DNA from: Eledone cirrhosa
Lineage: Eukaryota
Direction of reading: 5' to 3'
Length of the DNA stretch: 64,000 nt
NCBI GenBank assembly: GCA_964016885.1
Contig: OZ024743.1
Location: 155,310,001-155,374,000 of the forward strand
Part shown: one piece after another, positions 1-64,000 of the stretch
Layout: each line of letters starts with the position of its first letter
Numbering within the stretch: the stretch's first letter is position 1
The notes under the pieces: generated by a model
Seen by the model: only the letters and a program-made list of their open reading frames with translations
Database searches by the model: none
What the model was told of the DNA's origin: nothing
Position numbers and translations under genes: made by a program

Positions 1-348
1 TGAGATAGAACGCCCGTGATGTTTGCTCTAATCTGATTAGTTTTGGTAATTCTACCAGTTTTATGTGAAAAAAGTGGCTCCAGAGGCATTAAAATAAGTT
101 TCGCGCTAATTCGTGTTGCCAATTCGTCTCAATCAACCGAGACAAACCTACATTCGGCGCAAAATCAATTTTTAACATTCACATGACCTCTACCGACTAA
201 TCAAAATTGTTTTGACCACAAGAATTTTTGCAACACGAATTGGCACGAAACTTATTTTAATACATCTGGAGCCACTTTTTTCACATAAAACAGGTAGAAT
301 TTCCAAAACTATTCAGATTAGAGCAAACATCACGGGTGTTCTATCTCA
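1..348. repeat. Long imperfect inverted repeat (arms 1-119 / 230-348), MITE/fold-back-like; may extend left of the window
   Basis: tgagatagaacgcccgtgatgtttgctctaatctga...tcgtgttgc is the reverse complement of gcaacacga...tcagattagagcaaacatcacgggtgttctatctca with scattered mismatches; 110-nt spacer. Confidence 0.9.
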
Positions 349-3300
349 AAATTATATTCGAAAAGCATTAGAAATGCGCAACCAGTAAAAACTTAAAATC
401 AAAACTGAATACTACCCAATACTTATCACTAATTTTTACTTATTCCTAATTAAACTATTTTTCACTAATTAAACTATTTTTCACATTTGTCAGCATTTTC
501 TTTTCCTTTTACCAATATATATATATAAATTAATAAAAACAATGAATAAAAACAAAGAACAATTTCCTTATATTAAAAAGTCATCATTTTACGATCGTTT
601 CTAGGATACATATGTGTGTTGGTATGTATATCATATGGATATATGTAAAAATATTACAAACTATCAGAGGAAATATACATACCTTCACATATATGTGCTG
701 TCTACAGAAATAATGAGATTTGTTTATTGAAAAACCCCAACAAAGATTTAATATAATAGGTCTGTTTGGGAACATGTTTTTAATAGACCAATAGAAAAGT
801 AGTAAGAGGTCAAGTTGATAGAATATTAGTAGTAGCATCATTATGGAAACGTCTTGTTGAGTCAAACTAACCCACAAGTTAACACTATCCACTACACGGA
901 GTACTCCAACTGGACTACATCTAAGTAGACTGCCTATAACGATAACCTCTTATCCCGTACACATAGCTTCCACCTGGTTGAGCAACAACATTAACGCACG
1001 GTAATAACATGGAAAAGCACCACATATGCATGGCACTGAAAATCATACATATACCTACAAATAAGGACTATACACTAGGCATCATACAACGGACTAATGA
1101 TTTCATCCGCAGAATCCGATGGAAGGTTTACTACTACGAGAAAGGACCCGCTAATAACACGGGAGAATTTACCAAAGAGAATTACGGATATAAATTCTGC
1201 AAAACCCCTCCAAATAACCCCACACTCGATGCCTTCGAGCTGGACCTTATGAATAAGTGGAACTAAATTCAAAAAACGAACACATCATAACAAATTACAA
1301 AATGACATCAATACACTACTAAAAATACTAAGAAACACCAACGGTATCATAGTAAAAGCAGACAAAACATCAAACGTATATACTATGGACCTTAATACAT
1401 ACAATAATTTCATTCGACGTGAACTACATAAAAAATACAAAAAAACAAATAAATCTACACCACTAGCATTAATAAGGAAGGTTTTAGCATAGTAAATAAA
1501 CTCGAAATATCCGACAGAACCGAATCTATGACGCAATGCAACCCCACATTTAACCTTAAGGATCACACAAATAATATTGAAACAAACCCTACTATTACAT
1601 TAATATGCCCATCCAAGTCGGATATATTTAAAATTAGCAAGAATATTCTAGATAGAGTAATCGCACAAATTAAGGGAAAACTAGAAATCAATTTATAGGG
1701 TAACACTAATGAAGCAATTGAATGGTTCAATATAATAGGAAATATGGAAGAATACAACTTCATACAATTTGACATAAATGATTACTACGCATCCATATCC
1801 CCAGTCACCCTAGATAAAGCACTAATATTTGCCCAAAATAACTCGTACCTTAACCCAGATGAAATTAAAATAATACTAGCAGCTAGAAGGACTATCATAA
1901 CATTTTAAAATAGCTACTGGGAAAGAAAAAATAGGATGAAAGGCTTCGTAATCACAATGGCATCGAACGATTCAGCGCAAATAACAGATGTTGTGGGAAT
2001 ATTTATAGCATACAACCTACATAAAGAATTTAATAACCTCCAAGGAGGGATTTATAGAGATGACACGCCTCTTGCAGCTAGGAACTAACATACCCAGAGC
2101 ATGGAAGAATTAAGAAAAAATATTCGAACTTTCTTAAAAAAAACCAGGCTTAGATACGAACTGAATTCCAAAAAGGCAAACTTTCTAGACGTAATTCTAA
2201 ACCTAAGCACAGTATTAATAGAACCCTTCCACAAACATAATGAGAATCTAGCCTACATTAGTTATAACCCCCCCCCCCCATCCATAATTAAATCCATAGC
2301 ACGTAGTATATTCCTTAGAATATCCCGCTTATTCTCAACATGCTAACTATTATAACGCAGCATTACATAGGGCTGGACACAAAGAAAAGCTGCAGTTTAT
2401 AACGGATAAGGACAACACAAATAACCCATTAACACTGACACCATCCGCTCATACAAAATTAATGGTAACCGGACTAGACATAGAACTAGGCAAATAGCAC
2501 CTAGAATGGGAGGACCGAACACGAATAATGTAAACCCCAGAAACTATAGAAGAACTAGAGAAAGAAAATACCTGTGGTTTAATCCAATCTTCAACTCGTC
2601 TATAAGAACTAGACTGCCTTCTATGTTTTTTAAAATAATAGATAAACACTTCCCTATATCTCTTAGATATCATAAAATCTTCAATAGAAAAACTATAAAA
2701 CGCTCATACTCTACTGCTGCAAATATTGAATCGCACATACGCAAGATCAACCACAAGAATACCTCTAGGAAAGATATCCCAGCCATAAGCAACATAGCAC
2801 CAAACACAAAACACAAACACATTACCGTATCACAACCACAAACGCACATGAAAGCAAAGCACCACAGCAAAACTTTAATAGGAATGAATATAATACCCAC
2901 ATATAATAGCTTGCAAAACCGCAATGTGAAAGCTGCACAGAGTAATGCCCCGAACTACAACTGTCACTTACCGGATAAGTGCCCATTAGCGAATAGGTGC
3001 CTTAATTCGAGCCTAATTTACATGTATACTGTACACTCGGACAACTCCACTTGGCACTACATTGGATCCACCGCGGGTGTTTTTTAAAAAAGATGGTATG
3101 TGCACAGACATTCAATGAATAACCGTGCACTCGTAAATTCTACAACCTCGCCAATAAAATCTGGCAACTAAGGACAAAAACAGTGATTACAATATTAGCT
3201 CGTCGAAATTGGCGGCCGCAAAGGCATATAGCAGCGGTATGTCCCACCGCGGGCTCTAAAACATTGAATTGCTACATATCTTAAGGAACGATAAAATGCT

Positions 3301-3815
3301 ACTCAACAGCAAAATAGAAAGGTCAATTTTCTGCAGACATAGGATTGCTACAAAATTCGCGAGATTTAAACCACCGTGATTCGAACCAATATCACTTAGC
3401 TTTTAACATATGAAATCCGCCTTCTCACACACCATAATCTTCTATAAACACCTTATAGCCTCCCTAATTATATACCACTGGGATGTGTCATTAATGTCTG
3501 CAACTATCTTATCAGCCCATAAATCAATCCCATCTTCGCTGTTATTCACTCCTTCGGACCAAACAATTATATCTCACATTAGCACTCATAATCTCTAACA
3601 GATGAACCTAATCCTAAGTTCATTATCTTATTACTCCTACACTCCTTGAAATCTTACTTTCCTCTTATTCTTATTCTTATTATTATGAACATCAACATGC
3701 TAGATTCTTTATTATACTCTATCTCTTACATATATTGATGTTATTATTTTAATTATTTGCCATCTAGTTATTTTATTTTATTATTGATATTATTGTTCTG
3801 GTTTAATACCACACC

Positions 3816-3825
3816 TATATAAAAG
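3816..3825 (+). promoter_or_regulatory. TATA-box candidate in PLE pseudo-LTR
   Basis: TATATAAAAG about 30 nt upstream of the hammerhead; function is inferred from position only. Confidence 0.35.
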
Positions 3826-3855
3826 CCATGCCTTGTGTATCTTCTTCATTTCGCG

Positions 3856-3965
3856 TGCTCTGATGAAAACGACTGGTTATAAACAAAGTATTGGATACCG
3901 ATTGGCGCATAATCAGGCGGATAGCGAACTCTAGACCTACCTGATCAAAGAAACAATTGTCAGCA
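3856..3965 (+). ncRNA. Type I hammerhead ribozyme motif (PLE-associated, palindromic stem III, enlarged stem II region)
   Basis: tgct-CTGATGA(3860-3866)-83 nt-GAAAC(3950-3954)-aatt-GTC(3959-3961)-agca; stem I tgct/agca; the base of stem II is not cleanly paired in this copy. Confidence 0.7.
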
Positions 3966-4016
3966 ATGTGAATACACCCCTTATTGTATAGCGAACTGTG
4001 TCACTCTTCTTTCTTG

Positions 4017-4149
<133 letters not shown>

Positions 4150-5341
4150 TGTTTAAATATATATATATACATGCTCACGATCATTGTGGCATTATTATAT
4201 GTTCTGTTATCCGTTTACAAACAACAGACTACATTTTCTCAACACTTGTCTTAATCTTTACTTCGTTTTATATATTTAGATGTTAATGTTCGTATATAAT
4301 TAAATGTTATATAATGTTAGCAGACAAGAATAATTTTTATAACATTTATTATTCCTATTATCTTCGTCATCCACCAGCCTCATTTCAAACTTCTTTTTAA
4401 CATGATCTTGTAATTTCAGCAGAAAATTTTAGAAGCAATTGGCAGACATTATTGCAACATTTGCACTTCTAATTATAGTTGAAATTTAAATCAAATGTCA
4501 TATCATTATTAGTTTCTGACACTGACTTACTGCTGATACCATCAAATTTAAAACGATTCCAATTGTAATGTTCTGTAATATATGCTGTTAGAAAACTTGA
4601 GCCGCACGATATTTCGTAAAGTCTGACACTAATGATATCTATTTTATTTACTTCAGATAAAAAAAGAAAAAAATTAACCAAATTGTCATGAAGAACATTT
4701 TGGAGGAAACTATTCTTTATGTTTTCATTATTGTGATAACTTTCTTCGTGTTATACCGTAAATGAATGTATTGATTTCACAATCAATGTAATATTCTTAG
4801 TTGTTCTCCAAAACAATATATATCTACTTACGATCCTGATACTGCTATGTGACACTTGGTAATAATCAGATAATTTTATAATTCGAAATCTATAGAGTAA
4901 GCATTTTATCAGGAAATTAAAACGTATGTTATTGAATAGAAAGAAATCACAAGCAAAGGCAAGACATACAAATTATTAATAAGCATCACACTGCAGTATA
5001 CAAATTGGTAGTAGATGTATTGTTTAGTAGATGTTCGAAAAACTAGTGTGTATATGTGTGTCTCCCAAATGCAAAGGTTTTCATCTAAAAGATCTGCATC
5101 CATGGGAGAATGTTTTAGGGTTGTTAGTTACCAAAAAATGTAATTGTTACGAGATGTAAATCAACTTTAGATCGCCACTATAGCATACCATTAGAATCCA
5201 CAACTGTCACAAGGCCTCTCTCTATATTTATCTGTTTCTTACACTTTATCTGTATTTTACACTTTTCCCCTCAGTATATATACCACGCTCTCTCACTATC
5301 TTTCTATATCGTGTAAGATGGTGCTGGTTTGGCGTGTTGGG

Positions 5342-5748
5342 ATTGTGGTTTGGCAGTATCGATAGAGGGTCTGGCGCCATGCTTTGCAGCAAAGAGTTAC
5401 GGGCCTTTTATGGACTGAGTTCAAATCCTATTGAGTTTAACTTTGCCTTTCATCCTTACGGGGTCGATAAAATAAAGCACCAGTAATACACTGCGATAAT
5501 TGCTGGCCTTGTGCCAAATGTAGAAACAATTATTATTATTATTATTGTGCCGGTGGTTGGCAGTATCGGTAGAGAGTCGGACGCCATGCTTTGACGCGTA
5601 GAGTTACGGTCCTTGCCATTCTGAGTTCAAATCCTGCCGAGGTTAACTTTGCCTTTCTTCTTTACGGGGTCGATACAATAAAGTACCAGTAATACACTGG
5701 GATAATTGCTGGCATTGTGCCTAAAGTAGAAACAATTATTTTTATTAT
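5342..5748 (+). mobile_element. Two tandem tRNA-derived Nin-domain SINE copies (5342-5547, 5548-5748)
   Basis: A-box TGGCAGTATCG, B-box GAGTTCAAATCC, core tttgcctttcatccttacggggtcgataaaataaag, tail ggccttgtgccaaa.gtagaaaca(att)n. Confidence 0.9.
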
Positions 5749-6155
5749 CCCGGTTCGAGATAAGCTCTACAGGCACAGAAGTGTCGTCAGCCGGAATTGT
5801 CCGGGATGCGCACAGAGCGACGAAACCGTTGTGCACGCACTGGTTCAGTGTCCGAGCATTGTTGACTTGTGGAGCTATGTCGAACATTTGCTGTCACGTG
5901 TTTGGACGGATCCGGTTATCGACTGAGTCCATGGCCGTGGTCTTTTGTGTGCTTTTCACCACGAGAGACCATCGGAAGTTTCCCTCTATTGGGGAATTTT
6001 TGTTGTTTGAATTTTTTTGATATTTCTATCTTCTTGTTATAACCTTTTTTACACAGCATAAACCCACTTCGTATCTTCCTGTACCGTTATGTGCCGTCTG
6101 TACAGTTTTTCTTCATGTTAGCCCTTGTGACCAATAAATAGACCATTATTATTAT
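5749..6155 (+). mobile_element. Tx1/L1-like LINE 3' fragment with internal deletion
   Basis: VRDKLYRH..CPGCAQSDETVVHALVQC (CCHC) and 3' UTR ending gcccttgtgaccaataaa..(att)n. Confidence 0.85.
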
Positions 6156-6460
6156 GATTGGTAGTATCGGTAGAGAGTCGGACACCATGCTTTGGAGCAT
6201 AGAGTTACAGACCTTTACGGTCTGAGTTCAAATCCCGCCGAGGTTAACTTTGACTGTCATCCTTACGGGGGTCGATAAAATAAAGTACCCGTAATTAACT
6301 GGGAAAAGAGTTACGGGCCTTTTATGGACTGAGTTGAAATCCTATCGAGGTTAACTTTGCCTTTCATCCTTACGGGGTCGATAAAATAAAGCACCAGTAA
6401 TACACTGGGATAATTGTTGGCCTTGTGCCAAATTTAGAAACAATTATTATTATTATTATT
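6156..6460 (+). mobile_element. Two partial SINE copies (6156-6303, 6306-6460)
   Basis: Same B-box and Nin core as 5342-5748; the second copy ends in the tail and (att)n. Confidence 0.88.
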
Positions 6461-9400
6461 GGTCTGATTGGACGTCTTTATGTTCGCTGTCGTAAGTCTC
6501 TTTATTTACCTGTTATAATTATTTGTTGTAAAGTTTGTGTTGTTGTGTAAAGGATATAAACCCTTGGACTTTTGCCTGTGAAGGGGAAAATATAATATTT
6601 GGGCCAAAAGTTCCAAATATTTGAACATTTTTCTTTTTTAAATTATCAAAAAAACAAACAAACCATGGCTGCTGTCGTGTGACAACGGTGTAACAGTTGA
6701 GAGGAGGGTTACAGACATTGATAAAACAAACACCGAGAATTGATACAACAAACACCGATAATACAATAGCGAGAATGACAACAACACTGAGAACACTAAT
6801 ATTAAAAACATTGCCACACCAACTACAACAGTGATAACAGCAACAACACCAACAACATCGTTTGTAGCAGTAGCAACAGCAACAGCACCAACAACAAAAC
6901 CAGTAGCAGCAGTAGCGGCTGCAATAATGGGAGCGCTGAAAAAGGGGCCACAACTTTCGCAGGAGTGGCCTGAAATATAGAATCAGTGCTAGTCACGGAG
7001 GAGCAGGTGGCAGCCGCCAGGGCCATGGTGACAGTAGATGACAATAAAGTTTCCCTGAAACCTCCACACGACTTTTAGAAGGATCAGCAGCTACTGGCGG
7101 TGGCTTACCGCATCGTAAGAAAACTGTCACATCGAGTTGAGAGATCCACGGAAGCTCAAATGCAAAAGGCCTTGGGGTGTGTCTGGACGCGCAAAGCCCA
7201 TATCACCCGCGGCAAAGATAAGCCACAGTAGAAGTACTTTTCGACCCCCCAACCCCAAGAGGCAAATTTTCACACTTTGGAAACACTAAAGAGTGAGAAA
7301 ATTGTCTCAGTGCCCTCCTACTGCGGGCAGAAAACTTGTGAGGGTCAAAGCGAACCAGGTCACGCCCGACGTGCCCATACCTTGGCTGGTTGCGTTTGTC
7401 GTTGTTGGAATCGAAGACAGGACCACCATACTGCAAATACAGAGAATGGGAATAGAGAACTCGTCAGGTATAGGCATGCAAATGCTAATACAAACTGGCC
7501 AGGTGTGTATCGACGCCATCCCAGATATCATATCCCTCGAGGAAGGACTCGAACTCCCTATAAACGTGGGAGGATGCCGCCCAAAGTGCTATTTCCGTGG
7601 GCAAAAGAGGCACCTCAGGAACCTTTGCCCGCAGGAGCAACCAAACAGAGGGAACCCCTGCTTCCAACGCTTCATACGTTGTTACCAAGAGCATGGCAGG
7701 CAATAGAGGCAGAAGACTCTTCTACGGTAAGTAGGAGAGCAATGCCCGTGGCACCCATACCAAGGCCACGGACGACTAAAACAGCGGCAGCAGTGGTGGC
7801 AACACTAGTAGCTACACTTGCAGTAGCAGCACCTACAACAAAATCGCCGGAAAGTTTTATACTACCACCACCAACAGCCGTGGAGCACATACCCATCCCA
7901 GACGCCACGGAATCCGCTCTTTAGTGTTAGTGGGTGACTGGAACGGTATCTTAGATGCACGCTGGGATTATGTGGGGCTAGTAAATAAGTGAGGAGGATG
8001 TAAAAGTATCACCAACCTGCTCAGATATTTTCAACTGTCTGACAGATACGACTGCAAATGTGGACCAGGGCAAAGCGCATCGGGTCATCCATATCGTATT
8101 TATATAGGGCATCTTTTTAGGGAAACAGATTAGGCTAGTGGAGGTTGTTCACAAATTAAAGTAGTCGACTACACGGACCATACATTTGTGATTGGTGAAG
8201 TTGACCTATATAGACTCCATAGGGAAGGGCCCGGTTGCTGGAAGCTGAACGCGTCGTTCCCGGAGCGTAAAGCTTATAGAGATCGGATTAGCGAATTGGT
8301 TAAGCGGGCGTTGACGGGTGCGTCACAACGGGAACTTCACAAATCACAAATGTATGACTGCACGAGATGTAAATACCCAGGTTTGGCTGGTCTACCCTAT
8401 GAGCTTTATGTGTATATGCCACACTTGTTCAGCAACCTCTTGGCACATGTCTACTGCCACTGACAGCAAGACAGGAGCAGTCTCAGTTTTGTGAGTCGGT
8501 CACCGGTGGCGCTGCTGACAAAAGACCCGAACAAGGGGGACATTATACACAACTTCAGGCCCATAATTCTGCTAAACGCAGATTTTAAGATTTTGGCCAA
8601 GGTGTTAACAAAGAGAGTGCCACTTGTCGTCGGTGATCTGGTGGGAGAGGCCCAGACATGTGCCATTCCAGACAGATCCATCCATGACAATCTCCATCTC
8701 ATGGGATACATCATAGAGAGGGGGTTAAGGTACCAGGCACAGGTTGGGCCCTGATCAATTTGGGTCAATCTAAAGCATTTGATAGGGTCGACCATCGGTA
8801 CCTGGCTGCGGTCCTCGAGGCCGCCTTCTTCAGGTCCGCTTTTAGGGGCTGGATCGCTGCGATGAACAGCGACATCTGCTCGATTGTGAGGGTGAATGGT
8901 CACCTGTCACATCCCTTCAACATCAATCGCTCGGTCAGCCAGGGTTGCACCATCTCGACCTCTTGTACCTATTGGCCCTCGAGCCGTTACTGAACAAATT
9001 GGAGACGAAGAGGAGGGTCCCACGCGAACTTGAATGCGGGAGATCCGTGTCAGCTTAATCCGACGACGTCCCCGTAGTGGTGTTGAGCACCAAACACGTC
9101 CAGATGGTCTCAAGAAATATGAAGCGGTGACAGGAAAAGAAAGATAAACCAAGAAAAGTCGGTGGGCTTGCAACTTGGCACCTGGAGAGGTAGGTCCTTG
9201 CCTTCCGACAGCGTCGTGGGGCGCTGGACGGAAGGACCGGTTGAATTATTCGGGGTCTGGTTCGGTACGGAACACCAGATGGAGAAACACTGGAGCGAGG
9301 TGACGAGCATGGTGGCCTCTCTCAACCCAGAAATGGAGGAGGCTGTCTCTGAAAGGTCCGACGGAGGTCGCGAATGCGCACATCGCGTCCGTCATCTGCT

Positions 9401-10632
9401 ACTTCATGACCGTCGTACCAAGCCCCCGCCCAAATCTCTGACCAAAATGGAGCGCCTTCTCTCCTGCCTTTTGTGGAAGGGACGTGCTCCGATGGTTAGA
9501 CGATGCTTTTGCATTCAAGACCCGTTGCATGGAAGACTAGGCATGCCGTGGCTGATACTACGCAATCATGCGCTGAGGTTGCGAATTCTCTGGTGCTTCC
9601 TTGACGGTGAACAGGTGTGGTCGCTGTTTGCCGGATACGCTTTTCCCCAGCTCGTCTCCTTGACGGAACTGCAGTCCTGGACCGAGGGATAGCGCTTGGA
9701 AGATGGAATGCCTCCAAGCGCTCACCGCCCTCTATCAGCTGGGCACTGATATCGGTGGAATATCCACCTCGTTGTTCTATAGAGGGCTAGTGGTGGCGAA
9801 GAGCGACGATCTTCTCGGGGATACTCTGGGCGTCGAAGACGATCAGCTGTTCGCTCTCTTCAAGAGAACTCTCAGCCCGGGGCCTATGGACAACTTCCAG
9901 AAATGATGGCCTGGCAGCGCTACTGGGGAGCGTTGCCGGTCCGGGATAATCTCTACAGGCACGGACTTTCTGTCAGCGGAGCTTGTCCGAGAACCGCGCA
10001 TGGCGATGAAACCGTCGTGCACGCACTCGTCCAGTGTCCGAACACCTGTTTGCACGTGTAGAACGGATCCGGCTATAAGCTGAGTCCATCGTGAAGATTG
10101 TCCCACCGCCTTCCTTCAACCGAGAAGGACAGGCAGTTTTATCTGCCTGCTGGCCATGATAAAAGAGATTGTATGGTGGACACGTCTGAAAGGATTGAAG
10201 TAGATAATTTCCTCTTCAGTGACGCCCTCATTAACTTTTTCAGGTTTTACATGAAGAGGAAAGTCAGGGTCGATAGGGAAGTGCTGACCTCCAGCCAGTT
10301 TATTGAAAGGTGAGTGAGCGAGGCTAGAATTGCCCGTGAGAATAGGTCTACCCTGAGCGTGTGGCTGTAGCATTGTAGGAGGAAGACTGGAAGAGGGCAT
10401 TTGCCCTAGCTGCCAGGGTAACCGTGGCTATTTTTTGTGGGCTTTCTACACGAGTAACCCTCGGAGGTCTCACACCCTATTGGGAATTTTTCATTGTTTC
10501 ATTTCATCACACTCTGTTTTTGTTTTATTTTTTTACACGCAGAAATGCCCATTTGTATTGTCCTGTGTTGTCCTTAATGTTATACTCTGAGTCAACACTT
10601 GCGGTTAATAAAGAAAGCATTATTATTATTAG
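6461..10632 (+). mobile_element. Tx1/L1-like LINE copy A, 5' end present, internally deleted and decayed
   Basis: ORF1 remnants with degenerate zinc knuckle (RPKCYFRGQKRHLRNLCP); APE remnant LVGDWN..D; GPGCWKLN; RT NFRPIILLNADFKILAK, Q.KAFDRVDH, SVSQGC; flanked on both sides by (att)n. Confidence 0.88.
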
Positions 10633-10641
10633 TAGTAGTAG

Positions 10642-11766
10642 TGCTGCCAGCAACCTCTACGTGGAGGACTGGGCATTCCGTGGCTAATGATCTGCAAACA
10701 CGCGCTGAGGCTGCGGCATCTTCAGATATACTCCCTAAACGATGAGCAGGTGTGGTCCCCGTTTGTCAGACGGGCCTTTCTGCAGCGCGTTTCTTTGACT
10801 GAACTGCAGTCCTGGGTCAAGAAGAGACCGAAACTGGGTGACTGGCATCTGGAATGTTGCCAAGCACTCACTGCCCTCTACCAGGTGGGCAATGCGGTCA
10901 GTGGAACTTACACTCTCGAGTTCTATAGAGGATTAGTGGTGGGCAAGTGCGACGACGCACTCGGAGAGGCTCTGGGAGTCGACGAAGTCGAATTAAGCAG
11001 TCTGTTCCGGAGGACTTTCGAACCGGGGACGATGGATCATTTCCAAAAATCCCTCACTTGGAAGTGCTACCGGGGGGTCACTGCCGGTTCGAGATAAACT
11101 CTACAGGCACGGAAATGCTGTCAGACGGACCTGCCCCAGATGCGCGAAGACCGACGAAACCGTTCTGCACGCACTCGTCCAGTGTCCGTGCATTACTGAC
11201 TTGTGAAGTTATGTCGAACAGCTGCTGTTGCGTGTAGAACGGATCCGGCTACCGGCCGAATCCATAGTGAAGATCGACCCGTCGCCTTCTTTTGGCCAGG
11301 AAGGGCAGGCAATTTTCCTCTGCCTGGTGGCAGTAGCGAAAGAGGTTGTATGGTGGACGAGATTGAAAGGACTGAAGACAGACACTTTTCTCTTCGGCCA
11401 ATCCCTCATCAACTTTTTCAAGTTTCACTTGGAGAGGAAGTTGAGGATGGAGAGATGTGCTGCCCCCAACCAGTAGATGTACTGAAAAGGGGGTGAATGT
11501 GGCGAGAATGGCCTACTCTGGTCAAGCCTGTAGGTAGGTAAATTTGAGGAGGAGAGCTGTGCACTTCCAGGGTGCTCTCGAATCGTCGGGTCGTTCAGGT
11601 GTGGTTCCTGAGCGAACTCTGCGTGGTCAACCCCCCTATTGGGGAATTTTTTGTTATTGTTATTCATATTGTTTACTTGGTTTTTCTGTGAAACCCCACT
11701 GTCCAAGTTTTTGTAATGCCCCCTATATGTCGGCCCTTGTGGCCAATACATGAAATCATTATTACT
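10642..11766 (+). mobile_element. Tx1/L1-like LINE copy B, 5'-truncated
   Basis: HALRLRHL..QVWSPFVRRAF, CCHC region, VWWTRLKG; 3' end ggcccttgtggccaata..gaaatcattatt. Confidence 0.88.
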
Positions 11767-11799
11767 AGTATTAGTAGAAATAGTAGTAGAATAGTAGTG

Positions 11800-11859
<60 letters not shown>

Positions 11860-11904
11860 GTAATATTAGTAGTATTAGTAGTATTAGTAGTAGTAGTAGT
11901 AGTG

Positions 11905-11984
<80 letters not shown>

Positions 11985-12101
11985 TGTTGTATTAGTAGTA
12001 GTAGTAGTGGGATGGTGAGTAGCAGGAGGATGAGTAGTAGTAGTAGTAGGGGGAGGAGGAGGAGGAGGAGGAAGAGGAGGTGGAGGAGGAGGAGGAGGAG
12101 G
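11767..12101. repeat. (TAG)n and (GGA)n microsatellites
   Basis: Directly visible; source of the poly-V/T/P ORFs. Confidence 0.98.
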
Positions 12102-12139
12102 ATTTATAGACAATTTGCATGTCTATCATAGTTTTGGAG

Positions 12140-12920
12140 CTAGCTATAATCACGATGGCATTTCTTTGTGGAGAGGGACAATCAGAACATTTCGGCCAGA
12201 ATCCAGTAATGGTTGGGGATGGAAGACTTCCTCTAGATAGAAATGGAGCTATTGATATAAGTTCCTTCGGCAACGATGGTTGAATCACTATTTCAGCTCA
12301 TAGAAAAAATGTTCCCTAATCTTGAATATCAGTTATCAAGTAACAAGGGACTCAGTGAAATGGCTGTATTGGCTCCGAAAAAATTGACTGTGAAATTGGT
12401 AATTCAAGAGTTGTTCAAAAGAATTCGAAAGGTTTTGAAGCTCTATCGATATTTCAACATTGTGCTGGCATATTTGAAAACAGTCAGTTACATGTCAGAG
12501 TTCCTTACCTCCTTAGAACCATCAGGATTACTTCCACATTTCCTGCCCCTTAAAAAAGAAGCACCAATCATGTTATTGTGGAATTTGGTTGTGAGATATA
12601 GGTATCCACTCGTGATTCAAGACATTACTTAAACAGGATGTGGTAGGTGAGAGAATAGTGTTGGTTCCAAGAATTCCTCTTATCACCACTGATATTCCAT
12701 TTACTTTCAAAGAAACTTCAATTCCCAGTGAGTCTTAATTTTACCATGACCATACAAATCACACGGGCAAATAGTTTTGGTTGCCGGTTTACAACATTGA
12801 AGAGCCCCTCTTCACTCATGGTCAGCTTTACGTTGGACATCTTCGTGGAGGGATCTATCATTGAGGGACGACATGGTCTGATGTGAAATAAAAGAATAAA
12901 TTTGAAATAAAGGTATACTG
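12140..12920 (+). mobile_element. Helitron relic, PIF1-like helicase C-terminal region
   Basis: LIEKMFPNL..AVLAPK..EFLTSLEPSGLLPHFLPLKKEAPIMLLWNL, then VPRIPLITTDIPFTFK..QFPV..FTMTI and HGQLYV in shifted frames. Confidence 0.85.
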
Positions 12921-15652
12921 TTGTGATTATTGTCCCCGGCAACAACGGAGTACGCAAGGGAAACAGAAAGGACAAATCAGGCGACAAAAGTTTTCGACGT
13001 TAATCTATTACAAGGAAATAGAATGAGAAATTAAAGAAGAAATTGAAGGATAGAGTAGAGTGGGCAGTGACTGAAACGAACCAGAAATTCTTTGAAAAAA
13101 AAAAAACGGACAAGTCACCATATACTGGAAAATAGTTGATTCAGCTGTTATGTGTAACAGAATAAGTGGGTGTTTGTTGTTTGCTCTGACTAAGCTAAGG
13201 GGATGTGTATATATATAGGTTTAAGAGTGTGTGCGTGTGTGTTCCCTTGTAAGTACGAAGCTGTGAGGTATATATGTTTATAGGTTTATGAGGGTATGTG
13301 TCTGTGTGCGTGTGTGTGTGTATCTTTGTGCGTTCGTCAATACAGAGCTGTCAGGGTAAATACAGTTGTGTGCGTGTTTATTGTTGGCCTGTACAAGCTG
13401 AAATGGTGCGTGTGTTTGACAATTACAGAGCTACAGGAAGCTAGGTGTGAATGTGCTCGCGGATGTGTGACAGCAAAGTATATATGTGTGTGTGTGTGCG
13501 TATGTGTGTGTGTGTGTATATATTACAACGATAATTACAGTTGATTCAAAAGGTTCCCTCTAATAAAAACTAATATTAATTTGCCATATAATCAAACGAC
13601 ATGATCCGGGGACTATAACTGTGTCACATCATTTCAGTTATCCCGGCCACTCGCATCTTCATATCACAATTGATGAGATGATCCAATATCGTATGGGTCT
13701 GTTTCCATATAATCGTTAACCACAGCTACACCTTGTTCTATCAGTTTGTGACCTGCTTTTATCTAAAACGCACATACTCACGTCCACTCGCACACATACC
13801 AAACGCGCTTGTGCATACTGAAAATCAACATACATTCTGTATTTACCTATAAACACACATGGAATTCACTATTACTTTATGATCCATGCAGATACGTTCA
13901 TCCTCTAAATTTGGATACATCACAAGCATATCATTAGTCAACAATTCCGTATCGACACAGCACGAATTGTTGTTTTGATCGTACTCCCAATAATATATTT
14001 ATTTCCCATTAATGCATACACATACAATTACTAAAATAATTATTCCATGATACGCTTGATATCTATCCGACACTGTATATTGTCCAACTGATATACACAT
14101 CATTTTTCATTCAATAAATGTTGCATTTATTCCCTAATAAGCAAAAACAAACAATCGAACCCATATATTAACTAAAACTACATAAAATGCTGATATGACC
14201 ACATATTACCCTTTAAAACCAGATTTCTTTCTACTCACCTTCTACCTACCCACATCCATAACATTTTGTTGACGCCATCAAATATTTATTCACATTATTT
14301 CATGTATAAATATTCGTATGCATCATTAATGACAAACTCGTTCTCTTTTTTCGCTTCCATACACTCATAAACCTACTTCACAAACATCACATTTCATTAA
14401 GTTGCATGTAACACTTAATTACTTCACTGCCTGGTCACTATTTTATGTTAACACTCACCCTTTTCATACGACTCAATTCCTGACTATCATCAAATAGCAT
14501 AACCAACATTTGTTTCCCTTACAAATTGATATATGTCTTTTTCACATTCTTTCTTGACGGGAGATCTATCCAAAAAACTTTGGTTTTCCTTCTGTTCTCC
14601 CCATGCACAGCGAAAGTGTAATTTCATTAGCTTCGTACCATAGATCCTCATTTATGGAGACGTCTTTACTTGTATTACTCGCCCTGATTATTCATTTGTC
14701 TTGCGATGAAATAGATAACACCCTGGTACAAACGTGGCACGTGCTATCAATGTAGCGTATTGCGTTATAACGAAACATAACTCCAGATGGAAATGTACGA
14801 AATACATTTTGATGAAGATGCTAGGTTGAGGGTTCCGGTAATCTGAAACGGCAAAAAAAATATTCACAAAGACATATGATATTAAATAAAAGAAATATAT
14901 GCAAAAATAATTAACTATAAACCCATAAGTACATTTTTATATCAATATGCAGCCAATGGATGCCTATTCTTATTTGAGGTCTGCATATAACTCAATTCAG
15001 TGTAATGTTTTATTATATGTATTGGTATATGCGTTATCGCAGCATTATCTGTTCATTTATGTCAGCTGTCTCCGCAATTATCAATATTGTACCTAAACCT
15101 CACCAAGGAGTGACAATTAGCATTTGGAAACATACATATGACGTAGAGAGCGTGAATCTAATAGCACCTGTTTACTTACTGTTAGTCACTTGCTTATAAC
15201 ACAAGCACAACATACACAGACATATATACACACACACATATATATATATATGCGTGTGTGTATGTGTGTGTGTATGTCTGTGTACGTGTGTGTGTGCGTG
15301 TCTGTGTGTACAATAATTACAATGACTCAAACAATTAGGTTTCGTCTAGGGTCACCGTCTTCCAATCACATCATGATTTTACAAAAATCTCATCGTGTAA
15401 ATACGATTTTGCATATTATTGGACGGACATAATGGATAAAAGGATTTGTGTGGGAAGACAAAGGAGGCTTACTGAAATATACAGTTTCATTATAACATCC
15501 TGAGAGCTGTTGATGTATCAGCAAAATACTACGCACAGAAACCATGTATTACTTCCGAAATATAAATAGAGAAAGTTCACGTAGTCCGGTGTAAATTGTC
15601 AACGGTGGGACCAGTCTCTTTCTATATATATAGGGAGAGAGGGAGATACATA

Positions 15653-16108
15653 TACGAGCGGGCTTCAAAAAGCACATGAATAAAGTACACAGCTAAAAAC
15701 TGTATGCAAAGATTTTGTTCTCACTGCACCTGTAACTTCTCACACTAACGTGCCATAATATCTTGTAATGTGAATCCTTAAATGCATGTTGAAACGCGGC
15801 GCCGTCAGTCGGATGTCAGCACTCGCTCAAGTACATGGCCGGCATCAAAACATCAAATTTATGATAAATCTAAGGTAGATGAGCAGCCTAACCATTGACG
15901 CTCTGGAGCAAGTCTATGGAGATAATGCCCCAAAGAAAACAACATCGTACAAATGGATATCTTTCACGAATGGACTTAAAGGCTGCTGTCATGGTTTGCA
16001 GAAATGTATTGATCTAGATGAAGCATATGTTGAAAAATTAAACAACATAATTTAAACCGTTTTTTCCAAGTGTACTTTTCTACAAACTCTTTGAAGCACC
16101 CTGATGTA
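15653..16108 (+). mobile_element. Internally deleted mariner element
   Basis: Degenerate TIRs tacgagcgggcttcaaaaag / ctctttgaagcaccctgatgta; N-terminal DALEQVYGDNAPKKTTSYKW joined to C-terminal QKCIDLDEAYVEK. Confidence 0.8.
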
Positions 16109-16134
16109 CATAAGGGTTTCTTGAGGCGGAGCAC

Positions 16135-16850
16135 TCTTCTTCTTCTTCTTCTTCTTCTTCTTCTTCTTCTTCTTCTTCTTCTTCTTCTTCTTCTTCTTCT
16201 TCTTCTTCTTCTTCTTCTTCTTCTTCTTCTTCTTCTTCTTCTTCTTCTTCTTCTATCAGAAGCAACCGTCTTCAATTAATCCAGCAGGATCCACAAGTGA
16301 GAGCAGCCAAGTGCATGTATGTTATCCAGCTATCTTCTTTGGGATTATCCAACCAACTTTCTCCTGTTGGATTCGCCCGGAAAATCTCCAAAACCCCTTG
16401 GAAGAACCCCTTCTCGGACGCTTGGATTCGTGATCGTATTCCTTAGATCATTACCGAAGATTGATGACTATAAGTAAGTGTTTGCCCGAATACAGAAATG
16501 AAAAAGTGATCTTGGCTTTGACACCAACCTCCTTTTGATTTCCGAATTCTTAATCTGGTGTATTACTGCACCAGATCTTGTAATTATTGAACATAATTCA
16601 GACTCCTGCTTCCATAACTCGTGAACACGGTCCCAAGATACTTGCATTTCTTGACGTGCCTCGGTGTAACTCTACTTAGATGTATACTGCTCTCTACTGG
16701 CTTCCTTGTGAGGACCTCTGTCTTAGATTTTGCAGAACTGATTTTCATTCCAACCACGCAACACTCGGCATAAAAACGATTAAGTGAAAGTCGGAGAACA
16801 CCTTCTGACGGGTTGAGTAACACCATGTTGTTTGCAAGTTCCACACTCCA
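16135..16850 (-). mobile_element. RTE-clade LINE 3' fragment with (GAA)n tail
   Basis: VLLNPSE..LNRFYAEC..GMKISSAKSK..VKKCKYLGTVFTS (late RT); (CTT)n at 16135-16253 lies at its 3' end. Confidence 0.7.
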
Positions 16851-16883
16851 TTCGTGATACCACGTTAATCCCAGCTGCGCATG

Positions 16884-17286
16884 TCAATACAAAATCATCG
16901 GCTTTTTCCAAAAGGGAGTTCCTGCCCCCAGGGCTCCCCCAGTCAGCATGTGCCAATTCTTAGAGTTCACATTCATCTGTAGGACAAACGTAGCCCATGT
17001 ATCAAGTTTTGTGAAAATCGGTTGCGAACTCCAGAAGTTATGACGTTTTGTTGCATTGCACTGCAGTGCTTCAGTCGACTTCAAGGAAGTGCTTAAAGGG
17101 GGTTATCTGCCAGGAGGCCCTATAATCAATATCTGGAAAAATAAAAGTGCCCATGACCATCCGGAGTACATAAGTAACCAATGTCTTAAGTTTGGTGAAA
17201 ATACTGTAGAAATGCATAAGCTTTATACACGCGCGCGCTCGTGTGTGTGTGTGTGTGTGTGTGTCTCTGTGTGTGTGTGTGTGTGT

Positions 17287-17361
<75 letters not shown>

Positions 17362-17380
17362 TGTGTGTGTGAGTGCGTTT
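16884..17380. repeat. Non-autonomous repeat (Helentron/HINE-like) followed by (GT)n
   Basis: Internally repeated motif aagttt(t/g)gtgaaaat at about 17005 and 17190 and terminal dinucleotide tract; family assignment is from recall only. Confidence 0.35.
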
Positions 17381-18030
17381 GTGAGTGTGGGGGGTGTATG
17401 TATTTGTGTGTGCGTCTGTATGTGTATGCCCATCCTGGCATACGTATGTATTGGTTTAAATCTTCACTATTTACTTTTAGTATTTTAATAACCTCTGTCA
17501 TTTTCGATTTCAATTTTATTTACATCATTCTTAAACTCCGGGGCTGGAAATCATTCTGTTATGTTAAATAGAATATTAGTCTAACGACTCCCTTTATACC
17601 ATAAACTTAGTCTTGTCTTTGCATGAACTTGTTCTTCACGTTCCACATAACGACGTATTATCCTCGCTTTTTCCCGTTCATTGTCAGGGAGCGTCTTCAC
17701 GAACCAAAATATTGTCTTCCTGTTTTCGTTCGGTTGGAACGTTTCTAGAAATATTGACTTCTGCGTTCATAGATTACTCTCAGTTCAATTTGAATGGCAA
17801 ATTCCTGTTTCATCGATTTTCTCCGTAACCATGGAAGCTTGTACCGTAAACGTCGACTCAACGCATCTTCGGCTCATTCTGCATAAGTGTGTACATTTTC
17901 GCTGCATTCCACCAAGCCGTTTCGACGTTTATCCGACTAAACCTACTTACTTAAATATACAACGTCCGACCACTTATATATAACCAATTTATATAGTAGA
18001 TAAATAATAATAATAATAATAATAATAATA

Positions 18031-18363
18031 GTGCAAGAGAAGGAGAGGGAGAAAATTAACCGATACCAGGTCCTAAAGTGGGAGGTGAAAAGGATTTGGA
18101 ACTGCCATGAAGTCAAAGTGATCCCGATTGTCATAGGCGCACTGGGGACTATCTCCAAAAGTTTCCAGGGATGGTTAAAGAAAATCGGCCCCTTCACGCT
18201 TTTTCACGCTTTTTGGAACGCTTCAAAAGGCATGCTTGCTTGGAACAGCAAGAACCCTCCGATACGTCCTGAATATCTGAGGCTGCAGGTAGTGGCTTGA
18301 TATTCAATCCAACGGACTTTCCAGTTAACCAACATCAATGACTGAGATTCAAGGAATAACAAC

Positions 18364-18412
<49 letters not shown>

Positions 18413-18437
18413 GTAATAATAATAATAATAATAATAA
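18031..18437 (+). mobile_element. Dong/R4 family-1 3' fragment inserted in (TAA)n
   Basis: Near-identical to 22497-22830 (EKINRY..VIPIVIGALG); (taa)n on both sides. Confidence 0.95.
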
Positions 18438-19164
18438 CAAATATTCAACTTTGTATTGTACACTGTATATCCAAAAAAGAAAAGGGCTATAAATGGAAGA
18501 AGAACCCCCCCCCCCTCCTCTCCTCTGGCTACACTATATAGGACAGCTAAACTCACCAACACCAGAAACTAGATACACCACCCACCCCATTATCTGTGTA
18601 CACTAAACACAACAGCCAGATAACGACATTTTCACCTTCACCGCCACCGCTCACTACGGCCATCATTACCACCACTATCCCATCACCGCCGCCACCACCC
18701 CTTGACTCCTTCACTACTGCCACCGCTACAGCACCATCACTACAGTAATACGGTCACATCACCGCCACCACTGCCTCGGTATCGACATCACCACCACCAC
18801 TGTCTCAGTATCGCTACCGCCGCCAGTCTCCCACTTCCCCCTGCTGGCTGCTACTTCCACATTATAGAATTCCTACTACTAACAAAGAGGAAGGCATCAA
18901 AATATATAGATAGACTCAAAAGAAAAAAGAAAAAACAAACAACAAAACCAAAGCAGCACAGCAACAACAGCAAAAAACGAGAAAAACAAACAGAGAAAAA
19001 CAAAAACAAAAAAAGAAACCCCCAAAACGTAAAGAAAATAAGAATGAAGAGAGAAGCAGGCGGACGGACAGAGAAGAGGGGGGAAAAAGTAAAACTTAAA
19101 AAACTAAAACTAAGTCAGACATTCGAACACTACATTACAATGAAACTTATGCTTATTCATTTTT

Positions 19165-22100
19165 GGGGCCCTTTCTGCCTGTGTGTTTGTTTGTTTATGT
19201 GTGTTCGTATACAGCGTGGTGATAATGCCACACAAGGGCCAAGTGGGATGGCGGATCCACAGATGGCTATGTAAACATACATTCGCCAATCCTCGATAAG
19301 AGTGTTTAAATATCGAACATAAACAGTTCGAATAACGGTGAAATGGAGACTAGAACGTCATGTGACAGACTCTCACCGAACAGGTGCCCCCTGGCTCAGC
19401 AGCAGGAACCTGACTGTCAACCTAATACTGCTGATGTTGGAGGAAGGAGAAGAAGGAAAGGGGCCAGAACCAACTGGACGAAAGAATTGAATAGAACTGT
19501 TATGCAATGCTACCTGAAAAGTAACCCCAAGGAGAGGGGCTACAGGAGACGGATGCATAACATCTGGAACGAGATTGGTTTATTTAAATTAGATGAACAA
19601 AAATTGGCCGGGCAGGCTCGGGTAATAAGAACTAATGGGTGGATAAGCGAGCTGGAACTGGAGGAACTGAGCAGAGAGAATGGCTTGGAGATGGCGGGTG
19701 TAGTATGCCAGACAAGCGAGCCGGTGGGAAATGAAGGTGAGGAGGTCCTGAGAACGGAGGAACCACCCGAAGCAGACAATGATCTGCATACTGAGATAAA
19801 TAATACCTGGAACAGAGATACGGCCACTGAGGAGATGAATGCTGACGGGCTAGAACAAGATTCGGTTGACATCCTAAATTTAGTGGTAGATGAATTGGAC
19901 AATGATAGTGGGAGACCTATGAACCTAATATTTGTAGACAGGAAAAAGTTAAAAGAAACAACAGCTAAGGTAAACAAAGTCATCCCATACCTTGAGGCGA
20001 GGAGCCTTCACCAGTGCAACAATATCCTCAGAGCAACAGCAAATACGGTGAGGAAACTACTTGGTATAATAGCGAGAGGAAACAACAGACAAGAAAGAGC
20101 AGAGCCGTGGTGGAAGAAGCGACTGAGTGGGCAAATCGGGGAAATGAGAAATGACATAGGAAAGCTTGAGTCACTACTGAATGGGACACTAAAAAACATA
20201 GGCACTAAAAGTAGACTGGAAATAAAATACAAAACTAGGAGTAAAAAGCTAAATATTATCATAGAGGAATTGAAGCAACGCATTGTAGCAAAGAGTGCAA
20301 AAATCAGGCGATACGAGAAGAGAGTCAGTCAGTATAAACAGAACCGCATGTTCGACAACAACCAGAAGATGCTGTTTGGACAGCTTGAGGGGAAAGAAAG
20401 AGGCAACGACTTGATCCCTGGGGCGGAGCAAACTAAAACATTCTGGAGAGGAATATGGGAGCAGGATGTTAGACACAATGCCCAGGCAGGGTAGATTGAG
20501 ACAGTAAAGAGGGAGATCGGTGAGCAGGCACAGCAACAGACTGATTTGAGTATCACAGTTGAAACTCTTAAGGGACAAGCCAAAAAACTAACCAACTGGA
20601 AATCACCAGGCCCAGATGGTGTGCAGGGGTATTGGATTAAACATTTAACATCCCTCCACCCGAAGCTGACGGCCATGTTCAATGACTGCTTGGTGTCGGG
20701 TGAGGTGCCAGAGTGGTTGACAAAAGGTACCACAGTTCTGATAATGAAAGACCGAATCAAGGGTAATGATGCTAGCAACTATAGACCTATCACATGTCTG
20801 CCCGTAATGTGGAAACTGTTGACGAGCATTGTGTCTGAGGAAATCTACCATCACCTCCACACAAACAACTTGTTACCGGACGAACAGAAAGGATGCCGAA
20901 AGAAGTCACGTGGTACAAAGGACCAGTTGCTTATTGATAAGATGGTAATGGGGAATTGCAGGAGGAGACACACTGATCTTGCCATGGGATGGATAGACTA
21001 CAGAAAGGCATTTGACATGGTGCCTCATTCCTGGATCACCAAAAGCCTGGAGATCTTCAGGGTGGCAGATAACATCAGACAGTTGCTAGGCAGGAGTATG
21101 GGGTCCTGGGAGACAGAGTTGACATCAACTGGAGTATCCTTGGGAAGCGAGAAGATCAAGAGAGGTATCTTCCAGGGAGATAGCCTGTCCCCTCTGTTGT
21201 TTGTCCTTGCCCTGATGCCCTTGACCATTATGCTGCGAAAAGTGAGAGCAGGATACAAGTTGGGAAGGGGAGAGCTTACCATCAATCACCTCCTCTTCAT
21301 GGACGATCTTAAGCTTTTCGGGAAAAGTGAGAAGGAGTTGGATGCGCTTGTTGACACTGTCCGTATTTTCAGCAGTGATATATGTATGCAGTTTGGTATT
21401 GGTAAATGTGGAGTCATTGTGATGAAGAGGGGTAGGTTGACCAGAAGTGAGGCGATCCAGATACCAACAGGTGAGATGATAAAGGAAATTGACTCTGAGG
21501 AAGGATACAAGTATTTGGGCGTTCTGGAGGCTGATGGCATAAAGAACAAAAAAATGAAGGAATTGTTAAGAACTGAATACATTCGGAGAGTAAGGAGCGT
21601 ATTGAAGTCACATCTGAACAGCAGAAATGCCATAAGCGCAGTAAATTCCCGAGCTGTGTCTATTATTAGGTACAGTGCGGGAATTCTGAGATGGAATGTT
21701 GCTGAACAAAAAGAAATGGATAGGAAGACTAGGAAGCTATTGACTATCTACAACATGTTCCACAAGAGGAGTGATGTCGATAGACTCTACCTAAGGAGAT
21801 CTGAGGGTGGAAGAGGTCTCATCAGCATAGAGGACTGTGTTCAGATGGAGAAAAACAACCTATACAAATACGTGACCTATAGTAAGGAGCCAATGCTCAG
21901 AACTGTACTGAAGGAGGGGACAGTAGGCCAGGGGATGTCCAAGGAGGAAATAACATCAAGGAGGAAGAGCAGCCTTAAGGGAAAATCCCTTCATAGTACC
22001 TTCTTTGAGAAAACTGAATTTAGAGATCCACAGACATGGAACTGGTTGAGAAGAGGAGACCTCAAAAAGGCTACAGAAGGAATGCTAATGGCTGCGCAGG

Positions 22101-22855
22101 AGCAGGCCCTCAAAACGAAGTGGTTGAAGCACCATATCTACAAGGAGGAGGCTAGCCCACTGTGCAGGATCTGTGGAGAGAGAGAGGAGACTGTGGCTCA
22201 CATTGTGTCCGAGTGTAAACACCTAGCCCAGACCCACTATAAGGGCTGGAGACACGATGTGATGGGCAGGGTGATCCACTGGCACCTATGCAAAGTAAAC
22301 AATTTACCACATTCTGAGAAATGGTATGAGCATAGGCCAGAGGCGGTGATGGAGAACAATCAGGTGAAGGTGCTGTGGGATTTTAGGATACAGACGGACA
22401 AAAAACTGGAACACAATAGACCTGACCTTGTGGTTGTGGACAAAGAAAAAAGATCGTGTCTGATTGTGGATGTGGCCTGCCCGTTCGACACGAGAGTGCA
22501 AGAGAAGGAGAGGGAGAAAATTAACCGATACCAGGACCTAAAGTGGGAGGTGAAAAGGATTTGGAACTGCCATGAAGTCAAAGTGATCCCGATTGTCAGG
22601 CGCACTGGGGACTATCTCCAAAAGTTTCCAGGTATGGTTAAAGATAATCGGCCCCTTCACGCTTTTTGGAACGCTTCAAAAGGCATGCTTGCTTGGAACA
22701 GCAAGAACCCTCCGATACGTCCTGAATATCTGAGGCTGCAGGTAGTGGCTTGATATTCAATCCAACGGACTTTCCAGTTAACCAACATCAATGACTGAGA
22801 TTCAAGGAATAACAACAATAATAATAATAATAAGACAATAATAATAAGACAATAA
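19165..22855 (+). mobile_element. R4/Dong-clade non-LTR retrotransposon family 1, apparently full length (5' boundary approximate)
   Basis: Single long ORF with RT, CCHC and RLE; about 80-nt 3' UTR ending in (TAA)n. Confidence 0.93.
19343..22733 (+). CDS. Reverse transcriptase / CCHC zinc knuckle / restriction-like endonuclease polyprotein (about 1130 aa; TAG at 20492-20494, 2-nt deletion near 22598)
   Basis: ORFs 19343-20494 and 20546-22753 share one frame; motifs SPGPDG, NYRPITCLP, EQKG, IDYRKAFDMVPH, GIFQGDSLSPLLF, LFMDD, YKYLG, CRIC..ETVAHIVSEC, RHD, RPDLVVVD..IVDV, EKINRY. Confidence 0.92.
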
Positions 22856-25255
22856 TATGTTCAAAAACAACCAAAGAAACTTCTACAGAAAATTGGTAAG
22901 TCAACAATATCTGCTAAATCAATACCACCCAAGGAGGAAGTGCAAGAATTCTGGGAAAAGATCTGCGCCGAAGAAAAAGTTCATAACATACATGCCCCAT
23001 GGATAGACAGACAAATGAAAGAAACAGCTCACCTTGAAGAACAAACATGGGAAAATATAACAGTTGAACAGTTGCGCTTGGCTCTAAGAAAAACCAGCAA
23101 ATGGAAATCCCCAGGAAAAGACAAAATACAAAACTTTTGGATAAATCCCTTCACAGAGTCTCATGAGCTGTTAGCCCAACTTTACAATGAAATAGTTAAG
23201 GAGCCAGAAAAGATACCATCATGGCAGTAAACGGCATTACATTCCTGCTACCGAAGAATGATGAGACAAACAATCCCAAAAATTACAGACCGATAACCTG
23301 CTTGACCACAATGTATATCATTTTAACATCAGTCCTAACTGAATACACATATGACCACCTGATAACAAATGACCTATTTTTTATTGAGCAGAAAGGGTGT
23401 AAACGAGGCTCATATGGCTGTAAGGATCAGCTTCTGGTTAACAAAATGATACTGGAAGATTGTCATAATAGACACAAAAATCTATCGATTGCTTGGATAG
23501 ATTATAAAAAACATTCGATAATTTGCCACACAGTTGGATTGAAAAATGTTTAGAGATTTTCAAAATATCACCCGTTGTCAGGAGGTTTTTGTCATTCAGT
23601 ATGAAGACATGGAAAACGACACTCCTTTTGAATAGTGAAACAAAATCACTGGAAGCTGGAGAAGTTAATATTAATTGTGGAATTTTTCAGGGTGACTCTT
23701 TATCACCGCTTTTATTCTGCATCGCACTTACACCATTAAGTAAAAACTTACAAATATCTAGGTGTTTGTGAAGGAGACGGAATCAAGCACTCGACAATGA
23801 GGGAAAGGATAAGGAAGGAATGTTACCGCAGAGTAAGAGCAATCTTAAGAACGGAATTGAATGCAAGCAAAAGGATCGATGCCATAAACACGCTTGCCAT
23901 ACCAGTAGTAACCTACAGTTACAATGTCATCAATTGGTCAAGCACAGAGATCCGTAGGCTCGATACAAAAATTCGAAAATTCTTAACCATGCACAGAATA
24001 CATCACCCTAAGGCAGATACGGATAGAATATATCTCCCTAGGAAAGAAGGAGGACGTGGGTTAATCCAGATAGACAGTGCGTTGAAAACTGAAACAATTG
24101 GATTATCTACATATCTAAGGGAATCACATGATTGGATGATCAAACTCGTTTTGAAACACGAAAGCATCAAAAGATCATATTCCATTACAAAAGATGCACA
24201 AAGATACAGTAATGGACTACACATTTCAGAAGTCCCATTTACTGCTGAAATGGAAAACACAGAAAAAGCAAAGCAGGTAAAAGTAACTGCAAAGAAAGAA
24301 CTGCTACAAAAACTGGCTAAGAAATGGCAAGAAGAGCCTCTGTATGGAAGATACTCAGAAAGATCTAACAATCCTGATGTTGACAAAACTTTAACCCATC
24401 AGTGGTTGGCATCCTCTGGACTGAAATCGGAGACTGAAGGACTGATTATATCAGCACAAGATCAGTGTCTGCCAACAAAAAATTACCAAACCAACATAAT
24501 ATAAAAATGGATGCAGCCCATTATGCCGTGTATGTAAAAAACAACCAGAGACCATTGACCATATAATTTCATTTGCAGTGCTATAGCTCCAACCTAATAT
24601 CAAAACAGGCATGACAGAGCTGCACAATACATACATTGGATAATGTGTAAGCATTTTGACCTGCCCAATCAAAAGAATTGGTGGAAGCATCAACCACCTC
24701 CCATACTTGAAAAAGATCACATCTCAATCTTGTGGAACTTTAGCTTCCAAACAGACCAAAAAATAGATGCAAATAGACCTGATATAATATTGAAGGACAT
24801 TAAAAAGAGGGTATGCCTGCTAATTGATATGTCTGTTCCAATAGACAAGAATGTATCTATAAAAACATTTGAAAAATTGAGCAAGTATAAGGACCTGGAG
24901 ATAGAAATTGGAAAAATGTGGAAATTGAGAACTAAAACAATACCAGTGGTTGTAGGCGCTCTGGGAATGATACCTAAGGGGTCTATTGATTACTTATCGC
25001 AAATCCCAAGAAACCCGCGTATAGGAGAAATACAAAAGATAGTACTAATGGGAACTGCCCATATACTAAGGAAGATTCTGTCAATATAAGTACATCACAA
25101 GTCTAAACACTAAAGATGCATGTGTGAGTATGTATGTTCTTTCTTGAACATGGGGGACCTTGTTGTCTCTTGAGGTCACTGGGTGTGACTTGGTGATAAC
25201 TCGTATGAACATAAAGCAAGATAAATGCAACTGTAATAATAATAATAATAATATT
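22856..25255 (+). mobile_element. R4/Dong-clade family 2, 5'-truncated, catalytic YMDD region deleted
   Basis: WKSPGKD, NYRPITCL, EQKGCKRGSYGCKDQL, GIFQGDSLSPLLF joined directly to YKYLG (about 23745), RPDII..IDMSVP..EKLSKY..VVGALG; ends in (TAA)n. Confidence 0.92.
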
Positions 25256-25261
25256 AATAAT

Positions 25262-28200
25262 ATTGCTTTCTTTATTAACCACAAGGGTTTACATAAAGAG
25301 GACATTAAGGACAGTACAGCACAATACAGGAAGGTACAAAACGGCATTTCTGTGTGTAAAAAAAAACAAAAAACAGAGGATGTAAAAATAGAACAATGAA
25401 AACATTGCCCAAAGGGGGTGGGAGACTTCCGAGGGACATTCGTAGAGAAAGCCTATTAAAAAGCCACAGTGACCCTGAACACGAAGGCAAGTGCCTTCTC
25501 TCAGTTTTCCACCTTTAATTTACAGACACATACTCATAGCAGGCCCATTCACTCGGCCCATTCTTGCTTCTCTCACCCATCTTTCAACAAAATGCTGGGA
25601 AGAGAGAACTTCCCTCTCTACCCTGATTTTCCTTTTCAAATGAAATCTGAAAAAGTTAATCTGGGCATCACCGAAGTGGTAAGTGCTCGTCTTCAGCCGT
25701 TTCAAACGTGTCCACCATACTATCTCTTTCGCCATAGCCACCAGACAGATAAAAACTGCCTACCCTTCCCGGCTAAAGGAGGAGGGCGGGGCAATCCTCA
25801 CGATGGACTAGCTGATAGCTGCATCTGTCCTACACGGGACAGCAGGTGTTCGACATGAACCCACAAGTTTGCAATGCTCGGACACTGGACGAGTGCGTGC
25901 AGGACGATTTCGTCGCCCTGCGCGCATCTGGGACATGTCTGACTGACGGCACCTCCATGCCTGTAGAGTTTATCCCGAACGGCAAAGCTCCTCGGTAGCG
26001 CTGCCAGGCCAGGTATTTCTGGAAGTTGTCCATCGGCCCCGGCCCGAAAGTTCTTCCGAAGAGATTGGCTAGTTGATTTTCGTCGACGCCTAGCGTTTCC
26101 CCAAGTACGTCGTCGCTCTTCCTCTCCACTAATCTTCTATAGAACCCCAAGGTGGAGTTTCCACCGATCACATTGCCCGATTGGTCGAGGGCTGTTAGCT
26201 CCTGAAGACATTCCAGTCTCCATGCGCTGCCTCTCGGTCTTCGTTTCACCCAGGACTGCAGCTCCGTCAAGGAGACGACCTGGGGAAAGACGCGTCTAGC
26301 AAATGGCGACCACACCTGATCACTCCCGAGGAAGAGGTGGAAATGTCGTAGCCTGAGCACGTGTCTGCGCATCATCAGCCACGGCATGCCCAGCTGGATC
26401 TGTCGGGAATGGCGCATGTCTGCGCCTCTCCTACCAGGCCACCAACGACAAGCGCCAACCTCTTTGCTAACACCTTGGCCAAAATCTTGAACTCTGTGTT
26501 TAGCAGAGTTAAGGGCCTAACATTATCTATGTTATCCCCCTTGTTCGGATCCTTTCTCAGCAGCTCCACAGTTCCTCGGCTCACAGAACTGGGAATTCTC
26601 CCGTTCTGTTGCCAGTTGCAGTAGACGTCCGCCAAGAGGCCTCCGAACAAGTCTGGCATGTACGTAAATTTCGTAGGGCAGACCATCCTAACCAGGCGAT
26701 TTACCCCTTGTGCAGCCAGCCATTGCCTCCCGTACTTCAGCGGCTGTTATCGGATTTTGGCAACACTCCGCCTTAGTGGCCCAGAGTCGCGGCAGTTCGG
26801 CGATGTAGACACTAAAGTCCATCCCTCGATCTGGCCTGCCGCTACCCCCGAAATGTCATGCGAAGTGTCGCTGAAAAGCTTCACACATTTGCCCGGTATC
26901 GAGTAGCATGCGTCCGTCGTGGTCCACCAAAGACCGATCGTGGCTTTGTCGCCACGACGCACCTACGCCATTCGGGCCCATTGAAGGGCTTTCGTCCCCT
27001 CGTGTCTGAGAGCACGCATCCTAACTCTGACTGACAGCGCAGCCTTCGAGCTTTGAATTAAAGAATTGGTAAAAGGATAATTTCGCCGCAAATACGTCGG
27101 TCGCGATGCCTTTCCTAAGCGCCTCGTCTAATGTTCTAACTAGTTCTCCCTCTGCTCTATTTTTTCTCTATTACTAAAGCCTTACTAAACCTAATGGACT
27201 CTATTCTAATCGCTCTTTTCAGAGCAAACCACCACTTGTTGTTGACGATGGCCCCCGTCACTAGTTCGCTAATCCGGTCCCTGTAGGCCTTGCGCGCTGG
27301 TAAGGACGCGTTTAGCTTCCAGTAGCCGGGACCTCGTCTATGAAGCCTATCTAAGTCAAGCACACAGATCACGATCTAGATATGATCTGGATGACCCTAT
27401 GCGATTTGTCCAAGTCCACATTGGCCTATTCGGGAAATCCAATCGGTACCTGTCAGACAGTTCTATACGCCTGAGCAGGTTGGTGAGGCTCTTGCACCCC
27501 CCTCTCCTATCCGCTAATCCCACACAGTCCCAGTGTGAATTAAGATCCCGTTCCACTAAAGAGCGGGACGTTCCAGGAAAGGTCTCCAGACACCGGAAGA
27601 AATCAGGCCGCCCTACTACTTTTGGGGCTTAGACGGCCACTAGCCTGAAAGCTTGCCCGTCTCCGCTGGTCACGTCTAGCACCACCAACTTACCTTCTGG
27701 GTCCAGGAAGATGGCTCGAATGGCGAGATCCAAACCTCTCCGAAAAATCACAGCAACTCCTTCCCCCGATCAAGGACGGCTGGGTGATGCGTACACATCG
27801 TTACCGCCGAAAATCGGTGCGAAGGCCCGTGCATCGGAGATTCTGGTCTCGCTGATGGCCACTACATCTATGTTTAGTGACCAGAGGTTGTTGAGCAGGT
27901 GGCCCTGCTTCCATGACGACCCCAAGCCACGCGCATTTATGCTGCCTATTCTGAGTAAGGTCATGTTGAAATGGAGTGGAAAAAATGGGAAAGACCACTT
28001 ACCTTACTTCTCGTAGAGGAAGGATGGTTTCTCCATCCTTTTCACTGCTTCTGTCGCCCTCCGGAAGGATATCCTTATACATCCTCCTAGAGAGTACTTG
28101 TCAGAAGTCTCCGATGTCTTTGGGGAATTTTTGTTTTAGTGTCGTGTACGTTTTCTGTGTGATGCGAGTGATTATTATGTCTGGAGGTAGTGTGAACTTT

Positions 28201-30130
28201 GCGGTTGTTGTGTAGTCTTTTTCTGTGATGCTGGTGTTGAGTTGGATGTAGCGTAATAAATGGTTGTTGTTCAAATTTATTGCTATGTAGTGTGTATCGT
28301 TTTGGTTTTTTGTTTTGTTTGCGTTTGCTGTGGGTTTGTTTCTGTTTCGCATTTTGGTGACTTTTTTTGTGTTGGTGATGACGGTGTTTGGGTTAATGAT
28401 GGTGATGGTGTTGGTGTCTGTGGTGATGGGGTTGGTGCTGCTGGTGTGGATGGTGTCATAGCTGTCCTAATTTTTTTGTTTGATAGATTATTTGTTTCCC
28501 TGTGTATTTTGTTTTTGGTGGTGGAAGGAAGAGGTTTTTCTTTTTTGGTTTCTTTTTCTTTTTTTTTCTTTTTTCCTGATACCGTTTCTCACTCATCCTC
28601 GTCACAATCTGTCTCAGTTGCGGTAGGTCGCGGAGTGGAAGATCCTCCACGGGCATTGGTTTTGGTTGTGGCGTGGTGGATGGTGTAGGCGCTGATGCTC
28701 GTTCTGCCGCGTTGGGTGGTGATGTGTTGGTTTTGCTCCTGTTGCTGGGTTGTTTCTGTTACAGTTGCTTCTGTTGTTGCTACTACAGTTGTTGCTGTCA
28801 TTTCTGCTGCTGGTGGTGTTGATGGTTGAGTCACTGGGGTGGGTAAGAGAGGTGGCCTCAACCTTTTAGCCTGAGGGCAGAAAGCCCGTAGGTGGGTTCC
28901 TTCACCACAAACGACACACCTAGGCCTTCTGCCCTCGACGATCACGGTGAGGTGGCTGCCGTCAGTGAGGTCTATTACCTCTGGGATCTCCTCAATGCTT
29001 ATTTGGTCCGCTTGGATAAGGAGCTCCACCCCAGATCCGGACAAGTTCTCCTGCTTTTCTTTCGCTATTTCGATTATCTTGGTATTGGCCTCGATGCCGG
29101 CGAGGACGGCAGCCATTAGGCAGGAAATTTCGATGGCCATGGAACGTGGGTCAACATGATCTTCATGACTCTCTGGCCACAATAGCTTGGGACGAGTGTG
29201 AAGTCATCACTTCTTAATGGGGCCTTGGAGTGTTCTCTGGCCTCCTGTGGTGTTTCAAAGAAAACGTCCACGGTTCCATGTTTCTGCCCACGTCTGATGT
29301 GGGTATTTTTTTCCCACACATATGCCAAAGCTTTTTGGATTTGGGACATGTTCCACTCTGCGCGATTGTTTGTTAATCGTCCGATAAGACACGGTGCATA
29401 GGCGCCGATGCTCCTTTTTATTAGGTGTGTGTGTGGGGGGGAGGGGGGGGGTAAGGCTGACCTTGTACCCATCTTTCTTTACCATTTTTGTGACTTCTTC
29501 TAATTCCTCCTGAGTTACCTGGAATGCTTCGCACGTTTTTGCTGCTCTAGCAAAAGACAGGGTTTTCTTATTCTCATTGTTGCTGTTGTTGTTATCGTTA
29601 TTTTTGTTATTGTTAATTTTAGTTTCAATCGTGGTGGTGGTGGCGTCAGTGGTGTTCGGTGTGGAAGAGTTCATTTCGATATCACGAGATAATTTATTTT
29701 TTTCTTTTGTTTCTTTTGTCGCTGTGGTGGTGGTAGGAGTGGCGGCTTCATTACCTGCAGTCATTTGTAATGGCGGGAAATGAATGTCTGCTTGAGACAA
29801 ATTTAAAATATTCCTACTACTTATATTTTTAGTGTTGGCAAACGTAGTAATATTTGCAATGGTGGTGTCGATGTGACGTGTTAGTTTGTGAGGAAGGTGT
29901 GACACAGAGTCGTCCATGATTTTTCAAAGAAAAATTGTTTGTTTGATAATTATAAAAGTTTAAATTTTGGGCTCAAGGCCCCAATCTTTTTGAGTGTCCT
30001 TTTCAGAAAATAATGTATGTGTACGTATATACAGTTAACAATAACATTTTCCATAAATGTCAATTTTAAACAACTGTAAATAACAAAATTTTGCGGAGCT
30101 CACGATAATACGATTTACTACGTAGATTGC
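25262..30130 (-). mobile_element. Tx1/L1-like LINE copy C, both ends present, RT core deleted
   Basis: ORF1 pieces 29917 to about 28003 with CCHC knuckle RPRCVVCGEGTHLRAFCP; ORF2 ATG 27964 (IGSINARGL, DVVAISET), WTW..SYLDR, GPGYWKLN, VRPLTLLNTEFKILAK; (att)n at both ends. Confidence 0.9.
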
Positions 30131-30131
30131 C

Positions 30132-30166
<35 letters not shown>

Positions 30167-30167
<1 letters not shown>

Positions 30168-30206
30168 TGTTTCTACTTTAGGCACAAGGCCAGCAATTAC
30201 CAAGTG

Positions 30207-30210
<4 letters not shown>
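30167..30210 (-). mobile_element. SINE 3'-terminal fragment embedded in (TAA)n
   Basis: tgtttctactttaggcacaaggccagcaattac is the reverse complement of the SINE tail. Confidence 0.8.
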
Positions 30211-30252
<42 letters not shown>

Positions 30253-30255
<3 letters not shown>

Positions 30256-31011
30256 GGCTACAGAAGGAATGCTAATGGCTGCGCAAGAGCTCGCACTCAA
30301 AACGAAGTGGGTGAAACACCATATTTACAAGGAGGAGTGTAGTCCACTCTGTAGGATCTGTGGAGAGAGAGGGGAGACGGTGGCTCACATTGTATCTCAG
30401 TGTAAACACCTAGTCCTGACTCACTCTAAAGGCTGGAAACATGATGTGATGGGCAGGGCGATCCACTGGCACCTATGCAATGTAAACAATTTACCACATA
30501 CTGAAAAGTGGTATGAGCATAACCAGAGTCCGTGATAGAAAACGATCAGGTGTAGGTGCTGTGGGATTTTAGGATACAGACGGATAATAAACAGGAACAC
30601 AATAGTCCTGACCTGGTGGTTTTGGACAAGGAAAGAAGATCGTGCCTGATTGTAGATGTAGCCTGCCCATTTGACACGACAGTGCAAGAAAAAAGAGGGA
30701 GAAAATTAACCGATACCAAGACTTAAAGTGGGAGGTAAAAAGGATTTGGAACTGCCATGAAGTCAGAGTCGTCCCGATTGTAATAGCCGCACTATGTACT
30801 ATCTCAAAGAGTTCCCAAGGATGGTTAAAGAATGTTAGTCCAGCTCCGCTTTTTGGAACACTTCAAAAGGAAAGCTTGCTGGAAACAGCAAGAACCATCC
30901 GAACGTCCTGAATATCTGAGGCTTCAGGTAGCGGCTTGATATTCATTTCAACAAACTTTCCAGTTAATTAACATCAATGATTGAGCCTCAAAGAACAACA
31001 ATAATAATAAT
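30253..31011 (+). mobile_element. Dong/R4 family-1 3' fragment
   Basis: EGMLMAAQE..CRICGERGETVAHIVSQC, RLE remnant, 3' UTR and (taa)n; colinear with 22066-22830. Confidence 0.93.
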
Positions 31012-34000
31012 GATTTCGTTATTGGCCACAAGGGCTGACATCAAGAAAAACATTACAGACAGCACAGGACGTTGCAGGACGGTACGATGTGGGTTTTGTG
31101 TGTGTAAAGATTTTTAGTATTTATATAAGATAAAAAAAAAGACATAGAAACACATATATATATAAACAATAAAAATGAAAATTGAATAAATGAAAAATTC
31201 CCCAATAAGGGGGAAACCTACGAGTGTTACTCGTGGTGAAAACCACACGAAAGACCACGGCAATCTTGACCACCAAGGCAAGTGCCCTCCCTCAATTTTT
31301 CACCATTCCTCAAACTACAAGCGTATATTCAGAGCGGTACCGTTCACTCGAACCATTCTCGCTATATTCACCCACCTTTCAACAAACTTGCTAGAAGGCA
31401 GCACTTGCTTCTCCACTCTGATTTTCCTCTTCAAGTGAAACTTGACAAATTTAAACAGGGATTCGTCGAAGCGGGAAGTGTCAGTCTTTAACACTTTCAA
31501 CCTTGTCCACCACACAATCTCTTTCGCTATGGCCACCAGGCAGATGAAAACCGCCTGCCCTTCCTCCTCGAAGGTAGACGGCGAGACTATCTGCACAATG
31601 GACTATGTCGATCGGTCCTACACGTGACAGCAACTGTTCCACATAGCTCCACAAGTCAGCAATATTCGGCCACTGAACGAGTGCGTGCACGACAATTTCG
31701 TCGCCCTGCGCATTTCGGACAGACTCGGCTGACAGTATTTCCGTGCCTGTAGAGCTTAACTCGAACCGGCAAAGCTCCCCGGTATCACTGCCACGCCAGG
31801 GATTTCTGGAAGTTATCCATAGGCCCTGGGCTGAAAGTTCTCTGGAAGTTAGCAAACAGATGATTTTCTTCGACCCCCAGGATCTTTCCGAGAAGGTCGT
31901 CGCTCCTCCCCTCCTCTAGTCCTCTATAGAACGCCGAGGTGGATGTTCCACCGATACTTGTGCCCAGCTGGCAGAGGTCGGTGAGCGCCTGGTGACATTC
32001 CTCGGTCTTTTCCTGACCAAGGGCTGCAGTTCTGTCAAGGAGGCGAGCTGTGGGAAAACGTGCCTGGCAAACCGCGAACACACCTGTTCACCATCAAGGA
32101 AGCACCAGAGATGTCGCAGCCTCAGTGCATGTTTGCGCATAATCAGCCATGGCCTGCCTAGTCCTCCACGCAACGGGTGTTGACAGCAGATGAATCGTCT
32201 GACAATGAGAGCGCGTCCCTTCCACAAAAAGCAAAAGAAGAGGAGCTCCATTTTGGTGAGAGCTGGGCCGGGGCATCGGACGACTGTGAGGTGGTAGCAG
32301 ATGACGGATGCGATGTACGCATTCGCCACCTCTGACCGTCTTTTCAGTGACAGCTTCCTCTCGGCCCATTTCTGGGTGAAGGAGGCCACCCTGCTCGTCA
32401 CCTCGCTCCAGTTTTTCTCCATCTGGAGGTCCGGTACGAACCAGATACCTAGCAACGCCCCCTGACGCTGTCGGATTGCATGAACTTGCCTCTCCAGGTG
32501 CCGAGCTGCAAGACCACCGACATCTCCTGGATTATCCTTGCTCTTGTCACCGCTTCGTATTCCTTGAGATCGATGACGAGCATCTGGACGTTTCTGGTGC
32601 ACGACAGGACCACGGTGAAGTCGTCGGCTTAAGCCGACTCGGATTTCCCGCATCCTAGTTCACGTGGGACGCCCCTCATCGCCCCCTGTTTGCGCAGTAA
32701 CATCTCGAGATCCGATACGTACAAGAGGGACTAGGAGACAACCATGGCGTACCGAGCGCATGATGTTGAACGACTGCGAGAGGTGACATTCACCCTCACA
32801 ACTGAGCAGATGTTGCTGTACATCCCAGCAATCCAACCCCTGAAAACGGGTCCGAAACCAGCTGCCTCGAAGACCACCGCCAGGTACCGATGGTCGACCC
32901 TATCAAAAGCTTTGGATTGATCCAAGTTGATCAGGGCCCGATCCGTCCCAGGCTCCTTAACCACCCTCTCTGCGATGTATCGCATGAGGTGGAGGTTGTC
33001 GTGTATGGATCTGTCTAGAATGACGCATGTCTACGCCTCTCCCACCAGAGCCTCGATGACAAGCGCCAACTTGGTTGCTAATACCTTGGGCAAAATCTTG
33101 AACTGTGCGTTTATTAGAGTTATGGGCCTGAAGTTATCGATAACATCCCCCTTGTTCGGGTCTTTTCTCAGCAGCACCACCACTCCCCGGCTCACAAAGC
33201 TGGGAATGCTCTCTTTCTGCTGACAGTGGCAGTAGACGTCTGCCAAGTGGTCACCGAACAAGTCTGGCATAAATGCATAAAGCTCGTAGGACAGACAATC
33301 CAAACGTCGCGATTTACTCCTCGGACAGTTAGCCATCGCTTCCACGTATTTCACTGGCTGTTAATGGCTTCTCGCAACTCTGTGCTGCGGTCGTCGAGAG
33401 CTGAGGCAGTCCGTCGAGGTATGCACTGATGTTCATATCCGATGCGGCCTGCCGCCGCTCCCGAATAGTTGAGCAAATTTCTGTTGAAACGCCTCAAGCC
33501 ATTGCTCGGGTTTGTTGAACACGCAGCCGTTTTTGTCAGACAAAGACCGAATTGTGGCTTTGTTCCCACGTCGCGCCCCTGCCACCCGGGCCCATTGGAC
33601 GGCTTTCATTCCCTCGTGTTTCATAGCACGCGCTCTAGCTCTGACAACGCAGCCTTCGTGTTTTGCGTTGAAGAATTGGTCGAGTGCCAATCTCGCCGCA
33701 ATCACGTCGGTTGCGATGCCTATCCTAAACGCCTCTTCTAGCTTTGTGACTAGCTCTCCCTCTACTCTATTTTCCTCTATCACAGGTCCTTTTCTAAACC
33801 TAATCGACTCTACTTTAATTGCCCTTTTCAGGTCAAACCACCATCTGTTGTTGACGACCGCTCAGCTCAGCGCCCGCTTAACTAATACGCTAATCCGGTC
33901 TCTGTAGGCACTGTGCGCCAGGAAAGACGCGTTGAGCGTCCAGTAACCAGGTCCTTGTCTATGAGGTCTGTCTATGTCGTTCTCGCAGATCACAAATTTG

Positions 34001-34815
34001 TGGTCTTTGTAGTCGTCTATTTTAAATTGTGGACAACCTATACTAGCCTTATCTGGTTCCCTGCAGAATACCCTATCTAGATACGATCTGGATGACGCGA
34101 TGCTGTTTGTTCATGTCCACATTGGCACATTTGGGGTGATCCAGTCGATACCTGTCAGACAGTTGAAAACGTCTGAGCAGGTTGGTGAGGCTCTTGCACG
34201 CTCCTCGCCTATCCACTAGCCCCACACAATCCCAACGTGCATCCAAGATACCGGTCCAGTCGCCCACTAACACTAAAGAGCGGGACGTTTCCAGAAAGGT
34301 CCCTAGACGTCTAAAGAATTCTGGCCGTCCTATCCCTGTCGGGGCATAGACGGGGAATGGCTACTAGCCTGAAAGCGTTGCCTTCGGAGCCATTCACGTC
34401 CAGCATCACCGACTTACCTTCTGGGTCCAGGAAGATGGTCCGTATGGCGTGACCCAAGCCTTTTCGAAACAACACAACCACTTCGCTCCCCGCTCCCGTA
34501 ACCGTCGAAAATCGGTGCCAAAGCTTGCGTTTCGGAGATTCTCGTCTCGCTGATGGCCACGACATCTATGTTTAGTGACCTGAGGTCATTAAGCAAGTGA
34601 CTCTTACTTCCAAACCGAGCTCAAGCCACGCACGTTTACACTTCCGATCCTGAATACGGCCATGTTGGGTGAGGAATGGGGCAAGTGAGAAAGGATCACT
34701 TACCTTCATCGTCTGGTGAAGCGTGCGGTGAACCGTCCCTTCGGCTTGTCGTCGGCTCTTCTGTAAGTATATCCGTGTATACTCTCCCGTTGAGTGTCCC
34801 TCCTAGGTCTCTGAA
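31012..34815 (-). mobile_element. Tx1/L1-like LINE copy D (ORF1 tip plus decayed, nearly complete ORF2)
   Basis: ORF2 ATG at 34663; DVVAISET, LVGDW, NFRPITLINAQFKIL, LINLDQSKAFDRVDHRYL, WWTRLK; 3' end gcccttgtggccaataacgaaatc(att)n. Confidence 0.9.
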
Positions 34816-34816
34816 T

Positions 34817-35412
34817 TCACAATGGCTTACACAAATATAACATTAAGGACAACACAGGACAATACAAATGGGCATTTCTGCGTGTAAAAAAAACAAAAAC
34901 AGAGATTGACGAAACAATGAAAAATTCCCAATAGGGGTGTGACCTCCGAGGGTTACTGGTGGAGAAAGCACACAATAAAAGTCACGGTTACCCTGACCGC
35001 TAGGGCAAATGCCCTCTTTCAGTTTTCCTCCTACAATGCTACAGGCACACGCTCACGGTAGACCCATTCAAACGGGCCGTTCTTGCCTCTCTCACTCACC
35101 TTTGAACAAACTGGCTGGAAGTCAGCACTTCCTTCTCCACCCTGATTATCCCCTTCAGGTGAAACCTGAAAAAGTTAATGAGGGCTTCACACCGAAGAGG
35201 AAAGTACGGTCTTCAACCCTTTTAGACGTGTTCACCATACAATCCCTTTTACCATGGCCACCAGGCAGATAAAAACTGCCTGCCCTTCTTGGCTAAAGGA
35301 AGGCGGCGGAGCAATTTTCACGATCGACTCAGCTGATAGCCGGATCCGTTCTACACGTGACAGCAGGTGTTCGGCATAAACTCACAAGTCAGCAATGCTC
35401 GGACACTGGACG
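34817..35412 (-). mobile_element. Tx1/L1-like LINE 3' fragment (copy E)
   Basis: Reverse complement closely follows 10030-10600 (C-terminus and 3' UTR). Confidence 0.88.
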
Positions 35413-35415
35413 ACT

Positions 35416-35450
35416 GATAATAATAATAGCAATAATAATAATAATAATAT

Positions 35451-35481
<31 letters not shown>

Positions 35482-35525
35482 AAGAAGAAGAAGAAGAAGA
35501 AGAAGAAGAAGAAGAAGAAGAAGAA
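35416..35525. repeat. (TAA)n-(GAA)n compound microsatellite
   Basis: Directly visible. Confidence 0.98.
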
Positions 35526-37894
35526 TCGATAAAACCTAATTGCGTATATTTTAGCATAGATGCAATACAGTTGAATGTATACCAGATGGAAAGAATGAGT
35601 ACAATGAAATTCTTAGTGACTGTATGTGTAATTCTTTCTGTATTTTGTCTAAACAAAATAATCTTTCATCTCTCATAGATTATTACATACTTCTTTCATT
35701 CAGGAATATATTGCATTCATTTAATATCACACTCTCTTTTAGTCGATATTATGCATTTGGTATAGTGTTGTTGTATAAACAAACCTACAAAGAACACCAA
35801 ATATTTCAGCTAAAAGTGTCTAGTTGACTCGTATCTGTTTCTGAGTTTCAATTAAATGATATGACAAAAAGAAACTAAACGCCTTGCTATGTAGGTTTAT
35901 AGTAGACATTATGCGCCAGTAATTTTGCCGGCCCTTTCTGATTGATAGAATACATTTTATTGTATTGGGATTGGGCCTGTATATGTTGATTCCTTCCGAA
36001 AAATACATATAGAAAGGAGACATAAACAACAACACAGAGCTCTGTGTATGTGGGATTTTTAGAAATAAATTATTGCTAGATATCATGAATGATAATAAAG
36101 CGTAGAATAAAACGACGTAGTTATTGTGTTATTAGCCGATTATCAATTGAGAAGATGTATACGGGGAAAACACACAATATTGTGTCTTTGAACAAGCTGA
36201 AAGAGAATATCCATGGAGAAATACTTTTTTCGTTGTTTAGTAAGACATCATCCCCGATTAAGCATAGTGTGCATCGGTATTCCGATCTGATTGTTCTTTC
36301 TTTTCAGGATATCGCTGAGCACGACATCGTAATAATAGTTTTCTATCTTTAATGACAACATAATGAATTTCATGAAAATGTATGTGTTATTTCGTACAGG
36401 ATGTGACTATACAGCTTCGATAATTGTGAGGTATTTAATCATACTTGTTGTGTTTAGTCTCTCGCTAGAGAGTGGTTTTTAGAAATATGTGTTTTGCAAA
36501 ACGTGTATCAGTTATGGATTCCTGATATTTGGAGAGGAATCTTGTATAGGTTACAGAAATTAACCTAGTGGCCTGCTTCGTTATGGTACCATAAGAGTTA
36601 TTGTTATTAAGAACCAAGCAGACGGGGTATATAGCATAAACATGTTGCTCAAAAATTAATAGAATACTTGATAGTTAGAGCTCGGTTGACGCCATACGAA
36701 AAACGTATGTATTCCATCAGCAGGAGATTTGGGGCGAGGGGAGGATGTGATTATCCACTCAGAATTGGCGTTTGTGATATTAGAGAGAAAATATGTTTCC
36801 CACAAAGTCAAAGGTTCTGGAAATTACAGCTGTAATATAAAGAAATGTACTGAATGGAGCTGAACCAAAATAAATTGGCTGTAGCTGTGAAGAGAGGTAG
36901 TTTGAATATTGTATTTGGACTGTATATGTGCTCAATGTAACATTTGAATTCTTAGGCGTAGTTTCATATTGCGCAGCTTCAGCGAGATGTCCCTTTTCAT
37001 GAATATATATGGCACATTCACATATTTGAATAGATCTGAATGATTTCCGTAGAGATTTAAATGTCCCCAAATTTGGCAAAATAAAATGTAATTCGACAAT
37101 ACACAATTCAATAAAATAGAAGCGTATATCATCAAATGTGTCACCCAGCAGAAAACATTCGTAACGGATATTTTTGTTGAAGACCGTCAACAGGAAATTG
37201 TAAGGAAAATGGGATACAAATATAGAGATTCTGTCTGCCGTTGTATTACGTACGGTACACTAGACGCTAGTCAGAGGAGTATGAGCTCTTGCACATTTAG
37301 ACTAGATCAGTTTGGCATGTGTCTCCAGTTTGCCAGCGCATGAATTGTCAATGTAAATACCACTATAATCTCTGTTGCTCAGAACATTAGGGGTGAAAAT
37401 ACTTTATATATATTTCTTAAATCATCTGTGTATGCAGTATTACTAATGTACACATATATACATATTGTCATGTTAATATGTGTCTGGCCTGTGTGTGTTT
37501 ATTGATATGTGTCTCTGTGTTCGTATTTGTGCCTTTGTTATTAATTGGGATGTTTATACATGTATATATATATATATATATACAAACAGGACTAGCCCAG
37601 CCTATGAATTCAGATTCACATATTCAGAAGACATATGGCCAATGTTTATATATACCTATCATCTAAAAAACCCAACGAACCCTGTATATTTTGTAGAATC
37701 TTCAGACTGAAGAGCTGATCGATAAAGGTGTCGATTCCAATTTTTACATGGACCACCATGAGCCAATCCTCTAAGAAACACTTGTAGGAGGTCAATATAC
37801 AATGAAACATAACAACATGCAAACGAAACTTCATCGTATTTCTTTGTCTTTCTCTCACTCTTTCTCTATCTCACCCCCTCTCTCTAGTATATAT

Positions 37895-38379
37895 ATACTA
37901 GCCGAACTCCCACGCTTTGCTGCGTTTCACACATATTTTTTGTAAGATAATCATAATTGATTTTAGATCAGTGTTATAATTTATGGAGAAAACCTTTGCA
38001 TTTCAATATTACTCAATGTAAAATGTAATGCATGAAAAATTTGAAAACATTATTTTTTGTAATATATCAAATCAAAATTACGTTATTAGATATTATTCTT
38101 ATTCTGTTTCTTGTAAATATTTCTTTTTTAAATATCGGTTGAATAATTTTGTGGATAGGCATCATATCTTGTCATTTACCTATGGTTTAAATTTCATATA
38201 AAATCGAAGGGAAAACATTTTCAGCGGGCATTTTGTGCCCCCTGGAAACTCTTTGATTAATATAAAATATACTTATCCAGGTACCCTGGGCAATGTAGTT
38301 TCAAAATATGTATGAATATTGGGGTCTATCTCCAAAACCATAAGAGTAGTTCGTTAAAAAACACACATACAGGAATACA

Positions 38380-38427
<48 letters not shown>

Positions 38428-38428
38428 A
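37895..38428 (+). repeat. Non-autonomous Helitron/Helentron-like repeat
   Basis: Starts atactagccgaactcccacgctttgctgcg and ends caactttatatata; resemblance recalled, not verified. Confidence 0.3.
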
Positions 38429-38489
38429 TCAATGTGGAGGTTATTTCTCCCTAATATATTTGGACATCTCAGAGAAACATTTCAACTTA

Positions 38490-39250
38490 CTTAAATTAAG
38501 CCGAAATCTCATATAATGTATCAAACAGGAGTTTCTGGAATTAAGAAACAATACTAATTATCTCAATAAATTAAAACAAACAATATTGGAAGAATATTCC
38601 GAATATCGGGTGAAATCTTATGGAAATCGACCGATTTTTGATAATATAGCATACTAAAGATTTCGTTGTCGAAACAGCATGATGTCCTCGTCAACGTGAG
38701 TCATTCAACTACTAAAGAAACATTTTTCAACCTCTATATATCAGGAGAATTTGACAGGCATTTAATAGTGGAAGAGACGAGGCTCCAAAACCATTTTAAA
38801 TCTACTCTACAGTCAAGAAGTACCGATTAGGAGAGAGCGACAGCCATTTAATAGTGCTTGTGATAAGACGCTAAAACCGTTCTGAATCTACTCTACAGTC
38901 AAGAAGCACTGATTATGAATCAGGAAATTATTTGTTTTAAATGATAATCAGACATCTCAATTCAATGATGAATATCATCTGAGTATTTAAATATAACCCA
39001 CCTAAGCCAAAATTTTGAATGGGAGATAGACAGTCAGTTTCCCTTTGCAGGTTCCGCAATTACGATGCAATACTAATTTGATCAATACATTACGTCAAGG
39101 AACAACGGAAGAATATTCCGTCTTCCCCCAAATCTCTCAGTGCAAAGGGAATTTTCTTCCAATGCTTGTTGGTTTAAATTATTGAGATGTTATTTCTTGG
39201 TCCCAGAAACTGCAGATGGGGACAATATATGGGTGAAATCGTCTTAACTG
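38490..39250. repeat. Old element with degenerate terminal inverted arms and an internal tandem duplication, bounded by (AT)n
   Basis: gtttctgg..aagaaa..atctcaataa..attggaagaatattc (38531-38599) mirrors 39149-39212; aatctactctacagtcaagaag occurs twice (about 38800 and 38885). Confidence 0.6.
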
Positions 39251-39291
39251 TGTTTGTCTAACTTATATACACCAATCGATATACATACACA

Positions 39292-39432
<141 letters not shown>

Positions 39433-40299
39433 CTCCTCTTTGATGTGAAGTCACGTATTACTAAAAGGCAAAGATTAGATCTATACTAGCTGATGGCCGT
39501 CGCTGCTGCTTAGTAGCTGGCTAAACATACCTTCCCATTTGTGGGAGGCTGACACCAGCTGAGGAAGCAATAAAACACCTAATTACTCATTGTCCTGTCG
39601 ATATAACCTTATCGTGTCCACCGGTGGTTCCACTGGGGCTATTTTTAATAGATCGGAATTGCAGAAACTAGGTCTCGGTTCGGGAATATGATATGTTAAT
39701 GACAAACCTTCATGCACCCGTCTTTCTTACTAACTAACGGAGATTTACACTCTAGGTATTGTGTTTGTGTTTTTGATAATACAGAGTTAATTATATCATT
39801 GATTAAGTAAGACAGTGCCTGAGGTGGTGTCGATATATTTGACTAGTTTCATGTAGCTATTTATCTAATTTTCCAGGCGACGAGGAGCCATTTGAATTCT
39901 AAGTTTAACCTTTTTTTTATTTATACTAGTTTGATTTATGTAAATATAGTTTGAAACTCTTTCTTTGTTTCTCTACAGAAGCACCTTGGTTAAGTGCTTT
40001 GGCGAGATTGTAATTTTCCAGTTTTGAATTACAGCAATCATCTTCCCTAAAAATAGTCAGATCGGGCTCACTGCCTCTATGATGTGAAACCACCTGCCAC
40101 TAAACGTCAATGTATACTTTTACAATTGGTGAAAAATGTCAGTGTGGCGTAGAAGGGTGGTAATATAACTTACTATTCATGGGAGGCCAACAACCCCTGA
40201 GGAAGCATTGTTATGCCAAATTGTGTAATATCACGACATTTCATAATTTATGTGAAGTGTAGTAACAGTCAGCCTTCTCACCGATTACCAGATGTTATG

Positions 40300-40462
40300 G
40301 GTTTGTATTATGTATTGCCTTCCAGCATAAAGTTACGTCATGTAACGGTTGAAATCCCGCCGCGGTCAACTTTGTCTTTCATCCTTACTGGGTTGATAAA
40401 ATAAAGTACCTGTAATGCATTGGGATAATTGCTGGCCTTGTGCCAAAAGTAGAAACAATTAT
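40300..40462 (+). mobile_element. SINE, diverged
   Basis: gttgaaatcccgccg..ctttcatcctta..gataaaataaagtacc..ggccttgtgccaaaagtagaaacaattatt. Confidence 0.8.
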
Positions 40463-41433
40463 TTAATTAGATTTGTATAATACAAAGCTAGAGAAAACGC
40501 TGAGAGAATGTGAAAACGAGCGAGAATGTATTGATTAATTCAACTAAGTTCGTATACTATATATATATATATATGATATTTTGCTAATTAATAATCTATC
40601 ATAGTTCTAACTGTAATATATATTTCATTGAATTATCCTTTCGCTTTAGAATGCTAAATGGTTTTGGCCGAATTGTAACTTTATGTGGCAGAATATTTAA
40701 TTATATCAGCAAATTTACTAGAAATCTTACCCTTTAAATATTTGATTGATCTCCTTCAGTGAATTATTATTGCTTACAGAAACATTTCTCTACCTGTTGA
40801 AGTGTGACAAAACTATTGTCGTAAATCTGCTACATAGGAGGGACATTATGCTTACCAATATCATTGTGATTGTCAAAACGTTATATTAATTTACTTCATA
40901 TGGATTATCATAGTAATGAGCCTTATAAGCACGAAAACCTACGTAATTATATGAAATCGTTAAATTATTCGCACTGCCACAGGCATTATTTCCACACTAA
41001 CAGAATTCTCAATACCAATATCGACATCGCTAACTATCCATGACAAGAATACATTTCGCTTCATTTCTAAGAATACCACGTTCATTAATCACTATCTTCC
41101 AGAACATAAACTTAAAGGTGACTGTGGTGGCGATTGTTTTACTAGTATAAATCTACTACTTCTACCACAACCATTAAATTAAATTATGTTGCCACAAATA
41201 TTGCCACTGCTTAAACGCAAGTTGTGTTTTTTTTATATTTCCCTTAGCTAATACAGACGTAATAATCACATTGCCATTCGGCACACTCGTATCATAGCCT
41301 AACGACGTTTACAATATTATAAAACTTAACTCTGACTATACAAGAATAAAACACCGTTGATAATGTGGCTATTCGATAAATGTTGAGATCACGGCTCTCA
41401 ACAATAGATTACGATTCTAATCTAAACTATAAT

Positions 41434-41620
41434 TGTTTCTACTTTAGGCACAAGGCCAGCAATTACCCAGTGCATTACTGGTACTTTATTTTATCGACCC
41501 CGTAAGGATGAAAGGCAAAGTCAACCTCAGCGGGATTTGAACTCAGATCATAAAGGGACGTAAATATGCTGGAAAGCATGGTGTCCGACCCTCTACTGAT
41601 ACTGCCAATCCACCGCCCTT
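41434..41620 (-). mobile_element. Full-length SINE with 20-bp target-site duplication
   Basis: attctaatctaaactataat at 41414-41433 and 41621-41640 flanks the element. Confidence 0.95.
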
Positions 41621-41719
41621 ATTCTAATCTAAACTATAATAAAGGAAGGTCTGTGGGACTGCGTACGGTTTATTTTTGTGTTACCCCGTTAGTAAAATAA
41701 GTTGCATTACTTTGAATAA

Positions 41720-41808
41720 ATAATTGTTTCTGCTTTTGGCACAAGGCCAGCAATAACCCAGTACATTACTGGTACTTTATTTTATCGACCCGTAAGGATG
41801 AAAGGCAA
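41720..41808 (-). mobile_element. SINE 3' half
   Basis: Nin core and tail only. Confidence 0.85.
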
Positions 41809-42275
41809 TGAATGAATATTACATAATTTATCTACTAAATGTCGTGTACTAAATTTCGTAAACAAAAATAATTTCGTAAAAATAAATAATTTAAAATTGA
41901 CTTCTTTTCAAAGTTGCACTTACGCTATATCGTCACCACTACCATCACTTCAACTACCATATATATAGAAAGAGAGAGTGTGTGATGTCAACAATTCCGG
42001 TGCCGATCGCTTAAATAAACATACTCATTTTCTGTCACTAATTTTCTCCTAATGCAGTTTATATATAATATCGTCTTTTTTTAATGTATCATGGATTACG
42101 TTACTGATTACATAAGACAGTGCAACGTAGTATTCGTTCAATTTCTGTGTATATTGTCAATTACCATTTTATTTGATGTATCATATCTACATGTATATAT
42201 ACTTGCTTATAATATCAATATACACACTACACATGCTAGCAGAAAAGCACCCGAAATGTGGTTTTTCTGCAAGTA

Positions 42276-42665
42276 ACAATAATAATTGTTTCTACTTTTA
42301 GAACGAAACCAGCAATTACACCAGTGTATTGCTGGTACTTTATTTTATCGACCCCGTAAGGATGAAGGACAAAGTTAACCTCGGGGCAATTTGAACTCAT
42401 ATCGTAAAGGGTGTTAACTCTATGCTGCAAAGCATGGTGTCCGACCTTCTACAGATACTGCCAATCCACCGCTCGAACAACAATAATAATTGTTTCTACT
42501 TTTGGCACAAGGCCAGCAATTCACCAGTAAAATAGTGGTACTTTATTTTATCGAACCCGTAAGGATGATAGGCAAAGTTATCCTCGACGGGATTTGAACT
42601 CAGACCGTAATGGGACGTAACTATGCTAGAAAGCATGGCTTCCAACCCTATACCGATACTGCCAA
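42276..42665 (-). mobile_element. Two tandem SINE copies (42276-42472, 42480-42665)
   Basis: Both show A/B boxes, Nin core and tail; each has an (aat)n tract at its 3' end. Confidence 0.92.
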
Positions 42666-42837
42666 TATAATAATGAAGCATAATCATCATCATCATCATC
42701 ATCATCATCACCTCATCCTCATCATCGTTATCGGTATCGCCATTGAAAAGATACTCAGAAACGATTATCCTATATTTACTCAGTCATATTTTCACACGTC
42801 ATCTGGCTTCAGTTCATAAACATTATTTTGTTAGGAA

Positions 42838-42967
42838 ATTGGCAGTGAATTGGCAGTCTGAGTTCAAATCCCGCCGAGGTTAACTTTGCCTTTCATCCTA
42901 AAGGTCGATAAAATAAAGTACCGGTAATGTACTGCGTAATTGCTGGCCTTGTGCCAACAGTAGAAAC
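42838..42967 (+). mobile_element. Internally deleted SINE with 16-17 bp TSD
   Basis: cattattttgttaggaa at 42821-42837 and 42968-42984. Confidence 0.9.
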
Positions 42968-43439
42968 CATTATTTTGTTAGGAATTAAAGCAATATTTTA
43001 TTCATCGAACTTATTTTGATATAAATGAAAACAAAAAAAATCATATAATCACTATATCTAAACTTTCTAAACACTATTTAAGTATCCCAGTGAAGGCAAG
43101 CGGAGACACCTCACACATATGCATTCAAAAATATGACAATGTGCGTGACAAATTATGTCCGAAATATTTCAATTTTAGATTTCGTAGAAATTGAAGGAAT
43201 AATGAACAAACACATTCAGCGTTTTCCAGCCCATAGAAAGCATTAAAAATTACACATTTATTACGTTCGAGAATTTTACATATATATTATTGACACAATT
43301 ACTTTACTAATATATTGTACTGAGTATAATATTTGAGTAGACGACGTTACGAGCTATTTTCACCTCAAATTCGAATCATATTTTGATGAGTTTAAGAATG
43401 CATGGATGATCCCGTGACTCCTGAATGATTCGTAGGGTG

Positions 43440-44210
43440 CCGTAAAAAGATATGGCGATTCTAGAGCATCTTTAAATAGGCTGGAATCATATAACAACGC
43501 CATGTCAGTTAATAGGGTCTTCTCTGACACACTTTTTTACTCCCCTCCTAAACCCAACGCTACTAGAAAAATAATTCGTAATAATATAAAAAAAAAAAAT
43601 AATAATATGGTTGTGCCCGTCCTTCTCACTCAGTTTAGAACTAATTTAGGTAAGACATTCCTAGCTCTCCTAGATAAGCACTAAATTTCATAAATACCGA
43701 TCTATGTTTAAAAGACACAGGGTGAAACTTACATAGCCATATGTTAAACATATGAAAGCGCACATCCCCGACAAGACTAAGAGCTCAGCCAAACCTAGAT
43801 GCTCTTGCTGAAAGCCAGAAGCATGCTTTATTCATAAACAGTGCAACACAACCGCTCGAGTTTATGACTTTGTAGTCACGTCTACCCAGCCAAACAAAAA
43901 ACAAGACAACAAATTATGTGTAGGTATTACGGAGGGCCGGTTTACAAAAGGCTTCCTTAAAACCCAGACGACGCTTATATACCCGGACAAAAGATCGTCC
44001 ACGAAGCTCGAAAGGTACATATGGTCACTGAAGGATGTAGGCATGCATTACTCTATTCAAATGAAAATTCTGACCAAATCTAGGTCACACCGTAATGGGA
44101 ATTTTTTTTGTGCATCGAAGAAGGAATAAATAGATTACTAAGTGTACCTGTCTTAATTCAAGATCTGATTTCTATAATCGCTGTCCTCACGCAGCCAAAC
44201 AATATTGTAT
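43440..44210 (+). mobile_element. Naiad-type PLE relic, RT thumb/linker + GIY-YIG
   Basis: IIWLCP/PFS.QFRTNLGKTFLALLDKH, CSC*K..C, VGITEGRF, STKLERYIWSLKD, LNSRSDFYNRCPH. Confidence 0.8.
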
Positions 44211-44334
44211 CCAGAACAATCTCAATTGTCTCCATCTCATGTGTCTAACATGAGTTAAATCACCTTACCAATTTTCTTTTCCACAACCGATTCTTTGCTT
44301 AAAATGTAATCTGTTTTAAAACAAATATATATAC

Positions 44335-44427
<93 letters not shown>

Positions 44428-44627
44428 TATATGTATATATGTGTGTGTGTGTGTGCGTGTGTGTGTGTGTTTGTGTGTGTTTATATGAACAGATTAAAGT
44501 TTAAGCAAAGAGTCGCTGCTTTCACCCTTAACGGGATCTTCTGAAACTATCCACTACACCACTTTTAATGTCCAACGCACAAGGTGAGATATTCATTCGT
44601 GTGGATTGTAGTTACATGTGTTTGTTC

Positions 44628-44718
44628 CATCTCTCGCTGAGGAAAGCCTACGGATTATCTGTTACAAACACAATTTTCAGGGCGAAACAGATTAAATCTA
44701 TAATCTGTCCGAGAGATG
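44628..44718 (+). ncRNA. Type I hammerhead ribozyme, intact core
   Basis: Stem I catctctcg/cgagagatg (9 bp); CTGAGGA 44637-44643; stem II gcc/ggc with 32-nt loop; GAAA 44684-44687; stem III cagatta/taatctg; GTC with predicted cleavage after 44709. Confidence 0.85.
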
Positions 44719-44928
44719 AAATGGTTATTGATACGGTCTTTATATATATATTATATATCTTACGTTTGCTTCAGGTTAAATCTATCAAACCAATGTGGTA
44801 TTTCTACCCTCGTAATTTTAGAGACAAATTACTGTGTTTATTTCTACATATATATAATGCGCAGTATTTATACTTTGAGCTTGTTAATTGCAGGGTATCA
44901 ATAAGAGTTAGTAACTCTGTATTTTATT

Positions 44929-44979
<51 letters not shown>

Positions 44980-44994
44980 GAATGTGTGTATGCA

Positions 44995-45845
44995 TGTAGA
45001 CCACGTTACGTACTCGGCATCTGTTGTTGAGGGGCATGTAGGTCTATCAGGGCAGTTAAACCTCCTGGTCGGCCCTCTACTGATTTGAAACTGCACTGAT
45101 ATATCTACGTTCCCTCTCAACAACAGATACCGAGACCGTAACGTGATCTACCAATGCAACGTGAGGACGGACCGCTTCAATAAAAGCTATATAGGATTAA
45201 CCGCCCAGACTTTAAAACCGGGCACTACCAACACCGATATACGTTAATAAACCTGGCCCGGCGACATGCCACTACACTTTCGTGCCACATCCGGGACTTC
45301 AAGATAATAACATCACATACCATCTTATTGGAGCTTACTCTACATGGCTAAACCCTACACGGGAGGACGCTGTCCGTATAACATATGCTCATATAGCAGC
45401 TGTCTTAATTCTGTTTTTTTTTATTATTTTAATTTTTTGTTTTTTTTTTATTTTATTTTATAATTTATCATTTTCAGATTCCGGTAAAATTATTTTTTCG
45501 CCTGCTTTCTAGCTAGCCTAATTCATTCACACTCCTTAGAATTTGCTGTACAGAACTTATTTTCAACGCTTGACCGGCTTCACCCACTCCCTCATTGTTC
45601 TACAGGCAAGTTCAACCACCCCCTCCCTACCCACCACCATGAACGATTTAACTGTATTTACAAGAAATTGTGACCAATCCTTTTGACAACTACAACCTGA
45701 AGAAATGGATGATTATCGCATGCCCATATATGGATTTATCCCTTGAAAAGTTCGGCTATTTACGACCACGCTAAAAACCTAATTTAGTCCAGGAATAGCC
45801 GATGTAACGGCTTGTGCTCAGCCGTCGGGGTACTGAATCTTTTCC
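44995..45845 (+). mobile_element. 5'-truncated PLE (GIY-YIG part and tail) preceded by an inverted duplicate of its own 5' end
   Basis: 45089 onward reads NCTD..PLNNR..NVIYQCNV..KSYIGLT..HATTLSCHI..AKPY; 44997-45057 is its reverse complement (NCPDRPTCPLNNRCRVRNVVY). Confidence 0.82.
45692..45815 (+). ncRNA. Degenerate hammerhead motif with long stems II and III
   Basis: CTGAAGA 45697-45703; aatggat/atccctt; GAAA 45745-45748; tcggctatt/aatagccga; GTA 45804-45806; stem I and the base of stem III are imperfect. Confidence 0.55.
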
Positions 45846-45876
<31 letters not shown>

Positions 45877-45985
45877 ACGTACATACATATATGTGTACGG
45901 ACGCACAGTACTATGTATATATATATATACATACATGAACACATACATATATGTACGTCTGGGTTTACCGAACATTTATTATAAT

Positions 45986-46169
45986 TATTTCTACTTTTGG
46001 CACAAGGCCAGAAATTATCCCAGTACATTACTGGTACTTTATTTTATCGACCCCGTAAGGATGAAAGGAAAAGTTAACCTCGGCGGGATTTGAACTCAGA
46101 ATTGCAAGGGCCGTAACTCTATGCCTCAAAGCATGGCGTTCGACCCTCTACCAATACTGCCAATCCACC
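45986..46169 (-). mobile_element. SINE with 8-bp TSD inserted in a locally duplicated repeat
   Basis: attataat at 45978-45985 and 46170-46177; the uninterrupted paralogous site is at about 46687-46705. Confidence 0.93.
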
Positions 46170-46268
46170 ATTATAATGTTCGGTTTGTTTTTAAACAAAC
46201 AGCCCGAATTATGCCGTATTGTGCTCGGCAACCAGCGTCACCCTTTTGTTCAACACTGACATGGGAAT

Positions 46269-46307
46269 GATGTACTAGTTTCAAACTTATTAGCTATCGT
46301 CAGCATC
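46269..46307 (-). ncRNA. Minimal type I hammerhead motif
   Basis: Minus strand gatg-CTGACGA-tagc taataa gttt-GAAAC-ta-GTA-catc; palindromic CTAG stem III. Confidence 0.65.
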
Positions 46308-46431
46308 GTATACATATCTGTCAGATGATTGAACTTCTGAAAGTATATACTTTCCTCATGCATATTAACGGCCTAGCAGCCTAATTTGCATACCGAGTGA
46401 GATAGTCGTTCCGGCATACCGAAAACGATAA

Positions 46432-46928
<497 letters not shown>

Positions 46929-48091
46929 TATATATATATGTATATTATAAAGAACGAGGATTAAGTGTTGCATCATATCATATTTATATATGTATATGTG
47001 TGTGTGTGTAAGAGTATAGATATTTAATAACGCGTGTCATTTCTCTAAAATTATATTTGACTTTCTCATTGATGCTTGACTTCTTACATCTCATAATTAT
47101 AATAGTTTCGATATACTCACTCATTTTATCAAATGTTATCATAAGGTTACCATAACCCTTCATCATATAGAATATATATTGCCACAATTTTCACGTCTAG
47201 GTTCACAATTAATGTATTTCAATTTAAATGCGTAGATATATAAAGGTCTATTTCATCTATAATCTGCTGCAAGCTGATGAAAATTCAGAGTAACATTAAA
47301 CTGCGAGTTATTTTCATTTAAGTGTCTCTGATGATAATGATCTATGTCAATATATTCATATCAGTATTCTTAATAGTTCCATTATATATTAACAATAAAA
47401 TTCAATATATATTTCTAAATTAGAGTATAATTGGCTCGACGGCAATAAATACTTATCCATAACATTAATCTTTTTTAGAGACATTTTAATTTTTATCATT
47501 TATGTATATGCTAGTTATTATTAAAATATGTATAAATATTTTCATGGAATTCATAATAAATCTATTGCCAATAGAGGAGCAACTGTTGATACCTGGCAGG
47601 TACGATGTCGATAAGGATTGTTTCTGGCACTTTGGATTAAAACTTTAAATTAATTATGGTAGGCCTCGTGAAATGGATAGTTCAATATTGCATATCCTAT
47701 CATTACAATCTAACTTATTAAAAACTCTTAATTCTCCGATACCCAGCTTATTTCTGTGAAATTCCGGAACGAATGTACCTGTTGTCATGTTTCCATACAT
47801 ATGACATCTATATCTTTTATGAGAAGTTATGTCCGTGATTGTGGAGGATGAAGACAGCAAATGGAATTATTAAATAAATATTGTATTATTTAGCAGTGAT
47901 GTAATGCCCTCTCTCATTTGATGTATATATGACACAATAGAAACGCTACGTTGCAACTATATTTTTGATCTGAGTTAAGCACATATATTAGTATAAATGA
48001 TTACATGTTCGCATTTTACCTGTGTGAAGGTTAATATACTTGTGTGAAATGTAAATGCATATAGTCATTAAATAAACAGACGTTTATGAAT

Positions 48092-49260
48092 GTACCGGGA
48101 ACACGCGAAATTTTCCAAAGTTTAGTATCTCAGGAATGGTTGAAGATAACTTAATGGAATTTTTTCACGGGGTTTTCTAACACCATTGGACTCTACTTTG
48201 AAAAACTTTGATCACTCTCCAAGCTCACCCGAAGTTTTTGCGATGAAGTTGATCCTGTAAGTAAATGAAATTTTCATAAATAATTAATCATAACTCAGGA
48301 TTGGGAGCTTATAAAGGATTGGAATAAAGTTCGAATGGAATCTTAACGTTTTATTCCAAAGTGCCAGAGACAATCTTGGCCGACATCGTACTTGTTAGTC
48401 ATCAAGAGTTGCTCCTCTATTGGCAATGACATTTTGTGTTGTTCCCAAACTCATTCCTTAGAAATGTTTGATCCACTGCACTTGTCTCACAAGGGGCTCA
48501 TTTGAAGTCCTTAGCCATCTTGTTGTGGCATCCCTCGTTTCTTGCCTCAGGATATTAAGAAAGCAACCAGTTCTTTACATCTGGCAAAACCTAAACATAA
48601 CAAACTCTTGTCACTCTCTAATCCTTCTCAAACTTGATCAATGGCATTTTGCTGCCATCGGAGGCCACGCATGCTATAATTATCAATTTGGCAGGGTGGT
48701 TCCACTTGAAATTGACATTTTTGTCTCTCTCCTGAAGATCTGAAACCAAAACGCTGATGTTGCGTCGGTTTATGTGTGTATATTGGGTGAAGGTTTTCTC
48801 ATCTGAGTAGAAGATCACTCCAGGATTATGTTTCACTTTGTTGATGATGATCTTCGCCCTCTCCAAACTTCCAACCCATTTTCATGTAGTAAAAATGGGG
48901 AATCACAGGTCTCACGTACAATGTTCGTTTCATTTCTTCTCTCACTGGTCTTTAAACAGACATAGCTAAACTGCCCGCTTTCCATGCCAAGCGTCTTACG
49001 GATTGTGTTATATCTCTTCTTATTGATCTCTTCAGTTCCAGATAGAAATGATAATCCCTCTAGCTGTCATGACGTCCTGATCCAGTTTTCCTCTCCATTT
49101 TTCCCTTTTTCTCAAACCTATTCACAATTCTCTTAATGTTTCTTGAATGGACTTTAAAGGTCGAAGCCAGAGAATGAATGTTGATACAGTTACTGTAGGC
49201 TTGGATGACGTTAGCCAACTCAGGATTGGGCAGTTGGAAAGACATGGTGAGGCTGGCACA
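48092..49260 (-). mobile_element. Tc1/mariner-superfamily transposon relic (DD37D/maT-like)
   Basis: HTH region IKRIVNRFEKKGKMERKTGSGR; IFYSDEKTF..NRRN..NHPAKLIIIACVASDGSKMP; many disablements. Confidence 0.8.
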
Positions 49261-49540
49261 AAAGGTTTCAGCCTATTCGCTTTCTAGCTAAATATCTTAA
49301 TAGGTATTTCGCCTTGACCCTTCCCACCAATCAAAAAAACTCGTTGAATATCTGACTTTATTACATAGCATGTATTTCATTTTCTTATAGCGTTTCAGGA
49401 AGATCCGTCGAGCTGCGGATTATTGAGTCGGGTAAGATCGATATAGGTCGAACCTTGAGCTGATCAGTGGCGAAACGCGCGTCACCTATCAATAAAGGCA
49501 ATGAAGGAATAATCAGTTGTCCTTTTTATCCTTTCTATAA

Positions 49541-49613
<73 letters not shown>

Positions 49614-51241
49614 AGCAATTATTGTCTTGGAGCAATTTGAGAAAGAAATGTATTACATTTTCTTTATCTCTCCAAGATTGATTGCAATAGAGAATTATCC
49701 AAAACTGGTTTGTTCCCAGAAACTACAGTAAAGCAATTGTGCCAGTATATATTTACGGATACGATTGCATCAACGATACAATGCAATGATTTGATTCAGA
49801 AGAGTAGAGAATTATGTCTCGTCGTTGGACTATGCTAATATAATCAAATTCGTTTCATATTTGATTTTCGAGATTGATAAGGTGCTTGAAACCAAGCCAA
49901 TCAGCACCTGTCACTATTAACAATATTAGTTAATGATCATATATGAGTTTTTAAATACAATGTGAACTGTTGCAAGCTATCGGCCATATATGTTTCATAA
50001 TCAGAATCAGCACCAATATATAAAGGCTATGCAGAACTTGACCAAAATAGTAATACTGATAGGAAGTAGATTACTCGAGACTGGCAAGCTTGGGAAAACC
50101 TTATTGATTATAGAATTCTTCTTATTCTCTCAGCGGTTTATATGTATCTCTTATTTCTTAACACAATGTACGTTGATGTAAATATCGATGTCTGCCGGGA
50201 AATTATATAAGCATATTTAGTCCATGAAGTAAAATTACATGCCTCTGATAAACTATCGTATAAATAAAAACCATTTTAAAAAACTCTCTATTTACTCACA
50301 AAATCAAATATATTACTACGTTCCCACAATAAGAAATAATTGGGAATGCGGTCAAAGCGCGTTGTTGCATTTTGAAACGTTTTTAAATCGAAAATGCATA
50401 GACTTACTGTGGTTTATTTGAAAGCAAACAAAGATGGAAATAAAAAGTGTGTATCATTTTGGATCTATTTTGATCTTACCTCTGCAATTCGTATAAACCA
50501 TTATGACGCGTGTCCTCATGATGCAATTCGGTTTTTCTATACACAAGTAAGTACCTCTTAAATTGCTCAGGTTAAATTGTGGGATTCCGAAATCCAGGAA
50601 TAGAATGCAGATTTACTTTTATATTTGCATCACATATCTTCTTTTCCAATTGCTGGGTAACGTTTGTGAATATATGTATATTGATTTGGCTGTAGGTATT
50701 TTGGTATCACCATATTGCTGTACGTGATGCATCTGTGTAAGTTGGCGTAATATATGTTTTCATGTGTAAACATTCGTGTGAAGTTATACTATTATGCAAT
50801 ATATTGCATTGATATTTCGGTAGCTGTTTGTGATTATAATACACACACTCACACACACACACACACACACACATACATACATACATTCACACAAATATAT
50901 ATATACTTAGTTTTTTAATTTGTTTTGCAAGATATAAAATCTTGGGTGCTGAGACAGATAGTCTTATACTGTGGAAGGGACACGCTGCCAATAAAAACAC
51001 ATGCCCCTGTTGGTTTTCACTTCAATTTATTATAAATTCCCGGTTGGTTGGTTCAATAATCTTATGTTGTTTTATATATTGTCGAAGCTCTTTAGTCACA
51101 CATTCTGTGAACCCCTCTATCACTGATTTCTTATTGTGTGTCCCTCCATATTTGTTTCCACCATCTTGTTTTTGTGTATTTTTATTCAGTTTACTTTGTT
51201 TGCCCATGCGTTATATCCGTGTGTGTGTGTGTGTGTGTGTG

Positions 51242-51288
<47 letters not shown>

Positions 51289-53917
51289 ATGTATGTGTGT
51301 ATGTGTGTGTGTGTGTGTGTGCGCGTGTGTGTGTGCGTGTGTCTGTGTGTGGTTATTTATTTATTTATTTACTTATATGTTTATTTACTTGGCACTAGTC
51401 GGATGCTTGTTCTATCTGCGTGCATCTGGTTTGTTTTATTAATTTGTTTTTTGTTTGTGTCTGTATGTCTTCATTTTGTCCTTAATTCCTAGTTGTGAAG
51501 TTACTATTCCACTTATGTTTTCTGTTTAATTTTGGTTGGAGTTCCTTTATGTTTGTCGCTTGTGTAAATTGTCGGAACAGTCCGTCTTTCCTGTGTCTAG
51601 ATATAATTATTATCTCTCTGTTATCTATTGCGCCCCCATGTTCCATTTTGGCATGTTGGTGGAGTAATTAATCACATTTATGAAAATATATTGAATATTC
51701 GGATTCATCCACTGAGAGGCTATTATCCTCAATGAGTGACTATAAATATTATCCTTGGCTCACGTGGCAGGAGTCGCATACAACATTTAGACAACGATAT
51801 CAACATTTTATATTTGGTTCAGGAGAGCAAATATGTTATCCAGAATGTATGTATCTATGGCAATGCTGCACTGGCGCTGAGGAGTAATAGTGCACTAATT
51901 TCAAAAGTATTAAATTCATATGACATTTTCAAATCGACATCAGCCAGAAGTTTATTTTTGGATAGAAATAGATTATTAACAAAACGAATCAAAAGTTTTG
52001 ACGGTTTCTACTAATTGCTTTAGTAGTGTAAGATTTTGTTTTTCATCGTTACTGGTAACTTAATGCAAGTAACCGTTACTAGAGTTGAACGTTTGCAAGA
52101 GCCGAAGTTAAACATTTTGTAAATGAAATTGATTCGAAAAATTACGAATAGCAGATGATAGGGAATTATAAATGGAAATTTAACGTTAGCATTAATTATT
52201 GATTCTGAGGAATAATAGATTAGTAAAAACCACCAAACTTGAGTAGAAATGAAATCTTACAACCAGTGGCTATATACAATCCTACGATAAAGCTGGAACC
52301 GCAACATGATGAACTAATACATCTATAAGTAACTTATAATATAGATAATGATGAATCATATATGTCCGTTGAGAATGTTCAAACATTTTCGCTTTCGGCA
52401 CCGCAAGTTTGTTACTCTTAACCCGAGAAAAACTGTGTGGCCCCACCTTCTTTCATTAAATTATGTCGATATCTTATAATTTAGTTGACAAAAGTATCTT
52501 AAGAAATAACAAAGTTGTACTACTTAAACGTAATGATTTATAACTATTAAAGCTTTTAAAGATTATTTGAAATATTTGAGTCGGAATGTTCTTGGCTAGT
52601 GTTATGATTGTTTGTTTTACTCTAAGGAATAATTCATTCCGACTTAATCTAGATAACACCAAAATCGCGGTAACACTATATAGAATAGACTAGGTTATAC
52701 AATTGAAATAATATTCTTTGATAAATAGCAGAGCCTGAGTGCAGAAACTCCGTATATGTTTCTTTCACGTCTGACCACGTCTGCTAAGCAGATAACACGG
52801 ACAGTTAATATTAATGTAATACATATCCATCCAATCGATGAGTGTGTGCACTTTCAGTGTGGGAGTGTGTGGGATGTGAGACTGTATGTACATTATGCGT
52901 GCATATGTTGTCATATATCAACAAGTAAAACATACTTAAAATAAGATACATCTATTCTGACATATCTTAATCACAATATACATGAATATTTATGGATACA
53001 TTATTGTGTGATACATGTATATTATACCTTGCTTTTAAAAAAATGACATTATTCTCCCTCATAACAACAGAGAAGGAATTGCCTGGATCAGATTGGAAAA
53101 CAATTTAATATCGCATAAGCGTGGAAGGGGACTATCATTCTAGAAATCTATGCTTACAAAGCTGTTGATTTACAGGTAGAGTACAGTAGTGTTGGTGTCC
53201 AAATGAATAAATTGTTGTCGCTTCCAACCCGTGAGCAACCAACATAGAGATGACCGTGGGAGAAACATGTAGTAGAGATATTATGTCCTACTACCTTGAG
53301 GGGTTGAAACTGAGATTTGTTAATTGAAATAACAAAACTTAGTTTGACTGGGAACTGAAGACTTTTAGTTTCAAATGGAACAGCTGTAGGTATGTGAGGA
53401 TTTTTTTAGAATATAGACTATTTTGAAAGTATTGTAAACAAATAGGTATTAGCATCCAAAAGAAATATATTTTAATCTATTTTTGTATGCAGTGTGAATC
53501 AATCAAATATAAGCAAATTAACAAAATATGAGGAAATGTATTAACTGCTAATTTAACGGCATGAGAATATAAATATAAATGAACGGAAACACATACACTC
53601 AAACAAACATACACTTATAAAAACACACACATACATACATTCATACAGCGTTCCGTTATGACAGTCGTCACACAAATGTACGTATATTCACAAATGTATG
53701 TATACACACTACAAATATATATATACATACATATATTCTCACATACACTCATACACATATGTATATGTAAGTGTAAATGTGTGTGTGTGTGTGTTTATTT
53801 CTCTGAACACGCAAACACACATACGCACTCATATATACAAAACGTGACGTCATTATCATCGTAGAACACACAGACATACATTCATACAGTCATTAGTTAT
53901 GTCAATCGATACAGAAA

Positions 53918-54243
53918 TGTATGTATACTCAACCACACATAGACTCTCACATATACTCACACATATATACTTGTCAGTCATTACATCTGTATATGTGTGT
54001 GAAGATGTGTGTGTGTGTGCATTTAGTTCTATGAATGCGCAAACACACACACTCACAGAAACATACACACTCATATACAAAATGTGGCGTCGTCGTTAAC
54101 GTCCCCGTGTTATAAACCGTCTGTTTACATAGAACTAAATGCACACACACACACATCTACACACACATATACAGATGTAATGACTGACAAGTATATATGT
54201 GTGAGTATATGTGAGAGTCTATGTGTGGTTGAGTATACATACA
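53918..54243. repeat. Near-perfect 116-bp inverted repeat (53918-54033 / 54128-54243) overlapping a tandem duplication of about 250 bp
   Basis: tgtatgtatactcaaccacacatagactctc...catttagttctatg mirrored by catagaactaaatg...gagagtctatgtgtggttgagtatacataca. Confidence 0.92.
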
Positions 54244-54486
54244 GTTGACGATAGCAAAATATTTTGTGCAACATCTTATATTGTTTTAATCCAAATGAAA
54301 GCAAACATTACATGTTAATCTCCACGTTTAATCCTATTACCTTGTAAAATTTCATTATATTTGGTCCAGCCGTTGCAAATTGCATGAGGAAAAGACAGAC
54401 AGACAGATATACAAACCATTTTATATAGACAGATATATGAGTGTGCGCGAGTGTGTGCGCGAGTGTGTGCGCGAGTGTGTGCGTCT

Positions 54487-54561
<75 letters not shown>

Positions 54562-57500
54562 TGCCTGTCAGTGTTTGTGCGTTTGCATATGTGGAAGCAC
54601 TCTTGGTTTAGTGATTTCATAAATTATCTACCGTTTGTAATTAGAACTGTCGTTTTTCACTCCAGGTAAATTAGCAGTAAATGTACCAAATATTTATTTT
54701 CTTACCTTTCTCCGTTCCCGTTATTTGTTTATATATTTATTTATGCATTGATCTTTATATCTGAATCTCTACCATCAACATTTGTTTATCCCTTTTTAGT
54801 ATACTATAATTTGTAATTTTTGCACCAGTAATGAATTTGTAAATGTTGTTGCGTACCCAATATACATGGAATTCAGCACGTACACTAGATGAATATTAAT
54901 ATAAGTCTGACTAATAATGCTTCACACAATAGCATACATGTTATATGGAAAATGCTTCGATTCTTAAACTATTTAGCAGTCCTGTTAATATCATGCTAGA
55001 TCTAAGATTTCAGAGATAAATGTTCTATAATTGTTGCGCCATATTTGTTATGTTATTCGATAGCATTGTATTTTCAGATGTTGGAGGCATTAAATCGAAG
55101 TAGCTGCTCTCAATTCTGTTCAGCCATTTTAAATAGCCTAAGCTGAACTCTGATATCAAACCCTACAGCTTTATCTATGACGTATATTTACAGGAAAGCT
55201 TCTACATAACATTGATGAAAGAGTGACAGAAAGCAAGTTATTGCATTTGATAGAAGCATATAATCCGTCTTACATGTTTCTATTGTATTGGATTAGGATT
55301 TCGAAAACAAACTATGAATATTTGTATGGATATAATTCTGCACGTGTAACTGTTTTATATATTTGTCAATTTGCACGCATACATCGCTGTGCATGTGTGA
55401 ATGTGTATATTCACCTCTCTTTTTAAACAACAAAAATGTCGTTAATAATATTACTATGGAATTGTTATTTCTTACAGCATTTACTTCCTATCATTTTTAG
55501 AAAGACTATGAAGTTTTAGGTTATATTAAACAACCTGATGTATCAACTGATATAGAACAAACGGATAATAATTCAGTAACTGTTATCTTATTATCTTCTA
55601 CACATTTTAGAGCACGAGATGAAGTTAGGCATATCACTACAAGTGATGACCTGAAGAATGTAAAATACGTAACACGATATTTCGGGAAAAAGCTTCATGG
55701 CTTATTTTCAAGACAAATTGTAAATGTTACATGTTTAATGGTTTTATACGCCACAAACAGGGAGGTAAATATTTCCTTTCTCATTGTATTTTTAGTTGAT
55801 AAATGATTTAATTTTTAAGCACTATATAGTAATGTATATTAGTACAAATATATTCTGCTGATTTTCAGGATATACCAAGCTATGAAACACTGTATATATT
55901 GAATGATCAACATAGCTAACGACATATACTCACATGAATTTCGACATATCGGGGATCGGAAGTAACATGAACGATTACAATAAACATATCTGATGTTTTA
56001 GATAGTTAGAAGTAGTTATAATTGTCAGATGCTTAGAAAAATGGGATAGAATTTATTTCTGGAACGGATTATCAGATGTTTTCTATTGCATAAGAAACGT
56101 CCTATTTAAGCGAGAAGCAACTACATGTTTTAGAGGGGTATATACTTGACCCCGCTAAATATGCGTGAATATTGTGTTGTTTGACTCTGATTTTCTTCAG
56201 TGTACGATGTATAAAATTGATTTACAATTGGCTAAGGCTTTATAATTCGACGGATCATTTAAAATATACAGTCAAGACTACGTACTTAATAATTCGGCAC
56301 TTGAATCTTGCAGACGATGTATTATATCTTTCGGATGTCATATTCGAACTACAAATATTCATTACCTTAACAAACACAGTTCAGTGAGTCTTGAGTAAGT
56401 GCGGTGTTTTTCTCTGATTTTCCTATTTCAATTATATTGAAATTACGGAATGTTTATCGTCTAGATGTGCAGTTTTGGGGGCTTTGGCTACATATTTCCT
56501 GTTTTAGAATTATAAACATCTGGGAAAACTCTAATTAAAGAATGTTTCGCTATATAAATATATATATTCTTTCAATGTTGCAAAATCACAATACGTATCC
56601 AATGGCCTGGTTAAATCATCACGTCTTGAAGTTAGATTTTAGCGACGTCATCCGGTGTAGATTGCAAGAAATATGTAATCAATAGCGGGAATACGGCAAA
56701 CATAAAAGAAAATTGACCCAATTCGCTGACAACCTGCCATTCAGTGCTATTGTTGAGACAAACCGCCTTGAAATGGAACACACTACGCTATGCTAAGCAT
56801 TGTGGGTACATAGGTGCAATCTAGGAAGTTGGTGGTGGATTGCTCTTGATTAAGATTATACTGCTAGGCAATATATCAGAACAATTAATCTGCACCTCAG
56901 ACAGGTCATGGATACTAAATATTGTGTGGCAGCAGATTCTAAGCAGAATCCGATCGGAAAACATCGATTATGTTTTCACCAAAATCACAGATTGATTAGA
57001 TGTTTACATCATCTGAGCCATATGAAATGCGTTGGGAACTTTCGGTCTGTGAACAGATTGATCCTTTCAAAATTCACCAACAACGTGTAAATAAATCTTC
57101 AGATCAGTGCACACAATATTACACCAATAAGAATGAACACAGTCACACGTTGCACAAAACATGCTGCTGAGTTCCACCTCAATACTCACTATAACCTATC
57201 GAGGAACAAGTGACCAACCCGAAGGCACTGTCAGAATGTTCAACATAGATTCTTGTTTTTTTTTTAAAAAGGTGCCACCAAAATAACTGTTCGATGGAAC
57301 ATCCAACAGTCATTAACCAGAAAAGCAAATCTGGTTTGCTTCCGACATGTAACCATTTTCAATTGTCAAAAAACAAATATTGCTGGAACAATCGTAACAA
57401 TACTTCTATTCGAACGTCTTCTCCGTATAACTAATCTTGTAATTCCTGTGTTACAGTACGGACTTGCCCCGGATACAGCAAATATAACATATATATCAAA

Positions 57501-58260
57501 GTGAGCAACATGCATATTCATAATTTATCTTACTGTCTGAACGAAAATTGTCACAACGTATGCGATAGCACCTCCGTAAAAGTATTTCGTAAACTCATCG
57601 TGCAACCGTATAATTTTGCCATACACCTCTTCCCTGGCAACGTGAAATTTTTATTGTAAGAAATGGATCAGCATTAATATCGTTTCTGGTTAAACCTGGC
57701 GTGAAGCCAGTGAATTTACTTGCAATGATATTCTTCCCTTTCTATCTCCAGTTTGTTGTAGCAAAGATCTAATTCACAATTGTAAACACGAACCAGATCG
57801 GATAAGCTGCATGCGAATGAAAATGAAGAAATTCACTTCTAACAAACATTTGATTATTGTGCCCAGAATATTCAGATAGTTACCTTCAACAAGATTTATA
57901 ACCTATCTTAACGTCCGGGACCGTACACATTACAGTAAGCAACAAAAACAACCTTATCGAATCGGAAAATTATTTTCTGTAACTTGATTCACTCTCATCC
58001 CAAAATATAATAAATGAGGATGAGATCAACAACAGTATATCTGCAGTCTAGCTGCGTATGTGAGATCTTCCAAACACACTTATTCAAAACTACCAACAAT
58101 ATATCGCTATAACAAGCGAGACCGAGCTGCCACATGTCCGCAATTGTTTCGGTAAACGCGGGTCTCCAAGGGCAGTTGAAGACAAAACAAGAACATTTGT
58201 ATTAAGTGGCAAAACGCCTGGAATCGAGAAAACCAATGGCGAACATATGCATATATATAT

Positions 58261-60670
58261 AAGCAGACAATGATCTGAATGCTGAAATAAATAACATCTG
58301 GAAAAAAGATACGGCCATTGAGGAATTGAATGCTGACGGGCTAGTACAAGATTTAGTTCATATCCTGAACTTATTGGTAGATGAAATGAACAATGATAGT
58401 GGAAAACCTATGAACATAAGATTTGTAGACAGGAAAACGTTAAAAGAAATCACAGCTAAGTTAGACAGTCATCCCATACCTTGAAGCGAGGAACCTTCAC
58501 CAATGCAACAATATCCTCAAAGCAACAGCAAATGCGGTGAGGAAATGACTTGGCATAAAAACGAGAGGAAACAACAAACAAGAAAGATCATAACATTGGT
58601 GGAAGAAACGACTGAATGGTCAAATCAAATAAATGAGAAAAGACATTGGAAAGCTTGAGTCCTTACTGAATGAGACAATACAAAATATAGACACTAAAGA
58701 TAGATTGGAAATAAAGTAAAAAACTAGGGGGCAGAAGCTAAATATTATCATAGAGGAACTAACCAACTGGAAATCACAAGGCCCAGATAGTGTGCACGGG
58801 TAGTGGAATAAACATATAACATCCCTCCGCCCGAATCTGACAACCATGTTCAATGAGTCCTTAATGTCGGGTGAGGTACCAGAGTGGTTGACAAAAGGTA
58901 CCACAGTTCTGGTAATGGAAGACCGAATAAGGGGTAATACCAACTATAGGCCTATCACATATCTGTCCGCAATGTGGAAACTGTTGACAAGCATTGTGTC
59001 TGATGAAATCTACCATCATCTCCACATAAACAACTTGTTACCGGACGAACAGAAAGGATGCCGAAAGAAGTCCCGTGGTACAAAAGAACAGTTACTTATT
59101 GATAATATGGTAATGAGGAGGAATTCAAGAGGAGACACACTGGTCTTCCATGGGATGGATAGATTACAAAAAGGCATAAGACATGGTACCTCATTCTTGG
59201 ATAACTAAAAGCCTAGAGATTTTCAAGGTGGCAGATAACATCAGACAGTTGTTGAGTAAAAGTATGAAGTCGTGGGAAACAGAGTTAACATCGGGTGGAG
59301 AATCATTGGGAGGCGTGAAGATCAAGAGAGGTATCTACCAGGGAGATAGTTTGTCCTCTCTTCTGTTTGTCCTTGCCAGGATACCCCTGACAGTTAAATT
59401 GCGAAAAGTGAGAGCAGGATACAGGTTGGGAATAGCAGAGCTTACCATCAACCACGCCATGGACGATCATAAACTCTTTGGGAAGAATGAGGAGTAGGAT
59501 GTACTTGTTGAAACTGTCCGTATTTTCAGCAATGATATATGTATGGAATTTCGTATTAGTAACTGTGGAGTCCTAGTGATGAAGAGAGGTAAATTGAGCA
59601 GATGCCACGGAATCCAGGTACCAACAGGTGAGATGATAAAGGAAATTGACACTGAAGTAGAATACAAATATTTAGGTGTTCTGGAGGCAGATGACATCAA
59701 GAACAAATAAATGAAGGAATTGATAAGATCTGAGTACATAAGGAGAGTAACATGCGTATTAAAATCACAGCTAAATAGTAGCAATGTAATAAGTGCAGTG
59801 AATTCCCGAGCTGTGTCTATTATTAGGTACAGTGCGGGAAATCTGAAATAGAACGTTGCTGAGCAAAAAGAAATGGATAGGAAGACTATGAAGCTATTGA
59901 CTATCTACAATATATTCTACAAGAGTGGGGATGTCGATAGACTCTGCTTAAAGAGATCTGAAGGTAGAAGAGCTCTTATCAGCATAGATGACTACGTTCA
60001 GATAGATAAAAACAACCTGCACAAATACGTGACTGACAGTAGGGAGCCAATGCTCAGAATTGTACTGAAGGAGAGGACAATATACCAGAGGAAGTCCAAG
60101 GAGGGAGAGCAACAGTAATGAAAAATCCCTTCATAGTACCTTATTTGAGAAAACTGAATTTAGAGATCCACAGACATGGAACTGGTTATAAAGAGGGGAC
60201 CTTAAAAAGGCTACAGAAGGAATGCTAATGGCTACGCAAGAGCAGGCCCCCAGAACGAGGTGGGTGACACACCATATTTACAAGGAGGAGTGTAGGCCAC
60301 AGTGTAGGATCTGTGGAAAGAAAGAGGAGATTGTGGCTAACATTGTATCCGAATGTAAAAACCTAGCCCAGACTCACTATAAAGGCTGGAGACATGATGT
60401 GATAGGCCAGGTTAACCACTGACCCCTATGCAAAGTAAACAATTCCCCACAATCGAAGTCGTATGAGCAAAAGCCAGAGTCAGTGATAGAAAACGATCAG
60501 GTGAAGGTGCTATGGGATTTTAGGATACAGACGGAGAAGAAATTAGAACACAATAGGCCTGACCTGGACAAGGAACAAAGATCGTCCTGATTGAGGATGT
60601 AGCCTGCCCATTTCACACGTGAGTTCAAGAAAAGGAGATGGAGAAAATTAACCGATACCCGGACTTAAAG
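58261..60670 (+). mobile_element. Dong/R4 family-1 copy, old, deleted and multiply disabled
   Basis: Colinear with 19771-22543 apart from a deletion at about 58757; RT and CCHC remnants. Confidence 0.93.
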
Positions 60671-63603
60671 TAATCCCAAGGAGAGGGGCTATAGGAGACG
60701 GATGCATAACATCTGGAACGAGATTGGTCTATTTAAATTAGATGAACAAAAATTGTCCGGGCAGGCTCGGGTAATAAGAACTAATGAGTGGATAAGCGAG
60801 CTGGAACTGGAGGAACTCAGCAGAGAGATGGAGGGTGGAGTATGCCAGGCAAACGAGCCAGTGGGAAATGAAGGTGAAGAGGTCGAGAGAACGGAGGAAC
60901 CACCCGAAGCAGACAATGATCTGAATACTGAGATAAATAATACCTGGAACAGAGATACGGCCACTGAGGAGATGAATGCTGACGGGCTAGGACAAGATTC
61001 GGTTGACATCCTAAATTTAGTGGTAGATGAATTGAACAATGTTAGTGGGAGACTTATGAACCTAAGATTTATAGACAGGAAAAAGTTAAAAGAAACAACA
61101 GCTAAGGTAAAAAAGTCATCCCATACCTTGAGGCGAGGAGCCTTCACCAGTGCAACAATATCCTCAAAGCAACAGCAAATACGGTGAGGAAACTACTTGG
61201 TATAAAAGCGAGAGGAAACAACAGACATGAAAGAGCAGAGCCTTGGTGGAAGAAACGACTGAATGGTCAAATCAGGGAAATGAGAAATGACATTGGAAAG
61301 CTCGAGTCCCTACTGAATTGGACACTAAAAACATAGACACTAAAAATAGACTGGAAATAAAGTACAAAACTAGGAGGAAATGGCTAAATATTATCATAGA
61401 GGAACTGAAGCAACGCATTGTAGCCAAGAGTGCAAAAATTACGCAATACGAGAGCAGAGTCAGTAAGTATAGACAAAACCGCATGTTTGACAACAACCAG
61501 AAGATATTGTTTGGACAGCTTGAAGGGAAAGAAAAAGGCAACGAATTGTTCCCTGAGGCGGAACAACTAAGAAATTCTGGAGAGGAATATGGGAGCAGGT
61601 TGTTAAACATAATGACCAGCCATTGTGGATTGAGACAGTGCAAAATGGGATTAGTGAACAGGCACACCAACAAACTGATTTGAGTATCACAGTTGAAACT
61701 CTGAAGGGGCAGGCCAAAAAATTAACCAACTCTAAATCACCAGGCCCAGATGGTGTGCAGGGGTATTGGATTAAAAATGTAACATCTCTCCACCCAAAAC
61801 TGACAACCATGTTCAATGACTGCTTGATGTCGGGTGAGGTACCAGCGTGCTTGACAAAAGGTACCACAGCTCTGGTAATGAAAGACCGAATCAAGGGTAA
61901 TGATGTTACCAACTATAGACCTATAACATGTCTGTCCGTAATGTGGAAATTGTTGACAAGCATTGTGTCTGAGGAAATCTACCATCACCTCCACACAAAC
62001 AACTTGCTACCGGTCGAACAGAAAGGATGCCGAAAGAAGTCCCGTGGTACAAAGGACCAGTTACTTATTGATAAGATGGTAATGAGGAACTGCAAGAGGA
62101 GACACACTGGTCTTGCCATGGGATGGATAGACTACAAAAAGGCATTTCACATGGTGCCTCATTCTTGGATCACCAAAAGCCTAGAGATCTTCAAGGTGGC
62201 AGATAACATCAGGCAGTTGTTGAGCAAAAATATGAAGTCATGGAAAACAGAGTTAACATCAGCACGAGAAATCTTGGGAGGCGAGAAGATCAAGAGAGGT
62301 ATCTTCCACGAAGATAGTCTGTCCCCTCTGTTGTATGTCCTTGCCATGTTGCCTCTGACCCTTATACTGCGAAAAGTGAGAGCAGGATACAAGTTGGGAA
62401 AGGGAGAGCTTACCATCAATCACATCCTCTTCATGGACGATCTTAAGCTCTTCGGGAAGAGTGAGAAGGAGTTGGATGTGCTTGTTGACACTGTCCGTAT
62501 TTTCAGCAAAGATGTATGTATGCAATTTGGTATTAGTAAGTGGGGAGTCCTTGTGATGAAAAGGGGTTAATTGAGCAGATAAAGGAAATTGACACCGAAG
62601 AAGGATACAAGTATCTGGGTATTCTGGAGGCTGATGGCATCAAGAACAAAAAAATGAAGGAATTGATAAGATCTGAATACATTCGGAGAGTAAGGAGCGT
62701 ATTAAAGTCACATCTGAACAGTAGGAATGCCATAAGTGCAGTAAATTCCCGAGCTGTGTCTATTATTAGGTACAGTGCGGGAATTCTAAGATGGAATGTT
62801 GCTGAAAAAATAGAAATGGATAGGAAGACTAGGAAGCTATTGACTATCTACATGTTCCACAAGAGGAGTGATGCCGATAGACTCTACTTAATGAGATCTG
62901 AAGGTGGAAGAGGTCTTATCAGCATAGAGGAATGTGTTCAGATGTAGAAAAATAACCTCCACAAATACGTGACCGATAGTAAGGAGCCAATGCCCAGAAT
63001 TGTACTGAAGGAGAGGACAATAGACCAGGTGATGTCCAAGGAGGAAATAACAACGAGGAGAAAGAGCAACCTTCATGAAAAATCCCTTCATTGTACCTTC
63101 TTTGAGAAAACGGAATTCAGAGATGCACAGACATGGAACTGGTTGAAAAGAGGAGACCTTAAAAAGGCTACAGAAGGAATGATAATGGCTGCGTAAGAGC
63201 AGGCCCTCAAAACGAAGTGGCTGAAACACCATATTTACAAGGAGGAGGCTAGCCCACAGTGCAGGATCTGTGGAGAGAGAGATGAGACTGTAGCTCACAT
63301 TGTATCAGAGTGTAAAAACCTAGCCCAGACTCACTATAAAGGCTGGATATATGATGTGATGGGCAGGATTGTCATAGGCGCACTAAGTACTATCTCAAAA
63401 AGTTTCCAGGGATGGTTAAAGAAAATTGGCCCCGCCCCGCTTTTTGAACACTTCAATAGGCATGCTTGCTGGGAACAGCAAGAACCCTTCGATACGTTCG
63501 GAATATATGAGGCTGCAGGTAGTGGCTTGATATTCATTTCAAACACATTCTAGTTAACTAACATCAATGACTGAGACTCAAAGAACAATAATAATAATAA
63601 TAA
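60671..63603 (+). mobile_element. Dong/R4 family-1 copy, 5'-truncated, RLE core deleted, (TAA)n tail
   Basis: ORFs 60702-61187, 61623-62570 and 62540-62947 match the 19343 element; jump at about 63368 removes the PD..D motif. Confidence 0.95.
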
Positions 63604-64000
63604 CTGCCATGTACTACCCATCAAATACATCGAATACAGAACAGACATATATCAACTGCAAAAAGAAACATCCCGAAAACAGAGGCTATATTGACAGTAA
63701 CAAACTAGCCAATATACGAAGAAATATTGTAAGAAAAAAGTTACTAACTGATATAGAAATTGATCAGATCAAGCTATTAGCACAAAGTCAGCGAAGGGAA
63801 AATGAAACATGTGTCAGTGAAAACGAGGTAAACTGTAACACTTCGAATCCCAGGGTTGGGGCGGAATCACTGGCACCAGAACAAATTAAAGAAAGGAGCG
63901 AAAAAGTGGAGGGAGTGCATGCTCAGGATGAAACTCCAAATGAAAATAATGAGATCGTAAATGATAAAGAAATGAATGAGAACGAACTTGCCAACTTGAA
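63604..64000 (+). mobile_element. Start of another R4/Dong-type copy (N-terminal domain, possibly family 2), running off the window
   Basis: Open frame ..YIDSNKLANIRRNIVRKKLLTDIEIDQIK resembles LDEQKLAGQARVIRTNGWISELELEEL of family 1; it begins right after (taa)n. Confidence 0.6.

Follow-up and report, generated by a model that had tools for sequence, protein, structure and literature searches.

Dong and Tx1-type LINEs occupy (TAA)n microsatellites on opposite strands in the genome of Eledone cirrhosa

The window analysed here is a stretch of 64,000 nucleotides of the 3.0-Gb genome of Eledone cirrhosa (contig OZ024743.1 of assembly GCA_964016885.1, positions 155,310,001 to 155,374,000, forward strand). 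Between 18003 and 35451, it contains an array of retroelements that are joined to each other by AAT repeats. An earlier note on this DNA had described the array as polarised, and the sequence, a self-BLAST and an annotation that used natural element copies as its library all agree with this description. All the tracts read (AAT)n on the + strand, the four Dong pieces are on the + strand, and the three Tx1-type LINEs and a SINE 3' fragment are on the - strand. The features of this array and of a second one are the following:

5345..11757, all + strand: second array, four SINE and three Tx1-type pieces joined by (ATT)n
18003..18029, + strand: (AAT)9 tract that opens the array on the left, 5' flank of a truncated Dong
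18030..18363, + strand: 3' fragment of Dong family A (best relative 96.7% identical among the loci compared)
18364..18437, + strand: (AAT)n tract separating two Dong A copies
18438..22816, + strand: almost complete copy of Dong family A, short of about 180 nt at its 5' end
22817..22857, + strand: interrupted (AAT)n tract
22858..25233, + strand: 5'-truncated Dong family B (best relative 97.9%)
25234..25262, + strand: tail-to-tail tract common to Dong B and a Tx1-type LINE
25263..30131, - strand: Tx1-type LINE of subfamily A, with its 5' head (best relative 94.0%)
30132..30167, + strand: (AAT)12 tract, from SINE tail to Tx1 head
30168..30209, - strand: SINE 3' fragment of 42 nt (from the L091 map and the annotation)
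30210..30254, + strand: (TAA)15 tract
30255..30999, + strand: an older 3' piece of Dong family A (best relative 90.8%)
31000..31011, + strand: (AAT)4 tail-to-tail tract
31012..34817, - strand: Tx1-type LINE of subfamily B, 5' part absent (best relative 91.4%)
34818..35416, - strand: oldest Tx1-type 3' fragment, without its last ~15 nt and tail (82-87%)
35417..35525, + strand: (AAT)n followed by (AAG)25, where the array ends on the right

The Dong A copy at 18438-22816 is the youngest of the array (best relative 99.3%). Its single ORF, with a reverse transcriptase (RT), a CCHC knuckle and a PD-(D/E)xK nuclease, is interrupted twice, at 20492-20494 by a stop and near 22600 by a frameshift. The Tx1-type LINE at 25263-30131 carries an ORF1 with a putative CCHC knuckle and an ORF2 with APE, RT and zf-RVT domains, and it is decayed, with two internal deletions. 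From right to left, the best-relative identities are 82, 91, 91, 94, 98, 99 and 97%, each being the best of a biased sample and a rough proxy for age. Such graded ages (copy identities of ~82-99%) fit a stepwise growth of the array. The order in which two neighbours arrived cannot be read from pure repeat.

As the 3' tails set their own polarity, it is the 5' junction that constitutes an informative test. In the array, seven of the eight 5' junctions lie in a tract of the expected strand, one has no tract and none is on the wrong strand. The claim that there is no exception to the polarity thus stands for wrong-strand junctions, but one junction, at 34817/34818, is without a tract; it is the only one of its kind in the array, and it looks like a deletion. 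Both of the tail-to-tail junctions that had been noticed do share a single tract (25234-25262 and 31000-31011). The second array was also read correctly, with (ATT)n tracts and with SINE and Tx1 pieces that are all on the + strand; neither self-BLAST nor annotation found a Dong in it.

Other features of the window deserve mention. The left flank of the main array (17437-18000) is a high-copy repeat to which no class was assigned. Two tandem Dong A copies (+ strand) lie at 58261-63601, with no tract at their join (~60667) and with (AT)n in place of (AAT)n at a 5' junction, and a Dong B piece begins near 63906. Inverted repeats, possibly MITE-like, flank (TA)n/(AC)n runs at 44288-44515, 45863-46931 and 53915-54246.

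The two groups of LINEs rely on different enzymes. An intact Dong A ORF of 1141 aa (L246) lacks an APE; its RT is followed by a CCHC knuckle and by a PD-(D/E)xK motif, and these motifs are conserved in our alignment. Pfam finds RVT_1, a weak zf-RVT and no Exo_endo_phos in this protein, and its best PDB matches are R2 proteins. This single-ORF architecture is that of the Dong/R4 clade, as is the insertion into TAA repeats. The Dong B protein is 39-41% identical to that of Dong A. Over their first ~350 nt, however, the 5' UTRs of the two families share 75% identity (L254, L256 and L259 against L246), which suggests either an exchange between the families or a strong conservation of a promoter or ribozyme. 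We also considered the 18438-19300 segment as a + strand piece of Tx1 ORF1, which would have been a polarity exception, and rejected it: this A/C-rich segment is the Dong 5' region, present in 29/29 other loci. That this region was borrowed from Tx1 is not supported with the Tx1 heads compared: there was no tblastx match, the region shares with these heads one 18-nt low-complexity match, and the 3 of 30 local alignments that scored above all 60 shuffles lie in A/C-rich stretches.

The minus-strand LINE has the two ORFs of the L1 group, with an N-terminal APE, an RT and a C-terminal zinc finger in ORF2. Pfam recognises Exo_endo_phos, RVT_1 and zf-RVT, the catalytic motifs align, and the best PDB match is human L1 ORF2p, over 825 aa. 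Its protein scores 304 bits to an automatically named "Transposon TX1" protein vs 165 to human L1, and its closest named relative is from Argonauta hians (56%). In ORF1, which has no Pfam match, a CxxC-x4-H-x4-C motif is visible, a candidate for the CCHC knuckle that ORF1 has in the Tx1 clade. A sequence-specific target, another feature of this clade, is displayed by 142 of 151 heads, and less so by truncated copies (17/47). An RT tree, built without curated Dong, Tx1 or L1 references, splits the Dong and Tx1-type groups. We assign the element to the L1 group, and its membership of the Tx1 clade is likely but not proven. Dong ORFs of 1119-1141 aa were found in 12 of 20 full-length loci vs none of 20 Tx1 copies with an ORF2 above 1000 aa, so the two groups may not be concurrently active: judging from these ORFs, Dong looks active now and Tx1 less so. 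Dong makes up ~1.3-2.3% of the sampled DNA, and Tx1-type elements ~2.9-3.6%.

The polarity seen in the window extends to the whole genome. For the Tx1-type LINE, exact heads lie directly after TTATTATT in 142/151 cases genome-wide. All 30 best DNA matches to the head follow (ATT)n (the window copy included, two having a common flank), as do the first 30 pattern matches on C1, 29 of which end exactly in TATT, and for three head types 71/71 heads are in or beside ATT tracts. Counting junctions from the elements, over loci L001-L260 and the window after approximate de-duplication, we obtained 88 ATT, 0 AAT and 30 without tract at the 5' end (n=118), and 89 ATT, 1 AAT and 7 without tract at the 3' end (n=97). 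The tractless 5' junctions, defined by a 12-nt rule, all belong to truncated copies (30/47). By eye, several of them are inversions, internal deletions, library edges or two-unit ATTAT matches, and many are unexplained; inspection by eye revealed no convincing duplication at the latter. Older Tx1 subfamilies may be less specific, or their junctions may have been trimmed later.

The same count for Dong gave 128 AAT, 1 ATT and 30 without tract at the 5' junctions (n=159), and 144 AAT, 1 ATT and 4 without tract at the 3' junctions (n=149). Dong heads follow a perfect 8-mer of the AAT strand in 349 of 628 cases (267 and 82, in two phases); the remaining 279 have sloppy junctions, some after (AAG)n. 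For Dong A, under the 12-nt rule, 24 of 30 heads are on AAT, six on other sequence and none on ATT. The three wrong-strand calls of the two groups together all fall in tracts that switch strand. Such tracts, of the form (ATT)n-(AAT)m-(ATT)k, occur at L018, L055, L062, L116, L130 and L260, and look like short inversions or template switches inside the repeat. Also, at array edges and at the 5' junctions of Dong, (AAG)n is often found next to (AAT)n or in its place (L019, L040, L047, L085, L173, L174 and window 35452-35525): AAG may be acceptable to Dong, or one repeat may have been converted into the other. An empty-site test for Dong comes from a host repeat which, in two empty paralogues (L283 and L207), holds a tract of 12-13 units, and which in a filled paralogue (L289) has the same tract with a 1-kb Dong piece, ~19 units before it and 11 after. 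In this one pair, Dong inserted into a pre-existing tract and left tract on both sides; for Tx1, we found no filled/empty pair. The domains and junction counts thus bear out the idea that an RLE-type Dong and an APE-type, L1-group and Tx1-like LINE use one microsatellite from opposite strands, and the 5' flanks of full-length copies (142/151 and 349/628 heads) are tracts rather than self-made tails alone.

We then sampled by position instead of by element, with 80 stretches of 10 kb at fixed round positions (800 kb), which contain 50 tracts of four or more units, about one per 16 kb. The LINE ends beside these tracts have the expected polarity in 26/26 cases, nine of which are 5' junctions (one Dong end, in L207, was counted twice), a result that chance does not explain. 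A tract-centred table contained 20 apparent polarity exceptions, which are mostly strand-switching tracts or low-complexity matches. A Dong or Tx1 is found at 26/100 flanks of the sampled tracts of four or more units and at 19/46 flanks of those of seven or more, and for 18 of the 50 tracts neither flank carries an element that we recognised. The repeat itself is dispersed, with ~24,000 matches for C/G plus (AAT)7. The 3' region of an RTE-type LINE holds an internal (ATT)n tract (L251:2500-2900; L263, L281, L282, L288), which accounts for several of the "empty" tracts, and other repeat families therefore also supply targets. Furthermore, at least three unclassified repeats end in AAT/ATT tracts of fixed polarity and join arrays (L155, L192, L287; L238, L252, L260, L324; L002, L097, L197, L279, L284).

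Tracts are also clustered. For the 100 long tracts that come first on C1, 41 of the 99 successive pairs are less than 12 kb apart vs 4.5 expected, and these close pairs are on the same strand in 38/41 cases vs 26/58 for distant pairs. Of 112 anchored LINE ends, 87 face a second LINE on the far side of the tract (six more loci, which had no tract, were dropped), to be compared with a background of 26% or 41%. An equal chance of insertion per tract, an expectation that we derived ourselves, would give about the background, so the arrays are over-aggregated. This would fit an array that grows itself, but the further idea that each tail makes a target for the other family is not supported as worded: the far-side neighbours are of the same family in 42 cases and of the other in 45. 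Tracts thus serve either family, with no special cross-feeding. The excess clustering could also come from regions that tolerate insertions rather than from self-growth.

The SINE is not specific to tracts. It covers 2.0-2.5% of the sampled DNA, has (ATT)3 within 40 nt upstream in 13/66 copies of the first 400 kb, and ends in a tail of four or more units in 2/43. Flanking duplications of at least 9 nt surround 15/43 copies vs 52/1806 controls (2.9%); they span 9-27 bp and mostly begin with ATTAT. When it lands in a tract, the polarity rule is kept at 14 of 16 flanks. The SINE is thus dispersed, following the same strand rule as Tx1 in a much looser manner. A likeness over the terminal 20 nt links it to three of four Tx1 ends (a score that 2-6 of 2000 shuffles reach, and that internal windows reach in 0/150, 4/534 and 7/834 cases); the likeness is absent for the fourth, and among the Tx1, Dong and RTE ends compared we saw none to Dong or RTE. 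The SINE likely borrows the Tx1 enzyme with a relaxed specificity, for short ATTAT matches. Rfam gave no match for it, RNA folding found no stem-loop common to the 3' ends, and no array bounded by the duplication of a founder SINE was seen by eye on 10-kb maps. In the window, seven SINE matches in both orientations, with short tails and some in tandem, lie outside the LINE arrays (40316-46177).

How can two unrelated enzymes share one repeat? Heads and tails of Dong lie in (AAT)n and those of Tx1 in (ATT)n, in truncated copies too. Target-primed reverse transcription starts at a nick, where the freed 3' end of the DNA base-pairs with the tail of the RNA. A Dong RNA with (AAU)n at its end would therefore prime on the ATT strand and a Tx1 RNA ending in (AUU)n on the AAT strand, and since each tail needs its own primer, the two would come to lie in opposite orientations in one repeat. 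Our main reading, to which we give a probability of about 0.8, is that Dong (RLE) and the Tx1-type LINE (APE) occupy (TAA)n on opposite strands, likely by such tail-paired priming at the nick. The sharp ATT|G phase of Tx1 heads might reflect a second nick at TT/A, a step favoured by L1-type nucleases, or an annealing of upstream (AUU)n read-through. As each insertion splits one tract in two, a growing array would offer more targets, and to either family; the SINE may seed new tracts.

The polarity could also come from strand-specific nicking alone, the Dong nuclease cutting the ATT strand first and that of Tx1 the AAT strand, with tails that are read-through or duplicated target. In TRAS1 and SART1, it is described as mainly the endonuclease that determines which target is chosen (PMC7265360), and the phase of Tx1 heads is indeed very sharp. 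However, SINE duplications begin with ATTAT(T), in agreement with the SINE tail, which points to a pairing of tail and target, and many truncated Dong junctions start with tract-like bases; on balance, we consider nicking alone a serious but less probable account. Whether nuclease or pairing chooses the strand cannot be told from sequence.

One may also suppose that only Dong is target-specific, that for the Tx1 LINE and the SINE a short ATTAT match is enough, and that these two collect passively in long tracts, with selection sparing the insertions made in existing arrays. The truncated Tx1 junctions without tract and the dispersion of a SINE with a similar 3' end would fit, but 142 of 151 full-length heads abut TTATTATT, and 71/71 heads are in or beside ATT tracts, although tracts of four or more units occur about once per 16 kb, so we hold this to be quite unlikely. 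A still weaker candidate is that arrays arise by tandem duplication of DNA, by unequal exchange between tracts or by assembly error. Some loci are indeed duplicated with identical flanks (L139/L140, L004/L006), and the one tractless junction looks like a deletion; against this, the eight pieces differ in truncation point, family and age, and the order of elements differs among arrays elsewhere, so that this explanation is largely refuted and its chance very slight.

A broader scenario can be sketched, which is speculative and, as a whole, doubtful. Octopod genomes would hold a self-renewing niche, in which a very abundant Tx1-mobilised SINE and other repeats seed (ATT)n across the genome, and two unrelated site-specific LINEs split this target by strand through the pairing of their RNA tails. 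Microsatellites would in this way become polarised stacks of several families, by the tens of thousands, and account for part of the LINE hotspots and of the genome size. Independently of this scenario, the pattern is real, genome-wide and well above chance. It adds an (ATT)n microsatellite target for APE-type Tx1-like LINEs, and it offers a natural experiment on what fixes the direction of insertion, in which two unrelated nucleases use a single repeat, the junctions number in the thousands and Dong ORFs that are intact can serve in assays. Given the shares of DNA of Dong and Tx1, their stacking may explain part of the transposable element hotspots reported in octopus.

In the literature covered, subscription papers, supplements and Repbase apart, we found neither an (ATT)n/(TAA)n-specific Tx1 nor opposite-strand arrays of Dong and Tx1. 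In Octopus vulgaris, Dong-R4 is abundant and recently active and L1-Tx1 is recently active (PMC13282606), and the word "target" does not occur in the portion of that paper covered. The combination is new, and the target probably so, within known kinds.

Dong of Bombyx mori, DongAg and DongBg, of the R4 clade, target TAA microsatellites (PMC3812793). The elements described here resemble them in this target and in their single ORF with RT, CCHC and PD-(D/E)xK; they differ in that the long mixed arrays bring together two families whose proteins are ~40% identical. The same paper puts Dong among the APE types, which conflicts with our PD-(D/E)xK alignment and with PMC4640811. It also places Kibi on TC and Koshi on TTC. 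These two and the crocodilian Tx1 families are APE-type LINEs of the L1 group on (TC)n, (TTC)n, (TTCC)n and (TTTC)n (PMC4494074), whereas here the target is (ATT)n, the host a cephalopod, and the target common with an RLE element. The crocodilian SINEU is mobilised by a Tx1 family, Tx1-Mar (PMC4494074), and tRNA-derived octopus SINEs are known (OK, OR1 and OR2, cited in PMC4758252 and PMC4824008); unlike in the SINEU/Tx1-Mar case, our SINE is without the strict target of its likely partner.

Keno (APE) and Utopia (RLE) have a common site in the U2 snRNA gene (PMC4640811). They insert at the same site with the same 3' flank, within a gene, not on opposite strands of a microsatellite, and their target is not renewed by insertion. 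TRAS1 and SART1, at silkworm telomeres, build arrays in which the two families face opposite ways within a single simple repeat (PMC7265360, PMC10088271). They are APE elements of the R1 clade, and their repeat is telomeric, whereas here the enzymes are unrelated, one being RLE-type, and the repeat is dispersed; the Dong/Tx1 pair works like the TRAS/SART pair without being a member of that group. Each ingredient of the system thus has a precedent, and their combination in Eledone cirrhosa extends, rather than overturns, existing knowledge.
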